Notes under the pieces: generated by a model
What the model was told of the DNA's origin: nothing
Database searches by the model: none
The model's input: only the letters and a program-made list of their open reading frames with translations
Program-made: the position numbers and the translations under genes
From: Thermoanaerobaculia bacterium
GTDB lineage: Bacteria > Acidobacteriota > Thermoanaerobaculia > UBA5066
Length of the DNA stretch: 64,000 bases
Assembly (NCBI GenBank): GCA_035542215.1
Contig: DATKLW010000082.1
Location: 1,733 to 65,732 of the forward strand
Direction: 5' to 3'
Shown: positions 1 to 64,000 of the stretch, one piece after another
Position numbering within the stretch: position 1 is the stretch's first letter
How the letters are laid out: the number at the start of each line of letters is the position of its first letter

Positions 1-211
1 CCTCGGCGACCTCGTCATAGACGTCCCGTACGCGGCGCGGCAGGCGAGGAAACGCGGCCACGGCCTCGACCGGGAGGTGCAGATCCTCCTCGCCCACGGC
101 GTCCTCCACCTCCTCGGATACGATCACGAGACGGACGACGGCACGATGTTCCGCTTCCAGAGACGCTTGGTCCTCGCCGCCTTCGGCGCGGGTCCGGACG
201 GCGTGCCGTGA
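1..211 (+). CDS. ybeY: Endoribonuclease YbeY, C-terminal part (5' end lies outside the window)
   Basis: In-frame translation ...GDLVIDVPYAARQARKRGHGLDREVQILLAHGVLHLLGYDHETDDG... carries the YbeY zinc motif H-G-x-L-H-L-x-G-Y-D-H. The stop TGA at 209-211 overlaps the GTG start of the next gene (GTGA). The ybeY-CNNM-era synteny is typical. Confidence 0.85.
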   Translation, partial: LGDLVIDVPYAARQARKRGHGLDREVQILLAHGVLHLLGYDHETDDGTMFRFQRRLVLAAFGAGPDGVP

Positions 212-1509
212 CCGGGTTCGCGGTCACGGCGGGCGTCGGCTTCGTCGTCGCCGCGCTCTTCGCGGGCGTCTTCGTCCTGTTCTCGGGCTTCGCGCAGTCC
301 CTCGAAAGCCTCTCGGTCCTCCGGCGAAAGGCCCTCCTCGAGGCCGACCCGGCCCGCTTCGGAACGCTCCTCGCGCCCGAGCACGTCCGCATCTCGCGCA
401 TCGCGGTGCGCCTGACGGCTCAGGGTGCCGTACTCGGCGGCCTCCTGTGCCTCGGCTCGGCGCTCGCGGCTCTCGGCGTCGGCGAGCCGTGGCTCCTCTC
501 GGCCGTCGTGATCCTCCTCGGCTGGATCGTGGCCGAGAGCCTCGTGATCCGCTGGGTCGCCCGCCGCGGCGGCGATGCGCTCCTCGCGGGGTTCTCGTGG
601 CTCATCCCGCTCGTGGACTTCCTCTCGGCGCCGCTCACGCCGCTCCTCTCGCGCCTCGTCGAGGTCGAAGACGACGCGCCCGAGGGGAGCGCGCCGGACC
701 CCGCGAAAGAGGAGGCCACGAAGGACGCGGAAGTTCGCGCTCTCCTCGACGTGGCCCGTGAGGAGGGCCTCCTCGAGAAGCACGAGGAGGAGCTCGTGAC
801 GCGCGCGGTGGACTTCAACGACCGAACCGTGGGCCAGGTCATGACGCCGCGTCCCGACATCGTTTACGCGCAGGCCGACGCCCCGCTCGACGAGATCGCC
901 GACCTCTTCGTGAAGACGAAGTTCACGCGCCTTCCGCTCGTCGAGGGCTCGATCGACAAGCCCGTCGGAATCGTCCACGTGAAGGACGTGTTTACGGTCC
1001 TCCGCCGGCCGGACCCGCCCGCGACGGCGCGCCCGCTCGCCCGGGAAGTCTTCTTCGCCCCGGAATCCCAGACGGTTGCGACGCTGCTCGCGGACTTCCG
1101 CCGCCGCCGGCATCCGCTCGCGATCGTCGTCGACGAGTACGGCGCCGTCACGGGCCTCGCGACGCTCGAGGATCTCGTCGAGGAGCTCGTCGGCGAAATC
1201 GCGGACGAGCACGAGGACGAGGCGCCGCCGGTCGTCGCGGCCGGCGACGGTTCGTGGTCCGTGGCGGGCCGCGTCCGGGTCTCCGAGATCGCGACGCTCT
1301 TCGACGTCGTCTTTCCGCCCGCCGAGTACGACACCGTCGCCGGCCTCGTCTCCGAGAAGCTCGGCCGGATCCCGAAGTCGGGCGAGGTCGCCCACGAGGC
1401 CGGACTCTCTTTCACGGTCGAGGAGGCCGACCGCCGGAGGATCCGCCGTCTGCGCGTCCGCCGCGAGGCGCCGCCTGCGCGCGACGACGGCGGCGCGGGG
1501 ACCGAATGA
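208..1509 (+). CDS. CNNM/TlyC-family membrane protein (DUF21 transmembrane region + CBS pair + CorC_HlyC C-terminal domain)
   Basis: 433-aa ORF. The N-terminus is hydrophobic with several helices. The central part has the motifs VMTPRPDIV, RLPLVEGSIDKPVGIVHVKD and HPLAIVVDEYGAVTGLATLEDLVEELVGEI, typical of the CBS pair and CorC_HlyC linker. It is translationally coupled on both sides. Confidence 0.85.
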   Translation: MTGFAVTAGVGFVVAALFAGVFVLFSGFAQSLESLSVLRRKALLEADPARFGTLLAPEHVRISRIAVRLTAQGAVLGGLLCLGSALAALGVGEPWLLSAVVILLGWIVAESLVIRWVARRGGDALLAGFSWLIPLVDFLSAPLTPLLSRLVEVEDDAPEGSAPDPAKEEATKDAEVRALLDVAREEGLLEKHEEELVTRAVDFNDRTVGQVMTPRPDIVYAQADAPLDEIADLFVKTKFTRLPLVEGSIDKPVGIVHVKDVFTVLRRPDPPATARPLAREVFFAPESQTVATLLADFRRRRHPLAIVVDEYGAVTGLATLEDLVEELVGEIADEHEDEAPPVVAAGDGSWSVAGRVRVSEIATLFDVVFPPAEYDTVAGLVSEKLGRIPKSGEVAHEAGLSFTVEEADRRRIRRLRVRREAPPARDDGGAGTE

Positions 1510-2396
1510 AGGCCGCGCGCTCCGGGACGGTCGCGGTCGTCGGGCGTCCGAACGCGGGCAAGTCGACGCTCGTGAACGCGCTCGTCGGGACGAAGGTCGC
1601 GATCGTGTCCGACAAGCCGCAGACGACGCGCCGCAACCTCCTCGGGATCCGCAACGACGACGAGGGGCAGATCGTCTTCGTGGACACACCGGGGCTCCAC
1701 AAGCCCCTTCACCGCCTGAACAAGACCATGGTCGCCGAGGCGCAGGACGCGCTCCGCGAGGAGGACGTGCGCCTTCTCGTCGTCGACGTGACGGTTCCGG
1801 CGGGGGCGGGCGACCGTTTCGTCCACGAGCTCCTCCGGGCCGCGCCCGCTCCGCGCATCGCGGTCCTGAACAAGATCGACCTCGTCGCGCGCAAGGAGAC
1901 GCTCCTGCCGCGCCTCGCTTCTCTCGGCGAGGCGGGAATCTTCGACGCGCTCGTCCCGGTTTCAGCCCGGACGGGCGAGGGCCTCGACGCGCTCCTCTCG
2001 GCGATTCGGAGCCACCTTGCCGCGGGGGACGCGCTCTTCCCGGCCGGCGTCGTCACGACGTCCGACGACGCGACACGGATCGCCGAGACGATCCGGGAGA
2101 AGTTTCTCGAGCGGACGCGCGAGGAGATCCCCTACGGCCTCGGCGTTCTCGTCGAGGAGGTCCGGCGCGAAGACGCGAAGAAGCTCACCGTCGTCCGGGC
2201 GACGATCGTCGTCGACCGCGACAGCCACAAGGGAATCGTCCTCGGCGCGGGCGGGCGGATGTTGAAGGAGGCGGGCACCGCGGCGCGCCTCGACCTCGAA
2301 AGATCGTTTGGTGGAAAATTCTTCCTCGATCTCGTCGTGGCCGCGCGGCCCGGGTGGCGCGAAGACCCCAGATTTCTCACCACTCTGACGAGCTGA
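1506..2396 (+). CDS. era: GTPase Era
   Basis: Start re-set to the ATG at 1506 (ATGA overlap with the upstream stop); the 84 codons upstream in the track ORF are Arg/Pro junk. G1 is GRPNAGKST, G3 is DTPG, G4 is NKID, and a C-terminal KH-like region (VVDRDSHKGIVLGAGG) is present. Confidence 0.93.
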   Translation: MKAARSGTVAVVGRPNAGKSTLVNALVGTKVAIVSDKPQTTRRNLLGIRNDDEGQIVFVDTPGLHKPLHRLNKTMVAEAQDALREEDVRLLVVDVTVPAGAGDRFVHELLRAAPAPRIAVLNKIDLVARKETLLPRLASLGEAGIFDALVPVSARTGEGLDALLSAIRSHLAAGDALFPAGVVTTSDDATRIAETIREKFLERTREEIPYGLGVLVEEVRREDAKKLTVVRATIVVDRDSHKGIVLGAGGRMLKEAGTAARLDLERSFGGKFFLDLVVAARPGWREDPRFLTTLTS

Positions 2397-2449
2397 GCGT
2401 TGACGCGGGGCAGCCCATGCCGTAAGACTCGGGGTGGAGGACTCGGATC

Positions 2450-2863
2450 CTGTCGACTCCGGAGAAAGACAAGGACAACAAGCGGCACGCGCCGCGGTTG
2501 CCGCTCGCGAAAGGCACGAGGGCCCAGATCAAATCGACGCTGCCCGTCGAGCTCGTGAATCTCTCCGCGACGGGCGTCCTGATGGAGCTGCCGTCGGCGC
2601 TTCGCCCAGGCTCGACGTGCGACCTCACGGCGACGCTCGCGGGGATCCCCTTCATCGCGCTCGTGCGCGTGACGCGCTGCCGCGCGGGCGGCTTCGCCGC
2701 GGACGACAAGGGCGCCCGCGTCCTCGTCTACCAGGCCGGGGGCGAATTCGTGGCCCTCGCGGCGGAGCAGAAGCTGAACCTCTCGCGCGCGATCGAGAAG
2801 ATCGGCGGCGCGAAGCTCGCGAGCCAGTCCTCGGCGTTCCTGAAGGCCGTCAAGCCCGCCTAG
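2450..2863 (+). CDS. PilZ-domain protein (predicted c-di-GMP receptor); the start is probably non-canonical
   Basis: Contains N-L-S-A-T-G (D/NxSxxG). An R-H-A-P-R (RxxxR) motif is encoded at 2483-2497, just upstream of the TTG at 2498 that the ORF track uses. The frame is open back to the TAA at 2423-2425. A GGAGGA Shine-Dalgarno at 2436-2441 precedes ATC 2447 and CTG 2450. Confidence 0.7.
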   Translation: MSTPEKDKDNKRHAPRLPLAKGTRAQIKSTLPVELVNLSATGVLMELPSALRPGSTCDLTATLAGIPFIALVRVTRCRAGGFAADDKGARVLVYQAGGEFVALAAEQKLNLSRAIEKIGGAKLASQSSAFLKAVKPA

Positions 2864-4482
2864 GACGTCAGGTCGCGCAGCGCGGCGCGCAGGACGTCTT
2901 CCATCCGGCGCGCGCGGTCGAGGGCGGACGCCGCGGCGGCGCGGGACTCCTCCGCGGCGGCCTGGGCCGCCTGGAGCCTCTCGGTCAGCGCCGAAACCTG
3001 CGCCGCGAGGGAAATCGCGGCTTCGCTCGCCGCGGCCTCGGCGCTCTCCCGCGCTGCGCGCTCTGCGGCAATGGCCCCGGCGAGTCCGCTCCTCTGATCT
3101 GCGGTTTCCGTCTTCAGGGCCGCGATCGCCGCGAGCGCCTCGTCCGCACGGGCAGCGGCCGCGGCGTTGGCGGTCCTCAGTTCCTCGAGCGTTTCCCCGA
3201 TTTTCAGGGCAGCGGAGTCGTGCGCTTCCTTCTCGGCGTCGAGCCTCTTCTCGAGGCTCGCCGTGAGCTGGCGGCGCTCTTCTCGCTCGGCTTCGAGGGC
3301 CCTCTCGATCGCTTTTTCGAGCGCCTCGACGCGGCGGGCCTCGGCCTTCGCGGCGTCGAGCGCCGCGTCGTCCCGCTTGAACGTGCCGGACCCCCGCCCG
3401 GCCGCGGCGCGCCGGGCTTCGGCGAGGACCGCGTTGAGCTTGTCGTCGAGAGGCGTCACGGGCGCCGTCGTCTCGGGGCGCGCGCTGCGTGGCCGCTCGC
3501 CCGACGTCGAAGACGCCATGAGGTCGGGAAGCGCGTCGGCTCTCGCGGCCGAAGCGGGCGGGACGGACGCCGCCGCGTCAGGCTGGGCCGCAGGCGAGGC
3601 ATTCCTCAGCGAGTCGTCGGACAGGTCGGCGAACGTCCCCTCGGCCGAGGGCGGGACCCATTCGGCAGGCTCCTCCTCGGACGCGGACCCGGCTCCCGCG
3701 CCGGCGATCGCGAGGACCGGCGCGGACGACGGAGATTCGTCGGGCTCCGGGGCCGGGGCCGAGATCGTGACCGCGGGCCCGGGCGCCCTGAACGGCTGCG
3801 TCGAGGCGCCGGGGCCGGAAGACGACCCGAGTGACGCCGAGCCGAGCGAGGTCTCGGCCGCCGGCAGGTCCGATTCGACCGGCGGCTTCCAGCCGCGCTG
3901 GAGGCGCCGGAGGAGGTCGACGAACGTGAGCTTGGACGCGAGTTTGAAGGTCTCGAGAACGCCCATTCCCTCGGAGGCGACCGCCTCGACGTACGGGTAC
4001 GACTGGAAGCCGAGCGACTCCTGGAGCGCCTCCACGGAAAGCGCGCTCGGAAGGTCGCGCTTGTTGTACTGGATGACGACGGGCAGGGACTCGAGGGGGA
4101 TCTTCTCGTCGCCGAGGTTCTCGCGCAGGTTCTGGAAGCTCTCGAGGTTGTGCGAGAGCATCGACCACTGCGAGTCCACGACGAAGACGAGGCCGTCCAC
4201 GCCGCGCAGGACGATGCGGCGCGTCTCGTTGTAGAAGACCTGTCCGGGAACGGTGCACACCTGGAAGCGGACCGTGTATCCCTTGATGTTCCCGAGCTCG
4301 ATCGGCAGCAAATCGAAATAAATCGTCCTGTCTTGCGCCGTCGAAAGCGACAGGAGCTTGCCGGCGCCGCGCTCGAGGCGCTGGTGGAGGATCTTGAGGT
4401 TGGTCGTTTTGCCGCAGAGCCCGGGCCCGTAGAAGACGATCTTGGCCGTCAACTCCTTCGTGGCGTGGTTGAAGAGCGCCAT
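2860..4482 (-). CDS. MglA-like Ras-superfamily GTPase with a ~345-aa C-terminal low-complexity and coiled-coil extension
   Basis: Start re-set to the ATG at 4482, with GGAGG 7 nt upstream. The N-terminus MALFNHATKELTAKIVFYGPGLCGKTTNL, TVPGQ (in place of DxxGQ) and NKRD closely match M. xanthus MglA as I recall it. After about residue 195 comes a Ser/Pro/Ala-rich linker, then an Ala/Glu/Arg-rich heptad-like region. The 182 codons upstream in the track ORF were rejected. Confidence 0.85.
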   Translation of the reverse strand: MALFNHATKELTAKIVFYGPGLCGKTTNLKILHQRLERGAGKLLSLSTAQDRTIYFDLLPIELGNIKGYTVRFQVCTVPGQVFYNETRRIVLRGVDGLVFVVDSQWSMLSHNLESFQNLRENLGDEKIPLESLPVVIQYNKRDLPSALSVEALQESLGFQSYPYVEAVASEGMGVLETFKLASKLTFVDLLRRLQRGWKPPVESDLPAAETSLGSASLGSSSGPGASTQPFRAPGPAVTISAPAPEPDESPSSAPVLAIAGAGAGSASEEEPAEWVPPSAEGTFADLSDDSLRNASPAAQPDAAASVPPASAARADALPDLMASSTSGERPRSARPETTAPVTPLDDKLNAVLAEARRAAAGRGSGTFKRDDAALDAAKAEARRVEALEKAIERALEAEREERRQLTASLEKRLDAEKEAHDSAALKIGETLEELRTANAAAAARADEALAAIAALKTETADQRSGLAGAIAAERAARESAEAAASEAAISLAAQVSALTERLQAAQAAAEESRAAAASALDRARRMEDVLRAALRDLTS

Positions 4483-4541
4483 GGTGCCTCCGGGACTCTT
4501 TGAGACGCCGTCCGAGTATACGCGCCGCGTATCCTCCGGGC

Positions 4542-5399
4542 ATGACGGTCGAGGCGCGCGCGCGGCGAATCGAGGGCGTCTACGCGGGCCTTTCGCTGCG
4601 GGGCGTGTCCGTGGCCGGGCGCGAGACGTGGTTCCACTTCCCGACGCTCGGGTTCGCGTTCGACCTCGGCCGGTCCCCGTGGGAGCTCGTCTCCGTCCCC
4701 CACGTCTTCCTCTCGCACGCCCACCTCGACCACGGCGCCGGTCTCGCCTACTGGTTCTCGCAGCGCCGGCTCCTGCGCCTTCCGGGAGGGACCGTCCACA
4801 CGCACCCGGCCGCCGTCGAAGCGTGGCGGAAGATCGTCGAGCTGCACGCGGCGCTCGAGGACGTGCGTTACGACGCGCGCGTCGAGCCGATGGCGCCTCG
4901 CTCGCGCGTCGCTCTGCGCCGCGACCTGTCGATGACGTGCTTCCCGGCCGACCATCGTGTCCCGACGCTCGCGTTCGTGGCCTCCGAGGAGCGCCACCGC
5001 CTCCTCCCCGAATACGAGGCGCGGACACGCGAGGAGATCAAAGCCCTCGCGGCGAGTGGGAAGAGCGTCGCCGGGCGCGTCTCGATTCCCCTCGTCGGAT
5101 ACTCCGGCGACACGGCGGGCGGGATCTTCGATACGGCGCCGCCGGATTTCTTCCGGGCGAAGGTGCTCCTCATCGAGTGCTCGTTCGTGGAGGAGCGCGA
5201 CAAGGGCCGCGCGGCGCCGTTCAAGCACCTCCACGTCGACGACATCGCCGAGCGCGCGGACCTGTTCGAGAACGAGGTCGTCCTCCTGACGCACGTGACG
5301 CTCCGGACGCCGCCCGACTCGATCCGCCGCCTCGTGAAACAGCGCCTCCCCGCGCGCCTCGCGGACCGGGCGCGGCCGTTCCTGCCGGATCAGGCCTGA
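4542..5399 (+). CDS. Metallo-beta-lactamase-fold hydrolase (RNase Z-like)
   Basis: Carries the H-A-H-L-D-H motif (HxHxDH) and later conserved His/Asp positions. Start chosen at ATG 4542; TTG 4500 remains possible. Confidence 0.75.
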   Translation: MTVEARARRIEGVYAGLSLRGVSVAGRETWFHFPTLGFAFDLGRSPWELVSVPHVFLSHAHLDHGAGLAYWFSQRRLLRLPGGTVHTHPAAVEAWRKIVELHAALEDVRYDARVEPMAPRSRVALRRDLSMTCFPADHRVPTLAFVASEERHRLLPEYEARTREEIKALAASGKSVAGRVSIPLVGYSGDTAGGIFDTAPPDFFRAKVLLIECSFVEERDKGRAAPFKHLHVDDIAERADLFENEVVLLTHVTLRTPPDSIRRLVKQRLPARLADRARPFLPDQA

Positions 5400-5899
5400 G
5401 GCGCGGGCGTGCCCGCGATGCGGCCGCGGCCCGCGGCCCATTCGCCGAGCGCCTGCCGCCACTCCCACGCGTGGCCGGGGGAGACGACGAACTCGACGAC
5501 CTCGCCCGACGTCGCGGTCACGCGGAGGACCTTGCTGCGGAAGAACCCTCTCTGCGCCTGTGTCCGGTCATCTGTTTCGAGTCGTTGTATTTCTTCGAAG
5601 GTGAATGTGCCCGGATCAGAGGAGAGCGCCTGCCACGCGAGACCCGACGGGGTCAGAGCGACGGTGCCGGGGATCAGCGCGCGTCCGCGCGTTGCGGGGG
5701 GCGCGCCGCGGGGGGCGCGGCGCGCCCCCACCCCCGCACGGGACGACACGACGAGGCACGGCGTTCCGATGCGAACCACGCCCCCTAACCCTTCTAGGAA
5801 AATGCGTCCTCTCCGCCTGGCAACGAGTCTCGTCGTGAGGACGAAGCCTCCGGTCGCGAGCAAAAAGAACCCGACTGCGCCCGCAATCCAGAGAGCCAT
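5390..5899 (-). CDS. Small membrane-anchored hypothetical protein with a PH/GRAM-like soluble domain
   Basis: The ATG at 5899 overlaps the TAA of the vWA gene by 1 nt. It has an N-terminal TM helix (MALWIAGAVGFFLLATGGFVL) followed by a ~110-aa beta-rich domain. No family was recognised with certainty. Confidence 0.55.
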   Translation of the reverse strand: MALWIAGAVGFFLLATGGFVLTTRLVARRRGRIFLEGLGGVVRIGTPCLVVSSRAGVGARRAPRGAPPATRGRALIPGTVALTPSGLAWQALSSDPGTFTFEEIQRLETDDRTQAQRGFFRSKVLRVTATSGEVVEFVVSPGHAWEWRQALGEWAAGRGRIAGTPAPQA

Positions 5900-7032
5900 T
5901 ACCGGAAGAGCTTCTTCCTGTTCCGGATGTAGTCCCGGAACACGAACGTCGCGAGATCGGTCGGGGAGGCGTAGTACGCCCGGCCGCGCGCGATCTTCGT
6001 CATCGTGTCGACGAAGTCCACGAGGGCCTCGTCGGTCGCGATCATGAACGTCGTGAGCTGGATGCCGTCGCGCCGGAGCTTCTCGGCTTCCTCGAGCGTG
6101 CGGTTCACGATCTTCAGGTCCAGCCCGAACGGGTTCTTGTAGAGCTTGCCGCCCTCGCGGATGCACGACGGCTTGCCGTCCGTGATCATGAAGATCTGCC
6201 GGTTGCGCGAGCGGCGGCGCATGAGGAGCTTGCGCGACAGGGCGAGGCCGTCTTTCGTGTTCGTGTGGAACGGCCCGACCTGCGCCCGGCTGAGCTCCTC
6301 GAGCGGCACGGAGCGCGCCTCGTCCCCGAAGAGGACGACGTCGATCGTGTCCTTCGGGTACTTCTGGAGAATGAGCTCCGTGAGCGCGAGCGCGACCTTC
6401 TTTGCGGGCGTGAAGCGGTCCTCGCCGTAGAGGATCATCGAGTGCGAGACGTCGATCGCGATCGCGGTCGCGCAGGCGCTCTGGTGCTCGACGTCGAAGA
6501 CCTCGAAGTCGGCGGGAAGGAGCGAGAGGTCGTCCGGGTCGCGGCGCGCCGCGTTCGCGACCGTCCGGATGCCGTCGAGGCGCGCGGGGTCGTCGCCGAA
6601 CTCGTACGGGCGCGTCTCGGGCAGCGGCTCGGTGCCGCCGCCGGAGCGCGGGATCGAGTGGAGCCCGGGCCCGGCCTTCTGCAGCGAGGAGAAGATCTCC
6701 TCCAGCGCGTTACGGCGGATCCGGCGCTCGCCCGGCCCCAGCAGCGCGAGGTTCCCCTCGCCGTCGCGCCCGACGATGCCCTGGCGCTCGAGCGCCTGCC
6801 GGAACGCCTCGAGGTCGACGTTCTTCCCGATGATCCCGCGGCGCTGCAGCTCCTGCATCCAGGCCATCGCCTCCTCCACGTCGCCCCCGAGGCGCGAGAC
6901 GAGGTCGAGGAAGAGCTTCAGGAGCTCTTCGTACGTCAGGAGGGACTGGAGGAGGTCGAGCGGCAGCTCTCCGTACCGGTAGTCCACGTCCCATGCTACG
7001 CCGGGACGGGGGACGGACTGGGGTATGGTCAC
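5899..7032 (-). CDS. von Willebrand factor A (vWA) domain protein, COG4867-like
   Basis: MIDAS motif D-V-S-H-S (AIDVSHSMIL), a later TDG motif (IFMITDGKPS), and a helical N-terminal domain. The GTG start at 7032 sits in a GTGA overlap with the upstream 96-codon ORF. Confidence 0.8.
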   Translation of the reverse strand: MTIPQSVPRPGVAWDVDYRYGELPLDLLQSLLTYEELLKLFLDLVSRLGGDVEEAMAWMQELQRRGIIGKNVDLEAFRQALERQGIVGRDGEGNLALLGPGERRIRRNALEEIFSSLQKAGPGLHSIPRSGGGTEPLPETRPYEFGDDPARLDGIRTVANAARRDPDDLSLLPADFEVFDVEHQSACATAIAIDVSHSMILYGEDRFTPAKKVALALTELILQKYPKDTIDVVLFGDEARSVPLEELSRAQVGPFHTNTKDGLALSRKLLMRRRSRNRQIFMITDGKPSCIREGGKLYKNPFGLDLKIVNRTLEEAEKLRRDGIQLTTFMIATDEALVDFVDTMTKIARGRAYYASPTDLATFVFRDYIRNRKKLFR

Positions 7033-7319
7033 TTCCCTTCATGGACCTCCCTGACGGCAGATCCGGAGCCCCTCCGGCCGTTGCGCTCCCGGGCGCCATG
7101 CGCGAGGACTGAGATCGCCGGGCCCGCGAGGACCACAGACTCCACATTGCGACCGGCCACGCGGGGTCCGAGGAAGCATTCCTCGAGTCGGGGGAGCGGG
7201 ACCTCGCGGACCTCGTCCTCGACGGGATCCACCTTCGGCCCGAAGCTTCGGCCCTCGAGATCGGCTGCGGCGTCGGCCGCCTGCTGGTCCCGCTCGCGAG
7301 GCGCGTCGCGCGCGTTCAC
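7029..7319 (-). CDS. Hypothetical acidic 96-aa protein, possibly translationally coupled to the vWA gene
   Basis: GTGA stop-start overlap with the vWA gene, and high third-position GC in this frame (17 of the first 19 codons). No recognisable family, so this could still be a GC artefact. Confidence 0.35.
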   Translation of the reverse strand: MNARDAPRERDQQAADAAADLEGRSFGPKVDPVEDEVREVPLPRLEECFLGPRVAGRNVESVVLAGPAISVLAHGARERNGRRGSGSAVREVHEGK

Positions 7320-7340
7320 GGCGTCGACATCTCGCCCGTC

Positions 7341-7625
7341 ATGATCGAGACGTCGTGCGCGTACGTCGCCTCCGCTTCGAACGTGTCGGCCCCGGGAGAG
7401 GCGGCCCGGGCCGTGGCCGTTCTCGAGGAGGCGCGCGCTCTCGACGACCGCGCCTTTGTCCGGCTCGCGTACCGTCGGATCCTCCTGCGCGAGGCGGACG
7501 CCGGCGGCGAGGAGTTCTACCTCGGCAAGATCGCCTCAGGCGAGCTCAGCCGCGCCGCGCTGCTGAGAGAGCTGTTCTGGAGCGACGAAGCCCGGGGCGT
7601 CGCCCCGCCCCCCGGCGCCGACTGA
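7341..7625 (+). CDS. DUF4214-like small protein
   Basis: FVRLAYRRILLREADAGGEEFYLGKIASGELSRAALLRELFWSDE matches the DUF4214 pattern (FV..lY...LgR..D..G...w...l..G..sR..l...f..S.E). That domain is often linked to glycosyltransferase loci. Confidence 0.6.
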   Translation: MIETSCAYVASASNVSAPGEAARAVAVLEEARALDDRAFVRLAYRRILLREADAGGEEFYLGKIASGELSRAALLRELFWSDEARGVAPPPGAD

Positions 7626-7628
7626 GCC

Positions 7629-10600
7629 TCAGGGCTTCCAGACGAACTTTTGCGGCCCGTAGTGGCGCTGGCGTCCGTCCTTCGACCGGAAAATGGCGAC
7701 GACCTCGTGCGGCCCCGCGTCCCCGGGACGGAATGCATACGTCGCTTCGTAACCGGCCCGCGCGCAATCGCCGAGCCCGGCGACGGCGGTGCAGACGTCC
7801 GGCCGCGGAATGCGCCGCGCCGCCGCCGGCGTGCGCGCTTCGCCATCGACGAGGATGGTGACGTCGAGATCCTCTCCCGGAATCCGCGCCCAGCCCTCGA
7901 CGCGAAGAGAGCCGTGACCGGTGGCGCCCTCAGCGGGAACGTCGACGGCGCCGGTGAGCGATCCGTCCTCCCGCCACGGCGCCCCGGAGGGAGACAGCCC
8001 GGCCGGCGGCGTCCACGGAAGCGGCTCGAGAGCGCGCGCCGAGGGCTCGTTCTTCGCGACGGCGAAGAGGTCGTTCTGGACGTCGCCGTCGAAGCGTTTC
8101 ACGAAGACGAGGCGGCCGGACGCGAGGGCGCGGTCGATCCACTCCCGGTGCGTCGTGCGCATCGCCGGGCTCAGCCACGAGCCGCGGACGAGGACGTACG
8201 ACGTCGGGATCTTCTCGAGGAGGTCGAGGAGATCGTCGGGGATCGGCGCCTTGCGCTCGTCCTCCTCGATCCGGCTGATGAGAGGCGACGAAAAGCCCGA
8301 GACCGCCGTCACGAGCGGCTTGCCGTGGTCGGCCGCGCGAAGCACGGCGCGGTAGTTCCCGTGCTCGTCGTCGCCGGACGGGAGCTCGACGAGGCCGCCG
8401 GCCATCGGCGTCTTCGCGAGGAAACGTGTCGCCTCGTCCGGGTCGGCCTCCCCGCGCACGAGGTCGAGCGGCGCGGCGCGGTCCTCGAGGAGTAGCGCGA
8501 CGCAGACGGCTGCGAACGCGGCGCCCGTGCGCGCGCCGGGCCGCCGGCGCTTCCAGCGAGCGGCGAGCTCCTGCACGGCGACGCCCGCGAGAATCGCGAG
8601 GCCGAGATACGCGATCGTCGCCCAGCGCGCGGGGACACGGATGCTCCGGAAGAGGAAGACGGCCTCGAAGAGGATGCGGTGAAACGGGAAGCGGACGCCG
8701 AGCGACCCGAAGAACCCCAGGAGAGCGAGAAGGAAGCCGACGACGATCGCGTCGGGACGGCGTACGAGGCGGAGACTCTCCGGGATGTTTCGCGCCCTTA
8801 CGAGCGGCAGGGCGGCGGGGTACGCGAGCCACCAGCGCAGCGCGAGCGCGGCCGTGAAGACGACGAGCGCCCGCGCGGGGTCCGTCGCCCGGAAGATCTC
8901 CCGGCCGTGATAACGCAGGTGGATTCCCGTCGGGCTCGCGGCGAAGATCGCGAGGAAGCCCGCGGCGATCGCAATGCCGTCCAGCCAGCGCAGGAGCCGG
9001 GGCGAAGGCGGAGAGCCAGCGGGCGCGGGGGCGTTGCCGCGCGGCGACGGCGAGAGGAGGAGCGCCGCGAGCGGGAGCGCGAGGAGGAGGAGGCCCGGGA
9101 AGAGCGAGCGCTCGCCGGGCGACGGGAACTGCGAGAACCCGCGCCAGAGCTGGTTGCGCGGGTCCGCGTTCATCCAGTCGTGGGGCTCCGCGGAGAAGTC
9201 GCGCGCCTCGTCGAGGCTGCGCGTGAAGCCGTAGAGCTTCGCGGCGCGCTGGTAGGGCAACAGGAACGGGAGGAGGGCGAGCGTCGCGACGCCGAGCGCG
9301 AGCGCCGCGCGCTTCCAGCCGGTCCTGTCCCGCTCCACGCCCGTGCGGAACGCGAGGACGAGCGCGACGGCCGCCAGCGGGACGAGCGTGAGGACGAGCC
9401 AGTGGACGACGGCGAGCCCGTTCAGGAAGAACGCCGCACCGAGCCACTTCGCGCGGCGCGCGCTGCGCTCGCGGAGGAAGAGGACGAGCGCCTCGAAGAG
9501 GATCGGGATCCAGCCCGCGAAGAGATAGTTCACGTGCGGCAGCTGTCCGAACCGGTACGGCACGAACGCGAACGCGATCCCCGTCACCCACGCGGCGCCC
9601 GTCGAGCCGGTCAGCGTGCGTCCGAGCCGGAATGCCCCGTACCCCGAGAACGCGAACCCGAGGAGCGTCAGGATGCCCTGAGCCGTGAGGGGACGGAGGC
9701 CCAGCGCGAAGAGCGGGAAGAGCGGGAGCGCGAGGCCGTAGTTATGCTCGCTGAACGCGAGCGAGAGCTTGTACGGGAAGTAGATGTTCCCGTCGAAGAG
9801 GTGGAGCGGCGCGTGGAACGTCTGGTGCCAGTCCCACCAGAGGATCCATGAGTTCAGGTACGGGTCGCCCGTGTCCGAACAGTAGTCCCGCAAGTGTCTC
9901 GCCCACGGCCACGTCATCGCGACCGTCAACGCGAGGAACGCAAGGAAGACGAGCGCCTCGCGCAGGAACGCGCGGGCCCGCGCGGACGGCTGCTCGGACA
10001 TCGCGGGGATTCTATCGGCGCCGCTCAGGAACGCGAGCGCCGCGGGCCGTGCCCGCAGCCCGGCGCGGAGCGCGAGCGCGACGAGGAGCCCGAGCGGACA
10101 GGCCAGCTGGAGGAGCAGCCGATTCCAAGTGGGGTGGACCTGCTCGGCCCCTCTCCAGGGCGTCAGGAGGAGTGCGCCGACGTAGAACGCGAGGCAGCCG
10201 CCGGCAGCGACGAGGAGCGGCGGGGCGACCCGGCGCCGGAGGCCGGAAGCGCCGGCGAGGAGCGTGACGCCGGCGGCGACCCAGAGGCCCGACCAGTCGT
10301 CCCACGAGACGGTCTCGATCGCCGCTGCACGCGGGAGGAGAGGAAGCCGCGCCGCCGCCTCGTGCGCGAGAGAGACGGTGCGAAGCTGGACCGTGTAATC
10401 CTCGTCCCAGCGCTGCGGCACCTTCGCCTTCCACGCGTGGAGCGCGAGCGCGGCGGCGAGGACCGCTCCGGCGGCGAGCGCGAGCGCCCGCAGCCTGCGT
10501 GTCCGGTCCGCCGGCCGGTCGAGGGCGGCGGCGAGGCCGCCTGCGACGAGCGCGACGGCGGCAAACGGGAGGCCTTCGTTCTTCGTGAGAACGGCTGCAG

Positions 10601-11435
10601 CGAGGAGGACGGCAGCCGCGGCGCCCTCGGACGCGCGCGGGCGTCCGAGGAGGAGGAGAAGGCCGGCGCCGAGGAACGCGCCGAGCGGGACGTCCGAGTA
10701 TGCCCCCGCCGCGCCGCCGGAATGCTCGAACGCGAGGTAAGGCGTCACGGCGAGCGCGAGCGCCGTCAGCGCGGCCGCGGCGGTCCCCGCGTGCCGCCGC
10801 GCGAGGTCGAAGAAGACGAGGAGGAGGGCCGGAAAGAACGCCGCGTAGAGCGGCTTGATCACGCGCGGATCGTCGCTCGAGTCGAACGTCTCCTGGACGG
10901 CGACTTGCGCGAGCGGCAGGAGGAGCGGGTACTGGGGATGGTCGACGAACGCGTCCGCGTCGAGGATCGCGCGCGGCGTCACGCTGCGGTCCGCGCGCAC
11001 CCAGCGGGCCGCGGCGCTCCACGTCATTTCGGCGTCCCATCCGAGCTCGCGGTGCGTCGCGGCGTCCAGGATGAGGCCGATGAACGCAGCCGCTGCGACC
11101 GCGAATGCGGCGCGGGCGGCGAGGCGGCCGGCGCGCGGCGGGCGGGGCGTCTCCACGGCCGCCTTGCCGCGCAGGACTCGCGAGAAAAGACCTGCGAGGA
11201 CGAGGAGGATGGCCGGCGCGAGGACCACGCCCCGGCGGATCCGGACGTCGAACACGATGCCGAGCAGGTAGACCATTCCCGGGACGGCCGCGACGCCGAG
11301 GAGATACGCCCACCCGAGCCGGGCGGCGAGCGGCCGTTGCCGCAGCGCGGGGAGGAGCTCGACGAGGCCGCGCCCGGCGGCGAGGAAGAGGACAACGCCG
11401 CCGAGAGCGGCGGCGACCGGCGCGCCGCCGCTCAC
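7629..11435 (-). CDS. Very large polytopic membrane protein: two fused GT-C-like (ArnT/PMT-like) membrane modules plus an extracytoplasmic region and a C-terminal beta-domain
   Basis: A continuous 1268-codon frame from the GTG at 11435 (GTGA overlap with the upstream gene). Residues ~1-480 and ~490-1000 are each multi-helix hydrophobic modules. The second begins MSEQPSARARAFLREALVFLAFLALTVAMTWPW...GDPYLNSWILWWDWH...YFPYKLSLAFSEHNYG. The last ~110 aa are paralogous to the C-terminus of the 11941-13710 product. Confidence 0.75.
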   Translation of the reverse strand: MSGGAPVAAALGGVVLFLAAGRGLVELLPALRQRPLAARLGWAYLLGVAAVPGMVYLLGIVFDVRIRRGVVLAPAILLVLAGLFSRVLRGKAAVETPRPPRAGRLAARAAFAVAAAAFIGLILDAATHRELGWDAEMTWSAAARWVRADRSVTPRAILDADAFVDHPQYPLLLPLAQVAVQETFDSSDDPRVIKPLYAAFFPALLLVFFDLARRHAGTAAAALTALALAVTPYLAFEHSGGAAGAYSDVPLGAFLGAGLLLLLGRPRASEGAAAAVLLAAAVLTKNEGLPFAAVALVAGGLAAALDRPADRTRRLRALALAAGAVLAAALALHAWKAKVPQRWDEDYTVQLRTVSLAHEAAARLPLLPRAAAIETVSWDDWSGLWVAAGVTLLAGASGLRRRVAPPLLVAAGGCLAFYVGALLLTPWRGAEQVHPTWNRLLLQLACPLGLLVALALRAGLRARPAALAFLSGADRIPAMSEQPSARARAFLREALVFLAFLALTVAMTWPWARHLRDYCSDTGDPYLNSWILWWDWHQTFHAPLHLFDGNIYFPYKLSLAFSEHNYGLALPLFPLFALGLRPLTAQGILTLLGFAFSGYGAFRLGRTLTGSTGAAWVTGIAFAFVPYRFGQLPHVNYLFAGWIPILFEALVLFLRERSARRAKWLGAAFFLNGLAVVHWLVLTLVPLAAVALVLAFRTGVERDRTGWKRAALALGVATLALLPFLLPYQRAAKLYGFTRSLDEARDFSAEPHDWMNADPRNQLWRGFSQFPSPGERSLFPGLLLLALPLAALLLSPSPRGNAPAPAGSPPSPRLLRWLDGIAIAAGFLAIFAASPTGIHLRYHGREIFRATDPARALVVFTAALALRWWLAYPAALPLVRARNIPESLRLVRRPDAIVVGFLLALLGFFGSLGVRFPFHRILFEAVFLFRSIRVPARWATIAYLGLAILAGVAVQELAARWKRRRPGARTGAAFAAVCVALLLEDRAAPLDLVRGEADPDEATRFLAKTPMAGGLVELPSGDDEHGNYRAVLRAADHGKPLVTAVSGFSSPLISRIEEDERKAPIPDDLLDLLEKIPTSYVLVRGSWLSPAMRTTHREWIDRALASGRLVFVKRFDGDVQNDLFAVAKNEPSARALEPLPWTPPAGLSPSGAPWREDGSLTGAVDVPAEGATGHGSLRVEGWARIPGEDLDVTILVDGEARTPAAARRIPRPDVCTAVAGLGDCARAGYEATYAFRPGDAGPHEVVAIFRSKDGRQRHYGPQKFVWKP

Positions 11436-11896
11436 GGGAGGGCCCCCCTTTCGGCGAGCACGCGCGTCTCGACGAGGTACGGCCACGGAGCGACGACGCT
11501 CGGAACCACGGTCCAACGCGGGAGAGATGCGAGCTTCTCCCGGGTGACGTTCGTCCGGAGGTCCTTCGCGTTCCCGCCGAAGACGGCGCGCCTCGGCGCG
11601 AGGTCGAATCGGACGATCTTGTTGGCGTCGCCCTCCAGGATCAGATACTCGGCGTCCTCCGGCAGGGCTGCGCGGATGCGGTCGATGGCCGCCGCGTACT
11701 CCGGGCCGCGAAATCTGGCGAGCGCCGCGCGCGCATCGTCCCGCGAGGCCTCCGGGAGGTCACGGACGCGCGCCCACGTCGCGAAAAGAGCCGAGGGGAC
11801 GGCGACCGCCAGGTACGCGAAGAGCGCGAGAAGGCCCGCGGCGGGCAGGGCGCGGCGCCATCCGGTGGAAAGGCGGATTCTCAAGGGCGGCCGCAT
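11432..11896 (-). CDS. Small membrane-anchored hypothetical protein (154 aa)
   Basis: ATG at 11896. TM anchor ALPAAGLLALFAYLAVAVPSALF followed by a ~120-aa soluble domain. The stop overlaps the start of the large GT-C-like gene (GTGA). It sits inside a longer spurious track ORF (11432-13237). Confidence 0.6.
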   Translation of the reverse strand: MRPPLRIRLSTGWRRALPAAGLLALFAYLAVAVPSALFATWARVRDLPEASRDDARAALARFRGPEYAAAIDRIRAALPEDAEYLILEGDANKIVRFDLAPRRAVFGGNAKDLRTNVTREKLASLPRWTVVPSVVAPWPYLVETRVLAERGALP

Positions 11897-11940
11897 GATA
11901 TCGGCGCGGGCGGCCTCGCGCTCGCTCTCGCGCCGCGGCG

Positions 11941-13710
11941 TCAGTTCCGCTTCCAGACGAACGACCGGGTCCCGTAGCGGCGGACGCGCCCGTCCGGAGC
12001 GCGGAAGACGGCGACGATCTCGTGGGGGCCGGAGTCGCCCGTTTGAAAGTCGAATCCGATCTCGTACCCGGCGCTGGAGCAGTCGCCCAGGGCGGGGATC
12101 GCGCGGCAGACGTCGGCCCGCTCGCGTCGACGGGAGAACACGGGCGTCCGCGCTTCGCCGTCGATGTAAACGGTGACCGCAAGGTCCGCCCCCGGGATGC
12201 GCCCCCATCCGGCGACGACGAGCCGGCCCCGGATCATGCGACCCTCCTCCGGCTGGTCGATCGAGCACCAGAGATCCTCCGCCATTCCAGGCGTCGACAC
12301 GGGGATCGCGTCGGCGACACGTAGCGGCCGCCCCCATGCCGCCGCGAGCTGGCCGTCCTTCCACCACCAGAGGGCGCGCGGCCCCACCCGGTCGAGGACG
12401 AGCGGGTCCCAGTCTCGGGCCCCCGGCGCGTACGCGAGGAGGAGCTGCGTGACGGCCGCGAACGCGGCGAGGGCGAGGAACGCGACGCGCATCGGCCTGC
12501 CGGCAATGAGGAGGAGCGGGAGCGCCGCGAGCGCGAGGAACGGCGCGGCCTCTGTCGTCAGGCGGGGACCGAGGCTCCAGCCGCCCCACCAGAGGATGTG
12601 CGAGGCCGCGAGACAGGCCGTGGCCGCCACGGCGGCGAGACCCGCGAGCGCCCACGCGAAGAGGCCGCCGGTGCTCTGTTTCCGGCGCGCGAGGCCGAGC
12701 GGCAGCAGAACGACCCACGGGCAGAAGACGAGGAGGCCGCGGCTCGGGCTCGCGAGGACGCCCTCGAGGCCGCCCGCGAAGTCGGCGTTGAACATCCGGC
12801 GCCCCGTGTTCATCGCGCCGTACGCGCCGAGCGGATGGCCGTAGAGCACGAGCTGCGCGCCGCAGACGGCGGCGAGCACGGCGGCGAGACCGGCCGCGAA
12901 CCTCGTGGCGGCGCGGCGGTCCGTCGCGAGGAGAGCGGCTCCGACCGCGGCGGCGCCGATGAGGGCCGTGGGCCGGCAGGCGAACGCGAGGCCGGCCGCC
13001 GCGCCCGCCCACGTGGGAAGCGGACGCGCCCGGAGCGCGAGGAAGAGCGCGAGCGCGAGGCAGAAGATCTCGCCCGTGAAGCTCCAGAGCGCCTGCGCGG
13101 CGTTCGCGGGGACGGGCGTCGCGAGGGCGAAGAGGGCGGCGGAGGCGAGGGCCGCGCCGTTTCCCCAGCGCCGGAACGCCGCCCAGAGGAGGGCCGCCGC
13201 GGCGACCGTGAGAAGCGCCGCTGCGTGCTTTTCCCACCGGTCCACGAGTGCCGGCGTCACGCGCCCGCCGCTCCCCGCGAGCGCGACCGCCGCGTGGGGG
13301 AGGACGAGGAACGCGGTTCCCGAAGGGAACCTGTTCAGGACGCGCTTTCCGGCGCGGACGGCCGCGTACGGGAGATTCGGCCGGTCGAACGGCGGCGTCT
13401 TCGAGAGGTCGAGCGTGCCGCGCGTCAGGATCACGGACGGCAGCGCCGAGATCGCGGCGTTGTCGCCCGAGGAAAGGACCGCGGCATTGCCCGCGTAAAG
13501 CGCGTAAAGCGGGAACGCGCCCGCGAGAAGGAGGTCGCCCGGCGTGAGCGTGCGGCGTCTCGCGCGGACGATGCCGTACGCGGCGAGCGGGACCGCGAGG
13601 ACGAGCGCCAGGAATCCCCCGGAGCGCGGCCAGCCCGGCGTGAGCGCGGGGACGAGCGGCAGCGCCGCCGCGAATGCGGCGAGGACCCCCGCGGTCCGGC
13701 GGAGGATCAC
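11941..13710 (-). CDS. GT-C-like polytopic membrane protein with a C-terminal beta-domain (589 aa)
   Basis: Only the 3' 589 codons of the 1489-codon track ORF look like protein. The GTG at 13710 gives VILRRTAGVLAAFAAALPLV..., followed by about 11-13 hydrophobic helices. The C-terminal ~110 aa (GWGRIPGADLAVTVYIDGEARTP...DVCRAIPALGDCSSAGYE...GPHEIVAVFRAPDG) are paralogous to the end of 7629-11435. Confidence 0.7.
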   Translation of the reverse strand: MILRRTAGVLAAFAAALPLVPALTPGWPRSGGFLALVLAVPLAAYGIVRARRRTLTPGDLLLAGAFPLYALYAGNAAVLSSGDNAAISALPSVILTRGTLDLSKTPPFDRPNLPYAAVRAGKRVLNRFPSGTAFLVLPHAAVALAGSGGRVTPALVDRWEKHAAALLTVAAAALLWAAFRRWGNGAALASAALFALATPVPANAAQALWSFTGEIFCLALALFLALRARPLPTWAGAAAGLAFACRPTALIGAAAVGAALLATDRRAATRFAAGLAAVLAAVCGAQLVLYGHPLGAYGAMNTGRRMFNADFAGGLEGVLASPSRGLLVFCPWVVLLPLGLARRKQSTGGLFAWALAGLAAVAATACLAASHILWWGGWSLGPRLTTEAAPFLALAALPLLLIAGRPMRVAFLALAAFAAVTQLLLAYAPGARDWDPLVLDRVGPRALWWWKDGQLAAAWGRPLRVADAIPVSTPGMAEDLWCSIDQPEEGRMIRGRLVVAGWGRIPGADLAVTVYIDGEARTPVFSRRRERADVCRAIPALGDCSSAGYEIGFDFQTGDSGPHEIVAVFRAPDGRVRRYGTRSFVWKRN

Positions 13711-13718
13711 GCCCGTTT

Positions 13719-15236
13719 TCAGCGGATCGCGGCCAGCTCGTAGAGGTAATCGACGTGGGAGCGCGCGGCGCCGTCGTAGCCCGCGACCTTCGGGTTCGTC
13801 GACTCGATGACGTAGTACTCGTCCGGTGCGTGGGCGCCGCTGCCGTGGCCGAGGCCGAAGTGCCCGGAGGGCAGCCTGAGCGGAGCGCCCGTGAAGACGT
13901 AGCCGGGGTACGACCCTGCGTTCCGCACCCAGAGGAGCGGGTCGTAACCGCCGCGCTTCAGGAGGGAGATCTGGGCGCGAATGAGCGGCGTGTCCGCGGA
14001 GGTCTCCGTCGGATCGTAGCCGCCCGAAACGTTGACCTCGATGTCGCCGAAGCCGCGCTTTGCGAGGTGCGCCTTGAGGGCCGCGATCGCGCCGTCGTAC
14101 GTCATGTCGGGGACGAGGCGCATGTCGAGCTTCGCGACGGCCCGATGCGGAAGCAGCGTCTTGCCTCCGGGTCCCGTGTAGCCGCCGACGAGCCCCTCGA
14201 TGTTGACGGTCGGCGAGAAGGAGAGGCGCTCGAGCGACGCGCGCCACGAGTCGTCGTGGGCCCAGCGCGCAGCGCCGAGCGTCCGTTTCGCCGTCGTTTC
14301 GTCGAGGCGTTTCGCGGCCGCGTCGAGCATCGCGGCCTGCGCCGCATTCGGCGGCTTCGCGGCCGCCGCGAACCCGTCGATCGCAGGGTCGCCGTCGGCG
14401 TTCACGAGCGTCGCGAGCGCCTGCACGAGATGGAACGCCGGGCTGTCGAGGCGCGCGCGATTTCCGGAGTGGACGTCCTTCGAGGGCCCGCGCCCCCACT
14501 TCTCCCCGCTCGACACGAGCTCGAGCTCGACGACGCCCTTGGCCCCGAGGGAGATCTCGACGGAGCCGTCGGGGTCCTGGCCCGCGCCGGGCATGAAGAC
14601 GCCCATCGTCTTCCCGAGCGCCGCGAGAACCTCGGGCTTCCGCACGACCTCGGTAACATGCGGCGAGCCGATCTCCTCCTCGCCCTCGGCGACGAGGACG
14701 AGGTTGACCGGCAGCTTCACGCCGGCGCCGCGGAACGCGTGGAGGGCGGCGAGAAACGCGGACTCCGGCCCCTTCTGGTTGACGGCGCCGCGGCCGACGA
14801 GGACCTTGCCGAAACCCGCCTTGCCGACGATCCGCGCCTCGAACGGCGGCGCGAGGGTCCACTCCGCCGGGTCGGCCTGCTTCACGTCGTACATGAAGTA
14901 GAGGCCGACGGTGCGCGGCGCTCCGGCGTCGTACGTCGCGAAGACGCCGGGCACGTTGGCCGTCGGCATGCGGACGGCGGTCTGGAACCCCGCGTCCTTC
15001 ACGAGCGAGATCATCTGGGCGACGCCCGTCTCCACGCCGCGGCCCTCCGCCGCGATCGTCGGGTTCCGCACCCAGTCCTGCAGGCGCGCGACGGCTTCGC
15101 CGTGCCGCTTCTCGATCTCGGCATAGACCTTCGCGCGGTCGTCCGCCGCGAAGGCGAAGCGGGGGAGGGTGGAGGCGGCGGTCACGGCGGCCGTGGCGGC
15201 GGCCGCGCCGAGCAGGTCGCGTCTGTTCATGGGCAT
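13719..15236 (-). CDS. M20-family metallopeptidase, Tat-exported
   Basis: Twin-arginine signal MPMNRRDLLGAAAATAAVTAAS...AFA. M20/ArgE/DapE-like body (EGEEEIGSPH, and GGYDP...HAPDEYY near the C-terminus). Confidence 0.85.
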   Translation of the reverse strand: MPMNRRDLLGAAAATAAVTAASTLPRFAFAADDRAKVYAEIEKRHGEAVARLQDWVRNPTIAAEGRGVETGVAQMISLVKDAGFQTAVRMPTANVPGVFATYDAGAPRTVGLYFMYDVKQADPAEWTLAPPFEARIVGKAGFGKVLVGRGAVNQKGPESAFLAALHAFRGAGVKLPVNLVLVAEGEEEIGSPHVTEVVRKPEVLAALGKTMGVFMPGAGQDPDGSVEISLGAKGVVELELVSSGEKWGRGPSKDVHSGNRARLDSPAFHLVQALATLVNADGDPAIDGFAAAAKPPNAAQAAMLDAAAKRLDETTAKRTLGAARWAHDDSWRASLERLSFSPTVNIEGLVGGYTGPGGKTLLPHRAVAKLDMRLVPDMTYDGAIAALKAHLAKRGFGDIEVNVSGGYDPTETSADTPLIRAQISLLKRGGYDPLLWVRNAGSYPGYVFTGAPLRLPSGHFGLGHGSGAHAPDEYYVIESTNPKVAGYDGAARSHVDYLYELAAIR

Positions 15237-15281
15237 GCGCGAAGTCTACCGCCGCCCCGGCAGACCTCGCGCCCGCTCGAG

Positions 15282-16466
15282 TCAGAACGCCAGGCGGTTT
15301 CCGGTCTCGAAGCGGGATCGCGCGCCGGGCGGGCGTGAGACGCCGGTTGCGAAGGCGCCGAGGAGGGTCTCCATCCCGTCCGGATGCGACGCCGGGCGCT
15401 CCTCGACGACGAGGTCGAGCGTGCGCTCCTCGCCCCGGTGCGAGAGCCTGAGGACGACGTGCGCTCCGACGCTGAGGTCCGCGAGCGCCCTGGCCGCCGC
15501 CGCCGGGGAGTCGACGCGCATCCCGTCGATCGAGCGGATGACGTCGCCGCCGACGAGAATCGGGTGGCCGGCGATCACGAGGTCGAGGTCGCCTCCCTTG
15601 AGACCCGCGCGGGCGGCCGGGCTCGACGGCTCGACGACCTCGACGAGCAGACCCTCGCCGAGCGGCTCCTTGAGGAGGTCGCGCATGTCGCGCGAGATGA
15701 ACGAGCCCTGCACGCCGAGCCAGGGCCGGACCACATGGCCCTTTTCGAGGAGGTCGGCGGAGACCGACTTGATGAGGCTCGCGGGGACGGCGAAGCCGAT
15801 GCTCTGGGCGTCCGGGAGGATCGCGGTCGTGATGCCCACGACGTCGCCGCAGACGTTCACGAGCGGGCCACCGGAGTTCCCCGGGTTGATCGCCGCGTCG
15901 GTCTGGATCAGCGGCTCCTTCGTGGACCACGTGGCTCCGGGGAGGACGCGGTTCACGGCCGAGACGATCCCGCGCGTGAGCGTCTGCTCGAGTCCGAACG
16001 GATTCCCGATCGCATAGACCTCGTCGCCGACGCGCACGGCATCGGAGTCGCCGAGACGGGCCACGGGGAGCGGCGGACCTGCGGGCGGCTGGATCCTCAG
16101 GAACGCGATGTCGAAGATCGCGTCTGCTCCGACGACCTGCGCCGGAATCGCCTGGCCGTCGTCGAGCGTGACGGTGATGAGCGGCTGTCCTCCCGCCACG
16201 ACGTGCGCGTTCGTCAGGACGAGGCCGTTCGCGTCCACGAGGACGCCGGACCCGGACCGCCGGTCGATCGGGCGCGAGGGATCGTAGGGATTGATCGCGG
16301 CGGCCGTGATCGAGACGACGGCCGGCGAGACCCGCTCGTAGAGCTGCGGCAGGGCGATCGCGCACGGCGCCGGCCCGGCGAGCGCGGGCCGGACGGCGAA
16401 GGCGAGACACACGAAGAGCGCGGAGAGGAGGTCCGGGCGTCGGCGCGGATCGGGCGCGATCGGCAT
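15282..16466 (-). CDS. HtrA/DegP-family serine protease (trypsin-like domain + PDZ)
   Basis: Catalytic triad context TNAHVV ... D ... GNSGGPLV, followed by a PDZ-like region (GLLVEVVEPSSPAARAGLKGGD). Has an N-terminal signal/anchor. Confidence 0.9.
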   Translation of the reverse strand: MPIAPDPRRRPDLLSALFVCLAFAVRPALAGPAPCAIALPQLYERVSPAVVSITAAAINPYDPSRPIDRRSGSGVLVDANGLVLTNAHVVAGGQPLITVTLDDGQAIPAQVVGADAIFDIAFLRIQPPAGPPLPVARLGDSDAVRVGDEVYAIGNPFGLEQTLTRGIVSAVNRVLPGATWSTKEPLIQTDAAINPGNSGGPLVNVCGDVVGITTAILPDAQSIGFAVPASLIKSVSADLLEKGHVVRPWLGVQGSFISRDMRDLLKEPLGEGLLVEVVEPSSPAARAGLKGGDLDLVIAGHPILVGGDVIRSIDGMRVDSPAAAARALADLSVGAHVVLRLSHRGEERTLDLVVEERPASHPDGMETLLGAFATGVSRPPGARSRFETGNRLAF

Positions 16467-16505
16467 CCCGGTAAGACGGCCGCGGAGACCGCGGGGATTA
16501 CGGCG

Positions 16506-17948
16506 TCAGCGCGGCGTTCCGCCTTCGAACCCGCCCCCGAGAGCCTTCACGAGGTTGACGCTCGCCACCATGCGGCGCGTGCGGAGGTCGACGGCCGTCC
16601 GCTCGTTCGAAAGGGCCACCGTCTGCGCCGTCACGACCTCGAGGTAAGTCGTGATGCCGCCCTGGTAGCGGTTCTCCGCGAGCTGAACGAGTCTCCCGGA
16701 GGCCGCGACGGCGGCCGCCTGTTGCCTCTCCTCGAGGGCGAGCAGCCGCAGGGCGGCGAGCTGGTCCTCGACCTCCTGGAAGGCCGTGAGGGCGGTCTCG
16801 CGGTAGGCGCCGACGGCGGCGTCGTACTCGGCGCGGCGCTGCTCGGTCACGCCGCGGCGGCGGCCGCCGTCGAAGAGCGTGCCGAGCGCCGCGGGGCCGA
16901 GGGACCAGATGAAGGCCGGGGCGGTGAAGAGCTTCGACAGCGTCGTGCTCACGAAACCCGCGGAGGCGTCGAGGGAGATCGTCGGGTAGTACGCGGCGAC
17001 CGCGACGCCGATGAGCGCGCTCGCGGCGGCCGCGCGGCGCTCGGCGGCGGCCACGTCGGGCCGGCGCTCGAGGAGCTCGGACGGCAGGAGGCCCGGGATC
17101 GCGGGCGGCGCGACGGAGATCTCCGCGGCCGGGATCGTGAGGTCGGCCGGCGCCTTGCCGACGAGGAAGGCGATCGCGTGCTCGGTCTGGGCGCGCGAGA
17201 TCGCCACGTCGATCGCCTGCGCGCGCGTCGTCTCGAGGAGCGTCTCGGCCTGCGCCACGTCCACGCCCGAGACGACACCCTGGTCGTGGCGGTTGACCGT
17301 GAGCTTGAGGGCTTCCGCCTGCGCGGCGACGTTCGTGGAGAGCAGGGCGATCTCCGCGTCGAAGCCGTGAAGCTGGAACCAGCTGGCCGCGAGCTCGGCT
17401 TCCATGGAGAGCTTCACGCTCTCGAGGTCGTTCTGCGCCGCGGCGACGCCCGCGCTGCTGGACTCCACGTTTCGTCGCACGCGGCCCCACACGTCCAGCT
17501 CCCACGACGCGTCGCCGGCGGCGGAGTACGTCGTCGCCGTCACGGGCACGGGGCCCGGCGCTCCGGCCTGGTTCGTGAGAACGCGCGCGCGCGTCGCGGC
17601 GGCGCTGGCCGACACGGTTGGCGTGAAGTCGGCGCGCGTCTGCCTCAGGATGGCGCGCGCGGCGCGGTACCGCGCCTCGGCCTGCGCGATGGTCGTGTTG
17701 GAGGTCGCGAGCTCGTCTTCGAGCAGATCGAGATCCGGGTCGCCGAAGATCTTCCACCAGGCGCCGCGCGGCAGGGCGTCGGCCGGGCGGGCGACCCTCC
17801 ATTCCGAGGCGTCGACCGGCGCCTCCTTGAAGGAGGAGGGCGCGACGGTCGCGGGCTTCACGTAGTCCGGCCCCACCGCGCAGCCCGACACGGCAAGGGC
17901 GAGGGCAAGGGCGAGGGCGCCGCGGAGCGAGTCAGATCGCTGGTTCAT
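16506..17948 (-). CDS. Outer-membrane efflux lipoprotein, NodT/OprM family
   Basis: Lipobox LAVSGC, the two OEP repeats, and a position at the end of an RND operon. It overlaps the 3' end of the preceding RND gene by 17 nt. Confidence 0.9.
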   Translation of the reverse strand: MNQRSDSLRGALALALALAVSGCAVGPDYVKPATVAPSSFKEAPVDASEWRVARPADALPRGAWWKIFGDPDLDLLEDELATSNTTIAQAEARYRAARAILRQTRADFTPTVSASAAATRARVLTNQAGAPGPVPVTATTYSAAGDASWELDVWGRVRRNVESSSAGVAAAQNDLESVKLSMEAELAASWFQLHGFDAEIALLSTNVAAQAEALKLTVNRHDQGVVSGVDVAQAETLLETTRAQAIDVAISRAQTEHAIAFLVGKAPADLTIPAAEISVAPPAIPGLLPSELLERRPDVAAAERRAAAASALIGVAVAAYYPTISLDASAGFVSTTLSKLFTAPAFIWSLGPAALGTLFDGGRRRGVTEQRRAEYDAAVGAYRETALTAFQEVEDQLAALRLLALEERQQAAAVAASGRLVQLAENRYQGGITTYLEVVTAQTVALSNERTAVDLRTRRMVASVNLVKALGGGFEGGTPR

Positions 17949-20900
17949 GCGAGAGGTCCGCTTTCCTGGTGCGCCCGCGGCGCCGGGACTCCCAGCGCAG
18001 CCTCAGGCGGTCGAGGTAGAGGTAGATGACGGGCGTCGTGAAGAGCGTGAGCATCTGGCTGAAGACGAGTCCGCCCACGATCGCGATGCCGAGCGGGCGG
18101 CGGAGCTCGGAGCCGACCCCGGACCCGAGTGCGAGCGGAAGGCCGCCGAGGAGCGCCGCCATCGTCGTCATCGTGATGGGGCGGAACCGGAGGATGCAGG
18201 CCTGGAAGATCGCGTCCTCGGGGCTCTTCTTGTCCTTGCGCTCGGCCTCGATCGCGAAGTCGATCATCAGGATCGCGTTCTTCTTGACGATGCCGATGAG
18301 AAGGATGATCCCGATGAGCGCGATCACGCTGAGATCCGTCCCCGTGAAGAGCAGGGCCACGAGAGCGCCCACGCCCGCGGACGGGAGCGTCGAGAGGATC
18401 GTGACGGGGTGGATGAGGCTTTCGTAGAGGACGCCGAGGACGATGTAGACGGTCAGGAGGGCCGCGAGAATGAGGATGGGCTCGTTCGCGAGCGATTCCT
18501 GGAAGGCCTTGGCCGTGCCCTGGTAACTCGGGCGGATCGCGGACGGGAGGCCGATCTCGCCCGTCGCCTTGTTGATCTCGTCCACGGCGTCCCCGAGGGC
18601 GACCCCCGGCGCGAGGTTGAACGACAGCGTCACGGCGGGGAACTGACCCTGGTGGTTGATCGCGAGCGGGGCCGTCGTGCGCTCGAAACGCGTGAAGGCG
18701 CTGAGCGGAACCTGCGTGCCGTCCCTCGCCTTGACCCAGATCGATCTCAGGCTCTCCGGGTCCTGCCAGTATTTCGGATCCACCTCCATGACGACGTGGT
18801 ACTGGTTGAGCGGCTGGTACATCGTGGAGACCTGGCGCTGGCCGAACGCGTCGTACAGGGCGTCGTCGATCTGCTGCGGCGTGATCCCGAGGCGCGACGC
18901 GGTGGCCCGGTCGATCGTGACGTCGGCCTGCAGGCCCTTCGTCTGCTGGTCGCTGTTGAGGTCGACGATTCCCTTGATGCTCTTGAGCTTCTCGAGGACC
19001 CTCGGAGCCCAGGTCTCGAGGTCCCGATGGTCGTCGGCCGAGAGCGTGTACTGGTACTGGGCGTTCGACGCGAAGCCGCCGATGCGGAGGTCCTGCACGG
19101 CCTGGAGGAACAGGCTGCCCCCGGCCACCGAGCCGAGCTTTCCCCTCAGGCGCCCGACGACCTGGTCGGCGCTGAGCTTCCTCTTGCGGAGGTCCTTCAG
19201 CGTGACGAACATGCGCCCGCCGTTCACCGTGCCCTGGCCGCCCGTGTAGGCCTGAACGTACTCGGTCGCGGGGTCCTTCATGACGACCTCGACGAACGCC
19301 GCGACGCGCCGCGACATCGCCTGAAAGGACGTGCTCTGGTCGCCGAGGATCGCGCCGGACAGGCGGCCGGTGTCCTGCTGGGGGAAGAACCCCTTCGGCA
19401 CCTTGACGAACAGGAGGACCGTCGCCGCCATCGTCGCGAGAGTGACCGCGAGCGTGAACGGCTGGTGGCGCAGGACCCAGCGCAAGGCGGTCTCGTAGAC
19501 GTCGAGGATCCACTTGAACGCCTTCTCGGACGCCGCGAACACGCGCCCGTGCTTCTCCTCGTTCTTTCCCTTGAGGAGCCAGGCGCACATCATCGGAGTC
19601 GTCGTGAGGGAGACGAGCATCGAGACGAAGATGGCGACCGAGAGCGTGACGGCGAACTCGCGGAAGAGGCGGCCCACGATGCCGCCCATCAGGAGGATCG
19701 GGATGAAAACGGCGATGAGGGACATGCTGATCGAGAAGACCGTGAAGCCGATCTCGCGGGCGCCCTCCAGAGCGGCCGCGAAGGGCGCCATGCCCGCCTC
19801 GACGTGACGCGTGATGTTCTCGATCACGACGATCGCGTCGTCCACGACGAAGCCGGTCGCGATCGTCATCGCCATGAGGGACAGGTTGTCGATGCTGTAG
19901 CCGAGGAGGTACATCGCGCCGAACGTCCCGACGAGAGAGACGGGCACGGCCACGCTCGGGATGATCGTCGAGCGCACGCTTCTCAGGAACGCGAAGACGA
20001 CGAGGATGACGAGCCCGATCGAGATCATGAGCGTGATCTGGACGTCCCTCACGGACGCACGGATCGTGCCGGTCCGGTCGAGCATGACGGACACCTTGAT
20101 CGTGGGCGGCACTTCGGCCTGGAGCTGCGGCATGAGGGCCGTGATGCGGTCGACCGTGTCGATGATGTTCGCGCCGGGCTGGCGAAACACGATGAGAAGG
20201 ACGGCCGGCTGGTTGTTCGCGATCCCGGTCGTCATGACGTTCTCGACGGAATCGGTCACGGTGGCGATGTCGGAGAGCCGGAGCGCCGCCCCGTTCCTGT
20301 AGGAGACGACGAGAGGCCGGTACTGGTCGGCCTTGAGGAGCTGATCGGTCGTCGCGATGGACCACAGGCGTCCGCCCATCCCGAGCTCGCCCTTCGGGCT
20401 GTTCGCGTTCGCGTTCGCGAGGAGGGTCCGCACGTCCTCGAGGCCGAGGCCCGTCCGGCTGAGGGCGGTCGGGTTCACGTCCACGCGCACGGCGGGGAGC
20501 GCGCCGCCGCCCGCGAACACCTGACCGACGCCCGGCACCTGAGCGAGCTTCTGCTGGAGGACCGACGACGCGAGGTCGTACATCTGGGAGCGCGGCGCGA
20601 TGTCGGACGTCAGGCCGATCAGCATGATCGGGGCGTCGGCGGGGTTCACCTTCCGGTAGCTCGGGTTGTTCGGGAGGTTCGTGGGTAGCTGGCCGCGGGC
20701 GGCGTTGATCGCGGCCTGGACGTCCCGCGCGGCGGCGTCGATGTTCCGCGAAAGGTCGAACTGGAGCACGATCGTCGTGGAGCCGAGGGAGCTCTGCGAC
20801 GTCATTTCGGTGATGCCCGCGATCCGCCCGAACTGCCTCTCGAGGGGCGTCGCGACGGACGACGCCATCGTGTCGGGGTTCGCGCCGGGCAGCGCCGCCG

Positions 20901-21042
20901 AGACCTGGATCGTGGGGAACTCCACCTGGGGAAGCGGCGCCACCGGGAGAAAGAAATAGGCGATGCCGCCGGCCAGCGCGAGCGCCACCGTGAGAAGGCT
21001 CGTCCCGATCGGCCTGCGGATGAACGGCGCGGAAAGGCTCAT
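17932..21042 (-). CDS. mdtC: RND multidrug efflux permease, MdtC-like
   Basis: 1036 aa. The N-terminus [49 protein letters not shown] is typical of MdtC/AcrB-family pumps. ATGA overlap with the upstream RND gene. Confidence 0.9.
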
Positions 21043-24000
21043 CGGCCCGCCGCCGGCGACGGCTCGGGCGCGCCCGCGCCCGCCGCCTCGTCCCTCCGCG
21101 GCCCGGTCTTCGCGAGCCGGGCGGCGAGCCGGTCGAAGTAGAGGTAGATGACCGGCGTCGTGTAGAGGGTGAGCATCTGGCTGAAGATGAGGCCGCCCAC
21201 GATCGCGATCCCGAGCGGCCGCCTGAGCTCGGCGCCCGTGCCGGTCCCGAGAGCGAGAGGCACTCCGGCCAGGAGCGCCGCCATCGTCGTCATGATGATG
21301 GGGCGGAACCTCTGCAGCGCGGCCTGGGTGATCGCGTCGAGAGGCGCCTTCTTGTCCTTGCGCTCGGCCTCGAGGGCGAAGTCGATCATCATGATCGCGT
21401 TCTTTTCCACGATCCCGATGAGAAGGACGATGCCGATGAGCGCGACGACCGTGAAGTCCAGCCGGCAGAGCATGAGCGAGAGCAGGGCTCCCACGCCCGC
21501 CGACGGGAGGGTCGAGAGGATCGTGACGGGGTGGATCGCGCTCTCATAGAGGACGCCGAGCAGGATGTAGACGGTCACGAGCGCGGCGAGGATGAGGATG
21601 GGGGTGTTCGTGAGCGAGGCGCCGAACGCCCGCGCCGTGCCCTCGAACTGGGCCTGGATGCTCCGGGGAAGCCCGAGCTCCGCCTGCGCCTTCTCGATGG
21701 CCTTCACGGCGGCCCCGAGGGAGGCGTCGGGCGCGAGGTTGAACGAGACCGTCGCCGCGGGGAACTGCCCCTGGTGGTTCACGGCGAGAGGGGCGTTGAC
21801 CGTCTCGACGGTGGCGAGCGCGCTCAGGGGGACCGAGCCTCCCGTGGACGAGCGCAGGTAGACGTTCTGGAGGTCCTCGGGCCTCACCTGCAGCTCGGGG
21901 CGGCCCTCGAGGACGACGCGGTATTGGTTGAGCTGCGTGAACATGGTCGAGACCTGGCGCTGGCCGAACGTGTCGTAGAGCGCGTCGTCGATCTGCTGCG
22001 GCGTGACGCCGAAGCGCGACGCCGAGTTCCGGTCGATCACGACCCGCGCCTGGACCCCCGAGGTCGAAAGGTCGCTCGCCACGTCGCGCAGCTGGGGGAG
22101 CGCTTTCAGCCTGTCGACGAAGCGCGGAACCCAGACGGCGAGCTCTGCGGCGTCGGAGTCCTCGAGGCTGTACTGGTACTGCGTCTTGCTGACCCGGTCC
22201 TCGACCGTGAGGTCCTGCACGGGCTGGAGGAAGAGCAGGATTCCCGGGACCTTGTTGAGCTCGGGCTGGAGCCGCCGGATCAGGTCGTCGGCGCCGATCT
22301 TCCGGTCTTCGAGGGGCTTGAGGTTGATCTGGATCCGCCCGCTGTTGGGCGTCATGTTGGTTCCGTCGACGCCGGTGAACGACGAGAGGCTCTCGACGGC
22401 CGGGTCCCTCAGGATGACGGCCGCGAGCTGTTGCTGCCGGGCGGCCATCGTCGAGAAGGAGACCGTCTGCGGCGCCTCGGAGATTCCGAGGATCACGCCC
22501 GTGTCCTGCACCGGAAAAAAGCCCTTCGGGATCACGACGTAGAGGAGGATCGTCGCCGCGAACGTGAGGATCGCAACGGCGAGCGTGGCGGGCTGGTGCC
22601 GGAGCACCCAGGCGAGCGTCCGCTCGTAGAAGTCGATGATGCGCTGGAAAACGCGCCCCGAGGACCGGTAGAACCGGCTCTGCTGGTCCTCGGGGACGTG
22701 ACGGAGGAGGCGCGCGCACATCATCGGCGTGAGCGTGAGCGAGACGGCCGCCGAGATGAGGATCGTGACCGAGAGCGTCACGGCGAACTCGCGGAACAGG
22801 CGTCCGACGATGTCGCCCATGAAGAGGAGCGGGATCAGGACCGCGATGAGGGACACGGTCAGCGACAGGATCGTGAAGCCGATCTGCTCGGAGCCCTTCA
22901 GGGCGGCCGCGAGCGGCTTTTCTCCCTGTTCGATGTAGCGCGAGATGTTCTCGATCATGACGATCGCGTCGTCCACGACGAACCCCGTCGAGATCGTGAG
23001 CGCCATGAGGGTGAGGTTGTTCAGGCTGTAGCCGAGGGCGTACATCGCGGCAAACGTCCCCATGAGGGAGAGCGGGACCGCGACGCTCGGGATGACCGTG
23101 GCCGGAATGCTCCTCAGGAAGATGAAGATGACCATGACGACGAGCGCGATCACGAGCATGAGCTCGAACTCGACGTCCGCGACGGACGCCCGGATCGTCG
23201 TCGTGCGGTCCGTGAGGATGCGGACGTCGATCGCGGCCGGCAGGCTGGCCTTGAGCTGCGGGAGGAGGGTCTTCACACGGTCGACGACCGCGATGATGTT
23301 CGCGCCGGGCTGGCGCTGGATGTTCAGGATGACGGCCGGCGTCTCGTTCATCCACGCGGCCTGCTTGACGTTCTCGGCGCTGTCGACGACGAGCGCGACG
23401 TCGGAGAGACGAACCGGTGCGCCCTTCCGGTAGGCGATCACGAGGGGCAGGTAGTCGGCGCTCGCGAGGAGCTGGTCGTTCGCGCCGATCGTGTAGGACT
23501 GGCTCTTGCCGTCGAAGCTCCCCTTGGCCTGGTTGACGTTCGCGTTCGCGAGCGCCGCGCGGACGTCCTCCATCGTGAGGCCATAGGACGAAAGCGCGGT
23601 CGGATTGACCTGGACGCGCACGGCAGGCTTCTGGCCGCCGCTGATCGAGACGAGGCCGATGCCGGGGAGCTGCGAGATCTTCTGCGCGAGCCGCGTGTCG
23701 GCGATGTCCTCCACCTGGGAGAGCGCCATCGTCTTCGAGGTGAGGGCCAGCGTGAGGATCGGCGCGTCGGCCGGATTCGTTTTGCTGTAGATCGGAGGGT
23801 TCGGGAGGTCCTTCGGGAGATAGGTTCCCGCCGCGTTGATCGCGGCCTGGACCTGCTGCTCGGCGACGTCGATGTTCAGTTCGAGCGTGAACTGGAGGGT
23901 GATGACCGACGCGCCCTGCGAGCTCGTCGAGGTCATCTGGTTGAGGCCCGGCACCTGGCCGAACTGCCTCTCGAGAGGCGCGGTGACCGAGGAGGCCATG

Positions 24001-24173
24001 ACGTCCGGGCTCGCGCCGGGATAGAACGTCAGCACCTGGATCGTCGGGTAGTCGACCTGCGGGAGCGCCGACACGGGGAGCTGATGGAAGCCGACGACGC
24101 CGATCAGCAGGAGTCCCGCCATCAGGAGGGACGTCGCGACCGGCCGCTCGATGAAGGGTCGGGAGGGGTTCAT
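21039..24173 (-). CDS. mdtB: RND multidrug efflux permease, MdtB-like
   Basis: Start re-set to the ATG at 24173 ([47 protein letters not shown]). The 395 upstream codons of the track ORF overlap the MFP gene out of frame and were rejected. Confidence 0.9.
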
Positions 24174-25429
24174 CGACCCGTCGAGGTCCCCGCGGGGGCC
24201 GGCGCCGCGGGCGCGGGGGTGGCCGCCGTGCCGGGAGCGCCGGGCCTCGCCGTCTCCACCCTGGAGCCCGCCTGCAGCCGGTCCACGCCCTCGGTCACGA
24301 CGACCTCGCCCGCGGCGAGCCCTTTCGAGATCGCGGTCGCGTCGCCTTCCGTGAGCCGGACTTCGACCGGGCGCACGTCGACGGTCTGGTCTTCCTTGAC
24401 GACGAACGCGAAGTTGCCCTGCGTCCCGCGCTGGATCGCGGCGTTGGGGACGAGGACGACGCCCTTGAGCGTGTCGATGAGGAGCCGCGGATTCACGAAC
24501 TGGTTCGGGAAGAGCGAGTCGTCGGCGTTCGCGAAGATCGCCTTGAGCTTCAGCGTGCCCGTCGTCGTGTCGATCTGGTTGTCGAGCGTCGCGAGCTCGC
24601 CGGTCGCGAGCTTGTGCTTGAGGTCGCGGTCGAACGCCTCCACCGGGAGCTTCACGCCCTGGCGCACCTTCGCGCGCACGACGTTGACCTGAGCCTCCGG
24701 GAGCGTGAAGACGACCGCGATGGGCTGCACCTGCGTGATCACGACGAGCCCGTTCGGGTCCGAGGCGTGAATCATGTTCCCCGCGTCGACGAGGCGCAGC
24801 CCGACGCGGCCGCCGATCGGCGCCGTGATGCGCGTGTAAACGAGGTTGAGCCTCGCGGCGTCGACCAGTCCCTGATCCGTCTTGAGGACGCCTTCGTCCT
24901 GCGCGACGGTCGCGGCCTGCGTGTCGAGCTGCTGCTTCGGGATGGAGTCCTGTGTCGCGAGAACCCGGTAGCGCTCGAGGTCCAGTCTCGCGTTCTGCAG
25001 CGTGGCCGCGTCCTTCGCGAGCTGGCCCAGGGCCTGGTCGAGCTGCACCTGGAAGGGGCGCGGATCGATCTCGGCCAGGAGCTCGCCCTTGCCGACGATC
25101 TGCCCCTCCCGGAACGCGACGGTCGCGAGCTCGCCGTCCACCCGGCTCCGCACCGTGACGGTGTTCAGGGCCGTCACGGTTCCGAGTCCCGTCAAATAGA
25201 CAGGAAGGTCTCCGATGCGGGCGGCCGCGGTCACGACCGACACCGCGCGGGGGCGCGCCTTCGCGTCGGCCTCGTTTCTCTGACGCTTGCGCCGCGCCCC
25301 GACGATCAGGATGGCCGCGATGACGATCAGTACGACCGCCCCGACGATCCAGGGCCACCGGCGGTGGCCTTCCAGGAGGGGCCCGCCGCCGGGCGTCCCG
25401 GTTCGAGGCGCTTCAGAAGACGTGTTCAA
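24170..25429 (-). CDS. mdtA: RND periplasmic adaptor (membrane fusion protein), MdtA-like
   Basis: HlyD/MFP body ([39 protein letters not shown]...). The start is proposed at the TTG at 25429 with GGAGAG 5 nt upstream; the upstream part of the track ORF is Arg/Pro-rich junk. Confidence 0.85.
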
Positions 25430-25591
25430 GACTGCTCTCCTTCGCCGCTCCCGCCGTGCAACCGGCGGACCGGCCGGCGATTCTCGGCGAAGCCAGGGCG
25501 GCCGGGGAGAGCATGAACGTGCGCTCCTGCGGGTCGGGTTCGCGGCTTCCCCGCGGTAAACCGCGCGGGATCGAGCCGCGTCTTCGCGGGT

Positions 25592-25837
25592 GTGCACGCC
25601 TCGAGCGACGAAACGATCCCCGTACGCGCCCCCCGGAAGGGACTCTGGATCCTCGTCGCCGTGGCGGCGGTTCTCGCCGGCGCAGGGTTTCTCTGGTGGC
25701 GGGCGAGGAGCCGGAGGCCGCATTACGTCACGGCGGCGGTGACGCGCGGCGCGGTCCAGCGCAGCGTCAGCATGACGGGCGCGCTGAACCCGCTCGTCAC
25801 GGTGCAGGTCTATTCTCCATGGCCGCCAGCCCGATGA
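25592..25837 (+). pseudogene. N-terminal remnant (~70 aa) of a MacA/HlyD-type periplasmic adaptor gene
   Basis: An 81-codon ORF encodes a TM anchor (GLWILVAVAAVLAGAGFLWW) and then HYVTAAVTRGAVQRSVSMTGALNPLVTVQV, the canonical start of MFP barrel-sandwich proteins. It then diverges and stops after 11 more codons, overlapping the start of the next gene. Confidence 0.4.
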
Positions 25838-27366
25838 GTCCGAGCGAGGTCCCGATTCGCGGCCTGCCTCTCCAATGGCGTCTCGGGCTTTCGACGTCCG
25901 TGATCGTCACGCTGGTTCTGGGCTCCCTGACGTTCTTCTTCCAGAGGAGCGAGGTCGCGCGGTCTCGCGAGCGCCGGGAGGGCGTTCTGGCCGAGGCGGC
26001 GGCGCCTCTCGCCTCGGACATCGAGGCGGCGCCAGACGTCTCGGCGTTGCGCGAGCGCCTCGGAAGCTTCGAGGATGCGCACGCGCGGCGCGGAGACCGG
26101 CATCTCCGCGCATTTCTTCGGGACGCGGACGGCCGTCCTGCCGTGGGACGCTCGGACGACGTTCCGCGAGAGCCTCCCCCCGGGTCCTTCCGCGCCCGGC
26201 TCGAGGTCGTCACGAGCCTTCTCCGCGGCGGCCGCGGCACGCTGGAGGTCTGGCAGGACGGCCAGGAGTTCGAGCAGACGGTCGAACGCCGCTGGAGGTT
26301 CTGGATCCTCAGCATCGCGGCCGCCATTGCGTCTCTTCTCGTCTCGCTCTTTGTCGCCTACCACCTCCTCATCGAGAGGCCGCTCCGCCGGCTGGTCGAC
26401 GGCGTGGGCCAGATGGAGAAGGGCTACTGGAGCGGCCTCGAGATCCCGCGCGGCGCGTGGGAGCTGCGCTGGCTCGCTCACCGGTTCCGCAACCTCGGGA
26501 CGCAGCTCGAGGAGACCGTCAGGCGCCTCGTCGAGGCGGAACGGCGCGCGGGACCCGAGCAGCCGGTCCCCCGCATCGTCGCGGATGGCGACCCGGCGGC
26601 GGCGGCGGGCGGCGACGCCCCGCCGGCGCCCGTGGGCGGCGCCCACGTCCGAAGGCGGCTGCTGCGGCGCACTCTCGCGTCGCGTTGCCGCTTCCTCGAA
26701 TCGCAGGACCCGAAGGACGCCGGAGCGAGGGCCGCGGCGAAAGTGTCGTGGGAACGCGACGTCGCAGAGGCCGACCGGCTCGGTGACGACGGTCTGAAGA
26801 CCCGGCTCGAGGACGCCGCCCTGAGGATCCTCGAGCCCGCCGCGTTCGAGGAGATCAGGCGGCGGCTATCGACGCTGCCCGCGACGAACCGGACCTGGCT
26901 GAGGAAGCGTGAGACGGAGATCCGGAAAGCCCTCGCGGATGGACACGTCCGCCACAGGGCCCTCCGCTACCGCGTAAAGAACCCGGCGGGCATCTGGCGC
27001 AAGAGTCATGCGAAGGGCCTCGCTCTCGACCAGGTCCAGGACGTGGTGGCCTTCCGGATTGTCGTGAAGGACGAGCACGACTGTTACCTCGCCCTGAAGG
27101 CGATTCACGCCCGGTTCGAGCCGCTGCTCCTCAGGTTCAAGGACTACATCGCTCATCCCAAGGAGAACGGCTACCGGAGCCTCCACACCTGCATCAAGGC
27201 TCAAGACGGGATCGTGTTCGAGGTCCAGATCCGGACCCTCGACATGCATCTTCAGGCCGAGGCCGCGCACTGGCGCTACAAGGCGGGTGACGGCTTGCCA
27301 GGCGGCGGCCCCGGGGGTGCTGCCGAAGGGAACTCGGCACGCGATGTGCGTGCGCCCGCCCTTTGA
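25819..27366 (+). CDS. Membrane-bound HAMP-domain protein with a C-terminal RelA/SpoT-type (p)ppGpp synthetase domain (small alarmone synthetase-like); no HD hydrolase domain
   Basis: Start re-set to the ATG at 25819. TM1 is ~aa 21-41, followed by a ~118-aa charged loop, TM2 at ~aa 160-184 and a HAMP-like segment (IERPLRRLVDGVGQMEKGYW...RFRNLGTQLEETVRRLVEAE). Residues ~380-488 are YRVKNPAGIWRK...DVVAFRIVV...FKDYIAHPKENGYRSLHTCI...FEVQIRTLDMHLQAEAAHWRYK, the RelA_SpoT synthetase signature. Confidence 0.8.
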   Translation: MAASPMSPSEVPIRGLPLQWRLGLSTSVIVTLVLGSLTFFFQRSEVARSRERREGVLAEAAAPLASDIEAAPDVSALRERLGSFEDAHARRGDRHLRAFLRDADGRPAVGRSDDVPREPPPGSFRARLEVVTSLLRGGRGTLEVWQDGQEFEQTVERRWRFWILSIAAAIASLLVSLFVAYHLLIERPLRRLVDGVGQMEKGYWSGLEIPRGAWELRWLAHRFRNLGTQLEETVRRLVEAERRAGPEQPVPRIVADGDPAAAAGGDAPPAPVGGAHVRRRLLRRTLASRCRFLESQDPKDAGARAAAKVSWERDVAEADRLGDDGLKTRLEDAALRILEPAAFEEIRRRLSTLPATNRTWLRKRETEIRKALADGHVRHRALRYRVKNPAGIWRKSHAKGLALDQVQDVVAFRIVVKDEHDCYLALKAIHARFEPLLLRFKDYIAHPKENGYRSLHTCIKAQDGIVFEVQIRTLDMHLQAEAAHWRYKAGDGLPGGGPGGAAEGNSARDVRAPAL

Positions 27367-27412
27367 CGTCTGCAGGGGACAACGTGTCTCATTGCATGGT
27401 GGGGGAATCAGG

Positions 27413-27811
27413 ATGATGAAATTACGCCTTCTGTGGATCGCGGCGGGGGCGGCGATGCTCGCCGCCGGCGCTCCGGCCCAAGGTGCCGATCCGGGCGACG
27501 GGGCCCCGGCCGGGCAGACGCCGCCCGCCCAGCGGATCGCGATCGATCCACGGACGGGCATGCTCGCGGCCGCTCCTCCGGCGGCGTCGACGGCGGCCCC
27601 GAGCCCGGCCGTGCGCAGCGCCCCGCTTGTGGGCGTCCGGCTCCAGAGCGGAGCGACGAGGGTGGACCTGAAGGGCCGCTACCGGATGGCCGTGGTCGCG
27701 CACGTCGACGCCGCCGGATCGATCACGACGAGCTGCGAGCCGGCGGGCGAGCCGTCCGCGAAACAGGATTCCACCGGGGGGCACACGGTCGAGGCGCAGC
27801 ATGAGAAGTGA
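27413..27811 (+). CDS. Small secreted hypothetical protein (132 aa)
   Basis: The ATG at 27413 gives the signal peptide MMKLRLLWIAAGAAMLAAGAPAQG. Pro/Ala-rich middle and a short beta-rich C-terminus with one Cys. It overlaps the downstream metalloprotease gene by 11 nt. Confidence 0.6.
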   Translation: MMKLRLLWIAAGAAMLAAGAPAQGADPGDGAPAGQTPPAQRIAIDPRTGMLAAAPPAASTAAPSPAVRSAPLVGVRLQSGATRVDLKGRYRMAVVAHVDAAGSITTSCEPAGEPSAKQDSTGGHTVEAQHEK

Positions 27812-29468
27812 GCGTCTCGCGGCCGTCTTTCTTGCGCTCCTCCTCGGCGCCGTTCCGGCACTCGGACAGGCGACGTTCCAGGTCGTCAACGGAGACGCGG
27901 CCGGCGTCGGCCTGAACGACCCGACGCCCGTGTCGCCGGTCGGCGGCAACACGGCGACGACGCTCGGCGGACAGCGGATGGCCGCTCTGCAGTACGGGCT
28001 CTCGCTCTGGTCGAGCCGCGTCAACAGCTCTCTTCCCATCCGGGTGCAAGCCTCCTTCTCGACGGACGGCTCGCTCACCTGCAGCGCCACCCAGGCGGTC
28101 CTCGCCTCCACCGGCCCACAGGAGGTCGTGCGCGACGACCCGACGTTCCCTCAGCAGGGAGTCTGGTACTCGGGCGCGCTTGCCAACGAGCTCTCCGGCC
28201 AGGTCCAGACCACGATGCCGGAGATCGAAACGAGGTTCAACGGCAAGGTCGGCACGTCCGCGTGCCCGTTTCCGGGATCCTGGTATCTCGGCTTCGACGG
28301 CGCCGCCGGCTCCGGCCAGATCGACTTCGTCGCGATCGTGAGCCACGAGATCGCGCACGGCCTCGGGTTCCTGACGTTCGTCGACCGGACCGGCGCCGAG
28401 CTCGCGGACGACACGGGGCCGTTTCCCGACGCCTTCGAGGAGCGGCTCTTCGATCTCTCGTCCGGTCTCGCGTGGCCCGCGATGACGGACGCGCAGCGCG
28501 CCTCGTCCTCGCTCAATACGGGGAACCTCGTCTGGACCGGACCGCAGGTCGAGGCGAAATCGGGTCTCTTCTCGGCCGGCGTTGCGGCGGGGGGCCGGAT
28601 GAAGATGTACGCCCCGGCCACGTATACGAACGGCTCTTCGGTCTCGCACTGGGATTCGTCCCTCAGCCCGTACGAAGCGCTCGAGCCGTTCTACAGGTCC
28701 GGAGTCCACACCCTCATCATCACGGGCCAGGCGCTCGCCGACACCGGCTGGACCCTCGCCGGGTCGGCGCCGTCGACGTCGTGGATCCTGCCTTCCTCCG
28801 TGCACGCGCCCGGAATCGGCGGAGCCTTCTACACGACGACGCTCACGGTCGCGAACACGGGCACGACGTCCGCCGCCGTGACGCTCAAGTTCCTCGGCCA
28901 CGACCAGGACGGCACGAACGGCCCGACCGCGACGCAGACGCTTCTCCCGGGTGCGTCCGTGACGTACCCGGACGTCCTCGCGGAACTGTTCGGCGCCCCG
29001 AGCGGGGCCTACGGCGCGATCCTGATCACGGCTCAGACGACGTCCCTGAACGTCGTCGCCGAGAACTCCACGCCGAATCCGGGCGGCGCCGGCACGTTCG
29101 GACAGAGCGTGCCCGCGCTCGCGGCCGCCGACCTCGTCACGAACAGCTCGGGCCGGACGATCGTGGCCGTCACGGACGACGCGAACTTCCGCACGAACCT
29201 CGTCCTCGCGAACGCGACCTCGACTCCCGTCACGGTGTCCCTCGCGCTCCTCGATGCGGGCGGAGCGACCCTCGGCACGTCGAGCGCGTCTCTCCTGCCT
29301 TTCGAGATGACGCAGATCGGCGCCGTCGGCCGGACGATCGCGGGAGGTTCGAACGTCACGAACGCGACGCTCGTCCTCACGACGGCGACGTCCGGCGGCT
29401 CCTTCGCCGCCTACGCGAGCGTCATCGACAACGGCACGAACGACCCGCGGACGCTGCTCGCGCGCTGA
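27801..29468 (+). CDS. Secreted zinc-metalloprotease-like protein with a C-terminal beta-rich domain
   Basis: Signal peptide (AVFLALLLGAVPALGQA), an HEIAHGLGF zinc-binding-type motif and a downstream SVSHWD motif. A ~230-aa Thr/Ala/Asn-rich, predicted beta-sandwich region follows. Confidence 0.7.
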   Translation: MRSERLAAVFLALLLGAVPALGQATFQVVNGDAAGVGLNDPTPVSPVGGNTATTLGGQRMAALQYGLSLWSSRVNSSLPIRVQASFSTDGSLTCSATQAVLASTGPQEVVRDDPTFPQQGVWYSGALANELSGQVQTTMPEIETRFNGKVGTSACPFPGSWYLGFDGAAGSGQIDFVAIVSHEIAHGLGFLTFVDRTGAELADDTGPFPDAFEERLFDLSSGLAWPAMTDAQRASSSLNTGNLVWTGPQVEAKSGLFSAGVAAGGRMKMYAPATYTNGSSVSHWDSSLSPYEALEPFYRSGVHTLIITGQALADTGWTLAGSAPSTSWILPSSVHAPGIGGAFYTTTLTVANTGTTSAAVTLKFLGHDQDGTNGPTATQTLLPGASVTYPDVLAELFGAPSGAYGAILITAQTTSLNVVAENSTPNPGGAGTFGQSVPALAAADLVTNSSGRTIVAVTDDANFRTNLVLANATSTPVTVSLALLDAGGATLGTSSASLLPFEMTQIGAVGRTIAGGSNVTNATLVLTTATSGGSFAAYASVIDNGTNDPRTLLAR

Positions 29469-29483
29469 GAGGCCCTCTCCGCA

Positions 29484-31049
29484 TCACCCGCGGCTGCGCA
29501 TCAGGTTGAACTTCGCGAGCTCGGCGTACGTGAGCGTCGAGTCGAGGTCCTCGCGCGCGATCCGGAGGTTCTGGACGAGGCCCTCGAGGACGAGCTCCAT
29601 GAGGAACGCGCGCTCGTAGTGGTCGCGCGGCTTCGCGTGCTTGAGGACGAAGTCGGCGAGGCCCGCGACGGACTCGAGCGTCTTGAGGTGCTCGGAGAAC
29701 GGCGTCTGGTCGGAGAGGACGATCTTCTTCCCGTCCGCGAACCACGCCGCGATCGCGTCGTACGGGCCCGGCGGGGGCGCCGGGGCGCGCCGCCCTTCGG
29801 CCCGCTCGAGCGCGGTCGGGCCGCCACCCTCGTCCTCGTCGAGGTCGGCGCGCGGCCGGCGGGGGCGCTCGGCGCGGCCACGCGGCCCCTCCACCGGCGG
29901 GAACTGCGCCTCGAACAGGTTCTTGACGGCGTCGCCGATGAGCTTCTTGGCGACGATCTCGGCGCCCTGCTGCTCGCCCTCGAAGACCATCTCGACCTTG
30001 CCCGTGATCGCGGGAAGCGTCGCGAAGAGGTCCACGAGGCGCGGCGCGACGACGCTCTCGCCCGTCCGGAGAGCCCGCCGCTCGAGGTTCGAGATGAGGA
30101 GCTCGCGCGCGGCGATCGGGAGGCGGGCCGAGACGCCCGAGGACTGGTCGACGAGCTCGCTCTTCCGCGCGACGAAGGCGATCTCCTCGACGAGGAGCTT
30201 CACCTCTTCGCCGAGCAGGACCGTGACGCCGTGGAGCGTCCGGTCCGTCCACGCCTCCTGGTCCGTGATCGCGGACGCGGTCTTCGGGTCCTGCGGATAG
30301 TGCGTGAGGATCTGAGAGGCGATGCGGTCCTTGAGCGGCGTGATGATGTTCCCGCGGTTCGTGTAGTCCTCGGGGTTCGCGCTGAACACCATGAGGACGT
30401 CGAGCGGGATGCGCAGCGGGAAGCCGCGGATCTGAAGGTCGCGCTCCTCGAGGATGTTCAGGAGGCCGACCTGGATGCGCGGCTGCAGGTCCGGCAGCTC
30501 GTTGATCGCGAAGATGCCGCGGTTCGTGCGCGGGACGATCCCGTAGTGGATGACGTCCTCGTCCGCGAACGTCTTCTTGAGCGTCGCGGCCTTCACGGGG
30601 TCGACGTCGCCGATGAGGTCCGCGATCGTGACGTCCGGCGTCGCGAGCTTCTCGCGGTAGCGCGCGTCGCGGGGGAGCCATGCGACGGGGAGGTCGTCCC
30701 CGGACGAGGCCGCCATCCGCCGCCCGTACGCCGTGAACGGCGCGAACGGCGACTCGTTCAGCTCGGAGCCCGCGATCACGGGGATCTCCTCGTCGAGGAG
30801 GTTCACGAGGGCGCGCAGGATGCGCGTCTTCGCCTGGCCGCGCAGGCCGAGGAGGATGACGTCGTGCTTCGCGAGGATCGCATTCTGGAGCGCCGGGATC
30901 ACGGTCTTCTCGTACCCGAGGATCCCGGGAAAGACGTTCTCGCCCGCCTTCAGCTTCGCGATCAGGTTGTCGCGGATCTCGTCCTTGACCGTCTTCGGTC
31001 CGTAGCCGGCCGCGACGAGCTCTCCGAGGGTCGTGGGGCGATCGGTCAT
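29484..31049 (-). CDS. AAA+ ATPase, Mg-chelatase ChlI/BchI-like (COG1239-type)
   Basis: 521 aa. Walker A is LLGLRGQAKTR, with a Walker B/sensor region GIFAINELPDLQPRIQVGLLNILEERD, followed by an acidic linker and a helical C-terminal domain. Confidence 0.75.
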   Translation of the reverse strand: MTDRPTTLGELVAAGYGPKTVKDEIRDNLIAKLKAGENVFPGILGYEKTVIPALQNAILAKHDVILLGLRGQAKTRILRALVNLLDEEIPVIAGSELNESPFAPFTAYGRRMAASSGDDLPVAWLPRDARYREKLATPDVTIADLIGDVDPVKAATLKKTFADEDVIHYGIVPRTNRGIFAINELPDLQPRIQVGLLNILEERDLQIRGFPLRIPLDVLMVFSANPEDYTNRGNIITPLKDRIASQILTHYPQDPKTASAITDQEAWTDRTLHGVTVLLGEEVKLLVEEIAFVARKSELVDQSSGVSARLPIAARELLISNLERRALRTGESVVAPRLVDLFATLPAITGKVEMVFEGEQQGAEIVAKKLIGDAVKNLFEAQFPPVEGPRGRAERPRRPRADLDEDEGGGPTALERAEGRRAPAPPPGPYDAIAAWFADGKKIVLSDQTPFSEHLKTLESVAGLADFVLKHAKPRDHYERAFLMELVLEGLVQNLRIAREDLDSTLTYAELAKFNLMRSRG

Positions 31050-31116
31050 GAAACTCCCTTGCTGGAGCTTACGGGATTCGGGCTGACCGGACCGGTCAGT
31101 GCTGGTTGCGGCCCAG

Positions 31117-31635
31117 TCACCCGGCCTGGAAGTCGCGCACGAGGTCGCCCGGCGGCACGACGGGGACGTGCGCGAGCGAGCGTCCGGCCGCGAGGCGCGA
31201 CCCGAGCGCCTCCATCTTCGCCTTCGACCAGCCCGCGAAGATTTCTTCGATCATGCCGTCGGGAGAAATGAGGACCAGGTGAGGAACCGCCTCCACTTGA
31301 AAGGCGTTCGAGGCCGCGAATCCGGGCTCCGGATCCATGACGAGATCGAACGTCGCCTTGCCCCATTCTTCGAAGAACCTCCGACTCTCTTCGATTCCGT
31401 TCTGCGAGACGCCGACGACGCGCACCGCGGTCCCGCCGTAAGCGGCGTGCAGGCGCTGGAGGTACGGCCACGTGAGGCGGCAGGTCGGACAGCTCGTCTT
31501 GAAGAACGCGAGGAGGAGCGGCAGGCCGTTGGCGGCTTCGAGGAGGCCGGCCGTCGTGGCCGTCCCGCCTTCGAGAGACGCGAAGACGGCGGCGGGAGCG
31601 GGGCTTCCGGGAGCGGGCGCGGAGGCGACACCCAT
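31117..31635 (-). CDS. Thioredoxin-fold protein (TlpA/AhpC-TSA-like) with a CPTC active site
   Basis: LLLAFFKTSCPTCRLTWPYL... followed by a conserved VVGVS and AVPHLVLISPDG (cis-Pro region). No obvious signal peptide. Confidence 0.75.
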   Translation of the reverse strand: MGVASAPAPGSPAPAAVFASLEGGTATTAGLLEAANGLPLLLAFFKTSCPTCRLTWPYLQRLHAAYGGTAVRVVGVSQNGIEESRRFFEEWGKATFDLVMDPEPGFAASNAFQVEAVPHLVLISPDGMIEEIFAGWSKAKMEALGSRLAAGRSLAHVPVVPPGDLVRDFQAG

Positions 31636-31655
31636 GCCAGAGTGTAAACCGGGCC

Positions 31656-32078
31656 TCAGTTGCCGGTGACGGGCGCGGGCTCTCCGCCCCCCGCCGGCGT
31701 GGCGGCGGCCGGCGCCGCCTCGGCGACGCGGAAGGAGATTGCCCGGGCGCCCTCGGCCATCGCGAGATAGCGCACCGTCACATGGTCCTTCGCCTTCAGG
31801 TTCTCGAGCGGAACCGTCTTTTTTCCCCGCGTGACCGGGACCTCGGGCGCGACGCCGACAGCGACGGTCTGCCGCGCGGGCGGCTGCCCCTTCATCCGCG
31901 TGGTCTTGACGGACTCGCGGATCAGGACGAGGCGCGTCGCGAGATCGACCCAGACGATCTCGCCCACGATCGTGTGCGACTCACCGGCGGGGACCGCCGA
32001 CACGGCCGGCTCCGCGCCTGCCGGGGTCGCGATGGGGGCCTCGGCGAGGATGAGCAGAAAGAGGACGATACCCGACAC
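31656..32078 (-). CDS. Small secreted hypothetical protein
   Basis: Hydrophobic N-terminus (SGIVLFLLILAEAPIATPAGA) then a ~100-aa beta-rich domain. The start is uncertain. GTG 32078 is preferred because the 39 upstream codons of the track ORF have visibly lower third-position GC. Confidence 0.5.
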   Translation of the reverse strand: MSGIVLFLLILAEAPIATPAGAEPAVSAVPAGESHTIVGEIVWVDLATRLVLIRESVKTTRMKGQPPARQTVAVGVAPEVPVTRGKKTVPLENLKAKDHVTVRYLAMAEGARAISFRVAEAAPAAATPAGGGEPAPVTGN

Positions 32079-32090
32079 GCCCCTGGACGC

Positions 32091-32106
32091 TGCATGACAC
32101 GTGCCG
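32091..32106 (-). promoter_or_regulatory. Candidate sigma-54 (-24/-12) promoter
   Basis: The minus strand reads CGGCAC-GTGTC-ATGCA, against the consensus TGGCAC-N5-TTGCA. It lies directly downstream of an NtrC-family activator gene and upstream of the 31656-32078 ORF. Confidence 0.4.
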
Positions 32107-32228
32107 GGCCGGAGAGAGACCCGGGGAGGACGGATTCCGGCCCGTTTGGCCTTCGGGAGGGTCGTCCGGGACGCGGGAAGGCGTCCGGGATGCACGATTC
32201 GGGGCGTCCGGCCTCCCCGGATCAGGTC

Positions 32229-33620
32229 TCAGCCGGGCTTCTTGAGGCCGAACTTTTCGAGCCGGTATTGCAGCGTCCGGTACGTCAGCCCGAGCAGGCG
32301 CGCGGCCTTCGCGATGACCCAGCCGGACTTCTCCATGGCCTGGACGATGAGCTGCCGTTCGAACTCCTCGATGTCGATCCCGTCGGCGGGGATGTCGAAC
32401 CCGTACGGGCGCGCCGCCGGCGCCGTGTTGAGCCGGACCTCGGACGGAAGATCCGCGGGCGTCACGATGTTCCCCTCGCAGAGGAGGACCGCGCGCTCGA
32501 CCACGCTCTCGAGCTGGCGCACGTTGCCGGGCCAGCCGTGCCTCGCGAGGAGCTCCATCGCCTCGGGCGACACGCTCGTCACGGAGGTCCCGTGCGAGGC
32601 GTTCGCTTTCTCGAGGAAACGGAGCACGAGGGCGCGGACGTCCGACGAGCGTTCGCGCAGCGGGGGCAGCTCGACCGGGATCACGTTCAGGCGGTAGAAG
32701 AGGTCCTCGCGGAACTGGCCCGCCTTCATCATCGCCGTGAGGTCGCGGTTCGTCGCGGCGACGACGCGCACGTCGACGGGGATCGTCTCGTTCCCGCCGA
32801 CGCGCTTGACTTCCTTTTCCTGCAGCGCGCGCAGGATCTTGCCCTGAAGGGGAAGCGTGAGGTCCCCGATCTCGTCGAGGAACAGCGTCGAGCCGCTCGC
32901 CGCCTCGAAAAGGCCGATCTTGCGCGAGTCGGCGCCCGTGAAGGAGCCCCTTTCGTGTCCGAAGAGCTCGCTCTCGAGCAGGTTCTCGGGGATCGCGGCG
33001 CAGTTCAGCGCCAGGAAGGGCCGTGCAGACCGGTTCGACCGCGAGTGAACCGCGCGTGCGACGAGCTCCTTGCCCGTGCCGGACTCGCCGTGGATGAGGA
33101 CGGTCGAGTTCGTTGGCGCGATTTTCTCGACGAGGCGGAAGAGGTCGCGCATCGCGGCGCTTTCCCCGACGATCGCCTCGAGGCCGTCGCTCTTGAGGCG
33201 CCGTTCGAGACGCAGCGTCTTTTCCGCGAGCCGGAACGCCTCGAGGGCGCGCTCGACCCGGAAGAGGAGCTCGTCGGCGACGACGGGTTTGGACATGTAA
33301 TCGAACGCGCCGAGGTGGTGGGCCTCGCGCGCGCGCTCGACGGAGCCGTGGGCCGTGACGAGGATGACCTTCGGAGGGAGCGGGTTGTCCGCGGAGGAGC
33401 TCAGGCTCTTCACGACGTCCATTCCCGTGAGGCCCGGCATCTTGAGATCCGTCAGGACGACCTCGGGCCGGATCTCCGCGGCTTTCGCGAGCGCCTCGCG
33501 GCCGTCCGCCGCGGCCGCGACGCGGTAACCCTCGTCCTCGAGGATGACGGTCAGCGACTCGCGCTGGTGCTTTTCGTCGTCGACGACGAGGAGCGTCGCT
33601 TTCGGTTCCTTCGAGGTCAC
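32229..33620 (-). CDS. Sigma-54-dependent response regulator (NtrC family: REC + AAA+ + HTH)
   Basis: REC domain ([10 protein letters not shown]...DLKMPG), Walker [15 protein letters not shown] (a GAFTGA variant) and a C-terminal Fis-type HTH ([22 protein letters not shown]). Confidence 0.92.
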
Positions 33621-33636
33621 GGGGTGGAGATTACCC

Positions 33637-35085
33637 TCAGGCGGCCACGGGGAGCGAGATGCGGAAGACGGCGCCCGGCCTTCCGTCCGTCCGGTTCTCT
33701 CCGGTCACGCGCCCGCCGTGCTCCTCGGCGATCCGTTTGACCATCGCGAGTCCGAGGCCGACGCCGCCCTCTTTCTTCGAGAAGTAGGGATCGAAAAGGC
33801 GCGGGAGGTCGCTCTCGTCGAGGCCCGGGCCCTCGTCCGTGACGGTCAGAACGAGGCGGCGGCCGGCGTCCTCGGGGCCGTTCTCGGGCGCGACGCAGAC
33901 GGAGAGCGTCCCGCCGTGGCGCTCCATGGCCTGGATCCCGTTCTGGACGAGGTTCCAGACGGACGACTTCAGGAGATTCCCGTCCGCCGTCACGTTCGGC
34001 CGGGCGGACGGGAGCTGCACGTCGAACTTCACGCGTGCGCGCTCGGCGGTTTCCGCGAGGTCCGCGAGGGTGCGCGCGACGATGGCCGCGAGGTCCGTCG
34101 GTGCGAGCGTGAGCTGGAGGGGCCGGCCGTACGCGAGGAAGTTGTTGATGAGCGACGCGAGGCGGGTGATCTCCTGGCGGAGGGCCTCGATCCGGCCGCC
34201 GTATTCGGCGACGGCGGCGGGGTCGGCCGGCGCGTGCCGGCGTTTCAGGACGTCGAGGCCGAGCGAAAGCGCGTTGAGCGGGTTCTTGATCTCGTGCGCG
34301 AGCCCCGAGGCGAGGTGGCCGATCTCCGCGCGCTTCTCGGCGGCCGCAAGGCGCAGCTCGAGCTCCTGCCGTTCCCGGAGCTTCTCCGTCATCCGGTTGA
34401 ACGTCGAGGCGAGCCGGCCGATCTCGTCGTCGCGGTCGACCGGGACCGTGACGTCGAGCCGCCCCTCGGCGACTCTCGCCGCGCCGTCCGCGAGGTCGTC
34501 GAGGGGGCGCGTCGCGTTGCGCGTGATCACGAGCATGACGGCGAGGCCGAGCGCGAAGACGCCGAGGAGGGCGAAGAGGCGCCTCCGGAAGTTGTCCTCG
34601 AGCTGGGCGCGGATGTTCTCGAGGTTGTACGCGATCTCGACGTGGCCGCGCAGCCGGCCTTCGACGACGATCGGGACCGTGAGGTTCCGGTTCGTGGGTC
34701 CCGACCCGATCACACCGGAGATCACGATGTCCTTCGGCCCGTCCTTGCGCGCGCGGCGCCGCGCGGACGGCGTCGGCTCGAAGAGAGGCTTGCCGTTCTC
34801 GTCCGTCACCTTGATGTCCCTCAGGCCCCGCGCGCCGAGGGCGGCCGTGTAGTCCTCGAGGACCTTCGGGTCCTTCCAGCCCTCCGGACCGATCTGCGTC
34901 TGGCCGACCTCGATCGCCTTCGCGATCGCCTGGTACGACGCGTCGGCCTCGTCGAGGGTCTCGTTGCGCGTCTGGAAATACACGAGCGTCTGCGCGACCG
35001 CGGCGAGGACGAGGATCCCCGCCCACGTGAGGCCCAGCCGGGTCGAGAGCCGCAGGCCGCCGAAGCCTTCGGGTGCCGCCATCAT
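33637..35085 (-). CDS. Sensor histidine kinase (periplasmic sensor + HAMP + HisKA + HATPase_c)
   Basis: Start re-set to the ATG at 35085 (MMAAPEG...), which overlaps the LysE stop (ATGA). Two TM helices, HAMP (RPLDDLADGAARVAEGRLDV), H-box HEIKNPLNAL, and N/G boxes (NLVQNGIQAM, DEGPGL, GVGLGLA). Confidence 0.9.
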   Translation of the reverse strand: MMAAPEGFGGLRLSTRLGLTWAGILVLAAVAQTLVYFQTRNETLDEADASYQAIAKAIEVGQTQIGPEGWKDPKVLEDYTAALGARGLRDIKVTDENGKPLFEPTPSARRRARKDGPKDIVISGVIGSGPTNRNLTVPIVVEGRLRGHVEIAYNLENIRAQLEDNFRRRLFALLGVFALGLAVMLVITRNATRPLDDLADGAARVAEGRLDVTVPVDRDDEIGRLASTFNRMTEKLRERQELELRLAAAEKRAEIGHLASGLAHEIKNPLNALSLGLDVLKRRHAPADPAAVAEYGGRIEALRQEITRLASLINNFLAYGRPLQLTLAPTDLAAIVARTLADLAETAERARVKFDVQLPSARPNVTADGNLLKSSVWNLVQNGIQAMERHGGTLSVCVAPENGPEDAGRRLVLTVTDEGPGLDESDLPRLFDPYFSKKEGGVGLGLAMVKRIAEEHGGRVTGENRTDGRPGAVFRISLPVAA

Positions 35086-35750
35086 TTCACCGCGAACGAG
35101 CGCCACGTGAAGAAAACCCCGAACGCGACGAGGAGAACGCCCGCGAGGATCGTGGAGCGGGACACCCATGCGCCCGCCCGGACCTTCCAGTGGTTCACGA
35201 GCTCGATGAGGGTCGTGAACCACGCGAAGACGCCGATGCCGACGCCGAGCGCGAAGCCGAGCGCCGAGGGCATGGACGGCACGTAGAGGCGGTGGCCGAC
35301 GAGAAAGGAGATCAGGATCGTCCAGTTCACGAAGATCGCCGGGTTCGCGGCGCCCTGCAGGAGGCCCGTCAGGACCGGCAGGCGGAAGCGGCCGGGCGGC
35401 GCGGCGGGCGCGGAGACCTCGCCGGAGACCGGCGCCTCCGCGAGCGCGAGCCGGTCGCGGCGGCGGTCCACGACGAGGAGCTTCAGGCCGTAGCCGACGA
35501 GAAAGACCGAAAGAGTCGCGCGGACCCAGACGTTCGTCACGACTTTCTCGAGGATCCAGCCGAGGCCGAGGCCGATGAGGAGGCAGACGAGCGCGTCGAT
35601 CGCCGAGCCGCCGGCCGCGACGCGGTACGCCTCGCGATGCCGTCCCAGCAGGCTCTTGCGCAGGCACGTCACGTTCAGCGGACCCGGAGGGATGGCTCCG
35701 AAGAACCCCGCGAGGAACCCGATCAGGAGCGCAAGCGGAAACTCCGCCAC
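35082..35750 (-). CDS. LysE-family amino-acid exporter
   Basis: The GTG at 35750 gives VAEFPLALLIGFLAGFFGAIPPGPLN, the typical LysE N-terminus. About six hydrophobic helices. The upstream part of the track ORF was rejected. Confidence 0.75.
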   Translation of the reverse strand: MAEFPLALLIGFLAGFFGAIPPGPLNVTCLRKSLLGRHREAYRVAAGGSAIDALVCLLIGLGLGWILEKVVTNVWVRATLSVFLVGYGLKLLVVDRRRDRLALAEAPVSGEVSAPAAPPGRFRLPVLTGLLQGAANPAIFVNWTILISFLVGHRLYVPSMPSALGFALGVGIGVFAWFTTLIELVNHWKVRAGAWVSRSTILAGVLLVAFGVFFTWRSFAVK

Positions 35751-36355
35751 GGGGCGGTATCGTCTCACGGCGATTGCGGCGCCCGGCGTCGAGGCGTACA
35801 TTGGCGCCGTGAGACGGCTTCTCGCTGCGTCGTTCCTCGCGGTCCTCCTCGCCGGGCTGTCCGGCGCCGCGCAGGATCCGATCGAGTTCGAACCGAAGGT
35901 CGGCGCGAGCAACACGCGCATCACGATCCGGGGGAACGTGCCCGAGGGAGCGCAGGTCCTGATCGGCGGCAGGCCCGTGAGCCTCGTCGAGGAGGCGAGG
36001 GGGATCTACAGCTTCCTGGTCCCGCCCTCGGTGACGGGGACGGCGTTCATCGAGATCTCGAAGGGCGGCAAGGCCGTCGCGAAGAGCGCCGTGCCCTTCG
36101 TCGTGTCCGGCCCCTCGGTGGCGATCGTTCCGAAGCTCGTCGGCCTCAAGGAAGCGATCGACGTCTTCGGCTACTCGGACCCGAAGCCGGAGGGCGGCGG
36201 CAAGCCGGAGCCGAAGGCGCGCCCGATTCTGAAGTTCGACGAGGACGAGGTCCTGACGATCGGCGAGCCCGCGCCGTTGCGGCTCGGGCCGGCCGTCGAC
36301 CTCGGCGATCTCTCGACCGCCGGCAAGACCGGGATGAGCGGGACCGGCCTCCTGA

Positions 36356-38976
<2,621 letters not shown>

Positions 38977-38982
38977 GGCGTC

Positions 38983-39011
38983 AAGGTAGGGGACTGCGGG
39001 AGCCTTGTCAA
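38983..39011 (-). promoter_or_regulatory. Candidate sigma-70 promoter of the metY leader
   Basis: The minus strand reads TTGACA (39011-39006), a 17-nt spacer, then TACCTT (38988-38983). Confidence 0.4.
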
Positions 39012-39048
39012 GCGCCCGAAATGCCGACACGTGATTTTCACAACGTCG

Positions 39049-39076
39049 AAAAAGAAAAAAGGCCCCTCGAGGGGCC
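39049..39076 (-). terminator. Rho-independent terminator of the RRM-protein gene
   Basis: The minus strand reads GGCCCCTCGAGGGGCC followed by TTTTTTCTTTTT, 37 nt downstream of the stop at 39113. Confidence 0.8.
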
Positions 39077-39112
39077 TGAAAGTCCTTCAACAGGAAAACG
39101 GAAGGGCGAGGC

Positions 39113-39424
39113 TCAGTAGCGCTCGCGGCCGTAGCCGCCGCCGCCACCGCCGCCGTAGCCGCGGCCGGCGCCGCCGCTGCGCGGCTCCTGCGGACGCGCC
39201 TCGTTAACGCGCAGCGAGCGGCCGTCGAGCTCCTGCCCGTTGAGCCCGCTCATGGCCTTCTGCGCGTCCCCGTCGGCCATCTCGACGAAGCCGAAGCCCT
39301 TCGACTGGCCCGTCTCGCGGTCCGAGATGACGCGGGCCGACTCGACGGCCCCGTAAGCCTCGAACGTGGAGCGGAGGATGTTGTCGTTGACGGAATAGGG
39401 GAGGTTTCCAACGTAGAGCTTCAT
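39113..39424 (-). CDS. RRM-type RNA-binding protein with a Gly/Arg-rich tail
   Basis: The ATG at 39424 gives MKLYVGNLPYSV (RNP2) and KGFGFVEM (RNP1). The tail is RSGGAGRGYGGGGGGGYGRERY. The upstream 43 codons of the track ORF were rejected. Confidence 0.9.
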   Translation of the reverse strand: MKLYVGNLPYSVNDNILRSTFEAYGAVESARVISDRETGQSKGFGFVEMADGDAQKAMSGLNGQELDGRSLRVNEARPQEPRSGGAGRGYGGGGGGGYGRERY

Positions 39425-39659
39425 GAGAACGAGTCCTATTCTTATTTTCCGTTCGGATACGGTGATGCGGACCGCGTGAGCGGCCAGCGGTGGGGAAGAT
39501 GGTGGAGAGGTTTCGGCGGCGGCGGATCCTTGCTGGTGCTCTTCGGTCCCCACCGCCGGTCAGGACTGGGGGACGAACGCGAATATGACAGCATCGGCCG
39601 AATCGAAAGTCAAATCGATCGCCCGTTCCGAAAGGCGCTCCCTTGGATAGGATCGGTGA

Positions 39660-41684
39660 ATGATCGCCTCCACCCTCTTCGCCATGGCCCTCTCCGCGTC
39701 CTCCGTCTCCCAGGCCAAAACCGAGCTCCTCGGAATGCACGGGGAGCCCCAGCGCTCCCGAATCGAGCGCGGGGTCGACCAGGCGGCGTCCCTCTGGCGC
39801 GCCTCGGACGGGGACGGGGCCGCCTTCGTCGCGTTCGCGAAGGAAAACTTCGCGTCCGACCCGGGCGTCCTCGACGGCCTCCTCCTGCGCTTCGAGGAGA
39901 ACCTCGAGTCCCTCGACGGGCACATGCACGAGATCGGCCGCGACCTCTCGCGGCGGACCGTCATCGAGATGGGTCCGATCCTCCCGGTCGACCGCCTGTT
40001 CGGCGCGTGGGAGCCCGCTGCGCACGCGGGCGAGGACCTCTTCGAGCAGAAGATCGCCTTCGTCGCGCTCCTGAACTTCCCGCTCTCGACGCTCGAGGAG
40101 CGCCTCGAGAAGGGCGACGCGTGGACGCGGCGGCAATGGGCGGAGGCGCGCCTCGCGCGCCGGTTCGAAACGCGCGTCCCGGCGGACGTCGCGCAGGGAA
40201 TCGCGAAGGCTTACGCGGACGCCGAGCTCTACATCGCCGAGTACAACGTCTGGATGCACCACGTCGTGGACGCGAAGGGGACGCGCCTCTGGCCTAAGGG
40301 GCTCAAGCTCCTCTCGCACTGGAACCTCCGCGACGAGATCAAGGCGAATTACGCGTCGAAGGACGGGCTCCAGAGGCAGCGCGTCCTCGCGAAGGTCATG
40401 GACCGCATCGTGACCCAGACGATCCCCGCCTCCGCCGTCGACAACCCCGCGGTCGACTGGGACCCGTTCACGAACGCGGTCACGGCCGCGCCGGCGTCCG
40501 AGGTGGAAGCCGGCGGCCGGCCGAAGCCCGCGGCGGCGGAGCGCGAGCCCGACACGCGGTACGAACGCCTCCTCGAGTGCTACCGCGCGGCGCGCGCCGC
40601 GGACCCGTATTCACCCTCGGAGCCCACGCTCATGCGCCGCCGGTTCGACGTGGACCGCGAGGTTCCCGAGGCGCGCGTGGAGGCGCTGTTCACGGAGATC
40701 CTTTCGTCGCCCCTGATCCCGCGCATCGCGTCCGTGATCGAAAAGCGCCTCGGCCGCAGGCTCGAGCCGTTCGACGTCTGGTACGACGGGTTCCGGCCGC
40801 GCGCGCAGCATCCCGAACCCGAGCTCGACGCGCTGACGAGGGCGAAGTACCCGACGGCGGAGGCGTACAAGGCCGACCTGCCGCGTCTCTTCGAGGGCCT
40901 CGGCTTCACGAGGGACAAGGCGCGCTGGCTCGCGGACAGGATCGTCGTCGACCCGTCGCGCGGCTCGGGTCACGCGCTCGGCGCGGAGATGAAAGGGGAC
41001 TTCCCGCATCTCCGGACCCGCGTCGAGCCCGGCGGCATGGACTACAAGGGCTACAACATCGCCGTCCACGAGATGGGCCACAACGTCGAGCAGCTCTTCT
41101 CGCTGTACGAGGTCGACCACTGGCTCCTCGCGGGCGTCCCGAACAACGCCTTCACCGAGGCGCTCGCGTTCGTCTTCCAGGCGCGGGACCTCCAGCTCCT
41201 CGGCCTGCCCGGACCGGGCGCCGAGGCGAAGAACCTCAAGGCGCTGAACGAGCTCTGGCAGACGTGGGAGATCGCGGGCCCCGCGCTCGTCGACATGCGC
41301 GTGTGGCACTGGATGTACGACCACCCCGACGCGACGCCCGCGGCGCTGAAAAACGCGACCGTCGGCATCTCGCGCGACGTCTGGAACCGGTATTACGCGC
41401 CGGTCCTCGGCGGGAAGGACGCGACGCTGCCCGGCATCTACTCGCACATGGTCGGCTACTTCCTCTATCTGCCCGATTACGTCCTCGGCCACCTCATCGC
41501 GAACCAGGTCGAGGAGCGCTTCGAGAAATCGGGCCGCCCCCTCGGCGAGGAGTTCGAGCGCGTCGCGAGGTACGGCTCCGTGTCGCCCGATCTCTGGATG
41601 AAGAACGCGACCGGCGCGCCCCTCTCGGCCAGGCCGATGTTCCGGGCGGCCGAGGCGGCCCTCGAAGCCGAGGGAAAGAAGTAG
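39660..41684 (+). CDS. Secreted HEXXH zinc metallopeptidase (gluzincin-like, M3-like fold suspected)
   Basis: Signal peptide MIASTLFAMALSASSVSQA. HEMGH motif with a downstream Glu candidate (NAFTEALAF). Large helical protein of 674 aa. Family assignment is tentative. Confidence 0.65.
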   Translation: MIASTLFAMALSASSVSQAKTELLGMHGEPQRSRIERGVDQAASLWRASDGDGAAFVAFAKENFASDPGVLDGLLLRFEENLESLDGHMHEIGRDLSRRTVIEMGPILPVDRLFGAWEPAAHAGEDLFEQKIAFVALLNFPLSTLEERLEKGDAWTRRQWAEARLARRFETRVPADVAQGIAKAYADAELYIAEYNVWMHHVVDAKGTRLWPKGLKLLSHWNLRDEIKANYASKDGLQRQRVLAKVMDRIVTQTIPASAVDNPAVDWDPFTNAVTAAPASEVEAGGRPKPAAAEREPDTRYERLLECYRAARAADPYSPSEPTLMRRRFDVDREVPEARVEALFTEILSSPLIPRIASVIEKRLGRRLEPFDVWYDGFRPRAQHPEPELDALTRAKYPTAEAYKADLPRLFEGLGFTRDKARWLADRIVVDPSRGSGHALGAEMKGDFPHLRTRVEPGGMDYKGYNIAVHEMGHNVEQLFSLYEVDHWLLAGVPNNAFTEALAFVFQARDLQLLGLPGPGAEAKNLKALNELWQTWEIAGPALVDMRVWHWMYDHPDATPAALKNATVGISRDVWNRYYAPVLGGKDATLPGIYSHMVGYFLYLPDYVLGHLIANQVEERFEKSGRPLGEEFERVARYGSVSPDLWMKNATGAPLSARPMFRAAEAALEAEGKK

Positions 41685-41692
41685 CGCGGCCG

Positions 41693-41720
41693 GGAACTTT
41701 CCGCGCCGGCCGGGGTCCAA
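41693..41720 (+). promoter_or_regulatory. Candidate ECF-type (RpoE-like) autoregulated promoter
   Basis: GGAACTT (41693-41699), a 16-nt spacer, then TCCAA (41716-41720), about 20 nt upstream of the ECF sigma ATG, which itself is preceded by GGAGAGGG. Confidence 0.45.
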
Positions 41721-41739
41721 CCGGGCAGGAGAGGGTGGC

Positions 41740-42396
41740 ATGCCGGCGCGGATCCTCGCTTTCGACGGCTCCCGGGGGGACGACGCGGGTGCGAGAATCG
41801 ACCCCGTGAGCGCAACCGTCCACGCGAGCGAGCGGGACTGGCCCGGCGACGAGCGGGCCCTCAGCCGGTTCCTGGCCGGGGACGTCCTGGGGTTCGAGCA
41901 GATCGTGCGCCACTACTCGGGGATGGTCTTCTCGCTCGCGGCGCGGCTCGTCGGGCCCGCCGAGGCCGAGGACGTCGTGCAGGAGACGTTCCTCAGGGCC
42001 TGGCACTCTCTCTCGCGCTTCCGCGGGGAATCCAGCCTCAAGACGTGGCTTTACGCGATCGCCTTGAACCGGGCGCGCGCCCGGCACGGGACGCTCTCGC
42101 GCCTCAAGGCCGTCTTCACGCCCGGAAAGACGCGCGACGACGAGGTCTTCGCATCGCTCGACGGCGCGGCCGATCCGGCGCTCTCGCCCGAGGAGAACGC
42201 CGTCGTCACCGAACGCCGCCGCCGGCTCCGCGAGGCCATCCGCGCACTTTCCGACGAGTTCCGCACGGCGGTCGTCCTGCGCGACCTCGAGGGGCTCTCG
42301 TACGAGGAAGTCGCCGAAGTGCTCGGCATCCCGGTCGGAACCGTGCGGAGCCGCCTCGCGCGGGGGCGCGCCCTGCTGAAGGAGAAACTCTCGTGA
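41740..42396 (+). CDS. ECF (group IV) sigma-70 family factor
   Basis: Region 2 (FEQIVRHYSGMVFSLAARLVGPAEAEDVVQETFLRAW, SLKTWLYAIALN) and region 4 (VVLRDLEGLSYEEVAEVLGIPVGTVRSRLARGR). Confidence 0.88.
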   Translation: MPARILAFDGSRGDDAGARIDPVSATVHASERDWPGDERALSRFLAGDVLGFEQIVRHYSGMVFSLAARLVGPAEAEDVVQETFLRAWHSLSRFRGESSLKTWLYAIALNRARARHGTLSRLKAVFTPGKTRDDEVFASLDGAADPALSPEENAVVTERRRRLREAIRALSDEFRTAVVLRDLEGLSYEEVAEVLGIPVGTVRSRLARGRALLKEKLS

Positions 42397-43478
42397 GCGC
42401 CCGCCCCGACGTCCCGCGTCTCGCCGAGGAGGATCTCGACCTCCTCATTTCGCGCTCCCTCGACGGCGATCTCTCGCCGGAGGAGGAGCGACAGCTCGAA
42501 CGACTCGTTGCCGTCGACCCCGAGGCCGGCCGGCGGAAGGCGGAGCTCGCCGCCCTCGTCGCGGACATGAAGGCTCTCCCCGAGCCCGCGACGCCTTTCG
42601 CGCTCGCGACCCGCGTGAACGCGAACGTCGAGGAGCGCGGCGGCCGGGCCGGCTCGCTCGGCGGGCGCGCGGGCTTTTTCCCGGCGCCCGGATTCGCGAA
42701 GGTCGCGCTCGTCATCCTCGGGATCGTCGGCGTCTCGATCGCCGTCCTCCGCCCTGCGCCGAAGCGCATGGCGGAGGGCCCCGTCGACGTCCTCCTCTAC
42801 AGTCCGGCCCCTCCCGCCTCCCCGGCTCCCCAGGCCCTGATCGCCGAGGCGAAGCCCGCGCACGCACGCGAACAGAATGCGCGCCGGCAGGAGACGGACG
42901 CGCTCGCGAAGGAAGAAAAGAACGAGAAGAGCGCCGCGAAAAGGACTTCGGAGAAGAAGGCCCTCGGCAGGCTCGACGAGGTTCCCGGCGGCGCGGACCG
43001 CGAGGCCGCAGTTTCGTCCGCGGCTTCGAAAGTCGTCGCCGATTCCGCGATGAAGTCCAAGGCCGACACCGACGACGGCGCGGTCGCCGGTGGCGCTCCT
43101 CTCCAGGCGCCCGCGAGGATCGCGGCTGCCGCTCCGGCCGCCGCAGGGGCGCGCGCGATGTCGGCGCCCGCGGCCGCCTCGCGCGGCTGGACCGTCTCGG
43201 TCCGCGGCGACGCGGCGCGCGAGTGGGCGCTGCGCCGCGCTCCGGACCGCGCGCCCGCGCCCGGCCAGAAGACCGTCTATGCCGTCGTGCTCGATGTGAA
43301 CGGACGGGTCGCGTCCGCGCGGCCGGTCGGCGGCTTCGCCGTCGACGCGGGCCTCGACACCTTCGTGCGCGGCATGGTGTTCGAGCCGCTCCCTCAGCCG
43401 GGGGGCGCGCCGCGCGACCGCGAGGACGCGCCCGCGGCCCCGGCGGCGGAATTCGAGATCGAGCTCTCGCCGCGCTGA
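42393..43478 (+). CDS. Anti-sigma factor candidate (single-pass membrane protein with a TonB-C-like C-terminal domain)
   Basis: The GTG at 42393 is in a GTGA overlap with the sigma gene. The cytoplasmic helical N-terminus has no zinc-finger Cys/His. One TM helix (FAKVALVILGIVGVSIAVL), then a Lys/Glu/Ala-rich linker. The C-terminal VYAVVLDVNGRVASARPVGG...LDTFVRGMVFEPLP resembles TonB_C. Confidence 0.7.
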   Translation: MSARPDVPRLAEEDLDLLISRSLDGDLSPEEERQLERLVAVDPEAGRRKAELAALVADMKALPEPATPFALATRVNANVEERGGRAGSLGGRAGFFPAPGFAKVALVILGIVGVSIAVLRPAPKRMAEGPVDVLLYSPAPPASPAPQALIAEAKPAHAREQNARRQETDALAKEEKNEKSAAKRTSEKKALGRLDEVPGGADREAAVSSAASKVVADSAMKSKADTDDGAVAGGAPLQAPARIAAAAPAAAGARAMSAPAAASRGWTVSVRGDAAREWALRRAPDRAPAPGQKTVYAVVLDVNGRVASARPVGGFAVDAGLDTFVRGMVFEPLPQPGGAPRDREDAPAAPAAEFEIELSPR

Positions 43479-43496
43479 GCTCCGTGGGCCGCGTTC

Positions 43497-43525
43497 TTGA
43501 CGCCCGGAACACCGCCGCCTACACT
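43497..43525 (+). promoter_or_regulatory. Candidate sigma-70 promoter of tRNA-Thr
   Basis: TTGACG (43497-43502), a 17-nt spacer, then TACACT (43520-43525), about 21 nt upstream of the mature tRNA 5' end. Confidence 0.5.
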
Positions 43526-43546
43526 CCCCGTCCCTTCGGAAAGCGA

Positions 43547-43622
<76 letters not shown>

Positions 43623-43651
43623 GCCTTTCTTCCCACGAGTCGACTCCGCGA

Positions 43652-44470
43652 TCAGTCCGCGATCCGGCGTTTCGCGACGTGAATCGCGTCCACGGGCCGC
43701 TTCCACACGCTTCGGCGCGCCTCTCCGTCGAGCCACGATTCCGCAGGGGCCGGTCTCCCGAACCGGAACCCCTGCGCGAACGGGATCCCGAGTTCCGCGA
43801 TCGTGCGTTCGTCCTCCGGGGTCTCGACGCCCTCGGCGATGACGCGGGCGCCCAGTCGGCGGGAGAGGTCCTGCAGACCCAGGAGAATCCCGGCCATCCG
43901 GGGGTTCCGGTGGACGTTCTTCACGAAGGACCGGTCCACCTTGATCCACTCGGGCGCGAGGTGGAGGAGGTGGTGGAGCCAGGGGTAGCGTGCGCCGACG
44001 TCGTCGAGGGCGAGCCGGATCCCCCGCCGGCGAAACGGAACGAGGCTCTTCGCGATCGCCCGCGCGTGCTCCCCGTCCAGCGACTCGGAGATCTCGAGGA
44101 TCACGCCCGCGGGGTCCACCTCGAGAGCGTCCATGAGCGAAAAGAGCGCGTCCCCGTCGAGCGACATCGTCCCGGCCTGGATGTTGATGAAGAGCTGGGA
44201 ACCTCTCGGGAGCGCCCGGCCGGAGCGCAGCGCCGAGTCGACGCACGCGAGGTCGAGCTGTCTCAGCACCCCGTCCTCGAGGGCGTGGCCGCGCCCGAAG
44301 AGCGTCTCGGGCATCGACAGCGCCGTGCCGCGCGGCCCGCGGAGGAGCGCCTCGAATCCGAGCTTCCTGCCGCTCGAGAGCTCGACGATGGGCTGGAAAG
44401 CCATGGACAGGAATCCGCGCGCGAGGAGAGACGCCACCTCGTCGCCGGCAGGCGCCGGACGGGCCTTCAT
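43652..44470 (-). CDS. Stand-alone EAL-domain c-di-GMP phosphodiesterase (last gene of the che-like operon)
   Basis: The ATG at 44470 is in an ATGA overlap with the cheB stop. The motifs EALLR, QLFINI, EISES, DDVG, IKVDRSF, EGVET and QGFRFGRP are all present, so it looks catalytically competent. No REC, GGDEF or sensor domain. Confidence 0.88.
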   Translation of the reverse strand: MKARPAPAGDEVASLLARGFLSMAFQPIVELSSGRKLGFEALLRGPRGTALSMPETLFGRGHALEDGVLRQLDLACVDSALRSGRALPRGSQLFINIQAGTMSLDGDALFSLMDALEVDPAGVILEISESLDGEHARAIAKSLVPFRRRGIRLALDDVGARYPWLHHLLHLAPEWIKVDRSFVKNVHRNPRMAGILLGLQDLSRRLGARVIAEGVETPEDERTIAELGIPFAQGFRFGRPAPAESWLDGEARRSVWKRPVDAIHVAKRRIAD

Positions 44471-45552
44471 CGCACCGCACGCTCGGCGCGCGCGGCCCGG
44501 AGAATCGCTCCGGCGATGCGCGAGAGCGGTTGGACCTCGCAGACCGCGCCGCGCGCGATCGCGGCCCCCGGCATTCCGAAGACGACGCAGGACGCTTCGT
44601 CCTGCGCGATCGTGTGGGCGCCGGCGAGCTTCATCTCGAGAAGGCCGTCGGCGCCGTCGGTCCCCATGCCGGTCAGGATGGCGCCGACCGCGTTGACGCC
44701 GGCGGCCTGCGCCGTCGACCAGAACAGGACGTCGGCGCTCGGGCGGTGGCGGGACACGAGCGGACCGTTCGTCACTTCCACGGAGTAGCGGGTGCCCGTC
44801 CGCCGGAGCCGCGTGTGCCGGTTGCCCGGCGCGACGAGGGCGCGCCCTTCGCGGACCGGGTCGCCGTTCTCTGCTTCCTTCACCTCGATCGTGCAGACCT
44901 CGTTCAGGCGCCGGGCGAATGCGGCCGTGAAGACCTCGGGCATGTGCTGGACGATCACGAGTCCCGGGGCGTCCGGCGAAAGCTCCTTGAGGAGCTGGCC
45001 GAGGGCCTCGGTCCCACCCGTCGACGCGGCGACGACGACGACGCGATCCGTCGAGACCGTCGGCGGCGCGCCGTGCGCGGGAAACGCCACCTTCGCGCTG
45101 ACGCTCGGCTCGGGCGGGCGCGCCGCCGGGCCGCGCCGGCGCACGCGCGCCCGCGCCGCGGCCCGGACGGAGTCCGCGAGGAGGGTCGCCGATTCCTCGA
45201 GGAAGCCCTGGACGCCGAGGCGCGGCTTCGTGACGATCTCGATCGCGCCCTCCTCGAGCGCCCGCAGCGCCGCTTCCGTCCCGGGGCCGGTCAGCGCCGA
45301 GCACACGACGACGGGGATCGGGTCGGAGCTCATGACGCTGCGAAGGAACGTGAGCCCGTCCATCCGCGGCATCTCGAGGTCGAGGAGGATCACGTCGGGC
45401 CGCGCCTTCTTGATCCGCTCGAACGCGATGATCGGGTCGGCCGCGATGTCGACGACGTGTCCCTCGCGGGCGAGCATTCCGCCGAGGACCTCGCGCACGA
45501 GCGCCGAGTCGTCCACCACGAGAACGCGGAGGGGCGGGGGCGGCGCGCTCAA
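44467..45552 (-). CDS. cheB: Chemotaxis response regulator protein-glutamate methylesterase
   Basis: REC domain (RVLVVDDSALVRE...DLEMPRMDG) plus a methylesterase domain (AASTGGTEAL, VQHMP, LTGMGTDGA). The start is proposed at the TTG at 45552 (TTGA overlap with the cheR stop). Confidence 0.9.
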   Translation of the reverse strand: MSAPPPPLRVLVVDDSALVREVLGGMLAREGHVVDIAADPIIAFERIKKARPDVILLDLEMPRMDGLTFLRSVMSSDPIPVVVCSALTGPGTEAALRALEEGAIEIVTKPRLGVQGFLEESATLLADSVRAAARARVRRRGPAARPPEPSVSAKVAFPAHGAPPTVSTDRVVVVAASTGGTEALGQLLKELSPDAPGLVIVQHMPEVFTAAFARRLNEVCTIEVKEAENGDPVREGRALVAPGNRHTRLRRTGTRYSVEVTNGPLVSRHRPSADVLFWSTAQAAGVNAVGAILTGMGTDGADGLLEMKLAGAHTIAQDEASCVVFGMPGAAIARGAVCEVQPLSRIAGAILRAARAERAVR

Positions 45553-46430
45553 CGCCCGGCCCCGCTCCGGCTTCCGCGGGGGAGCGCTTCGCCGTTCGTG
45601 TACGCCGATGGCATCAGCGGGCGCACGCGGTCCGTGATCCCGTTCAGGGTCTCCGCGTGGCCGACGAAGAAGAAGCCGCCGGGCGCGAGCCGGTCGAGGA
45701 GCCGGGAGACGGCGCGCCGCTTGCCGTCGGCGTCGAAGTAGATCAGGACGTTCCGGCAGAGGATCGCGTCGAAGGGTCCGTCCGGCGGCCAGTTGTCGCC
45801 CGCGAGGTTGATGCGCTCGAACCGGACGAGCGCCCGGAGCTCGGGACCGGCCTTCATCTTCCCGTCCTCGGGACCGGTTCCGCGAAGCATGTAGGCCTTC
45901 AGGAGGTCCGGCGGGATCTCGCGGGACCGCTCGAGGGGCCAGACGCCCGCGCGCGCGCGGGCGAGCGCTTTGGTCGAGAGGTCCGTCGCCAGGATCTCGA
46001 GATCCCACGTCTTCGGTAAGTACGAGGCCAGGAGCATCGCCAGCGAGAACGGCTCCTCTCCCGTCGAGCAGCCGGCGCTCCAGATCCGCACCCGGTGCGG
46101 CCGTCTTCTTCGCGACCCTTCTTCGAGCCAGGCCGGGAGGACGCGCTCCTTCAGGAACTCGAACTGCCCGGGCTCCCGGAAGAACCGGGTCTCGTTCGTC
46201 GCGATCGCGTCGAGCATGAGGACCCGCTCGTCCGCGCTCGCCTCGACGCGACCCAGGTACTCCTCGAACGAGTCCAGCCCGAGCTCGCGCAGGCGGCGGC
46301 CCAGCCGCCCGACCAGAAGCGCCCTCTTGGTTTCGGAGAGGTTGATCCCCGATTCACGGAGGATCATGGCCTGGAATCCGCGGAAGACGCGGGGCGTCAC
46401 CTGTTCGAGGCCTGGCGACGTTCCCCGCAT
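45549..46430 (-). CDS. cheR: Chemotaxis protein methyltransferase
   Basis: The ATG at 46430 gives a CheR N-terminal helical domain, TRFFRE and the SAM-binding motif IWSAGCSTGEEP. Confidence 0.9.
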   Translation of the reverse strand: MRGTSPGLEQVTPRVFRGFQAMILRESGINLSETKRALLVGRLGRRLRELGLDSFEEYLGRVEASADERVLMLDAIATNETRFFREPGQFEFLKERVLPAWLEEGSRRRRPHRVRIWSAGCSTGEEPFSLAMLLASYLPKTWDLEILATDLSTKALARARAGVWPLERSREIPPDLLKAYMLRGTGPEDGKMKAGPELRALVRFERINLAGDNWPPDGPFDAILCRNVLIYFDADGKRRAVSRLLDRLAPGGFFFVGHAETLNGITDRVRPLMPSAYTNGEALPRGSRSGAGR

Positions 46431-46437
46431 CTTCGGC

Positions 46438-48111
46438 TCAGAAGCGCCTGAAGTGACGGTCCGACTCGGCCGCATGGGATCCGACAGCGCGCTTCGTGAC
46501 GACGACGGCGGGCTGCGAGACGACCGCCCGCGCCGGAAGGGTCCGCGCCGCGTGCGTCCCTGAGACGCTCCGCGGCTCCGGCCGGGCCTGCAGCTCCGGG
46601 GCGCCCGTGCGGAAGAACGCAAGGACCTGCTGGAGGCCCTCCGCCTGGGTCGCCATCTCTTCGGCGGTCGCGGCGAACTCTTCCGCCGCGGCCGCGTTGC
46701 GCTGCGTGACCTGGTCGACCTGGTTCATGGCGCGGTTGACCTGCGTGACGCCCGACGCCTGCTCCCGGGACGCGGCGGCGACCTCCTGGACGAGCTCGGT
46801 CGTCTTGCGGATCGCGGGAACGAGCGCGCCGAGGGACTGGCTCGCGCGCTCGGCGACCGTCACGCTCGACCCGCTCAGCGTGCTGATGTCCCGGGCGGCG
46901 GTCTGGCTGCGCTCGGCGAGCTTGCGCACCTCGGCCGCCACGACCGCGAAGCCGCGGCCGTGGTCGCCGGCGCGCGCCGCCTCGATCGCGGCGTTGAGGG
47001 CGAGGAGGTTCGTCTGGTAGGCGATGTCCTCGACGAACGAGATCTTCTCCGCGATCGACCTCATCGCTCCGAGCGTTTCGGAGACGGCCTTCTCGCTCGC
47101 TTCGCCCTCGCGCGCGCCCTGCACCGCCATCTCCTCCATGCGCCGGCTGTTCTCGGCGTTCTGCGTGATCGACGCGCTCATCTCCTGGAGCGAGGCGGAG
47201 GTCTCCTGGATCGAGGAGGCCTGTTCTCCGGCGCCGCTCGAGAGCTGCTCCGATCCGGATGCGAGCTGGCGGGACGCCGCGGCCGACTGGGTCGTCGAAC
47301 GCTGGACCTGGACGAGGACTCCCTCGAACGTCTCGAGCATCTCGTTCAGCGACGCCCCCATTTCTCCGATCTCGTCCCTGCCGTGCGAGGCGATGCGCGC
47401 GGAGAGGTCTCCGCCCGCCGCGCGCCGGGCTTGCGTCGTGACGTCGACGAGCGGGCCGACCACACGCGCGGCGAAGACGAAGCCCGAGGCGACGCCGATG
47501 GCGACGAGAGCGAGGATCACGAGGATCGTCAGGATCGTCGTGCGGCTCGATGTCGCCCGGATCCGCTCGGCGAACGCCTCGGCGTTCTTCTGCCGGACCC
47601 CGGCGAGCTTCCCGAGGATCGCCCGCGCCTTCTCGAACTTCCGCTCGCCCTCGCTCATGGACAGCTCGATCGCGTCCTTCCGGGCGTCCGCGGACTCCTC
47701 CCCGAGGAGCCGGACGGCCTCGAGGGAGGACTTCTCCCAGTCCCCGTAGAGCGCCTCGAATTCGGGCCGGAGGGCCTTCTCGTCGTCGCTCGAGGGAACT
47801 GTCTTGTACTTCTCCCATGCCGCCCTCGCCAGGGTGAGCCGCAACCCGTGCTCCTTGCGCGCCCGCGCGGCTTCGTCGGACGCCTGCCTGACGAGCATGA
47901 GGCTGCGCTCTTCGACGCGCGCACGCTCCATGTCCCGGTCGATCTCCGCGATCGACGCGAGGGCGGGAAGGTCCTCACGGGTCGCGACCTGGAACGCCGA
48001 GGCCGCCCAGCGGAAATTTCCGAGGTTCCAGACGCACGCACCGGCGCCGATGAGGCTCCCGAGGAAGAACGCGCCGATGAATTTCGAGCGCAGCCTGATG
48101 TTTCGGGTCAT
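46438..48111 (-). CDS. Methyl-accepting chemotaxis protein (four-helix-bundle-like periplasmic domain + HAMP + MA domain)
   Basis: Two TM helices, HAMP, and the invariant hairpin [42 protein letters not shown]. Confidence 0.92.
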
Positions 48112-48132
48112 GGGGTCTCCTTCGCGGACCTC

Positions 48133-48702
48133 TTACTTGCCGATTGCCTTCTCGAGCCGTGTCAGGTTGACGCCCACGACGAGGACGCCGATCGGCTTGC
48201 CGAACGAGAGCACCGGGGCCGAAATCTGGATGTCATACGTGTCCGTGTCCGAGTCGAGCTCGGGCGGGCCCTGCCAGGGCATCCCGGTCCTGAAGGGGAG
48301 GTCGAACCGGGGCTGGCCCGCGTAGAAATAGTTCTCGGTCTTCTCGGTCATGGCGATCTGGTCCCCCCGCGTCCCACAGACGAAGGCGCGAACGTAGATC
48401 CCGTTCGAGCTTTCGAGCCTTCGGGCGAGGACCTTCCCGGCGTCGTTGGTCATGTAGGTCCGGAGGAGGTCGTCGCTCCGTCGAACCGTCTTCCATTTCT
48501 CGTTGTCCATGCCGCTGAGGGGCCCCATCTGGTTCTTCCAGATGACGGTCTTCACGAGGAGCGGGTCGGCGGCCCAGGCCTTGATCTGGACGATGTGACG
48601 GTCGAGCTCCTTCTGGAGCGCCGCGGTCATCTCGAACGTTGCGAGCGCCCGCCACGCGAGGACGCTCGCGAGCACGACGGCGAGGGTTGCGAGTTTTCTC
48701 AT
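48133..48702 (-). CDS. Secreted stand-alone Cache/PDC-like sensor-domain protein (paralog 2, 189 aa)
   Basis: The ATG at 48702 gives the signal peptide MRKLATLAVVLASVLA. The motifs WAADPLLVK, GMDNEKWKTVRR, YVRAF, TEKTENYFYAGQPRFDLPF and GKPIGVLVVGVNL resemble periplasmic Cache/PDC modules of receptors. No TM helix or output domain. Confidence 0.6.
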   Translation of the reverse strand: MRKLATLAVVLASVLAWRALATFEMTAALQKELDRHIVQIKAWAADPLLVKTVIWKNQMGPLSGMDNEKWKTVRRSDDLLRTYMTNDAGKVLARRLESSNGIYVRAFVCGTRGDQIAMTEKTENYFYAGQPRFDLPFRTGMPWQGPPELDSDTDTYDIQISAPVLSFGKPIGVLVVGVNLTRLEKAIGK

Positions 48703-48722
48703 GCTTGTCTCCCTTGTCTGCC

Positions 48723-49295
48723 TCACGGCTTCGAGCTCGGGTTCGAGAGCTTCGAAAGGTTCACGCCGACCACGAGGACGCCGACGGGCTTTCCGCGCGA
48801 GAGAACGGGCACCGCGATCTGGACGCCGTGAATTTCGGTCACTGTGTCGAGCTCGGGCTTTCCTTGCCACGTCTTGCCGGTCGTGAACGGAACGTCGAAC
48901 TTGGCCTGCCCCGCGTGGAGATAGCTGATCGTCTTCTCGGTGAAGGCCGCCTTCTCGCCCCGTGCGCCGTTCAGGAACGCCCTCAGGTAGAGGCCGTCCG
49001 ATTCCGAGATCTTCCGGCCGAGGAATTTCGCGGCCCCGTTCTGGGAGAGGTCCTTCACGACGTCGTCGGTCCGCCTCACGGACTTCCACTTCTCGTTGTC
49101 CATCCCCGCGATGGGGCCCTTCTCGTTCCGGTCGAGGACGGCCTTCACGACGATCGGGCTCGCGGCCCAGCCCTTCAGAACCTCGGTCTTCTGGGCCAGG
49201 ACTTTCTCGAGGTCCGGCGTGATGTCGACGGCACCGAGGGAACCTGCGAGGCCGATCACGAGGAGAGCCAGCGGCATTCTGAGGGTGGGTGTCAT
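48723..49295 (-). CDS. Secreted stand-alone Cache/PDC-like sensor-domain protein (paralog 1, 190 aa)
   Basis: The ATG at 49295 gives the signal peptide MTPTLRMPLALLVIGLAGSLGA. About half of the aligned residues are identical, by eye, to the adjacent paralog (GMDNEKWKSVRR, YLRAF, TEKTISYLHAGQAKFDVPF, GKPVGVLVVGVNL). Confidence 0.6.
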   Translation of the reverse strand: MTPTLRMPLALLVIGLAGSLGAVDITPDLEKVLAQKTEVLKGWAASPIVVKAVLDRNEKGPIAGMDNEKWKSVRRTDDVVKDLSQNGAAKFLGRKISESDGLYLRAFLNGARGEKAAFTEKTISYLHAGQAKFDVPFTTGKTWQGKPELDTVTEIHGVQIAVPVLSRGKPVGVLVVGVNLSKLSNPSSKP

Positions 49296-49324
49296 CTCGA
49301 TCTCCTTTTCCTTTCGCCCTTCTC

Positions 49325-49873
49325 TCACTGGCCGGCGGCCGAGTCGGCTCCGGCGGAGGCGCCGTCGGAAGGGGGGGCGACGGACGCGACCCTCAGGAGC
49401 TCGGCGGCCGAAAGCACGCGGTCGATGTCGAGGAGAAGCACGAACCGGTCCGTGAGGCGCCCGATGCCGAGCAGGTAATCGACGCGCACCGCCGTCCCGA
49501 ATGCGGGCGCCGGCTCGATGTCTCCGGGCAGGACGTCCAGGACCTGGCTCACCGAGTCCGCCATGACGCCCATGACGACCCGCTCGCCCTCGAGGTCGGT
49601 CTCGACGACGACGATGCAGGTCCGGCGCGTGACGGCGCTCGGAGGGAGGCCGAACTTGACCGCGAGGTCGATGACGGGGACGACGCTTCCGCGGAGGTTC
49701 ATGACGCCGCGGACCCACGGCGGCGTCGCCGGGACCCGCGTGACAGCGTCGTATTCGATGATCTCCTTGACGCGGAGAATCCCGATCGCACACTCGTTCC
49801 CGGCGATGAAGAAGCCGAGGTACTGAGCCGAGGCCGTTGGTCCGAGGGTCTCTTCCATCTTCGTTTTCCCCAC
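49325..49873 (-). CDS. cheW: Chemotaxis coupling protein CheW
   Basis: CheW domain: YLGFFIAGNECAIGILRVKEII...PWVRGVMNLRGSVVPVIDL...LLLDIDRVL. Confidence 0.9.
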   Translation of the reverse strand: MGKTKMEETLGPTASAQYLGFFIAGNECAIGILRVKEIIEYDAVTRVPATPPWVRGVMNLRGSVVPVIDLAVKFGLPPSAVTRRTCIVVVETDLEGERVVMGVMADSVSQVLDVLPGDIEPAPAFGTAVRVDYLLGIGRLTDRFVLLLDIDRVLSAAELLRVASVAPPSDGASAGADSAAGQ

Positions 49874-49875
49874 GG

Positions 49876-51510
49876 TCAGGCCCCGCCTGCCGGCGCGGCG
49901 AAGGCCGCCATCTCACCCGACGCACCGAGCGCGGGGCGCCCGGGCACAGCCGCCTCCTGGCGGAGCGGAATTCTCGTCGCATCGACCGGGTGCCGCGCGC
50001 GTCCGGCGTCGGCTTTCCCGGCCCGGAAGAAGGACATGAGCTCCTGGAGCGCCTCGGCCTGGGCCGCCATCTCCTCCGCCGTCGAGGCGAGCTCCTCGGA
50101 CGCCGCCGCGTTGCGCTGCGTGACGTCATCCATCTGCGTCATCGTCCGGTTCATCTGGGAGACGCCCGACGCCTGCTCGGCCGTGGCGGCCGCGACCTCC
50201 TGGACGAGATCGGCGGTCTTCCGGATCGCGGGAACGAGCGCGGAGATGAGCTGGCCCGAGCGCTCGGCGACCCGGACGCTCGAGGATGCGACCTCGGAGA
50301 TCTCCCTGGCGGCTTGCTGACTTCTCTCGGCGAGCTTGCGGACCTCGGTCGCGACGACCGCGAAGCCCCTGCCGTGCTCGCCCGCGCGCGCGGCCTCGAT
50401 CGCGGCGTTGAGCGCGAGGAGGTTCGTCTGATAGGCGATCTCCTCGATGATCACGATCCTCTCCGCAATCGTCTTCATCGCGCGGACGGTCTCCGAGACC
50501 ACGCGGCCGCTCTCCTCGCCCTCCTCGGCTCCACGGCGCGCCATCCGCTCCATCTCGCGGCCGTTCTCGCGGTTCTGGCTGATCGACGCGCTCATCTGCT
50601 CGAGGGACGCCGTCGTCTCCTCGACCGAGGCCGCCTGCTCGCTCGACGACTCCGAGAGCGACTGGCACGACGCGGACACCTGTTGCGCGGCCTGGGCGAC
50701 GGCGCGGGCCCCCTCGTCGACCTGCCCGAGGACACGCCTCAGGGTCTGGGCCATGTCCTGCATCGCCGCGTCGAGCTGGCCTGTCTCGTCGCGGTGGATG
50801 GCGACGTCCTCTCCCCCGAGGTCGCCCCGCGCGATCCGCTCGGCGCGGGCGACGGCCGCCTTCAACGGCACGGCGATGCTCCGTGCGACGGCCCAGCCGA
50901 TCCCCACTGCGAGAAGGGCCGCAAAGACGATGAAGACGGTCATGACCTGGCGGGCGGCACGGACCTTTTGAGCCGCCTCCTCCGTGGCCTGGACGAGGCC
51001 TTCGTTCTGCGCCGCGAGAAACCGGTACCAGGCGGCGCGGTACTCCAGGAGCTTCGGGACCATGACGTCGTGGGCGACCGCCACGGCGGCGTCGCGCTTG
51101 CCGCTTTCGAGGAGACTTCTCGCGTGGGCCCGGCTCTCGAGGTACGGGCTGCGCAGCGCCTTGACCTCGGCGAAAAGCGCCCGGTCGTGGTCGGACGCGA
51201 GGAGGGGCTCGATTTTCGCGAGCCCGGCCCCGATCAGGTTGCTGTTCTCCTGGTTCTGCGCGAGGAGCGCCTGTTCGGGCTGCCCTCCCGAAACGAGGAA
51301 AAGCTGCATCGTGATCCGCGCGTTGTCGACCGAGCGCTCGAGGACCTCGTTCGTGAGCGTCACGAGCGCGAACCGCTCGCGCGTGACCGTCCGGAGGTTC
51401 GTGTCCAGCCGCGTCGTCGTCCTCAAGCCGAACCAGCCGATCGTGAGGGCGAAGACGATGACGATCCCAAACCCGGCGAGGAGCCTTTGCCCGATGCGGA
51501 ACGATCTCAC
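49876..51510 (-). CDS. Methyl-accepting chemotaxis protein (4HB-like sensor + HAMP + MA domain)
   Basis: Start re-set to the GTG at 51510, with a GGAGGG Shine-Dalgarno 6 nt upstream. Two TM helices, HAMP, and the hairpin [42 protein letters not shown]. The 263 upstream codons of the track ORF overlap cheA out of frame. Confidence 0.9.
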
Positions 51511-51512
51511 GC

Positions 51513-53219
51513 TTACCCTCCAATTGCGGCGAGGGTCCCGTGCGGGTCGGCCGTGTCGGGAGCCCGCTCGTTCAGGACCTGCTTGAGAAGCTTCGAAACG
51601 TCGAGGATCAGCGCTGCGCGCCCGTCCCCGAGGATGGCGCTTCCCGCGACGGCCACGACGCCGCGGAAGAGCGCCCCGAGAGGCTTGATGACGACCTGGT
51701 GCCCGCCGAGGAGCGCGTCCACGACGAACCCGGCCTGGCCCGACTCGCTCCGGACCACGACGACGTTCTCGCGCGCGGAGGGCGGCCCGTCGATGTCGAA
51801 ATGCTCGCGGAGTCTCAGCCATGGAAGCGGAACGCCGCGGAGGCCCATGAGGCCCGAGAGGCCCGCTCCGCGGGCGTCCGCCGGGAGATCGAGGCACTCG
51901 ACGACGGAGTCCATCGGGAGGACGAACGACTCGCCCGCCGCGCGGACCACGAAGCCGTCGATGAGGGCGAGCGTGAGCGGCAGGCGGATCCGAAACGTCG
52001 TCCCGCGGCCCGGCTCGCTCTGCACCTCGATGGAGCCCCGAAGCGCCTCGACGTCGCGGAGGACGACGTCCATCCCGACGCCGCGGCCCGACAGTTCCGT
52101 GATGCCGGCGGCCGTCGAGACGCCGGGCGCGAAGACGAGCTCGAAGGCTTCGGATCCACGCGGCTCGTCGGTCCCGACGAGCCCCAGCGCGCGGGCGCGC
52201 TCGACAAGGAGCCGGCGGTTGATGCCGGCGCCGTCGTCGGAGAGCTCGATCACGATCGCGCCCGCGTCGTGGTACGCGCGGATCCGGAGCGTGCCCCACG
52301 GCGTCTTGCCGGCGGCTGTCCTCACGTCCGGCGCCTCGATCCCGTGGTCGACCGCGTTCCGCACCATGTGGGTGAGGGGGTCGCGGATCTTCTCGATGAC
52401 GCGCATGTCGAGCTCGATCTCGCCGCCGTCGATCGAAAGCCGGACCTGCTTGCCGAGCGCCCGAGACACGTCGCGCACCGTGCGCGCAAACTGGTGAAGC
52501 GTCGGGCCGATCGGGATCATGCGGATGCGCGTGACGAGCTCCTGGAGGTCCGCCTCGAGCGTGTCGGCCTCGCGGTGGATCTCGAGGGCCTTGCCGGCCT
52601 CGGGCGTCCCGCCGTGTTCGAGGTGCTGCCGCAGCCGGCCCCGCAAGACCGCGATCTCCCCGACGAGGTCGAGCATCTGGTCGAGCTTCTCGACGTCGAC
52701 GCGCAGCGTGCGCGTGGGGAGGTTCAGGTCGGGAACCTCGTTCGCGCGGTCCGCCGCGCGGCGGCGCGGGTGCACGACGGCCGCGGCGCGGGTCGCGCCC
52801 GGCGCGTCCTGCTCCCGCGCGCTGGACACGCGCGCGAGGAGCGCGCGATGGGACGGCTGCATCTCGTCGAGCCCGCTCGCGGCGTCGGCGAGGAGTTGGC
52901 GGAGTGCGTCGACGGACTCGAGGAGGAGCGTCACGAGCTCCGGCGTGACGGCCAGGCTCCGGTTGCGGACGCGCTCGAGGAGGTCCTCGAGGATGTGAGT
53001 GAACTCGGTGAGGGCGCTGAAGCCGAGGGTGGCCGAGTTTCCCTTCAGGGTGTGCGCGGCACGGAAGATCGCCTGAAGGAGCTCGTCGTCGCCCGGGTGC
53101 TCCTCGAGCGCCACGAGCGCCTCCTCCATCTGGACGAGGCGCTCCTCGGCTTCCGCCAGGAACACTCCCAGAAGGGCCTTGCGGTCGAACTCGGAGCCGG
53201 ACGCGTCGCTCGTCGTCAC
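51513..53219 (-). CDS. cheA: Chemotaxis histidine kinase CheA (Hpt, dimerisation, HATPase and CheW-like domains; no fused REC)
   Basis: The GTG at 53219 is in a GTGA overlap with the cheD stop. Hpt motif [17 protein letters not shown] box [14 protein letters not shown]1 DDGAGI, G2 [10 protein letters not shown], and a C-terminal CheW-like P5 domain. Confidence 0.9.
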
Positions 53220-53743
53220 AGCGTCTTCACCGAGACGTCTCCCGACGCGGTCCGGAAGACGATCTTGCGGCCTCGCGTCCCGCCGACCTCGCTCTGGACG
53301 ACGGGGATTCCCGCTTCCTCGAGGAACTCGAGCGCGACGGCGACGTTCTGCGCGCCGATCGGGACCCGGTCGCCCGCCGGCTCGAACTGCGATGCGCCGC
53401 CGAAAACGCGCGCGGTCAGGTTCCGGCGCTCGCAGCCGAGCGTGAGGATTCTCTCGAGGAGGATCTCCATCGCGCTGCGCCCGAAGCGGCCCGCGGAGCT
53501 CTCGTCGCGCGTCCGGTGGGGGAGCAGGAAATGGTTCAGGCCGCCGTGCCGGGTCGCGCCGTCCCAGAAGCACACGCAGACGCACGAGCCGAGGACTGTC
53601 GAGACGGCGAGCGCATCGGCCGTCACGAGCAGCTCGCCCGGATAGAGATACACGCTGGGGACCCCCTGGTCCTCCCGGCCCGCCGGGCGCTCGTTCCGCG
53701 CGAGGGCGCGTGCGAGAGGCGTGGGGACGCGGGAGTCCGCCAT
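53216..53743 (-). CDS. cheD: Chemoreceptor glutamine deamidase CheD
   Basis: The ATG at 53743 gives [10 protein letters not shown]...[13 protein letters not shown]...GGLNHFLLP...[11 protein letters not shown], the CheD signature. It overlaps the upstream stop by 1 nt. Confidence 0.85.
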
Positions 53744-54501
53744 CAGTGCTTTCTGCCAGCGGACGTGCCGGAAAGCAGGGCCGACGAGGCGAGGGCGGTG
53801 CCGGCCTCGGCCGCGAGAAGGTTCAGGAGGTCGTGGTCGATGGGCTCGAGCCGCCCGGCCTTCTGCGGGAGAAGGTTGAACAGCGTGATGACGAAGGCGA
53901 CCGAGTCGCGGAATTTCACGGGGAAGCATGCGGTGATGCCTTCGCCGTCGACGCCCGGCGCAACGGGCAGGTAGGGCTGTCCGGTCAGCGCCGTGCGGCC
54001 GATGGAGCCCTCTCCGAGGGCGATCTCGGCGGCGCCGAGCGCCTCGGCGCCCTTCGAGGCCGCCAGCGTGAGCCTGCCGTCCTTGACCTCGAAAACGGCG
54101 ACCTGTTCGCAGCCGACGAGGAACTCGATGATGTCGATGATGACGGCGAGGATCTCCTCGCGCTGGAGCGAAGAGTGGAGGCGCACGCTTGCGACGTAGA
54201 GGTTGGCGAGCGCCGTGTTCTGCTGCTCGACGAGGACGTACTCCTCGACGTAGCGCCGGTTTTCCGCGGCGATCTCCGCGAGCTTCCGCTCGAGCTTGAC
54301 CTCCTCGAGCTTGTGCCGGTCGATCGTCTCGCGGTTTGTGAGGAGCTCTTCCTCCAGCCGCGCTTTGTCGAGCTGGAGGGTCGCGGACGCGACGCGGAGC
54401 TTCTCGTTCTCGCCCAGCAGATCCTGGACGTAACGGTGGGTGTCCGCCTGGACGCGCCGGACGTAGGCCTCGAGCGAATCGCGTTCTCCGGTCGGCGCCA
54501 T
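53743..54501 (-). CDS. Coiled-coil + GAF-like domain protein (paralog B, 252 aa)
   Basis: The ATG at 54501 lies 1 nt after the cheY stop. The N-terminal ~110 aa are heptad-rich (LRVASATLQLDKARLEEELL...LERKLAEIAAENRRY) and end in ALANLYVAS. The C-terminal ~130 aa are GAF-like (ILAVIIDIIEFLVGCEQVAVFEV...GSIGRTALTGQPY...LLNLLAAEAGTAL). Confidence 0.65.
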   Translation of the reverse strand: MAPTGERDSLEAYVRRVQADTHRYVQDLLGENEKLRVASATLQLDKARLEEELLTNRETIDRHKLEEVKLERKLAEIAAENRRYVEEYVLVEQQNTALANLYVASVRLHSSLQREEILAVIIDIIEFLVGCEQVAVFEVKDGRLTLAASKGAEALGAAEIALGEGSIGRTALTGQPYLPVAPGVDGEGITACFPVKFRDSVAFVITLFNLLPQKAGRLEPIDHDLLNLLAAEAGTALASSALLSGTSAGRKH

Positions 54502-54502
54502 C

Positions 54503-54874
54503 TCAGTCCCCCAGCACATTGCGGACTTTGGTCAGGAGCTCGAGCCCGTTGACCGGCTTCGTGACGTAGTCGGCGGCGCCGGCCGTGAAGCCGCTCTCGA
54601 CGCTCTCGCCCTCGCCGCGGGTCGTGACCATGATCACGGGAATCGCCTTCGTCTCGTCTCGCCCCTTGAGCGCCGCGCAGGCTTCGAAGCCGTTCATCTT
54701 CGGCATGACGACGTCGAGAAGGACGAGGTCGGGCCGCTCGCGGACAGCGGCCTCGACGCCCTGCTGCCCGTCCTTGGCGACGAGGAGCTCGTAGTTCGCC
54801 TTGCTCAGGATCATCTTGGCCATCATCAAGCTCGTCTCCGAGTCGTCGACGAGCAGGATCCGTTTCCGCGCCAT
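54503..54874 (-). CDS. cheY: Single-domain CheY-like response regulator
   Basis: The ATG at 54874 has AAGGAGG upstream. Sequence MARKRILLVDDSETSLMM...DLVLLDVVMPKMNG...PVIMVTT...DYVTKP. Confidence 0.88.
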   Translation of the reverse strand: MARKRILLVDDSETSLMMAKMILSKANYELLVAKDGQQGVEAAVRERPDLVLLDVVMPKMNGFEACAALKGRDETKAIPVIMVTTRGEGESVESGFTAGAADYVTKPVNGLELLTKVRNVLGD

Positions 54875-54932
54875 GGGGGTGGCCTCCTTGTCTCTCTGGT
54901 CTCTGGGGTTCTCGGTCGGGGTCATCACGCGC

Positions 54933-55724
54933 TCAGCTCTTCACGAGGTCGAGGAACTTCTGCACCGTCTTCAGCTTGCGATCCACGGAGACGTAGCACT
55001 GCGAGGAGACGAGGGCGACCGCCGCCTGCTCCCCGACGAGGTCGAACAGCTTGCGGTCCAGCTCGGAGAAGCTCTTCTTGTGCGAAAGCAGCGCGTAGAT
55101 CGTGAGGACGCCGACGAGGCGGTCGCTCAGGAACAGGGGCGTGCAGCAGATCGGGCCTCGCGCCGCGGGGGCGGTCCCGTTCGTCTCGGCGAACACGGTC
55201 TGGCGCCGCGCGACGGCGTCGCGCTCGAGGCCGTGGGTCAGGGCCGCGAGATGGGTGATGTTCGGGGGAAGGTCGCCTTCCCGGGCCGCAATCACGAAGT
55301 CGTTCCGCACGTCGTCGACGAGATAGACGACGAACTCGCCGGCTCCGATCAGGTTGATCGCGATGTCCGCGATTGCGCGGACGACGGCGGCGGGGTCGAG
55401 CGTCACGTGGAGCTGGAAGGTCGCGGCGTAGAGGTTTGCAAGGCTGGTGGCGTGCTCCTCGAGGTCGGCGTACCGTCGCGCGAGGTCGAGGTTCTCCTCC
55501 GCGAGCGAGAGGGCTTCGCGGCTCAGCCGCTCGTGCTCGCCCTTCTCGACCTCGACGTCCTTCTCGAGCATCGACTCGGCCATCGCGATGTCGGACTCGA
55601 GGCTCTGGACCCGGCCCCGGAGGCGCTCGTTCTCGCGCATGAGGTCGTCGCGGAGCTCGCGGCTCCGCTCGGCCAGCTCGTGGAAGAGCCCCCGGACCGC
55701 CTCGGCACGATCGGGCGCCGTCAT
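54933..55724 (-). CDS. Coiled-coil + GAF-like domain protein (paralog A, 263 aa)
   Basis: The ATG at 55724 is in an ATGA overlap with the upstream gene. Same architecture as 53743-54501: a coiled coil ending in SLANLYAAT, then a GAF-like region (VVRAIADIAINLIGAGEFVVYLV...LFDLVGEQAAVAL). Confidence 0.65.
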   Translation of the reverse strand: MTAPDRAEAVRGLFHELAERSRELRDDLMRENERLRGRVQSLESDIAMAESMLEKDVEVEKGEHERLSREALSLAEENLDLARRYADLEEHATSLANLYAATFQLHVTLDPAAVVRAIADIAINLIGAGEFVVYLVDDVRNDFVIAAREGDLPPNITHLAALTHGLERDAVARRQTVFAETNGTAPAARGPICCTPLFLSDRLVGVLTIYALLSHKKSFSELDRKLFDLVGEQAAVALVSSQCYVSVDRKLKTVQKFLDLVKS

Positions 55725-56953
55725 CGCGGCCTCTTGAGGAGGGCCGAGCGATCCGCGGCGGCACGCTTGGCGAGCTCGCGCAGCGCGGCGTTCTCGAGCG
55801 TCACGGAGACCTGGCGCGCGAGCGCGATGAGAGCCCTCGCGTCCGGAGCGCCCGAGAGCGCCGAGCGGCAGAAGAGGATCAGCGAAACGTCGCCGAGGAC
55901 GAAAAGCGGGACGGCGAGGACGACGCGCGCTCCGGAGGCGGCCGAGGGGCCGACGGGCTCGAGGCCACCCGAGGAGTTCCGGGCCACGAAGCCGACGTAG
56001 GGCCGGCGGCTCATCGCGATCGTCTCGAAGAGGGGGCACTCGCCCGCCGCGAAGAAGGTCTTCGCTTCGCTCGGGCGCCCCTCGGACCAGGCGAACGCCT
56101 CGCCGAACTGGCCGAGAACGCGGAACCCGTCTTTTGCACGGAGCACGAGGCCGCCGTCCGCGTAGAGCTCCGCGGCGTACCGGAGAAGCAGGAGGCCGAT
56201 CTCGCCGCGGCTCGTCGCGACGAAGAGCTCCTCGCTGATCGAAAGATACGAGGCGGCAGTTCGGGCGCCGAGCGTGTCCTCCGCCTCGGGAAGAGCGGGT
56301 GCGCCCTCGTCGAACCAGCGGATGATCTTCTCGGCGTCTTCCTCGACCTCGCGGGCGTGCGCGCCGGGCTCGTCGATGGCCGCGGGCGGATTCCCGGCGC
56401 CCGCTCCGCTCCGGTTCCGGCGGTCCTGCAGCAGGCTCGCCTCGAGGAGGAGGTGGCGCGGCTCGACGCCCTTCTCATGGACGAGGTCGAGCGCGAGCTG
56501 CGACGTCCCGTGCGGAAGCGCGAGAGCGCCGACGCGGAATTCGAAGTCCGTGTTCGTCCAGGCCGTAAGCCGCTCGATCGTCTCGGCCATCTGCGCCTTG
56601 ACGACTTCCTCGATCCGGGCCCGGCGGACGTACGAGAGCTCGACGAGCGCGTCGCCGAGCCGCATCCCCGGGCACTGGGCGAGGTACTGGAGCGCTTCTC
56701 TCACGTCGTTCTGCGTGAGGTCGCCGCTCTCGATGAGCCGGTCCCCGAGCGACTGGTAGGACTCCGTGCAGGTCGTCTGGATGATGGCGCCGCCGCGGAA
56801 CGCGATGAGTGCTTTCTGTCCGTCTCCGCGGTGCAGGAGGAGCGCGCCCGTCTTCGAGCTGACCTGGAGGACCTGGATGATGTCCGCCAGCGGGACGTCT
56901 TCGAGCCTTCCCGCGAAGGCGTTCTCGGAGGCCTCGACCTCGACGACCGTCAT
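55721..56953 (-). CDS. PATAN (DUF4388) domain protein with tandem T2SSE_N/MshEN-like motifs and a C-terminal GAF-like domain
   Basis: The ATG at 56953 is in an ATGA overlap with the upstream REC gene. GRLEDVPLADIIQVLQVSSKTGALLLHRGDGQKALIAFRGGAII matches the DUF4388/PATAN pattern. This is followed by SLGDRLIESGDLTQNDVREALQYL and RLGDALVELSYVRRARIEEVVKAQ. The C-terminal ~170 aa are GAF-like. Confidence 0.7.
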   Translation of the reverse strand: MTVVEVEASENAFAGRLEDVPLADIIQVLQVSSKTGALLLHRGDGQKALIAFRGGAIIQTTCTESYQSLGDRLIESGDLTQNDVREALQYLAQCPGMRLGDALVELSYVRRARIEEVVKAQMAETIERLTAWTNTDFEFRVGALALPHGTSQLALDLVHEKGVEPRHLLLEASLLQDRRNRSGAGAGNPPAAIDEPGAHAREVEEDAEKIIRWFDEGAPALPEAEDTLGARTAASYLSISEELFVATSRGEIGLLLLRYAAELYADGGLVLRAKDGFRVLGQFGEAFAWSEGRPSEAKTFFAAGECPLFETIAMSRRPYVGFVARNSSGGLEPVGPSAASGARVVLAVPLFVLGDVSLILFCRSALSGAPDARALIALARQVSVTLENAALRELAKRAAADRSALLKRPR

Positions 56954-57330
56954 GGCCGGGCCTCTCCGGCCAGCGCGAGCCGGAGGCGCTCGAGCGACAC
57001 GGGCTTCTCGAAGTAGAACGTCGCCCCGAGCCGCAATGCTTTCTCCATGACCGTGGGGTTTCCGAAGCCCGTCAGGACGATGACGGGGCATTTCGGGCGG
57101 AGACGCCTGCAGGCGGACAGGACCTCGAGGCCGAGCGTCCTCTCGTCCCCGCCCAGGTGAAGGTCCGTGATGATCGCGCGATACTCGCGCCGCGCGAGGA
57201 CCGCGAGGGCTGCGCGGGCGGAATCGGCCGTGTCGACGCGGAAATCCATCTGCTCGAGTGCTCGGCTGAGCATGAAGAGAACCGAGGGGCTGTCATCGAC
57301 GATGAGAACTCGAGGGGCTTCGCGCCGCAC
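56950..57330 (-). CDS. Single-domain response-regulator receiver (first gene of the che-like operon)
   Basis: RVLIVDDSPSVLFML...AIITDLHLGG...VIVLTGFG...YFEKP. Start preferred at the GTG at 57330, with GGAG 5 nt upstream. The track start (TTG 57369) is possible. Confidence 0.85.
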   Translation of the reverse strand: MRREAPRVLIVDDSPSVLFMLSRALEQMDFRVDTADSARAALAVLARREYRAIITDLHLGGDERTLGLEVLSACRRLRPKCPVIVLTGFGNPTVMEKALRLGATFYFEKPVSLERLRLALAGEARP

Positions 57331-57409
57331 CGCGACTCCAGCCCGACGATTCGTTGCTGATATCCCCAATGAAGGCCTTCCTCCGCGGACTTGATCCGCC
57401 CGGAGTCAG

Positions 57410-57425
57410 TGCACGGCCCGCGCCA
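57410..57425 (-). promoter_or_regulatory. Candidate sigma-54 (-24/-12) promoter of the che-like operon
   Basis: The minus strand reads TGGCGC-GGGCC-GTGCA, against the consensus TGGCAC-N5-TTGCA. It lies in the 224-bp gap between the NtrC-family gene and the first operon gene, about 70-80 nt upstream of the start codon. Confidence 0.5.
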
Positions 57426-57593
57426 GATTTCCCCCTGCGATCGGGCTTCCTTACAAGTCGATCAAAGCCAATGCTTTGGCGGAGAATTCAACGCCGCTCG
57501 GGCGGGGACGATGTGTGTCGGGGAGCAGGTGGACGATGTCGGAATTTCCGGCACGTCGCGAAATCCGGCAGGCGTTTGCCCGTCGGCGCGGCG

Positions 57594-58948
<1,355 letters not shown>

Positions 58949-58952
<4 letters not shown>

Positions 58953-61246
58953 GGGCAGGCCCGCACGGGCAGCTCGAGGGCGAACACGGCGCCGCCCCCC
59001 GGATGCGATTCGGCCCGCAGCGACCCGCCGTGGTCGAGCGCGATGCGCCGGGAGATCGCGAGGCCCATGCCCGCGCTCTCGCGCCGCGTCGAGAAGAACG
59101 GCTCGAAGATCCGCTCGGTCAGGTCGCTCGCGATCGGAGGCCCTTCGTTGTGGAACCGGAGGACGACGCGATCGCCGGCGGTGTTCCGCGTCGCCGAGAT
59201 CGAGACCCGCCCGCCCGGCGGCGAGTACGAGATCGCGTTCTGGATCAGGTTCAGGAGGACCTGGTGGATCTGGTCCTCGTCGACGAAGACGTCCGGAAGG
59301 CCCTCTTCGAACGCCGTCGTGATCCGCAGCGACTTCTCCGCGGCGAGGCCGCGGTTCAGCGTGGCGGCGGCCTCGATGAGCCCGGCCACCGCGAAGGGGC
59401 CGGGCTGGAGGGGCCGCCTCGAGGCGAGGAGCTGAAGTTGCCGCACGAGGCGGTCCATCCGAAGGACGTCTCCGTGGATGACCTCGAACGTCCGCCGCTG
59501 CTCCGCGTCGAGCGCGAGCTCCTCCATGAGGAGCTGGATCCCGCTGCTGATCGCAAAGAGGGGGTTCTTGACTTCGTGCGCGATGTTCGCCGCGATCTCG
59601 CCGATGGCCGCGAGCGTCTGCTGCTCCTGCAGCCGCTTCTGCTGGGCGAGGAGATCCGTGATGTCCCGCTCGATGCAGACGAAGCTCGTGAGGTTCCCGA
59701 AGGCGTCGCGGACGGGCGTGATCACGGCATCGGCCTCGTAGTGAGTCCCGTCCCTCTTCCGGTTCGTGAAGCGGCCGCGCCATGTCGCGCCCGAGAGGAT
59801 CGTGCGCCAGAGCGTCTCGTAGTGCGCGGCGTCGTGCACCCCGCTGCGGAGAAGCCGCGGGTTCGCTCCGATCGCGGACTCGCGGTCGTAGCCGGTCATC
59901 GCCGTGAACGCCGCGTTCACGTACTGGATCGTCCCGCCCGTGTCCGTGATCACGACGGACTGGGCGACCTGCTCCACGGCCGCCGCGAGCCGCCGGATCT
60001 CGGACTCGACGCGCCGCTGATCCGTCTCGTCCTGGAGCGTCCCGAAGATCCGCACGACCCGGCCGGAAACGTCGAAAACGGCGCTCGCGTGCGCGTGGAT
60101 GTGCCGAATCTCGCCGTCGTTCGGCCGCACGATCCGGTAGAGGAGGTCCGGCGTGAGGACTCCGGCGACGGACCGCTCCATCTCCTGCCGCACGCGCTCG
60201 CGGTCGTCCGCGTGGACGAGGGAGAGCCAGCTCGCGGCGTCGTGGGGAAACCCCGGCGGGACGCCGAACATCTCGTCCACGGTGGACGAGACCGAGAAGG
60301 TGTCGGAGGCCGGGTGGTACGAATACCAGCCGAGCTTCGCGACGCGCTGCGCCTCCGCGAGCCGGTTTTCGCTCGCCTTGAGCGCCGTCTCGCGGACACG
60401 CACCGCCTCCTCCGCCGACTTCTGCTCCGTGATGTCGACGCAGGTGCCGGCCATCCGGAACGGCTTCCCGGCGGCGTCGCGCTCGGCGCTTCCGACGTCG
60501 TGCCACCAGGCGTACCCGCCGTCCGCGCGCCGGATCCGGTACGCGACGTCGTAGGGGACTCCCCTCGAAAGATGGGCGTCGAGCGAGGCCGTCACGGCCC
60601 CGACGTCGTCGGCGTGGACGAGCGCCGCCCAGCCCTCGACGGTCCGTGGGAATCCGCCGGGGGCGAAACCGAGCATCGCGTCGACGAAGGCGGTCCACTC
60701 GATGTCCCCGGACACGAGGTCCCATTCCCAGAGCGCCACGCGCCCGGCGGTCGCCGCGCGGTCGAGCTGCTCCTTTTCTCGGCGCATCGCGGTCTCGGCC
60801 CTGAGGCTCTCCCGCAGCGCGGCTTTCGTGACGTCGCGGACGACCGCGAGCCGCGCGGGGCGCCCCCGGTACGTGCAGTTCCGGCCCCGGGCCTCGACGA
60901 GGACGATCGACCCGTCCTTGCGGACCGCGTGGTGCTCGTAGAGATCCTCGTCGCCCGTCGTCTCCCGCTCGCGGACGAGATCCTGGTGCACCGGGGCGAC
61001 GAAGGTCATCAGGGGCGCCCCGATGAGCTCCTCGCGCGTGTAACCGAGCATCGAAGCGAGACGCGCGTTGGCCTCGACGACGACCTCGTCCTGCGTCAGG
61101 CCGACGCCGTCGAAGGTCGTCTCAGCGAGGAGCTCGAACCAGGCTGCGGAGGCGCGAGGAGCGCTCTCGTCCGCCGGGACCGGACGCACGCCGGCCCCCG
61201 ACCTGCGCCCGCGAGCGCTGGAGACCCTGGTCATGGCCAAGGGCAT
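58949..61246 (-). CDS. Cytoplasmic multi-PAS sensor histidine kinase (about four PAS/PAC units + HisKA + HATPase_c)
   Basis: No TM helices. Repeated PAS/PAC signatures (e.g. WEWDLVSGDIEWT, YRIRRADGGYAWW, YRIVRPNDGEIRHI, TNRKRDGTHYEAD), H-box HEVKNPLFAI, N box NLIQNAISYS, G box AGMGLAI. Confidence 0.9.
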
Positions 61247-61329
61247 CTTACGATGCGCGTCCGCGGCCAGCCGTCGGCGCGGAAATCGAGTGCTTCCCTC
61301 GGGCTTACTCAGAGGACGACCGGGCCGCC

Positions 61330-62307
61330 CTACGGCTCGCTGACGACCTTCCAGGACGGATCGGGATCGTATTCCGTGATCGCCGCGGCCAGCTCACCGG
61401 TCCCCTCGCCGAGGTTCTTCTCGTACACGCGGCCCTGCTGATTGACGATGAACGTCATGACCCCCGAGCTTCCCCATTTGTCGGGGTACGCGATCAGGGC
61501 GAAGCCGGCGATCATGTTGCCGTTGATCACGTAGCCGAACTTCCCGCCCGGCGCGTGGGCTCCCTGGGCCTTGAGGATCCTGAAGAAGTACCCGTGGTAG
61601 GGCGATCTTTTCTTCGCCTCGCCGCTCCTGGCCGCGCCCGGCGTATAGCCTTCGGCCCTCTCCTGCGCGATGAGGCTTCCGAACGGACTCGGCGTCCCCC
61701 CCTCGGGAACCTCCCAGAACAGCCCGTCCCGCGTTCCGGGGGTGCTGATGAAGTGCTGCGCGTAGACGGCGAGCCCGTCGCGGGAGGTATCCCGCGCCTG
61801 GGTGAAGTACTCCCATTGCGCCACCGCGTAAGCGCGGCAGGTCATGACCGCGGAGAGTTCGTTCCGGCCGATCTTCCGGTTGAGGAGCTCGTCGAGGCCC
61901 GCCGCGGTATCGAAGCGCCATTTCCGGCCGTCCCGGACGATCGGGATCGGCGACTGCCAGCGCTCCTCGCCGACGACAAGGACGTACTTCGCGTCGCCGA
62001 CCTTCTCGAGAGCCGCACCCTTCGCGAGCCGTTCGCCGAACCCCTTGAGCGCGGTGGCGTCCGCGACGGCGTCTCCCGTCAGGAGCTTTTCGCGCTCCGG
62101 TCCGTAAATCGCCGCCATCTTCTCCTGGTCCGCGGACTTCACGGCTTCGATCAGCGCCTGCACGGCGTCTTGCGGGGTGGCGAAGGACTTCTGCTTCGGC
62201 GCCTTCGCGTCCGCGGCCGACAGCGCGCTTGCGCACAGGGCACACGCCAGGACGAGCGGGGCGAGGGCGGCCGTTGCGCCACCCGGGATCCTGTTTTCGT
62301 GGTTCAT
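61330..62307 (-). CDS. DUF2950-family secreted protein
   Basis: Signal peptide, then the characteristic C-terminal YHGYFFRILKAQGAHAPGGKFGYVINGNMIAGFALIAYPDKWGSSGVMTFIVNQQGRVYEKNLG. Confidence 0.8.
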   Translation of the reverse strand: MNHENRIPGGATAALAPLVLACALCASALSAADAKAPKQKSFATPQDAVQALIEAVKSADQEKMAAIYGPEREKLLTGDAVADATALKGFGERLAKGAALEKVGDAKYVLVVGEERWQSPIPIVRDGRKWRFDTAAGLDELLNRKIGRNELSAVMTCRAYAVAQWEYFTQARDTSRDGLAVYAQHFISTPGTRDGLFWEVPEGGTPSPFGSLIAQERAEGYTPGAARSGEAKKRSPYHGYFFRILKAQGAHAPGGKFGYVINGNMIAGFALIAYPDKWGSSGVMTFIVNQQGRVYEKNLGEGTGELAAAITEYDPDPSWKVVSEP

Positions 62308-63386
62308 CGGCGCTTCCCTCCCGCAGGCTGGGCTGGCATGGACGGGCGCGGAGGCTGCGCCAGCGCGCGGCTGGCCTGCCCCCGCTGGCTCACCGAGTGC
62401 GTGTCGAATCCGTGAGCGGGTCCGAACGCGGACGTATCCGGCACGTGGACCTGTGAAGCGTGCCCGCGATACTCGTTGAGCTTCGGGTCGTTCGTGTTGA
62501 AGTTCCGGTCCAGGATCTTGTTCTGGACCGCCGCGCGGTCCCGCGAAGGCGGCGGGCTGCCTCCGCCTCGGGCCGTCCGGAAATTGTCGAAGGTCGCGCC
62601 GCGGTGCACGTCATCGAAGCGGCTGAGCGCGCGGTAGTTCACGCTCCGCTGGACGACGTGCTTGTCGACCCGGACGTTTCGAAAGCTGTTGTTGACGTAA
62701 ACGTTGTCGACGTGGACGTAGGGCCGGCTGCGCTCCATCCACCCGTGACCCCGCTCCCAGCCGTGGTAGTAGACGCGATGCCCGCGCCAGTCGAGGTCGT
62801 AGTTGAGCCACGCCCCGATGAGGAAGCGGCTGCGGAAGAACAGCGGCCCGCGGGAGAAGAAGACGACCGCCGGGTCGTATGTCGGCACGTAGAGGTACTG
62901 CGGCTGGGCGGGCCAGAGCTCGATCCCGCCGTCGGCGTCGACGACCTCCATCTCGGGGCTCGTGACGAGGTTGCCCTCCGCCCGCGCCTGCGCGCGGAGG
63001 CGCTGCACCGACGCCATGACGTCCGTCGACTGGCTGACGTAGGCCTGGCCGAGCGCCTCGGTCCAGTCCAGCTTGTCCGCCATCATCTCCAGAACTTCCG
63101 CGTAATGGGCGACCGCCTTGACGCTGACGTCCCAGGGCTCGCCGTCGACGTCGAGCGCGTTGGGGTCGCTGCGGAGGAACCGCGCCGCCTGATCGATCTC
63201 GTCCGGAAACGTCGCGGCCACCAGGACCTGCGCGAGCAGGGGATCCGGATAGAGGGCGACCGGGGCGAGCAGGTTGTCGAGCTGCTCCGGCGAGAAGGGC
63301 TCGGTGCCCGCGTCGTCCTGGGCCGGGAGAGGCCGGGCCAGAACCAGCATCGAAAGTGCGAGCGAAACGGCGAGGTTCCTTCGCAT
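62304..63386 (-). CDS. DUF3300-family secreted protein
   Basis: Signal peptide, then LDNLLAPVALYPDPLLAQVLVAATFPDEI, the hallmark DUF3300 N-terminus. ATGA-coupled to the DUF2950 gene, which is the usual pairing. Confidence 0.8.
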   Translation of the reverse strand: MRRNLAVSLALSMLVLARPLPAQDDAGTEPFSPEQLDNLLAPVALYPDPLLAQVLVAATFPDEIDQAARFLRSDPNALDVDGEPWDVSVKAVAHYAEVLEMMADKLDWTEALGQAYVSQSTDVMASVQRLRAQARAEGNLVTSPEMEVVDADGGIELWPAQPQYLYVPTYDPAVVFFSRGPLFFRSRFLIGAWLNYDLDWRGHRVYYHGWERGHGWMERSRPYVHVDNVYVNNSFRNVRVDKHVVQRSVNYRALSRFDDVHRGATFDNFRTARGGGSPPPSRDRAAVQNKILDRNFNTNDPKLNEYRGHASQVHVPDTSAFGPAHGFDTHSVSQRGQASRALAQPPRPSMPAQPAGGKRR

Positions 63387-63435
63387 GGCGGGCGCGCCCC
63401 CTTGACACGCGGGTCCTACATGCTAGCGCAGCGGA

Positions 63436-63651
63436 TCACTGCCGGGATGCGGCCGCGGCCGTGTTCGGATGCAAGACGAGCTTCTGCACGCGCCAGGAGT
63501 TGACCGCGACGCCGGCGGCCTCTCCCAGGTTCATGTCGGGCGGGAGCTTGAGGGCGTTCGGCACCGATTCGAATGGAATCTCGGGAGGTGCCTGCTGGGC
63601 CGCCGCGAATGAGTGGAACAGGATCGGGATGACGATCCACAACCGTCTCAT
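63436..63651 (-). pseudogene. 71-codon N-terminal fragment resembling secreted NHL-repeat/beta-propeller proteins
   Basis: The ATG at 63651 has GGAGG upstream. A signal peptide MRRLWIVIPILFHSFAAAQQ is followed by IPFESVPNALKLPPDMNLGEAAGVAVNS, the usual lead-in to the first NHL blade. The frame then diverges and stops after 19 more codons, and only 50 nt remain before the next gene. Confidence 0.35.
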
Positions 63652-63825
63652 GTCGCCTCCTGGACCGGGCTCGTCTCGCTTCTTCCGGACGCAAGGATAC
63701 AGCGGCTCACCGCCGCGCCGCGGGAGGAAGGGGGGTGTAGATTGCCGCGAAAGTTGGATGCGTCCAGCTCCCGCTCCACGCGGCGGATCCCGAAATTTCC
63801 TGGAGCGGGAAGAGAGGAAACGCAC

Positions 63826-64000
63826 ATGGAGGAGCGTGGATGGAGCGTGGAGCTGGGCGGCAAACGGCTCGAGCTCCCGCCGATGCCGCAGTTGCCGCGG
63901 TTCCCGCGAGGCGGGGCTCCCCTCATCCTGGGCGTCGCGGCGGCCCTGCTCGGGCTCGTGACGGGGTACTACCAGGTCGAACCGGACGAGGTGGCCGTCG
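63826..64000 (+). CDS. SPFH/HflK-like membrane protein, N-terminal part (continues beyond the window)
   Basis: The ATG at 63826 opens a frame that stays open to the window edge: MEERGWSVELGGKRLELPPMPQLPRFPRGGAPLILGVAAALLGLVTGYYQVEPDEVAV. A TM helix followed by Y.V.PDE.(A/G)V is typical of HflK/band-7 proteins. Confidence 0.45.
   Translation, partial: MEERGWSVELGGKRLELPPMPQLPRFPRGGAPLILGVAAALLGLVTGYYQVEPDEVAV

Follow-up and report, generated by a model that had tools for sequence, protein, structure and literature searches.

An MglA-type GTPase gene of Acidobacteriota extended by an acidic linker and a predicted coiled-coil rod

Can a bacterial polarity GTPase carry its own means of localisation? 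Among bacterial Ras-like polarity switches, MglA is understood best, and it relies on a network of separate proteins for its localisation. In the 64-kb stretch of Thermoanaerobaculia DNA analysed here (the window), an MglA-like gene, mglA-long, continues far beyond the GTPase domain. We asked whether this tail is real, whether the usual partner MglB is encoded nearby and what the tail may do.

The mglA-long gene and its conservation

2860..4482, minus strand: mglA-long gene, 540 codons plus a TAG stop at 2860-2862 (from translation)
4487..4491, minus strand: GGAGG Shine-Dalgarno sequence, 4 nt before the mglA-long ATG (read from the sequence)
4515..4520, minus strand: conserved TATACT -10-like box, 32 nt upstream of the mglA-long ATG (from the upstream alignment)

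The mglA-long ATG is located at 4482-4480 and the product is 540 amino acids (aa) in length. When upstream regions of mglA-long orthologs are aligned, a GAGG/GGGG block is kept at the Shine-Dalgarno position, and TATACT or TATAAT is present in nearly all of the 26 regions. A consensus scan identified no full sigma-70 site near mglA-long, and no promoter or terminator match above shuffle expectation between 2300 and 4700.

The sequence-only reading had named two findings that would discredit the tail: an artificial read-through, in which a sequencing error deletes the true stop near codon 195, or an extension that no homolog shares. Neither was found. The identical 540-aa protein is encoded on three independent assemblies, and contigs of three further runs span 2700-4600, including the head-tail junction (approximately 3897), without indels. 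The extension is present in well over 100 homolog clusters. Codon-position GC is 0.73/0.57/0.89, with a GC3 typical of coding sequence, and dN/dS in the tail is 0.19-0.42 (below 0.45), compared to 0.01-0.07 in the head. Nothing was found in favour of a sequencing or assembly artefact, the probability of which we consider negligible. The tail is translated and under purifying selection.

More than 50 syntenic orthologs with the same module were identified in Thermoanaerobaculia and Holophagales MAGs. The architecture (linker, amphipathic helix, variable rod and conserved rod end) is common to two Acidobacteriota classes, and rod length across orthologs differs by 7-, 11- or 18-residue steps. 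Complete relatives in GTDB genomes are all at least 360 aa in length. They include a second, shorter lineage (lineage B, approximately 365 aa) with a related tail, including a short C-terminal helix related to the rod end, and with the motif NPFADSVPF. The lineage B gene is found near smr, nadA, a DAG-kinase-like gene and a PLP enzyme gene; MglB and motility genes were looked for in this neighbourhood and none were found. Rods of the shorter subfamily are approximately 80 residues long. Most hosts are uncultured Acidobacteriota of wetlands and soils, and we know of no motility or polarity phenotype for these lineages.

The GTPase head and its genomic neighbourhood

3898..4482, minus strand: Group-1 MglA GTPase domain, aa 1-195 (MglA matches in the PDB; 49% identity to M. 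xanthus MglA)

The description of the first 195 or so residues as an MglA look-alike is borne out. Among solved structures, M. xanthus and T. thermophilus MglA match best (E values 1.5e-60 and 3.9e-57, residues 1-191), followed by Arf/Arl proteins at 1e-5, as opposed to 1e-60 for MglA. Identity to M. xanthus MglA (MxMglA) is 49% over 191 residues. The head contains the G1 motif GPGLCGKTT and the G4 motif NKRD; G3 is T77-V-P-G-Q81 (TVPGQ, versus DxxGQ) and is invariant across the mglA-long family. R52-T53 align to R53-T54 of MxMglA, the intrinsic arginine finger beside the G2 threonine. Residues retained with respect to MxMglA are G21, K25, T26, R52, T53, Q81, N140-K-R-D143, L63, I66, K180 and K184. 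Judged by these residues and by the Group-1 criteria of Wuichet and Sogaard-Andersen (2014; PMC4316618), the head is a catalytically complete Group-1 MglA GTPase.

The positions that contact MglB in M. xanthus are also recognizable. These are the beta2 face (Y55/F56/L58) and the alpha5/beta2-beta3 pocket (L63, I66, K180 and K184), which receives the MglB C-terminal helix; both are identical to or conservatively replaced relative to MglA, and the pocket residues are invariant or near-invariant across the family. The head was modelled poorly by AF2 in both runs (full length and residues 1-372; pLDDT approximately 30-65), probably owing to limited diversity in the alignment, and the models are uninformative on head-tail docking. 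In a Foldseek search with the first model, the top 14 matches are all MglA, with poor TM-scores.

The claim that no MglB partner lies nearby holds for the neighbourhood, which is the scope of these searches. M. xanthus MglB (MxMglB) has a best phmmer E value of 2.5 against all six-frame open reading frames (ORFs) of the 64-kb window, and no Pfam Roadblock match was found in ten small window ORFs. The same is true of the 10 kb on either side of 84 related loci, where no Roadblock/MglB gene was identified. Conserved small neighbours were considered as hidden Roadblock candidates. One, a 169-aa protein encoded at 5390-5899, has a hydrophobic helix at its N-terminus, no Pfam match and no resemblance to MxMglB; ORFs of 154, 132 and 140 aa are likewise without Pfam matches, and none resembles MxMglB. 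When MxMglB was used as a protein query, the matches among the 120 listed were all myxobacterial, with at least 76% identity. In the published survey, mglB lies within four genes of mglA for 390 of 449 Group-1 members (PMC4316618). The lack of a nearby mglB does not exclude Group-1 membership, because orphans are known in the MglA family.

The genes flanking mglA-long are as follows.

2447..2863, plus strand: convergent PilZ-like gene, called from TTG 2498; probable start ATC 2447 or CTG 2450
4542..5399, plus strand: divergent MBL-fold (RNase Z-like) gene (Pfam Lactamase_B_2, 1.3e-09)

The MBL-fold gene scores far below the cut-off of NCBIfam RNase Z models and is divergent from mglA-long in nearly all orthologous loci; the reported 59-bp gap between the two is correct if the MBL start is ATG 4542. 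On the other side, the stop codons of the convergent pair overlap in CTAG at 2860-2863 exactly as first read: the PilZ-like gene ends with TAG at 2861-2863, and the mglA-long stop is the TAG complementary to 2860-2862.

The sequence-only reading took the PilZ neighbour, together with a PATAN/EAL operon, as a hint of c-di-GMP-linked polarity control. The operon exists (PATAN/Che/EAL, 43652-57273, minus strand), but it is approximately 40 kb from mglA-long and nothing ties it to this gene. The PilZ-like neighbour is tail-to-tail with mglA-long, at a distance of 60 bp or less, in 38 of 43 orthologous loci, and its product has an NxSxxG motif (NLSATG) and, only when the start is moved to 2447/2450, an RxxxR motif (KRHAPR). 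If this protein bound the tail or head, GTPase localisation or activity could become responsive to c-di-GMP; unipolar MglA localisation in M. xanthus depends on the PilZ proteins PlpA and PixA (PMC8316039). However, the PilZ-like gene is absent in four loci, its Pfam PilZ (PF07238) score is 18.2-19.6 bits against a cut-off of 22.5, and it may simply travel with the conserved ybeY-corC-era block, of which it is the last gene. The two genes are convergent and therefore not co-transcribed, which also counts against such coupling. We consider it unlikely.

Linker, amphipathic helix and rod

3880..3915, minus strand: conserved junction LLRRLQRGWKPP, aa 190-201, extending helix alpha5; L191, R192, R193, Q195 and G197 invariant or near-invariant
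3451..3897, minus strand: acidic Pro/Ala/Ser-rich linker, aa 196-344, predicted to be disordered (composition; pLDDT below 50 in both AF2 models)
3610..3672, minus strand: short conserved motif E-P-A-E-W-V-P-P-S-A-E-G-T-F-A-D-L-S-D-D-S, aa 271-291, the best-conserved linker island
3373..3450, minus strand: conserved amphipathic helix LDDKLNAVLAEARRAAAGRGSGTFKR, aa 345-370 (column conservation 70-90%)
2866..3351, minus strand: predicted coiled-coil rod, aa 378-539, approximately 24 nm if straight (single continuous helix in AF2, pLDDT above 90)
2863..2925, minus strand: conserved C-terminal rod end LDRARRMEDVLRAALRDLTS, aa 520-540 (family consensus ERARRLEDALRxALRxL)

The tail had been described as a Ser/Pro/Ala-rich segment followed by a heptad-like Ala/Glu/Arg-rich coiled coil. 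Order and composition stand; the heptad-like repeat is refined to an 18-residue (7+11) repeat. The linker consists of 21% A, 16% P and 16% S, has a net charge of -11 and a dN/dS of 0.25-0.42, and carries two conserved short motifs. Residues 373-540 consist of 33% A, 14% E, 11% L and 11% R, with no proline and no aromatic residue. The trustworthy parts of the AF2 models are the rod and the helix at 345-360 only (pLDDT 65-73 at full length; helix 344-361 in the run with residues 1-372).

The hydrophobic period of the rod is 3.55-3.6, corresponding to the 18-residue repeats. This periodicity is coherent over 170-235 residues, with a power 10-18 times random in 13 family members, and rod indels of 7, 14, 11, 18, 22 and 36 residues keep the register. 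Near-invariant residues at the family level in the C-terminal part of the rod are L499, R526, L531 and R532. Judged by an unbroken hydrophobic seam along a long helix, with a period of approximately 3.5-3.67, aa 378-539 is, as modelled, a coiled coil.

No homolog of the tail was found outside the family. A tail-only profile search of 1.84 billion representative proteins returned 17 proteins: the real matches are family members or fragments, and two are spurious coiled-coil matches. Pfam has no match on the window tail, and a PDB profile search with the tail gave nothing significant. The tail is therefore not a known stand-alone partner fused to MglA.

We infer that rod-based self-scaffolding or localisation is the most economical reading of this anatomy. 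In the form that we favour, at a probability of roughly one half, mglA-long is a self-tethered MglA switch with a rod that both dimerises and anchors. The rods would form a parallel homo-oligomer, most simply a dimer, and the conserved far rod end would attach it to a landmark or partner in the cell. Linkers of approximately 150 residues would then allow two GTPase heads to search tens of nanometres around the anchor. The head would cycle between GTP and GDP as canonical MglA does, via a GAP encoded elsewhere in the genome, and the linker motifs would recruit regulators or effectors. Localisation, which in M. xanthus comes from RomR/RomX, MglB and coiled-coil effectors, would thus be built into the GTPase itself. 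The Ala-rich rod core, with L/I/V/M at only 1-4 of 8 a/d positions, argues against assigning a definite oligomer state or orientation.

The same rod could instead assemble into filaments or a lattice, as bacterial coiled-coil-rich, intermediate-filament-like proteins do, yielding a scaffold decorated with GTPases in place of a discrete dimer. It is long and uninterrupted, with non-heptad 18-residue periodicity and variable length, and its weak PDB profile matches are only to lamin, the TRIM72 coiled coil, Lpp and M protein. These matches have E values of at least 0.088, however, the 80-residue rods noted above are short for filament formers, and the head/rod/tail organisation typical of intermediate-filament-like proteins is lacking, which together make self-assembly rather improbable. 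Less probable still, in our estimation, is that the rod acts as an apolipoprotein- or phasin-like 11/22-mer amphipathic helix placing the GTPase at the surface of a membrane or granule. In favour are the Ala-rich, amphipathic character of the rod, an indel of 22 residues, and a distant member (P0120) with a precomputed Pfam apolipoprotein match and a period of 3.67-3.7. Most members, however, peak at 3.55-3.6 rather than 3.67, the window tail has no such Pfam match, and a rod with a net charge of -7 and no aromatics is a poor fit to membrane binding.

A different role has been considered for the linker. In MxMglB, the C-terminus (SPFAEISDDDIDNLF, confirmed against its protein sequence) binds the MglA pocket L64, I67, K181 and K185 through residues 147-157 (PMC6785124). 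FADLSDDS may mimic this acidic helix and dock in the alpha5/beta2-beta3 pocket of its own head, tuning exchange or competing with MglB, such that a separate MglB-type exchange function would not be needed. The motif at aa 271-291 resembles the MxMglB C-terminus (SPFAEISDDDIDN; score 44 versus a shuffle mean of 25; 0.06% of composition-matched shuffles score as high), the residues of the pocket are retained, and NPFADSVPF occurs in lineage B. However, significance is reached only within the Thermoanaerobaculia clade, and the Holophagales and other distant members fall short of it; acidic disordered linkers often contain acidic motifs; and Pro-rich residues follow the motif in many homologs, making a helix like MglB 147-157 unlikely. 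In both AF2 models, the motif has a pLDDT of 34-55 and no docking is predicted, although this point is weakened because the head itself is poorly modelled. We regard cis-regulation as doubtful. More doubtful again, in our view, is an extended version in which the family is an autonomous, single-polypeptide polarity module: the rod would provide the landmark or dimer, and the cis acidic motif and amphipathic helix would replace the roles of the MglB C-terminal helix and RomR acidic tail (exchange promotion and complex stabilisation), allowing an MglA cycle without MglB or RomR.

Comparison with known systems

From its sequence, mglA-long is a genuine, conserved Acidobacteriota gene whose product is an MglA switch with a flexible acidic linker and a coiled-coil rod as permanent parts. 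If the self-tethered reading is true, the spatial part of a polarity module can be built into the GTPase, class-wide. This would also provide a simpler system for studying tethering geometry and short linear motifs controlling a small GTPase.

The P-loop, the Arg finger by the G2 threonine, TVPGQ and NKRD are shared with MglA of M. xanthus and T. thermophilus (PDB 6H17, 5YMX and 3T12). Canonical MglA is 195-197 aa in length and usually encoded at most four genes from mglB (PMC4316618), in contrast to the 540 aa of mglA-long, with its linker and rod. The same survey included single-domain small GTPases of 150-240 aa and excluded longer sequences, and extended MglA forms are therefore missing from the current classification; at 540 aa, mglA-long lies outside this range.

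Bdellovibrio bacteriovorus MglA is an orphan Group-1 protein that works without an adjacent MglB (PMC4316618). The lack of an adjacent mglB is common to both, but the Bdellovibrio protein is single-domain and 197 aa in length. It also has a P-loop change impairing hydrolysis, whereas mglA-long keeps G21 of the P-loop.

Coiled-coil and proline-rich regions are found in other GTPase pathways. FrzS and AglZ are coiled-coil MglA effectors, and ARL13B is a eukaryotic Arf-like GTPase with a coiled-coil and Pro-rich tail. These pair a small-GTPase pathway with long coiled coils and Pro-rich linkers that serve in localisation or self-association, as they may in mglA-long; no sequence relationship was found, the tail profile finding only the mglA-long family.

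In M. xanthus, two short acidic elements that end flexible regions, the C-terminal helix of MglB and the acidic tail of RomR, act on the MglA alpha5 pocket (PMC6785124). The linker of mglA-long is likewise acidic, and its FADLSDDS motif is similar to SPFAEISDDD. Those elements act in trans, as parts of Roadblock or receiver-domain proteins, whereas the mglA-long motif is in cis, often without helix-compatible sequence after it, and its binding is putative.

SofG of M. xanthus is an MglA paralog with an Arg finger, given as 239 aa and not stimulated by MglB (PMC4316618). Compared by description only, SofG and mglA-long are both of the orphan type with an Arg finger. SofG is localised via a polymer scaffold, the bactofilin BacP (PMC4085708). 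In SofG the scaffold is thus a separate protein, whereas mglA-long carries a rod of its own within the 345-aa tail of the GTPase.

Gene boundaries and reading frame

The extended mglA gene (mglA-long) encodes an MglA-type GTPase head followed by a linker and a putative coiled-coil tail, and everything that the sequence-only reading had described for this gene was found at 2860-4482.

Features of mglA-long, its divergent promoter region and other window genes
2860-4482, minus: mglA-long, a single open frame of 540 codons
4482, minus: ATG start, with GGAGG ahead of it at 4487-4491
2860-2862, minus: TAG stop (complement)
4515-4520, minus: TATACT, 32 nt ahead of the mglA-long ATG
4530-4535, plus: TATCCT, ending 6 nt before the ATG (4542) of the divergent MBL-fold gene
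5390-5899, minus: conserved 169-aa protein with an N-terminal hydrophobic helix, syntenic with a VWA gene in Thermoanaerobaculia loci
17932-24173, minus: tandem pair of genes for AcrB-type RND transporters (1036 and 1044 aa)

As originally noted, the stop codon shares the palindrome CTAG with that of the convergent PilZ-like gene (TAG, 2861-2863, plus strand), and 59 bp separate mglA-long from the MBL gene. This region (4483-4541) is conserved in 26 orthologous loci. Because TATCCT lies only 6 nt from the MBL ATG and no Shine-Dalgarno sequence precedes that codon, the MBL mRNA may be leaderless. No Pfam match was obtained for the 169-aa protein. The window also contains an outer-membrane efflux protein family.

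The 540-aa protein is called identically on three independent assemblies (ENA, Logan and JGI), and three more wetland metagenome runs yielded contigs that span 2700-4600, with the head-tail junction near 3897 inside them, and show 0-2 substitutions and no insertions or deletions. The tail has a coding-type composition (GC of 0.73/0.57/0.89 at the codon positions), and comparison of the window protein with four orthologs gives dN/dS values of 0.01-0.07 for the head, 0.25-0.42 for the linker and 0.19-0.33 for the helical part of the tail: the tail is translated and under selection, less tightly than the head. An artificial read-through caused by sequencing error, the artefact that the sequence-only reading had considered, is excluded by the agreement of the assemblies, the indel-free junction and the selected tail.

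The GTPase head, with no MglB gene nearby

Residues 1-191 match the structures of Myxococcus xanthus MglA (E 1.5e-60; 49% identity over 191 residues) and Thermus thermophilus MglA (E 3.9e-57), with Arf-like proteins the next best at 55 orders of magnitude weaker. Pfam reports only a weak Arf match, and no NCBIfam family exceeds its cut-off. Wuichet and Sogaard-Andersen defined Group 1 of the MglA family through P-loop, arginine finger, TVPGQ and NKRD-type features (PMC4316618). The head retains the P-loop (G19, G21, K25, T26 and T27), R52-T53 (the intrinsic arginine finger adjoining the G2 threonine), T77-V-P-G-Q81 and N140-K-R-D143, which places it in Group 1 on sequence grounds and, with the structure matches, bears out its description as an MglA look-alike. 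With G21 kept, nothing points to a variant that has lost hydrolysis.

M. xanthus MglA contacts its Roadblock/LC7 GAP partner MglB through F56/F57/F59 on beta2, and an allosteric pocket formed by L64, I67, K181 and K185 receives the C-terminal helix of MglB (PMC6785124). The counterparts in the window protein are Y55/F56/L58 and L63, I66, K180 and K184, respectively. Nearly all catalytic and MglB-contact residues are invariant or almost so in the family alignment, so the head looks like an ordinary, catalytically competent MglA that cycles and is built to work with a Roadblock-type GAP.

No such partner is encoded nearby, as the sequence-only reading had observed. A phmmer search with M. xanthus MglB (query verified against PDB 6H5B), which recovers T. 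thermophilus MglB at E 3e-17, was run on every six-frame ORF of the window and of 84 loci carrying relatives (~1.4 Mb); the best E value in the window was 2.5, and nothing in the full set fell below 1. Of the ten small window ORFs scanned with Pfam, none had a Roadblock domain. Judged from these neighbourhoods, the gene is an orphan in the survey's sense across the family. A protein search aimed at Acidobacteriota MglB returned, among the matches listed, myxobacterial sequences only.

Tail anatomy and a proposed self-tethered switch

Elements of the mglA-long tail (residue numbers; all encoded on the minus strand)
190-201: junction LLRRLQRGWKPP, conserved, prolonging helix alpha5
196-344: linker, 21% Ala, 16% Pro and 16% Ser, net charge -11
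254-261: conserved linker island APVLAxAG
271-291: conserved linker island E-W-V-P-P-S-A-E-G-T-F-A-D-L-S-D-D-S
345-370: LDDKLNAVLAEARRAAAGRGSGTFKR, the best-conserved tail element, predicted helical (pLDDT 65-73)
378-539: rod, one unbroken helix by AF2 (pLDDT >90)
520-540: rod end, family consensus ERARRLEDALRxALRxL

The composition confirms the reported Ser/Pro/Ala-rich segment (196-344) and Ala/Glu/Arg-rich region (378-539) downstream of the head, and the linker has pLDDT <50 in both AF2 runs, as suits the disordered-plus-coiled-coil tail first proposed. Ala makes up 33% of the rod, Glu 14%, and Leu and Arg 11% each; proline and aromatic residues are absent. In 13 family members, the rod's large hydrophobic side chains repeat every 3.55-3.6 residues, in phase across 170-235 residues and at 10-18 times the spectral power expected at random; rod lengths vary from homolog to homolog in steps of 7, 11, 14, 18, 22, 32, 36 and 43 residues. 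The rod thus looks like a coiled coil with an Ala-rich core. Its earlier description as heptad-like was nearly right: the periodicity is that of a coiled coil, but the repeats appear to be mixed heptad/hendecad (18-residue).

A profile built from twelve tails and searched against 1.84 billion representative proteins gave 17 hits, the last two being chance coiled-coil matches and the real ones family members or fragments starting inside the GTPase head. Pfam gave no match to the tail, and a PDB profile search gave only coiled-coil matches, none significant. Capture of a known partner is thereby rejected, and the tail is a lineage-specific invention.

We propose, with a probability of roughly 0.5, that mglA-long is a self-tethered switch. 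The rod would homo-oligomerise, most simply as a parallel dimer, with its conserved far end binding a landmark or partner. Reach for the two heads would come from the long acidic linker. The heads would go through an MglA-like cycle, served by a GAP from another part of the genome, and conserved motifs in the linker would recruit regulators or effectors. The various readings are not all mutually exclusive. That the rod serves as a filament-forming scaffold seems quite unlikely, and that it is a surface-binding amphipathic repeat very unlikely.

The most interesting rival is regulation in cis by a linker motif resembling the MglB C-terminus. M. xanthus MglB ends in SPFAEISDDDIDNLF, and its residues 147-157 dock into the alpha5 pocket and stimulate exchange (PMC6785124). 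When the window motif PSAEGTFADLSDDSLRN is aligned to this end, 0.06% of shuffles of matched composition score as high; the head also retains the conserved pocket. However, the similarity fades in Holophagales members, the residues that follow are often Pro-rich, and AF2 gives no docking signal (although its heads are too poor to trust); we regard this reading as unlikely.

Distribution, neighbourhood and relation to known MglA proteins

A search of 5.8 billion protein clusters recovered extended relatives in at least 120 of them, and matches over the full length reached as low as 47% identity; where names are present, they point to Thermoanaerobaculia and Acidobacteriota MAGs. Sampling GTDB at one genome per species gave 250 loci that code for a relative, and all complete genes in this set are extended, with lengths of at least 360 aa; the refuting condition that no homolog conserves the extension is thus excluded. 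The best 80 of these 250 loci are nearly all labelled as Thermoanaerobaculia, Holophagales or unclassified Acidobacteriota. The sole exception, a 4.2-kb contig binned as Acidithiobacillales (L041, JBLMYG010000389.1), has the Acidobacteriota synteny MBL / mglA-long / PilZ-like / era and is probably mis-binned. In two loci from long-read assemblies (L004 and L019) the adjoining genes are broken into several frames, and in one 761-aa relative (P0027) the coiled coil continues into out-of-frame sequence; these are frameshift errors of those records and leave the window unaffected.

Two lineages are distinguished. Lineage A, containing the window gene, has heads that share 73% identity or more (74% for the window protein and a Holophagales member), tails of 220 to >500 residues and a fixed neighbourhood: VWA gene, 169-aa membrane protein, divergent MBL gene, mglA-long, convergent PilZ-like gene, then era, corC and ybeY. 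Lineage B (L057, L060-L084) has heads ~58% identical to that of the window, a length of ~365 aa and a shorter tail with its own motifs (NPFADSVPF, EEVSLEQLL and RPATFSGNVP) and a short C-terminal helix; it neighbours smr, nadA and other housekeeping genes, along with a DAG-kinase-like gene and a conserved 255-aa gene.

Features bearing on c-di-GMP
2498, plus: TTG start of the PilZ-like gene as called, without the RxxxR motif
2436-2441, plus: GGAGGA, 5 nt ahead of ATC 2447 and 8 nt ahead of CTG 2450
43652-57273, minus: PATAN-GAF-Che-EAL operon (receiver, PATAN [DUF4388/PatA_N], GAF protein, receiver, second weak GAF protein, CheD, CheA, MCP, CheW, two unknowns, MCP, CheR, CheB and a stand-alone EAL phosphodiesterase)

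The PilZ-like gene scores just below the Pfam PilZ cut-off. In the region 2426-2500, the in-frame codons upstream of the called start read ILSTPEKDKDNKRHAPR; translation there could start only at ATC 2447 or CTG 2450, the latter conserved in the closest relatives; homologs with canonical starts contain [KR]RxxPR. Translation probably begins at a non-canonical codon, the TTG call cutting off RxxxR, and the protein would then have both c-di-GMP signature motifs (with NLSATG). In five loci from Holophagales and Acidobacteriota MAGs (L032, L038, L039, L042 and L049), two tandem PilZ-like genes instead of one lie 3' of mglA-long.

PilZ-mediated c-di-GMP control of mglA-long is a reading we doubt. 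The PilZ proteins PlpA and PixA, needed for unipolar MglA in M. xanthus (PMC8316039), make it a fair lead, and the two genes lie tail-to-tail within 60 bp in 38 of the 43 lineage-A loci whose flanks are long enough, the 4-nt overlap of the stops being kept in the closest clade; the PilZ-like gene is missing from four lineage-A loci. Adjacency alone proves little, however, because this gene is convergent and part of the era block. Of the two elements behind the earlier hint at c-di-GMP-dependent polarity, the neighbour is conserved and the operon is a genuine large chemosensory operon, but the latter lies 40 kb away and no evidence connects it to mglA-long. Overall, the earlier interpretation is partly borne out.

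The reference survey of prokaryotic small GTPases left out all sequences >240 aa (PMC4316618), so the extended architecture is absent from its classification, and no description of it was found in the literature searched. mglA-long is a new architectural variant of Group 1 MglA, conserved in two Acidobacteriota classes and missed by earlier surveys.

Follow-up and report, generated by a model that had tools for sequence, protein, structure and literature searches.

The synthesis of (p)ppGpp is classically triggered from inside the cell: long RelA/SpoT homologues (RSH) read the ribosome, which is sensed by their C-terminal region, or respond to metabolic partner proteins. For small synthetases, control is exerted at the level of transcription or through allosteric nucleotides; among them, RelQ and RelP form soluble homotetramers of single-domain subunits. 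Fusions of an RSH enzyme with a sensor or other functional domain are known from plants (CRSH, which is Ca2+-activated and has EF hands) and from M. smegmatis (MS_RHII-RSD/RelZ, with RNase HII), and these proteins are soluble. HAMP receptors with other outputs include the HAMP-GGDEF proteins and the HAMP-adenylyl cyclases; classical HAMP outputs are usually joined to the HAMP domain via a continuous helix. According to Jimmy et al. (PMC7229694), the RickRel-type enzymes are members of long-RSH groups that secondarily lost domains and are now single-domain, toxSAS have conserved antitoxin neighbours, and the toxSAS FaRel produces both ppGpp and ppApp. Exported alarmone synthetases (EAS) carry signal peptides or secretion domains, act outside the producer and make (p)ppApp (PMC12691689). 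A transmembrane or HAMP-containing RSH protein was not found in the literature searched, including targeted reading of Atkinson 2011, Jimmy et al. 2020 (PMC7229694) and the 2025 paper on exported synthetases (PMC12691689), in line with the original remark that the architecture described below was not known to be experimentally characterised.

The gene lies at 25819..27366 on the forward strand of the window, the 64-kb stretch of DNA that was analysed as a whole. Its stop-free translation gives a complete coding sequence of 515 aa plus the stop codon. It is a single intact gene, whose product contains, in this order, a first membrane helix (TM1), a domain outside the membrane, a second membrane helix (TM2), a HAMP domain, a tether, a helical region and a RelA_SpoT synthetase; we refer to it as sensor-RSH. 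In the window sequence, the in-frame GC3 reached values of up to 0.9 from ~25900 onward. The start is either 25819 or 25834; the N-termini of homologues begin at the latter position (M6). A protein encoded on an independent contig (P0001) was 99% identical to the 515-aa protein and had been called with identical ends. The Rfam scan of the sensor-RSH gene and its flanks gave no match. The sensor-RSH start codon coincides with the end of a truncated fragment of a macA-like gene, which shows a rearrangement at this site, and a split copy of the sensor-RSH gene was observed in one related MAG (L031).

Both membrane helices of the original prediction were upheld by hydropathy. TM1 (aa ~22–42; 25882..25944, +) had a Kyte-Doolittle mean of 1.5–1.9 in a 19-residue window and was located inside the AF2 helix H18–69; in the family alignment (A2), L22 was invariant and G23 almost so. 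TM2 (aa ~161–185; 26299..26373, +) had a Kyte-Doolittle mean of up to 2.45, and the AF2 model showed one unbroken helix, H149–200, running from TM2 into the first HAMP helix (AS1). The 118 aa between them (aa 43–160; 25945..26298, +) contain 22 K/R and 22 D/E residues and had been described as a charged loop. That part of the description did not hold, since AF2 predicted a folded alpha/beta domain in which two helices precede a four-stranded sheet (pLDDT 89, pTM 0.82). The segment was assigned as an extracytoplasmic sensor domain; it aligns with the domains that HAMP kinases and phosphatases expose to the periplasm. A Foldseek search of this domain against the PDB gave no match at E≤1e-3. Its weak top matches were Cache/PDC sensors, namely McpU (0.019), PctB and WalK (E=0.02–1, TM 0.4–0.56), and a distant relative (P0235) had a weak sCache_3_2 match (6.8e-4) that was under the cut-off; the outside domain may thus tentatively be called Cache/PDC-like. 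In the variants P0194 and P0246 the outside domain is nearly gone and the TM hairpin, HAMP and RSH are retained, which indicates that the TM-HAMP-RSH unit is the conserved core. Since the outside domain is almost absent in some family members, the cue may not be periplasmic.

The HAMP domain was located at aa ~186–244 (26374..26550, +), with AS1 at 188–200, the connector at 201–212 and AS2 at 213–244. In the Pfam search with the 515-aa sequence itself, HAMP (PF00672) was below detection, and 3 of the 24 homologues matched it (best 1.7e-5). The family profile matched TM2 plus HAMP of Tsr with E=7.5e-4 and the Af1503 HAMP weakly, and hhalign against bona fide HAMP sensors gave 99.6% with E=4e-24 over 230 columns (aa 12–243). 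Distant relatives that share the TM-sensor-TM-HAMP module had PF00672 scores of 1e-6 to 1e-16. In addition, the HAMP signature residues P188 (AS1), G202 (connector) and E215 (AS2) were invariant in 81 sequences, and the AS2 block 211–220 showed the highest conservation in the protein (0.90); W214, R217, W218, R222 and R224 are conserved AS2 residues that lie exposed. The pLDDT of the HAMP domain in the AF2 monomer model was 59–84. These results bore out the HAMP-like segment noticed originally, and the survey of homologues that had been proposed for the TM-HAMP N-terminus showed that the architecture is conserved. The overall layout is that of a HAMP receptor, with two TM helices around an extracytoplasmic domain and HAMP right after TM2. 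Relatives of the input module carry HisKA/HATPase or SpoIIE outputs according to their Pfam architectures; the matches to BaeS were weak. The input module is thus a homologue of the modules found in HAMP histidine kinases and in SpoIIE phosphatases, and the protein represents a standard receptor chassis on which the output domain has been exchanged.

Downstream of HAMP, the AF2 model and the alignment revealed a flexible tether (aa ~245–271, with low conservation to ~280; 26551..26631, +). AF2 predicted a coil at aa 245–271, with pLDDT <50 at aa 254–266. Among homologues, the tether is 33–60 aa long, has many Ala, Leu, Pro and Gly residues, and is weakly conserved (0.24–0.40). AS2 is followed by this disordered stretch and not by a continuous helical (coiled-coil) link to the output domain. 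As for the description of the protein as HAMP-coupled, rigid-helix coupling of the classical kind is doubtful because a disordered, length-variable tether lies between HAMP and the catalytic module.

The tether is followed by a helical region (aa 272–375; 26632..26943, +) homologous to the helices of long RSH that come after the HD domain and form the beginning of the synthetase domain; its helices (aa 272–374) were predicted at pLDDT >90 by AF2. Consequently, of the ~140-aa linker originally placed between HAMP and the synthetase, ~30–40 aa are truly flexible and the other ~100 aa belong to this long-RSH-like region. The synthetase catalytic core (aa 376–491; 26944..27291, +) was delimited using PF04607, alignments and Foldseek. 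The RelA_SpoT model PF04607 matched aa 385–490 with E=8.4e-35 and 119.9 bits (cut-off 27), in agreement with the C-terminal synthetase noticed originally, and was matched also by all 24 aligned homologues. It was the sole match on the 515-aa sequence; HD, TGS and ACT, which had been reported as missing, gave no Pfam match at E≤1. The protein stops ~25 aa past the core. This variable C-terminal tail, which together with the stop codon occupies 27292..27366 (+), is predicted to be disordered (pLDDT <50 at aa 493–512), has a conservation of 0.26–0.40 and gave no Pfam match.

The relationship of the synthetase to other RSH enzymes was assessed from several comparisons. Positions 145–319 of the TIGR00691 spoT_relA profile aligned with aa 318–490 at 175 bits, the curated cut-off being 499, and the alignments with Rel proteins of the PDB begin at Rel residues ~143–172, past the HD core. 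In the PDB sequence search, RelMtb scored 117 bits, compared with 35–45 bits for RelP/RelQ. The 175 bits of TIGR00691 likewise exceeded the 45 bits of YjbM, and Foldseek gave 1e-13 for Rel N-terminal domains and 1e-7 for RelP/RelQ. By sequence and fold scores, the synthetase thus appears to be a truncated long-RSH (Rel-type) enzyme. On these scores the domain does not appear to be RelP/RelQ/RelV-like, and the earlier description as a small alarmone synthetase calls for correction in this respect.

Across 81 sequences with 40–70% identity, K387, K395, D408, F440-K441-D442-Y443, H456, E468, Q470 and R472 were invariant, and R385 and R439 were conserved in ≥90%. R385, K387, K395, D408 and E468 align with R242, K244, K252, D265 and E325 of RelMtb, and R439-F-K-D442 corresponds to the RxKD motif as in bifunctional Rel enzymes. 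We take the R/K triad to contact the ATP phosphates, D408 to be Mg-binding, E468 (in ExQxRT) to be catalytic and RxKD-Y to be acceptor-binding. The concern that the D-V-V-A-F-R stretch might compromise activity was not sustained: E. coli RelA reads D-V-R-A-V-R at this position, and Ala411 is invariant in the sensor-RSH family. A further difference is that the G-R-P-K-H of long RSH is replaced by [H/Y/N]-R-V-K in the family. A Gly-to-Glu change at the G of G-R-P-K inactivates RelA and RelMtb, so that the replacement of this Gly may have an effect on activity.

The architecture had been judged uncommon; within its clade, however, it is not rare. The sensor-RSH family was found in at least 67 clusters at 50% identity by the exhaustive profile search and in at least 28 species genomes by the genome scan. 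The number of taxa is a minimum, since the genome scan detects only members in which two motifs are matched exactly. Searching a word index with the N-terminal 279 aa had retrieved only 14 fragments, all of the same family, and the exhaustive profile search was used instead. The same colinear protein occurs in more than 100 protein clusters with a coverage of 90–96%, and in ~30 independent assemblies a colinear protein of 490–560 aa was recovered as a single tblastn segment (aa ~6–490). All family members come from MAGs, mostly of Thermoanaerobaculia/Holophagales; the architecture is conserved in uncultured Acidobacteriota. Some database records label family members as “bifunctional synthetase/hydrolase,” but an HD domain was present in none of the members scanned, and this annotation looks wrong.

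With regard to the gene neighbourhood, no family-wide conserved operon partner (hydrolase, antitoxin or regulator) was detected across 27 loci, and synteny was limited to subclades. No second RSH gene was found in the 64-kb window. A toxSAS toxin-antitoxin module was ruled out, because in the loci examined the neighbourhoods differ between subclades and neither a family-wide conserved neighbour nor an adjacent antitoxin or hydrolase was found. A link to the neighbouring efflux operon of the mdtABC type was also considered, in conjunction with the weak similarity to BaeS; this adjacency was not conserved in homologues and was regarded as a coincidence.

Taken together, the reading that we consider probable, although by a limited degree, is that of a dimeric one-component transmembrane receptor enzyme in which HAMP controls the making of (p)ppGpp, independently of the ribosome; we infer its activity, product, dimerisation, signal and coupling from the features described above. 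The two membrane helices would hold the small folded domain on the outer side of the cytoplasmic membrane, TM2 would continue into the cytoplasmic HAMP domain, and the flexible tether would join HAMP to a Rel-type synthetase that corresponds to a long RSH minus its HD hydrolase core and the C-terminal domains that bind the ribosome. A homodimer would be formed via HAMP. An envelope or membrane cue would then shift the HAMP conformation, and the tethered synthetase would toggle between inactive and active states, either by docking onto and release from the conserved AS2 surface or by altered pairing of the two catalytic modules; the flexible tether makes these modes preferable to a rigid helical relay. 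The active enzyme is expected to use ATP as the donor of a pyrophosphate group for the 3'-OH of GDP or GTP, yielding (p)ppGpp, and a separate hydrolase encoded elsewhere would take care of its breakdown. That (p)ppGpp synthesis is controlled across the membrane is accordingly what we propose on the strength of the architecture. The broader proposal, to which we give somewhat less than an even chance, is that the family forms an undescribed class of one-component transmembrane receptors with a direct alarmone output, in which an envelope cue acts via HAMP, the tethered module docks to AS2, and the result is an outside-in stringent response.

Several other explanations were weighed against the receptor model. 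The protein might be a membrane-anchored synthetase that is not regulated by a signal, being constitutive or transcriptionally controlled, with HAMP merely dimerising it. The non-conserved tether of 33–60 aa, which is ill-suited to helical signal relay, and the near loss of the outside domain in some members would agree with this. However, a plain anchor needs neither a conserved folded outside domain (pLDDT 89) nor invariant HAMP signature residues, the position of AS2 as the most conserved block (0.90) would be unexplained, and true signalling receptors are homologues of the whole input module. A synthetase that is unregulated and has no hydrolase is also expected to harm growth, as (p)ppGpp overproduction does (PMC7229694). 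We therefore consider a mere anchor unlikely. By contrast, the suspicion that the N-terminal part was a mis-joined ORF, with two ORFs united by a frameshift or an assembly chimera, can be given practically no weight. It could draw on the macA-like fragment at the start codon and on the split copy in L031, but the same colinear protein in more than 100 clusters and ~30 independent loci contradicts it, GC3 supports a single frame throughout, and the 40–70% divergence of the homologues excludes one contaminated source assembly.

The remaining alternatives concern the catalytic module. That it makes another product, (pp)pApp, or pyrophosphorylates tRNA, so that the protein would be a growth-arresting effector and not a source of the stringent-response signal, seems quite improbable. 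RSH-fold synthetases are diverse in their products, as FaRel (ppApp; PMC7229694) and EAS ((p)ppApp; PMC12691689) show, and the motif at G-R-P-K differs from that of long RSH. Yet the core is 31–36% identical to Rel/RelA and aligned over the whole synthetase region; the guanine-side RxKD-Y is kept, with K441, D442 and Y443 invariant and R439 at ≥90%; no conserved antitoxin or immunity neighbour was present in the contexts examined; and the catalytic domain is predicted to stay in the cytoplasm and not to be exported. Even less probable, in our view, is a catalytically dead pseudo-enzyme whose RSH domain serves as a nucleotide-binding or protein-interaction module. The invariance of D408, E468, K387, K395, K441-D442-Y443, Q470 and R472, with R385 and R439 at ≥90%, is a pattern typical of purifying selection on catalysis and outweighs the one feature that speaks for such a loss, namely the replacement in the family of the Gly before the R-x-K of long RSH.

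If the receptor model is correct, a receptor-type synthetase would directly link the envelope or the environment to the alarmone and would extend the list of HAMP outputs. The Acidobacteriota that carry it would then possess a ribosome-independent, outside-in stringent response analogous to membrane-bound diguanylate and adenylyl cyclases, and tethered docking to the HAMP AS2 would be a coupling mode unusual among HAMP outputs. The family would also offer an example of a long RSH rebuilt by the loss of its hydrolase and ribosome-sensing parts. The system is compact and testable, since assays, inactivating mutations and structural comparisons are ready from the well-studied Rel enzymes, and chimeras are feasible because kinase sensors are homologues of the input chassis.

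Comparison with known systems placed the synthetase closest to long RSH, including M. tuberculosis Rel (5xnx), T. thermophilus Rel (6s2t/6s2u), B. subtilis Rel (6yxa), RelSeq (1vj7) and E. coli RelA (5iqr), with which ~200 residues align, the N-terminal helices included. The Foldseek alignments gave 31–36% identity to long Rel/RelA at 1e-13, the sequence comparison gave E=4e-32 to 1e-23, and the catalytic Asp, Glu and Arg/Lys residues as well as the RxKD motif are common to both. Unlike long RSH, sensor-RSH has neither the HD hydrolase core nor the TGS/helical/zinc-finger/ACT-RRM region and carries the TM-sensor-TM-HAMP module at its N-terminus instead. RelQ and RelP (SAS1/SAS2; 5dec, 6ewz, 6fgk) are similar in being synthetases without a hydrolase and in their core fold (Foldseek 1e-7); however, they score ~40 bits where the long enzymes score ~115, their similarity is restricted to the core at aa 374–494, and sensor-RSH is a predicted integral membrane multidomain protein. 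RickRel, by its description, apparently followed the same route, in which a long RSH was cut down to its synthetase, and sensor-RSH would additionally have gained a transmembrane receptor module. Like EAS and toxSAS, sensor-RSH is a non-canonical RSH synthetase with added elements, but its catalysis is predicted to be cytoplasmic and it has no conserved partner gene. CRSH and RelZ provide precedents for RSH fusions; their added domains are unrelated and do not include a membrane-spanning receptor. On the receptor side, the chassis of TM1, outside domain, TM2 and HAMP is homologous to that of HAMP receptors such as BaeS, Tsr and the SpoIIE/PP2C phosphatases (hhalign 99.6%), whereas the alarmone synthetase output was not found reported in the literature searched, and a disordered tether replaces the signalling helix. 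With the HAMP-linked cyclases, finally, sensor-RSH would share the logic of a membrane-bound second-messenger synthase.

The sensor-RSH gene (window positions 25819..27366, forward strand) comprised 515 codons without interruption. In this frame, GC3 rose to as much as 0.9 from about 25900 and stayed high until about 27250, which matches the expectation for a genuine gene in 70% GC sequence. An alternative, longer form would begin at a GTG codon at 25456. The N-termini of the homologues coincided with Met6 in the alignment, and start 25819 was also chosen when genes were called independently on a contig of 99% identity. The original prediction had raised the possibility that the N-terminal part was a separate ORF joined by mistake. 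This was rejected, because more than 100 cluster-level relatives (490–560 aa, 42–70% identity) covered 90–96% of the full-length protein, residues ~6–490 formed a single colinear tblastn segment in about 30 independently assembled loci, and alignments of 24 and 81 members showed conservation across all modules, including the TM-HAMP N-terminus, except at the extreme ends and in one internal linker. The architecture thus represents a real, conserved family. One split copy of the gene was observed in the MAG CAWGDR010000004.1 (locus L031, 6001..7490), with two tblastn segments (aa 6–127 and 141–497) and a called protein, P0075, of 375 aa; the split reflects either a frameshift, pseudogenization, or misassembly.

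The N-terminal profile had 67 matches at E ≤ 1e-30 and 103 at E ≤ 1e-10 among the representatives of a library clustered at 50% identity. A scan limited by motifs, in which each species was represented by one genome, yielded 28 loci. All of the scan loci came from MAGs, of which one bore the label “Candidatus Eisenbacteria” and the others Acidobacteriota, Thermoanaerobaculia, or Holophagales; a few protein records carried Deltaproteobacteria or Gammaproteobacteria MAG labels. The nearest named relative was HVO50700.1 from a Thermoanaerobaculia MAG. The commonest record name was “hypothetical,” and two JGI names already joined “ppGpp synthetase” with “HAMP.” Two records from the cluster of representative P0064, MBK8598942.1 and MBK9965083.1, were named as a bifunctional synthetase/hydrolase, under the NCBI title [quoted passage not shown] Since Pfam detected an HD hydrolase domain in none of 24 other members of the family, the label is likely an annotation error that will propagate.

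The only Pfam domain of the protein was the C-terminal RelA_SpoT synthetase domain (aa 385–490, E = 8.4e-35). Nothing else matched at E ≤ 1; therefore, HD, TGS, and ACT domains are absent, as predicted. The scores weigh against the proposed classification as a small alarmone synthetase (SAS). NCBIfam gave 175 bits for the long-RSH model TIGR00691 (spoT_relA) against 45 bits for the small synthetase YjbM; the PDB sequence search gave 115–117 bits for M. tuberculosis Rel and 107–110 bits for E. coli RelA against 27–45 bits for small synthetases; and Foldseek values were 1e-13 to 1e-11 for Rel N-terminal fragments against about 1e-7. Both sequence and fold scores thus strongly favour a place with long RSH enzymes over one with the RelP/RelQ type. 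Alignments to Rel started at Rel residues ~143–172, which identifies aa 272–375, five helices with pLDDT >90, as the counterparts of those long-RSH helices that come after the HD core and form the start of the synthetase domain. These helices account for most of what had been described as a ~140-aa linker, and the remainder is a flexible tether. Within the RSH superfamily, of which the protein is a member, it counts neither as a long RSH, since it has no HD domain or C-terminal regulatory region, nor as a typical SAS, being neither single-domain nor soluble and having a Rel-like core.

All canonical catalytic positions checked were kept in the family. K387, K395, D408, K441, D442, Y443, H456, E468, Q470, and R472 were invariant (D408 and E468 align with D265 and E325 of RelMtb), and R385 and R439, the latter being the Arg of the R-F-K-D motif, were at least 90% conserved. 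Bifunctional Rel enzymes share this RxKD version of the motif, in place of which E. coli RelA carries E-F-D-D. The concern that D-V-V-A-F-R might compromise activity was dispelled, as the aligned stretch of E. coli RelA reads D-V-R-A-V-R and all family sequences share Ala411. Where long RSHs have G-R-P-K-H, the family has [H/Y/N]-R-V-K; a Gly-to-Glu substitution at the Gly of G-R-P-K-H inactivates RelA and RelMtb, which is a caveat for the activity of sensor-RSH.

Hydropathy confirmed two membrane-helix-like segments (aa ~22–42 and ~161–185), and the 118 residues between them included 22 basic and 22 acidic ones. The AlphaFold2 prediction from the 81-sequence alignment was confident (mean pLDDT 85) and comprised a long helix at aa 18–69 (TM1 with an extension), a helix at aa 74–90, four strands at aa 96–146, a long helix at aa 149–200 (TM2 continuing into the cytoplasm), a 12-residue connector, and a helix at aa 213–244. 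Modelled separately, the outside segment formed a compact alpha/beta structure (pLDDT 89, pTM 0.82), which points to a folded domain rather than the charged loop originally envisaged. Foldseek found no significant match for it in PDB; its best matches, all weak, were enriched in Cache/PDC sensor domains from chemoreceptors and kinases (McpU, E = 0.019; PctB; PctD; WalK, TM 0.56), and the domain is no more than tentatively Cache/PDC-like. Three short variants of 417–458 aa (P0184, P0194, and P0246) kept the TM hairpin, HAMP, and RSH domain, with an outside segment of only about 10–35 residues. Thus, TM-HAMP-RSH is the constant unit, and some lineages can do without the outside domain. Part of the cue may therefore be perceived in or at the membrane itself; the short variants may be intramembrane-sensing forms.

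The predicted HAMP-like segment had no Pfam match on the sequence itself and was substantiated through its relatives. Pfam HAMP matched in three of 24 homologues, NCBIfam gave weak matches to the TM2-HAMP part of BaeS, the family profile matched TM2 and HAMP of Tsr (E = 7.5e-4) and, weakly, the Af1503 HAMP, and the signature residues P188, G202, and E215 were invariant in the 81 sequences. An exhaustive search of 1.84 billion representatives with the N-terminal profile retrieved, beyond the family (E 1e-12 to 1e-7), standard TM-sensor-TM-HAMP proteins with strong Pfam HAMP matches and HisKA/HATPase or SpoIIE outputs. Profile-profile comparison of the first 250 residues of the family with eight such receptors gave 99.6% probability and E = 4e-24 over 230 columns, including the outside domain. 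This indicates that the input module is a conventional receptor chassis whose output was exchanged.

In the usual arrangement, HAMP is followed by a continuous signalling helix. In sensor-RSH, by contrast, a predicted coil (pLDDT <50) runs from the end of the second HAMP helix, AS2 (about aa 244), to the helical region (about aa 272–283). This tether, rich in Ala, Leu, Pro, and Gly, varied from 33 to 60 residues across the family (median 39) and was the least conserved internal stretch (0.24–0.40), while the first AS2 turns (R-G-A-W-E-L-R-W-L-A) were the most conserved block of the whole protein (0.90), above the catalytic motifs. A rigid rotation or piston relay seems unlikely; the HAMP state would instead be read when the tethered module, through its catalytic or helical part, docks reversibly onto AS2, or, alternatively, through an altered meeting of the two catalytic modules in a dimer.

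The neighbours of sensor-RSH genes varied among subclades: in the window, an efflux operon to one side and secreted proteins to the other; in the clade at 70% identity, an ArsA-like ATPase and pyrF/pyrD; and in that at 55% identity, a DHDPS-like gene upstream. Among the loci examined, no neighbour was common to the whole family and no hydrolase or antitoxin adjoined the gene, which argues for a stand-alone unit; a toxin-antitoxin synthetase (toxSAS) model does not fit this context. The 64-kb window contained no second RSH gene, and the surroundings of the gene yielded neither an Rfam element nor a convincing promoter or terminator. The divergent mdtABC-like operon (16506..25429, reverse strand) encodes an adaptor (24170..~25429), two tandem RND pumps (21039..24173 and 17932..21042), and an outer-membrane factor (16506..17948). 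Operons of this type are under BaeSR control in E. coli, and the sensor-RSH N-terminus gave weak BaeS matches. The adjacency is probably coincidental, as homologues do not conserve it. An 81-codon ORF (25592..25837, forward; GC3 0.86 in its own frame) resembles the 5' end of a gene for a MacA-type efflux adaptor, cut short (NCBIfam MacA positions 11–64 of 371, E = 2.5e-4), and its stop exactly at the sensor-RSH start marks a rearrangement or insertion breakpoint at about 25812–25819. Downstream, after a 46-nt gap, lie genes for a small secreted post-PEP-CTERM-1 domain protein (27413..27811, forward; NF047450, 1.8e-8) and, overlapping it, a 555-aa NF038122-family metalloprotease with an HExxH motif (27801..29468, forward; 1.8e-10). 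Neither product had a Pfam match, and the pair adjoined the RSH gene only in the window genome and its 99%-identical relative. On the reverse strand follow an AAA_5/Mg-chelatase-like ATPase (29484..31049) and a sigma-54-dependent response regulator with REC, Sigma54_activat, and HTH_8 domains (32229..33704). At L003 (9573..12980, reverse) and related Holophagales loci of the 55%-identity subclade, the gene adjoins a cluster with Phage_GPD and Phage_base_V/Gp5 (VgrG-like) genes, which points to a locus for type VI secretion or contractile injection.

The most likely function is (p)ppGpp synthesis at the membrane under receptor control and independent of the ribosome, with moderate confidence in the chain of reasoning as a whole. 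The family is a domain recombination of two well-known modules, known from MAGs only and with a predicted function, and it should be noteworthy and readily testable for specialists in the stringent response or signal transduction. The full-text literature searched, which included few subscription papers, contained no HAMP or membrane-receptor RSH, in agreement with the original view that the architecture is experimentally uncharacterised. Transmembrane or HAMP-linked RSHs are mentioned neither by Atkinson et al. (2011; PMC3153485) nor, in the main text, by Jimmy et al. (2020; PMC7229694). The exported alarmone synthetases described in 2025 (PMC12691689) are signal-peptide or secretion-domain proteins that act outside the cell, a design different from that of sensor-RSH. 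PMC7229694 does describe long-RSH groups in which members were reduced secondarily to a single domain (RickRel); this domain loss parallels the apparent origin of the sensor-RSH family.

Follow-up and report, generated by a model that had tools for sequence, protein, structure and literature searches.

An acidobacterial chemosensory operon with PATAN, coiled-coil-GAF and EAL accessory genes, apparent sigma-54 control and a possible PatA-like output

The window, a stretch of 64,000 nucleotides from a metagenome-assembled genome (MAG) of the Thermoanaerobaculia (Acidobacteriota), belongs to an uncultured soil or sediment acidobacterium. Its minus strand is coding without interruption from 43652 to 57330 according to GC3 frame analysis, and Pfam together with the public gene calls (identical ENA contigs) confirmed the fifteen co-directional genes and the order previously read from the DNA itself: REC, PATAN (DUF4388) with a further region, coiled-coil-GAF (cc-GAF), CheY, cc-GAF, CheD, CheA, MCP, CheW, two proteins of ~190 aa, MCP, CheR, CheB and EAL. 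These genes (G1–G15) and the elements preceding them are listed in the direction of transcription.

58949..61189, minus strand, multi-PAS histidine kinase (PAS x4, HisKA, HATPase_c; Pfam; public call of 746 aa)
57594..58952, minus strand, NtrC-type sigma-54 enhancer-binding protein (REC, AAA+ Sigma54_activat, HTH_8; Pfam, Sigma54_activat E 2e-61)
57538..57567, minus strand, tandem 13-mers CGGATTTCGCGAC and CGGAAATTCCGAC, ~125 nt upstream of the -24 element
57410..57425, minus strand, sigma-54 -24/-12 promoter-like element TGGCGCGGGCCGTGCA (GG-N10-GC)
56950..57330, minus strand, G1, single-domain receiver, 126 aa, NtrC/ActR-like REC (Pfam, NCBIfam, public call)
55721..56953, minus strand, G2, PATAN (DUF4388/PatA_N) with MshEN-like helical insert, disordered linker and predicted C-terminal GAF-like fold, 410 aa
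54933..55724, minus strand, G3, coiled-coil + GAF, 263 aa (Pfam GAF_2/GAF_3/GAF above threshold)
54503..54874, minus strand, G4, CheY, 123 aa from ATG 54874 (public call from 54925; Pfam, RBS, orthologue lengths)
53743..54501, minus strand, G5, second coiled-coil + GAF, 252 aa (paralogue of G3)
53216..53743, minus strand, G6, CheD receptor deamidase (Pfam E 6e-27)
51513..53219, minus strand, G7, CheA (Hpt, dimerisation, HATPase_c, CheW-like; Pfam, NCBIfam CheA models)
49876..51510, minus strand, G8, transmembrane 4HB-HAMP MCP, class 34H, without C-terminal pentapeptide (Pfam)
49325..49858, minus strand, G9, CheW (Pfam E 4e-36)
48723..49295, minus strand, G10, secreted single Cache/PDC-fold protein, 190 aa, signal peptide
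48133..48702, minus strand, G11, tandem paralogue of G10, 189 aa, signal peptide, 47% identity
46438..48111, minus strand, G12, transmembrane TarH/4HB-HAMP MCP, class 34H, ~50-aa linker (Pfam)
45549..46430, minus strand, G13, CheR methyltransferase (Pfam E 1e-54)
44467..45519, minus strand, G14, CheB (REC + methylesterase; Pfam E 1e-61)
43652..44470, minus strand, G15, stand-alone EAL phosphodiesterase, 272 aa (Pfam E 7e-40; 4-nt overlap with the end of cheB)

The proposed single-operon appearance was upheld, as a scan of the coding strand within the unit matched neither a sigma-70-like promoter nor an intrinsic-terminator-like site that would split it. Five stop-start overlaps are certain, of 4 nt at G1/G2 (ATGA), G2/G3, G6/G7 and G14/G15 and of 1 nt at G5/G6; the sequence-only reading had counted six overlaps of 1 or 4 nt, and a sixth or seventh hinges on alternative GTG or TTG starts. 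CheY probably starts at ATG 54874 (AAGGAGG 8 nt upstream; orthologues of 123 aa), which widens the largest intergenic gap to 58 nt and replaces the earlier range of 0–29 nt. The most likely start of G1 is GTG 57330, with GGAG 5 nt upstream and a public call of 126 aa, and the right edge formerly placed at 57425 corresponds to the non-coding -24 promoter element. All domain assignments held, those of the PATAN-GAF and Cache-like proteins through predicted folds and below Pfam thresholds, and a Pfam scan of the ~37 other open reading frames of the window (eight of which matched no family) agreed with the claim that flagellar and pilus genes are absent from it.

The kinase and activator genes, which overlap by 4 nt, had been overlooked in the sequence-only reading. 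In every type A and A′ locus the kinase lies directly upstream of the cassette; it is probably the sensor for the activator, orthologues of which occupy the equivalent position in all of these loci with 71–91% identity. Counted in a single sequence, the -24/-12 element is not significant; its counterpart (GGCAC-N5-GTGC type) occurs in 9 of 9 distinct orthologous intergenic regions, with a background of ~0.1 per kb per strand, and is kept while the remainder of the spacer diverges. The suggested sigma-54 control is therefore backed both by this conservation and by the adjoining conserved NtrC-type activator. The tandem 13-mers are a candidate binding site for the activator: L005, L008, L010 and L011 have the same CGGAWWTYNCGAC pair after the stop codon of the activator gene, and L041 has a looser form there.

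The whole cassette, from the PAS kinase and NtrC-type activator to the terminal EAL gene, is found again at five other loci in related MAGs, where PATAN identities are 67–92% and the downstream genes are unrelated; the constancy of this stretch and the differing downstream flanks define the ends of the unit. Types B and C keep the Che core together with the PATAN-GAF/cc-GAF pair, and type D keeps the pair. The conservation of the accessory genes beside the Che core thus withstood comparison with related loci, all of them from MAGs and some from assemblies with frameshifts. This gene combination, not recognised as a described system before, is likewise without description in the literature searched.

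The Che core is complete, as had been proposed: Pfam supports CheA, CheW, two MCPs, CheR, CheB, CheD and CheY, and found no CheC, CheX or CheZ in the cluster, though CheD is present. CheA lacks both a P2 domain and a C-terminal receiver. G12 carries two symmetric deletions of seven residues (one heptad) relative to Tsr (36H), which assigns it to class 34H, and the signalling domain of G8 aligns with that of G12 without gaps; the heptad class of the two receptors had not been noticed earlier. The C-terminal pentapeptide H[FY]RRF of G12 is conserved at the C-termini of five orthologues, and G8 is missing or truncated in some orthologous cassettes (missing in L005). Both 34H receptors and pentapeptide receptors have been linked to F8 systems (PMC11253619), so that receptor class alone would suggest an F8 assignment. 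The two secreted proteins fall below Pfam thresholds, and their model (pLDDT 88) matches the sensor domains of KinD, DctB, Tlp3 and CitA; G10 is 100% identical to a protein of a Thermoanaerobaculia MAG. Elsewhere, a gammaproteobacterium encodes the same kind of secreted protein immediately 5′ of a 4HB MCP, and a Methylomirabilis che cluster holds the block CheW/Cache protein/4HB MCP/CheR. Among the related loci such genes are limited to the window-type cassette and its A′ variant. The pair most likely serves as periplasmic ligand-binding partners of the receptor encoded downstream.

The receivers G1 and G4 share only 26% identity. Conservation within the cassette is highest for G4 (73–90% identity where PATAN has 60–87%), and G1 is missing from the A′ variant, in which a PATAN-only open reading frame takes its place, and from types B and C, so that a 'split PatA' triad is not universal. 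In G2, Pfam yields DUF4388 only and hhalign against the cc-GAF family returned nothing; the AlphaFold model (AF2 pLDDT 78) supports a GAF-like fold at the C-terminus, residues 226–406 matching GAF domains in Foldseek (E 3e-6 to 1e-4, target TM 0.57–0.69), with cAMP-bound Lcd1 and the PDE2A GAFs among the best structural matches. G3 and G5 are full-length paralogues (30% identity, E 4e-20), G5 lying below the Pfam threshold. Wherever the flanks of a related locus could be read (types A, A′, B, C and D), G3 adjoins PATAN-GAF, the one exception being L041 with its truncated PATAN-GAF match. G5 lies directly 3′ of a CheY-type receiver of one subfamily in every context with a visible upstream gene; its family contexts include a REC/cc-GAF/Hpt trio. 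The best-conserved accessories are the pairs PATAN-GAF with cc-GAF and CheY with cc-GAF, the former a truly conserved module that the earlier reading had missed. It occurs with two unrelated Che classes (~33% identity shared) and in a three-gene unit, cc-GAF/PATAN-GAF/REC, without Che genes, a distribution that speaks for an autonomous output module. The cc-GAF proteins always stand beside a receiver or a PATAN protein and are more suggestive of output partners or adaptors; the GAF-mediated ligand sensing once proposed found no specific support.

G15 has the EAL, N, ExxE, DD, K, EGxE and QG motifs of the EAL structure 2R6O, and Pfam finds in it neither a receiver, as noted before, nor any other regulatory domain. 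Its best NCBIfam matches score far under every equivalog cut-off, so that no named phosphodiesterase is its orthologue. The gene keeps its place and overlap in L005, L046, L047 and L048, and is present in all five other window-type loci with a readable 3′ end, the fifth, L013, covering just its opening bases; no type B, C or D locus has an EAL match, which confines the gene, among loci with readable 3′ ends, to the window-type cassette. The c-di-GMP coupling suggested earlier is weaker than proposed, since it depends on a gene of this one cassette type, and the product of that gene has no receiver. PdeH (YhjH) is a receiver-less EAL protein coupled to E. coli chemotaxis by co-expression in the flagellar/chemotaxis regulon. 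With 272 aa and a full set of catalytic motifs, G15 is similar to PdeH and to DipA of P. aeruginosa, although PdeH is encoded outside any che operon and serves a flagellar brake (YcgR). By analogy with PdeH, co-expression would be the simpler model for G15.

A possible further link to c-di-GMP, absent from the sequence-only reading, lies in the helical insert of G2 (residues 68–121). The best PDB matches of the family profile are MshE and PilF (MshE 5HTL residues 8–63, E 3.5e-4), and G2 reaches 38.2 bits with NCBIfam NF053729, right at the cut-off of 38. Residues 68–124 align with the 53-residue c-di-GMP-binding segment of MshEN domains (V. cholerae MshE, T. thermophilus PilF), as defined in PMC5013675. 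Of the two 24-residue motifs, the second (RLGxxLVxxGxVxxxxVxxxVxxQ) is conserved in 34–39 of 39 homologues; the first lacks Arg1 and Gln24, residues whose importance Wang et al. showed, and the spacer has six residues rather than five. One half-site is therefore intact and the other degenerate, in a segment inserted into a PATAN domain and not placed at an ATPase N-terminus; c-di-GMP binding by it is putative. Since the motif is family-wide and the EAL gene window-type-only, a link between EAL and PATAN proteins is not obligatory.

We put at about even the chance that the locus encodes a 34H chemosensory pathway under sigma-54 control, in which a split PatA-like regulator is the output and a phosphodiesterase resembling PdeH is co-expressed. 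Through its unusual extra genes the operon probably governs a target other than a flagellum. The conserved elements suggest that the multi-PAS kinase would phosphorylate the NtrC-type activator, which would bind the tandem repeats ~125 nt upstream and open the -24/-12 promoter, giving a single mRNA of fifteen genes. By homology, the two transmembrane four-helix-bundle receptors form arrays with CheW and CheA, adapted by CheR, CheB and CheD and with the HFRRF tail of one receptor tethering the methylation enzymes; the secreted Cache-fold pair would most likely bind ligands in the periplasm as partners of the downstream receptor. CheA would phosphorylate CheY (G4) and probably also G1; CheY-P may act on its neighbour G5, and G1 may work with G2 and its invariant partner G3, so that the receivers and G2, G3 and G5 would amount to a PatA-type regulator split over separate polypeptides. 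G15 would lower c-di-GMP whenever the operon is on, and the MshEN-like insert suggests that G2 may read that pool. As its target we consider an ATPase or platform of the type IV pilus or type II secretion family, or else a polarity factor, probable and the flagellar motor less likely; it is named purely by analogy, as no pilus, secretion-ATPase or flagellar gene occurs in the window or in ~50 flanks.

The analogy is with cyanobacterial Tax1/Pix (PixGHIJL) and other Tfp-class systems with PatA-type regulators, in which the 5′ end of the cluster likewise encodes a plain CheY and a PATAN protein, the PATAN domain has a two-hairpin helical insert related to PilB/GspE ATPase N-termini, and a flagellar link is absent; in cyanobacteria, c-di-GMP is known to influence the behaviour run by PatA-type systems. 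The window differs in phylum (Acidobacteriota) and in having its PATAN domain fused to a GAF-like fold instead of REC, its receiver in a separate, translationally coupled gene that is dispensable in sister lineages, a CheA without C-terminal receiver, 34H transmembrane four-helix-bundle receptors rather than PixJ types with GAF/phytochrome domains, a full adaptation set (CheR, CheB and CheD) and, as additions, two cc-GAF partners and an EAL gene.

An ordinary F8 flagellar chemotaxis system, with CheY-P binding the flagellar switch and the extra genes acting as modulators (the cc-GAF proteins, for example, as CheY-P phosphatases or sinks replacing CheC, CheX or CheZ), is an unlikely alternative. 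It would account for the full adaptation set with its tethering pentapeptide, for CheD without CheC, CheX or CheZ in the cluster and for the coiled-coil protein that always follows CheY, a layout recalling the cheY-cheZ arrangement. Flagellar genes, however, are absent from the 64 kb and from all flanks, neither G3 nor G5 matches a CheC or CheZ family in Pfam or NCBIfam, and the PATAN-GAF/cc-GAF pair also accompanies another Che class or no Che genes at all. Cultured relatives are described as non-motile. Receptors of class 34H are assigned to F-class (F8) systems and, compared by receptor class, such systems (e.g. Pseudomonas syringae cluster II) share with the window 34H, an in-cluster receptor with a C-terminal aromatic pentapeptide, and CheA, CheW, CheR, CheB and CheY; for the P. 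syringae cluster, PMC11253619 mentions neither the PATAN, cc-GAF and EAL genes found in the window nor sigma-54 or dedicated two-component control.

Quite improbable is a Wsp-like system, with c-di-GMP turnover as the main output, CheA signalling controlling the EAL protein and the GAF proteins sensing small molecules. Like the Pseudomonas Wsp operon (ACF class), the window ends in a c-di-GMP enzyme with no motility genes nearby; translational coupling joins the EAL gene to cheB, its position is kept in the five other window-type loci with a readable 3′ end and its catalytic motifs are intact. Docking of a receiver-less phosphodiesterase on CheA also has a precedent in DipA of P. aeruginosa (cited in PMC11253619). 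WspR, however, is a REC-GGDEF cyclase phosphorylated directly by WspE, whereas G15 is a hydrolase with no REC or other regulatory domain, which leaves control by CheA unsupported; the window has no GGDEF partner, the EAL gene is unmatched in type B, C and D loci that keep the PATAN-GAF/cc-GAF pair (B and C also the Che core), the GAF proteins have REC and PATAN proteins as their invariant neighbours, and WspA is of class 40H (as cited in PMC3945109) rather than 34H. We hold equally doubtful the view that the cc-GAF and PATAN-GAF proteins are inputs, soluble sensors or scaffolds that would dock to CheA or the array and tune kinase activity to a ligand inside the cell, either c-di-GMP or a cyclic nucleotide. 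Binding of small ligands is common among GAF domains, cAMP-bound Lcd1 and the PDE2A GAFs are among the top structural matches, G5 lies between cheY and cheD-cheA, G2 has a possible c-di-GMP site and the REC/cc-GAF/Hpt trio connects the family to phosphotransfer components. Against this, no CheW-like or MCP-like docking domain occurs in the accessory proteins, the pair persists in a three-gene unit with REC only, the layout of a response-regulator module and not of a sensor for CheA, and the PATAN domain of cyanobacterial PatA-type regulators is demonstrably an output that binds PilB/PilC (bioRxiv 10.1101/2021.06.11.447907).

The Holophagales variant of the PATAN-GAF/cc-GAF module adjoins a CheY/CheA/CheW/MCP/HEAT-repeat/CheR/CheB cluster whose Che class differs from that of the window (~33% identity). 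This cluster presumably resembles Myxococcus xanthus Che7 (HEAT-repeat Cpc7); CheD, absent in M. xanthus, is present in the window.

Judged from MAG sequence of uncultured organisms, the locus combines parts of known kinds in a new arrangement: a Che core of the 34H receptor class is joined to a proposed PATAN-type output and to a c-di-GMP phosphodiesterase that is predicted to be expressed with it, under predicted control by sigma-54 and a two-component pair. The sequence-only reading had placed fifteen minus-strand genes here, in the order REC (G1), PATAN-GAF (G2), coiled-coil-GAF (cc-GAF; G3), CheY (G4), cc-GAF (G5), CheD (G6), CheA (G7), MCP (G8), CheW (G9), two Cache-like proteins (G10 and G11), MCP (G12), CheR (G13), CheB (G14) and EAL (G15), and this was borne out by third-position G+C frames, Pfam and public gene calls. 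In a window of about 70% G+C, third-position G+C indicates unbroken minus-strand coding from 43652 to approximately 57330, followed by about 260 nt of non-coding sequence and two further minus-strand genes, and the gene model matches the public annotation of two ENA contigs, which share 99–100% identity with the window in this region. The main features are as follows.

58949-61189, minus strand: PAS kinase
57594-58952, minus strand: NtrC-type activator
57410-57425, minus strand: predicted -24/-12 element TGGCGCGGGCCGTGCA (GG-N10-GC), upstream of the first gene
43652-57330, minus strand: the predicted fifteen-gene operon, G1 most likely starting at GTG 57330
43547-43622, plus strand: tRNA-Thr (anticodon CGU), 29 nt past the EAL stop on the opposite strand, marking the 3′ boundary of the operon

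The domain assignments largely stood: Pfam supports REC, DUF4388/PATAN, GAF, CheY, CheD, CheA, two 4HB-HAMP MCPs, CheW, CheR, CheB and a stand-alone EAL, while G5, the C-terminal half of G2, and G10 and G11 fell below threshold and are supported by paralogy or fold. NCBIfam holds no family name for G3, G5, G10 or G11. Six stop–start overlaps had been counted; five overlaps are certain, and one or two more hinge on the choice of start codon. Gaps of 0–29 nt had been given for all junctions, which does not hold for that of CheY: its most likely start is ATG 54874, preceded 8 nt upstream by AAGGAGG and agreeing with orthologues of 123 aa, and this start leaves a gap of 58 nt. The public call for this gene (140 aa; region 54872-54928, minus strand) probably begins 17 codons too early. 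A scan for terminator-like and sigma-70-like sites found none on the coding strand within the operon, and no match to flagellar or pilus genes was found among the other ORFs scanned in the 64 kb window. Rfam models matched no riboswitch and no leader RNA, their single hit being a tRNA outside the operon. Beyond tRNA-Thr lies a convergent ECF-sigma operon.

Immediately upstream of the operon and on the same strand, Pfam identifies a histidine kinase with several PAS domains and, next to it, an enhancer-binding protein of the NtrC type; a DUF2950/DUF3300 gene pair (61330-63350, minus strand) lies upstream of the kinase. The count of sigma-54 motifs in the window alone is not significant (25 matches, 28 expected), and the sigma-54 call is convincing because orthologous spacers were compared. 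A GGCAC-N5-GTGC element with GG-N10-GC spacing is present in all nine distinct orthologous spacers that could be read, the background being about 0.1 per kb per strand. A tandem CGGAWWTYNCGAC repeat pair is conserved directly after the activator stop codon, some 125 nt 5′ of the -24/-12 element, and the remainder of the spacer between activator and G1 diverges between orthologous loci. An AAA+ activator adjoins the cassette in all of these loci. The comparison of spacers and the adjacent activator support the earlier proposal of a sigma-54-driven operon, and the predicted control by sigma-54 and the activator is well supported in silico.

The Che core is complete, as had been proposed, with CheA, CheW, two MCPs, CheR, CheB, CheD and CheY all recognized by Pfam. 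CheA comprises Hpt, dimerization, HATPase and CheW-like domains without a receiver, and CheA, CheW and the MCPs score above the Pfam gathering thresholds. A methylation-based adaptation set is present (CheR, CheB and CheD), and the operon contains CheD without CheC, CheX or CheZ. Relative to the 36H receptor Tsr of E. coli, G12 shows exactly one seven-residue deletion in each arm flanking the hairpin, the signature of the 34H class, and the signalling domains of G8 and G12 can be aligned without a gap. At the C-terminus of G12 orthologues, a variable linker is followed by H[FY]RRF, which is strictly conserved and is read as a tether for adaptation. The 34H receptors are a minor class assigned to F8 systems (PMC11253619, a secondary source for the class definitions), and in P. 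syringae it is the F8-encoded 34H receptor that bears a C-terminal pentapeptide (PMC11253619), which makes G12 similar to it in both class and tail. The Che core is of class 34H and, judged by this receptor class, probably of class F8. A Myxococcus Che cluster, suggested by the 70% G+C and the many sigma-54 activators, was rejected because all homologues belong to Acidobacteriota MAGs and because in M. xanthus CheD is missing and the receptors are of classes 40H/44H (PMC3945109).

Conservation was assessed by scanning a single genome for each species (37 loci), by look-ups of encoding contigs and by tblastn with the 17 proteins of the window. The PATAN protein's relatives all belong to MAGs of Acidobacteriota (Thermoanaerobaculia or Holophagales), and the loci fall into the following architectures.

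Gene architectures of related loci. Flanks were read to 10 kb; the upstream ends of type B and the 3′ ends of type A′ lie beyond.
Type A (window and five loci of related MAGs, PATAN identity 67–92%): kinase, activator, REC, PATAN-GAF, cc-GAF, CheY, cc-GAF, CheD, CheA, (MCP), CheW, Cache, Cache, MCP, CheR, CheB, EAL
Type A′ (L012, L014, L015 and L016): PATAN-only ORF instead of REC, order of receptor genes changed
Type B (about 15 loci, PATAN 43–47% identical): cc-GAF, CheD, CheA, MCP, MCP, CheW, CheR, CheB, cc-GAF, PATAN-GAF
Type C (Holophagales): CheY, CheA, CheW, dCache-MCP, HEAT-repeat protein, CheR, CheB, cc-GAF, PATAN-GAF
Type D (L019): cc-GAF, PATAN-GAF and REC only

In type A the EAL gene overlaps cheB by 4 nt at all four loci that show it in full, and the genes past it vary by genome, so that the operon can be taken to end there. 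The Che core of type B is orthologous to that of the window (51–64% identity) and comes without Cache or EAL genes; that of type C belongs to a different class (about 33% identity). Retention of the accessory genes beside the Che core, as the sequence-only reading implied, thus holds for PATAN and cc-GAF; the EAL gene was found only in the window-type cassette, and the Cache-like genes only there and in type A′. In one type A′ sister lineage (L014, 9357-10579), two genes fill the position of REC between the activator and PATAN-GAF: a PIN/VapC-like ORF and a separate gene for PATAN alone.

The cc-GAF proteins form two groups. G3 contains a Pfam GAF domain above threshold, preceded by about 100 coiled-coil-like residues, and G5, below threshold, is its full-length paralogue (30% identity, E = 4e-20). 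PATAN-GAF essentially always adjoins a protein of the G3 type, and the G5 type, wherever its upstream gene could be read, always lies directly 3′ of a CheY of one conserved subfamily; the G5 family also occurs in contexts without PATAN, namely CheY/cc-GAF/CheD/CheA clusters (L050) and a REC/cc-GAF/Hpt trio (L049). One protein (P0243, 375 aa, from a 255-kb contig) could be taken for a natural fusion of CheY and cc-GAF, which would have counted as Rosetta-stone evidence, but was treated as an assembly artefact because its sequence diverges at the junction exactly where a 1-nt frameshift would make it.

PATAN itself is clearly recognized in G2 (PF14332; score 69 bits, cut-off 25). For the C-terminal half, an AlphaFold model built from 39 homologues (pLDDT 78) matches GAF domains in Foldseek, with E values of 3e-6 to 1e-4. 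A common origin of this GAF-like domain and the cc-GAF family was considered and set aside, BLASTP and hhalign having detected no sequence relationship between the two. An exhaustive profile search for PATAN-GAF returned no more than about six clusters, at 50% identity, of relatives that are close over the full length, together with weaker PATAN+GAF-like proteins of about 380 aa, some from Nitrospirota MAGs. Among relatives whose source names were checked, none carries a functional name, all being called hypothetical or DUF4388.

The four-helix PATAN insert of G2 (residues 68–121, pLDDT above 90) scores 38.2 bits, against a cut-off of 38, with NCBIfam NF053729, an MshE-related c-di-GMP-binding family, and the G2 family profile has its best PDB matches in V. 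cholerae MshE (5HTL, E = 3.5e-4) and T. thermophilus PilF, at the segment that binds c-di-GMP. The MshEN receptor motif consists of two tandem 24-residue repeats, RLGxxhhxxGhhxxxxLxxxLxxQ, five residues apart (PMC5013675). In the G2 family, motif 2 retains R, G and V21 in 39/39 homologues and Q in 34 of them, and motif 1 keeps LG, L6, G10, L17 and L21, with T/S/P for R, M/L/R for Q and a spacer of six rather than five residues. The insert is offered as a tentative candidate c-di-GMP site, binding being less likely than not. With an MshEN-like site in a PATAN domain, chemosensing and c-di-GMP may be physically connected, and such binding, if real, would account for the last gene of the operon, which encodes an EAL protein without a receiver but with its active site intact.

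In G15 the EAL domain spans residues 15–240 of 272, and Pfam finds no REC. Residue-by-residue alignment to 2R6O shows that the catalytic motifs EAL, N, ExxE, DD, K, EGxE and QG are retained. Wsp-like systems of alternative cellular function end in a c-di-GMP enzyme that is fused to REC and phosphorylated by CheA, whereas G15 lacks this domain. PdeH lowers c-di-GMP when its regulon is expressed, and the simplest role for G15 would be similar, lowering c-di-GMP whenever the operon is expressed; this role is favoured because the EAL gene is restricted to one lineage while the MshEN-like motif is family-wide.

As to the output, in cyanobacterial PatA-type regulators it is PATAN, not the receiver, that acts, binding PilB1 and the N-terminus of PilC (bioRxiv 10.1101/2021.06.11.447907). 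The likeness in logic is strong, but in PatA-type and Tax proteins PATAN and REC share one polypeptide, whereas G2 lacks REC and carries PATAN fused to a GAF-like fold. Membership fails on this defining fusion because REC is a separate gene, translationally coupled and preceding PATAN-GAF in the window, following it in type D and absent from types A′, B and C. No pil genes were found in the window or the flanks examined. A more far-reaching reading, which is improbable as a whole, would take REC, PATAN-GAF and cc-GAF as an undescribed portable array output module, present in at least two unrelated Acidobacteriota Che classes and with distant Nitrospirota relatives, in which a working MshEN-type PATAN site integrates phosphorylation by CheA with c-di-GMP set by the system's own EAL protein to control a pilus- or secretion-type ATPase, the secreted Cache proteins being a new and widespread class of periplasmic co-receptor for four-helix-bundle MCPs.

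Under the preferred reading, a 34H variant with PATAN-based output, such output would extend beyond cyanobacteria in a split, GAF-fused form, and the earlier interpretation, which coupled chemoreceptor signalling to c-di-GMP turnover and GAF-mediated sensing, is partly supported. Variant che clusters are common. Literature searches on PATAN, DUF4388, chemosensing in Acidobacteria, MshEN and EAL in che clusters gave no description of this gene combination, in agreement with the earlier reading. What most chemosensory systems control is unsettled, and the locus supplies a well-delimited candidate for such an output: PATAN-GAF with cc-GAF, and CheY with its own cc-GAF. The adjacency of these pairs is kept across dozens of uncultured Acidobacteriota and two Che classes, which provides concrete proteins to test.

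On the input side, G10 and G11 are tandem paralogues of about 190 aa with signal peptides. Their Pfam Cache scores are below threshold (20 and 19 bits, cut-off 27), but Foldseek matches an AlphaFold model (pLDDT 88) to sensor domains of the Cache/PDC fold from KinD, DctB, Tlp3 and CitA, and some homologues carry precomputed dCache_1 matches. One protein of about 190 aa is 100% identical to a Thermoanaerobaculia bacterium MAG protein, and the secreted family of single Cache/PDC fold has 344 database matches. Three phyla, represented by Acidobacteriota, Gammaproteobacteria and Ca. Methylomirabilis, show a Cache protein encoded immediately 5′ of a TarH/4HB-HAMP MCP.

48133-49295 of the window, minus strand: G10 and G11, immediately 5′ of the MCP gene
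10001-12200 of L003: the same arrangement
6001-8405 of L051: the same arrangement

Since the arrangement is also found in a gammaproteobacterial MAG and in Methylomirabilis, whose che cluster runs CheA/MCP/MCP/CheW/Cache/MCP/CheR/CheD/CheB, the central block of the operon is of a widespread type. Most simply, the Cache protein would be the periplasmic partner of the receptor encoded next downstream; the two look like a conserved pair of periplasmic co-receptor and MCP, which may represent a general mechanism of indirect sensing. The Methylomirabilis cluster, which shares the CheW/Cache/MCP/CheR block, ends in an HDOD/HD-domain protein and a GAF histidine kinase (L051, 11525-12442), another case of a nucleotide-signalling-type gene terminating a che operon.

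Several other genes of the window deserve mention. A 540-aa protein (2860-4482, minus strand) matches Arf/small-GTPase models over its N-terminal 160 or so residues, the rest being without annotation; PATAN proteins are often linked in the literature with MglA-type GTPases, but this gene lies 50 kb from the operon. A second two-component pair, a HAMP-HisKA kinase and an NtrC-type sigma-54 activator, is encoded at 32229-35085 (minus strand), and a RelA/SpoT synthetase-domain protein, the first 350 or so residues of which have no Pfam match, at 25900-27366 (plus strand). Three consecutive ORFs of 1268, 154 and 589 aa without Pfam matches occupy 7629-13710 (minus strand), a segment in which the AT skew is unusual (+0.21 to +0.25) and G+C is higher than anywhere else in the window; the largest encodes a polytopic membrane protein.

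Follow-up and report, generated by a model that had tools for sequence, protein, structure and literature searches.

The chemosensory operon analyzed here, from a Thermoanaerobaculia bacterium, codes for two secreted-type proteins, termed X1 and X2, each predicted to be a single Cache/PDC module that stands alone. On balance, we favor the view that they are dedicated periplasmic co-sensors with a Cache fold, acting on the methyl-accepting chemotaxis protein MCP1 (557 aa; 46438–48111, minus strand) encoded by the next gene. That X is functionally coupled, in whatever manner, to the four-helix-bundle (4HB) sensor of its neighboring receptor is the firmer conclusion, and one we regard as likely. 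A broader proposition, for and against which we see the case as evenly balanced, is that the X family constitutes a widespread, undescribed class of soluble Cache co-receptors, obligately associated with a dedicated TarH/4HB subfamily and moving between phyla as a two-gene cassette with varied outputs (MCPs and diguanylate cyclases).

The window, i.e., the whole stretch of 64,000 nucleotides that was analyzed, carries this operon on its minus strand, with the gene order REC, GAF protein, CheD, CheA, MCP2, CheW, X2, X1, MCP1, CheR, CheB and EAL protein. Two adjacent ORFs of about 190 codons had originally been noted between cheW and an MCP gene, and both are present as described: X2 (P0002, 190 aa) at 48723–49295 and X1 (P0001, 189 aa), the divergent and MCP-proximal paralog, at 48133–48702, each on the minus strand. 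CheW (182 aa; 49325–49873, minus) lies directly upstream of X2. The intergenic gaps are short, with 29 nt between cheW and X2, 20 nt between X2 and X1, and 21 nt between X1 and MCP1; a Shine–Dalgarno-like AAGGAG precedes the ATG of X2 and a GGGAG that of X1.

MCP1 displays the order TM1, TarH/4HB periplasmic sensor, TM2, HAMP and MCPsignal, with membrane helices at residues 12–30 and 186–222, and its sensor is recognized by the Pfam models 4HB_MCP_1 (E = 8.4e-8, 32.4 bits against a cut-off of 27) and TarH (E = 1.4e-6, 28.7 bits against a cut-off of 25.2). The second receptor of the operon, MCP2 (546 aa; 49876–51516, minus; GTG start behind GGAGG), features a helical periplasmic domain of about 150 aa between two TM helices. 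The original prediction that both MCPs carry 4HB-type sensors is therefore sound as to the helical nature of both periplasmic domains; the match to 4HB is clear for MCP1 but weak for MCP2.

Stand-alone proteins of a divergent Cache branch

Comparison of X1 with X2 by BLASTP returned 48% identity over 167 residues with E = 7e-59, far beyond chance. This agrees with the identity of about one residue in two estimated earlier by eye, and all the shared blocks quoted at that time, namely GMDNEKWK(S/T)VRR, Y(L/V)RAF, TEKT..Y...GQ..FD(V/L)PF and GKP(V/I)GVLVVGVNL, were found in the two proteins. Each has a single N-terminal hydrophobic stretch (residues about 3–27) ending at an AxA-like site, which reads ALA/TF in X1 and LGA/VD in X2, the slash marking the predicted cut. 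The corresponding predicted signal peptides comprise residues 1–21 of X1 (48640–48702, minus) and 1–22 of X2 (49230–49295, minus). A hydrophobic N-terminus with an AxA-type site is seen across the family, with the consensus LAWA/AFEVTP. Neither sequence contains a lipobox cysteine, a twin-arginine motif or a further membrane helix, and searches of Pfam and NCBIfam recovered no output domain in either, the latter collection giving no match whatever. The earlier description of both as having a cleavable-looking signal peptide, now predicted to be of the Sec type, but neither a TM helix nor an output domain thus stands, and from these sequence features both would be exported, soluble and periplasmic.

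Cache/PDC modules are normally found as periplasmic sensor domains covalently attached to MCPs and kinases. An AlphaFold model of X2, computed from an alignment of 37 sequences, attained a pLDDT of 86.4 and a pTM of 0.81. It displays N-terminal helices (residues 27–98) followed by strands at 103–109 and 115–118, a helix at 131–139, and strands at 148–150, 155–166 and 169–179, an arrangement described as a five-stranded sheet. When this model was compared with the PDB using Foldseek, the top matches were all PDC/Cache sensors (KinD, DctB, WalK, CitA, DcuS and Tlp3), with E-values of 1e-6 to 1e-4, a probability of 1.00 and, for the single-module CitA and DcuS, target-normalized TM-scores of 0.68–0.69. 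The fold proposed in the original prediction is thereby upheld, and X1 and X2 are, on the basis of this model, single PDC/Cache modules of a divergent branch.

At the sequence level the relationship is more remote. The Pfam Cache/PDC matches of X1 and X2 were to MCP-like_PDC_1 (E = 7e-4 and 2e-3), dCache_1 and sCache_3_2, all sub-threshold; the top match of X2, to MCP-like_PDC_1, scored 20.4 bits against a cut-off of 27. Among the family members, 28 of 37 matched dCache_1 with a best E of 6.7e-6, the listed scores of 12–36 bits lying below the 45-bit cut-off, and no match of an X sequence to a Cache model of Pfam reached the gathering threshold. Such consistently sub-threshold matches indicate that the X family is a distant Cache branch without a Pfam model of its own. 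A search of PDB sequences with the family profile yielded nothing at E ≤ 1, and no solute-binding-protein family of Pfam matched X1, X2 or the 37 members.

Two other identities were considered and ruled out. CXXCH is absent from both proteins, X2 having no cysteine and X1 just one, and PF11845 matched neither them nor any of the 37 family members, which excludes membership in the heme-Cache (DUF3365) group. Nor are X1 and X2 pieces of a split or frameshifted MCP sensor: MCP1 has a complete TM–4HB–TM sensor of its own, and the homologs are stand-alone everywhere.

A word-indexed search with X2 recovered 344 relatives, of which the 120 listed are 140–224 aa long and about 50–78% identical to X2 over most of its length; the alignment of the X family has 23 invariant columns. 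When 1.84 billion cluster representatives were searched exhaustively with a profile, 1333 clusters matched at E ≤ 1e-3, and 465 of these at E ≤ 1e-10. Among the best 150 of the 1333 clusters, 140 are no longer than 270 aa and none has a Cache domain linked through a membrane helix to an output domain. The longer members include P0223 and P0266, which are fused to solute-binding-protein-like domains, and P0216, fused to an esterase-like domain. The sole MCP fusion found, P0124, has X at the C-terminus of an MCP that is not of the partner type described below, and we suspect that it represents two merged gene calls. Hence, the possibility raised at the outset that homologs might usually be fused to MCPs did not hold, the family consisting almost throughout of stand-alone proteins with a length of about 190 aa. 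The distant members carry only the annotation "hypothetical protein".

Association with one TarH/4HB sensor subfamily

We then surveyed the genomic contexts of X. A close relative conserves the whole operon, including the tandem X pair. A Methylomirabilis MAG has a single X between cheW and a 4HB MCP, and a gammaproteobacterial MAG has X and a 4HB MCP as an isolated pair of genes, with no che genes in the vicinity. A scan with one genome per species yielded 70 X loci from Acidobacteriota, Methylomirabilota, Rokubacteria, Competibacteraceae, Deefgea, Planctomycetota (including Brocadiaceae), Nitrospirota, Syntrophaceae and Verrucomicrobiota. The N-terminal 215 residues encoded by the genes downstream of X served to build a profile, which found matches in 47 of the 70 loci with E-values of 1e-30 to 1e-102, starting 4–245 nt after the X stop codon, whereas the other 4HB MCPs of the same operons matched at only 1e-5 to 1e-15. 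Thus, the partner of X is one specific TarH/4HB subfamily. Leaving out a divergent clade of 13 loci, the partial locus L072 and the fragmentary L075 and L076, the partner is present in 47 of 54 loci spanning about eight phyla. This subfamily shows the conserved periplasmic motifs PA...DRDMQQA.VAERSLMF and EDTP.ARRDAIDLS; the corresponding sensor module of MCP1 (residues 1–212; 47476–48111, minus) has PA...DRDM..A.VEERSLM and AR(K/R)DAI(E/D)LS.

The output behind the sensor is usually an MCP. In Deefgea, represented by CFH1-16, the only cultured strain among the loci, and by a related Deefgea MAG, a GGDEF domain is instead fused to the same sensor. For the X of Deefgea as well as for its sensor, the closest relatives belong to Rokubacteria; the pair has thus been transferred as a unit and joined to a different output. 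Further, the pairwise identities of X and of its sensor correlate across loci (r = 0.59, a value reached in 0 of 2000 permutations), with X being more conserved than its sensor, e.g., 60% against about 40%. Taken from these sequence comparisons, the Cache protein and the 4HB sensor are a mobile two-gene module that is wider in distribution than this operon and has an exchangeable output.

The association is also exclusive. First, the source genome has only these two copies of X and one sensor of the subfamily. Second, a survey of 301 Acidobacteriota genomes gave strong matches to X and to the sensor in just two, the source genome and one congener, the two genes being adjacent in both; two other congeners have strong matches to neither. 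Third, of 151 Methylomirabilota genomes, 10 contain X and 8 the sensor subfamily (E ≤ 1e-20); each of these eight genomes has an X on the same contig as the sensor, 24–80 nt upstream of it, and none of the 141 genomes lacking X has a sensor at this threshold. The probability of this overlap by chance is about 1e-11 by a hypergeometric calculation that ignores relatedness. Fourth, five diverse X-bearing genomes have exactly one such sensor each, and it adjoins X. Both the co-occurrence and the correlated divergence can also be explained by a shared operon history alone.

MCP2 is unlikely to be a partner of X. Its sensor falls outside the associated subfamily, and among the five genomes with the tandem pair, MCP2 is absent in one (L009) and without a periplasmic sensor in another (L001), with both X genes kept in each. 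Accordingly, both paralogs most likely serve MCP1. The original prediction had cast the two proteins as detached ligand-binding partners for both MCPs of the operon: the notion of a detached partner is strongly backed by the comparisons, in that X is almost never fused and is syntenic and exclusive with one TarH/4HB subfamily, but the partner narrows to MCP1 only.

A maximum-likelihood tree of 71 X sequences placed 13 of the loci without a 4HB partner, all from Methylomirabilota and Syntrophaceae, in one clade with an SH-aLRT support of 100 and a long stem. The X fold can thus work without the receptor. Where their neighborhoods were examined, these loci have a gene for a TerC-family membrane protein nearby (four loci). 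Going by ORF size, order and N-terminal sequence, other neighbors read as NAD-dependent epimerase-like proteins and subunits of a Tct-type transporter.

This clade bears on a rival explanation, in which X works alone in the periplasm, binding or buffering a compound or carrying it to a transporter or enzyme, and is merely co-regulated with the MCP, perhaps in response to the same compound, with no contact between the two. The setting of the 13 loci beside Tct-type transporter, epimerase and TerC genes would suit such a role, as would the rare fusions to solute-binding-protein-like and esterase-like domains and the absence of confident docking in the AlphaFold run described below. Nevertheless, we consider it distinctly unlikely, since the partner sensor was never seen without an adjacent X (8/8, 2/2 and 5/5 genomes in the three sets above) and the pair stays together across the change of output from MCP to GGDEF. 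Mere co-regulation is insufficient to explain a link to the sensor that is both exclusive and independent of the output.

The stop codon of X1 (TAA) shares its frame with the MCP1 start, 24 nt away, and a matching frame also occurs in 12 other loci. This layout allowed a read-through fusion of X1 with residues 1–212 of MCP1, the TAA being read as Gly, to be modeled with AlphaFold from 13 paired and 34 unpaired rows. Both domains are confidently folded (pLDDT 90.1), the sensor as four long helices (197–268, 276–300, 306–333 and 338–408 in the numbering of the fusion) that are continuous with both membrane helices. With a pTM of 0.50, their relative placement is not confident, the input having a short non-native linker, a monomeric sensor, the divergent X1 and few paired rows; the value is about what two undocked domains would be expected to give, on an uncalibrated expectation. 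The run therefore lends a defined interface no support and is weak as a refutation too.

Beyond the core family, we looked up six distant members, whose E-values in comparison with the profile were 1e-21 to 1e-43; four of them lie 10–90 nt upstream of an MCP. Three of these MCPs have helical or 4HB-like sensors and one a dCache-like sensor; profile comparison showed no similarity between them and the partner sensor. Of the remaining two members, one is beside Lpt genes and the other on a short, uninformative contig. The position of these four suggests that secreted Cache proteins are probably paired with MCPs well beyond the core family.

Conserved residues and a proposed mode of action

The residues invariant across all groups of the family are N57, G60, P61, N67, W70, K71, E114, K121, T122, Y125, H127, K132, D134, W143, Q144, E148 and Q159. 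Those from K121 to Q159, as placed by secondary structure, occupy the segment bounded by strands 2 and 4, where PDC domains usually bind their ligand. The combination of basic and polar side chains among them would suit an anionic or organic-acid ligand. A second set, R74, R75, E105 and F149/E151/S152/Q154, is conserved only in the 4HB-coupled members, and its residues are candidates for an interface with the receptor.

With these elements, the co-sensor model can be outlined, in which we infer the export, the ligand binding, the physical contact and the direction of the effect of X on MCP1. Following Sec export and cleavage of the signal peptide, a mature X of about 167 aa would take up a small, probably anionic molecule in its canonical PDC pocket. 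Either the liganded or the unliganded form would then dock on the TarH-type four-helix-bundle domain of MCP1 and thereby alter its signaling to CheA/CheW. The conserved functional unit would be the Cache protein together with the 4HB sensor, the output behind the sensor being swappable (an MCP here, GGDEF in Deefgea).

The second set of residues would also fit a protein–protein interface in a different scheme, in which X is a ligand-independent periplasmic modulator that sets the baseline of the 4HB receptor or reports on the state of the envelope, much as CpxP acts on CpxA, QseG on QseE and YycH/YycI on WalK. R74, R75 and positions 149–154, specific as they are to the 4HB-coupled members, would suit such a modulator, and it draws on the same synteny and exclusivity as the co-sensor model. 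We nonetheless think it unlikely: the PDC fold is the classic small-molecule-binding module, and the polar residues of strongest invariance cluster in the region of the canonical pocket and persist even in the receptor-less clade, which argues for a conserved ligand and not for an interface alone.

X1 and X2 trace back to one duplication at the base of an Acidobacteriota clade (support 99), and this tandem duplication is specific to that clade. X2 is the conservative copy, with all the family-invariant residues kept. X1 departs from the family consensus by K115Q, F118M, H127Y and K132R; in its orthologs, Q mostly replaces K115 and R mostly replaces K132, and H127 and F118 are lost with variable replacements. 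On the co-sensor model, X2 would retain the ancestral pocket and X1 would have an altered pocket region. These several changes suggest that the two paralogs probably differ in specificity or act on their shared receptor as a heteromer.

A stricter version of the latter holds that X1 and X2 form an obligate heterodimer, mimicking a dCache module, which is the sole functional unit on MCP1. Both paralogs are indeed kept in unchanged order in all five genomes of that Acidobacteriota clade, and the loss in X1 of the otherwise invariant K115, H127 and K132 (to R) is expected of a non-binding or specialized subunit. Yet in most lineages the same sensor is accompanied by just one X, so the heterodimer is unnecessary for the basic mechanism, and we rate this version as very improbable.

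Comparison with known systems

Indirect sensing via a periplasmic binding protein is textbook biology, and no class of extracellular sensor modules is larger than the Cache domains. If the co-sensor model is correct, a Cache domain freed from the membrane and coupled to a four-helix-bundle receptor of its own would represent a new design principle for bacterial receptors, and the role of a TarH subfamily, as well as of hundreds of secreted proteins now labeled "hypothetical", would be easier to assign. If the broad class is real, Cache-mediated indirect sensing would be common and overlooked, given the more than 1000 sequence clusters of the broader superfamily, many of them encoded immediately ahead of an MCP. 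Little-understood environmental lineages in which the module is frequent include the NC10 methane oxidizers, anammox Planctomycetota, Competibacter, Rokubacteria and Thermoanaerobaculia. It should also be portable and testable, as Deefgea is cultured and Tar-hybrid assays exist in E. coli.

In the c-di-GMP enzymes, YfiR–YfiN provides a case of a small periplasmic partner that controls an adjacent membrane enzyme via the periplasmic domain of the latter. PruR–DcpA of Agrobacterium (PMC11194511) is likewise reported as a small periplasmic partner, pterin-binding and distinct from the solute-binding proteins, encoded beside the membrane GGDEF–EAL enzyme that it controls. The closest parallel to both would be the Deefgea pair of X and a 4HB–GGDEF protein, the folds being unrelated.

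As for the Cache fold itself, the sensor domains of CitA, DcuS, KinD, WalK and DctB share with X a long helix at the N-terminus, an antiparallel sheet after it and a ligand site located between strands 2 and 4. They differ in being situated between two membrane helices and linked to kinases, whereas X begins with a cleavable-looking signal peptide and ends after the last strand. More than 90% of Cache domains are fused to outputs (Deshpande et al. 2026, preprint from the Zhulin and Crane groups, PMC12889525), which makes stand-alone forms unusual. One exception is the stand-alone heme-Cache (sCache_heme, DUF3365/Tll0287), to which a probable redox role was ascribed and for which no receptor partner or gene-neighborhood analysis was reported (PMC12889525). 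Like X, it is a secreted single Cache module without an output domain; unlike X1 and X2, which lack both CXXCH and a PF11845 match, it has CXXCH in an insertion between strands 3 and 4. Our literature search found no description of a stand-alone Cache-fold partner of a 4HB receptor.

Among the receptors that sense indirectly, a 2021 review of binding-protein-dependent signaling (PMC8050422) lists 13 partner families, all of them solute-binding proteins with the bilobed, transporter-type fold; several of these binders act on 4HB domains and several are encoded beside the signaling gene. In MBP–Tar, GBP/RBP–Trg, DppA–Tap and LsrB–Tsr of E. coli, as well as in XylFII–LytS, TorT–TorS, GlnH–GlnX and NspS–MbaA, a separate secreted binder acts on a periplasmic receptor domain that is often a four-helix bundle (PMC8050422), as we propose for X. 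TorT, XylFII, NspS and GlnH further resemble X in being encoded beside the signaling gene and not with a transporter. The differences are that X, whose interaction we infer, has a single PDC/Cache fold, is half the size of the solute-binding proteins and is tied to one dedicated TarH subfamily. By analogy, then, the action of X on MCP1 would parallel that of MBP on Tar, with the transporter-type binding protein replaced by a Cache fold.

Outputs coupled to the Cache-associated sensor

In two Deefgea loci, the TarH sensor that accompanies the secreted Cache proteins carries a fused GGDEF diguanylate cyclase rather than an MCP, with the Cache protein itself being retained. These sensor–GGDEF genes lie beside the Cache gene in Deefgea sp. 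CFH1-16 (L031:5968-7614) and in a Deefgea MAG (L033:5968-8028). Since no other locus comes from a cultured strain, Deefgea sp. CFH1-16 represents the best experimental organism. In the window, the che operon begins with REC and GAF genes (53743-54928, minus strand) and terminates in a gene for an EAL phosphodiesterase (43652-44500, minus strand). Given these ends, the system may control c-di-GMP or another non-flagellar output, not swimming.

A Cache clade without the 4HB partner

Within the Cache family, one separate clade, found in Methylomirabilota and Syntrophaceae, lacks the 4HB partner. It includes the loci L039, L041, L044, L046, L048, L050, L051 and L055, in most of which the Cache gene occupies positions of about 5900-6550. 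Its members display P/E in place of R74/R75, the residue pair conserved only among 4HB-coupled versions. In four of these loci, a TerC-family membrane protein (detected with Pfam) is encoded directly downstream of the Cache gene. Further neighbors, assigned solely by the size and order of their ORFs and by N-terminal sequence, are a putative NAD-dependent epimerase-like gene and candidate genes for a Tct-type tripartite transporter.

Fusions, split genes and a dCache-like neighbor

Among the distant members, the secreted proteins P0223, P0266, P0206 and P0267 bear the Cache module at the C-terminus, preceded by a part that looks like a periplasmic solute-binding protein. In P0216, the Cache module is followed by a region that, by eye, looks esterase- or peptidase-like. 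These five fusions are possible hints as to what the family binds. The metagenomic P0124 (775 aa) features a complete 4HB-HAMP-MCP running straight into a Cache module without a signal peptide; we suspect a lost stop codon or merged gene calls, and, were the fusion real, the Cache module would be cytoplasmic. In some long-read MAGs, the Cache gene or its partner sensor is broken across two or three frames (L073:5977-6571, L074:5931-6602 and L032 at about 7100), which may reflect assembly frameshifts rather than pseudogenes.

Finally, the distant family member P0211 is flanked by cheW on one side and an 856-aa MCP on the other (L081:4426-10603). The periplasmic region of this MCP is itself dCache-like; thus, the partners of the secreted Cache proteins are not limited to the 4HB type.
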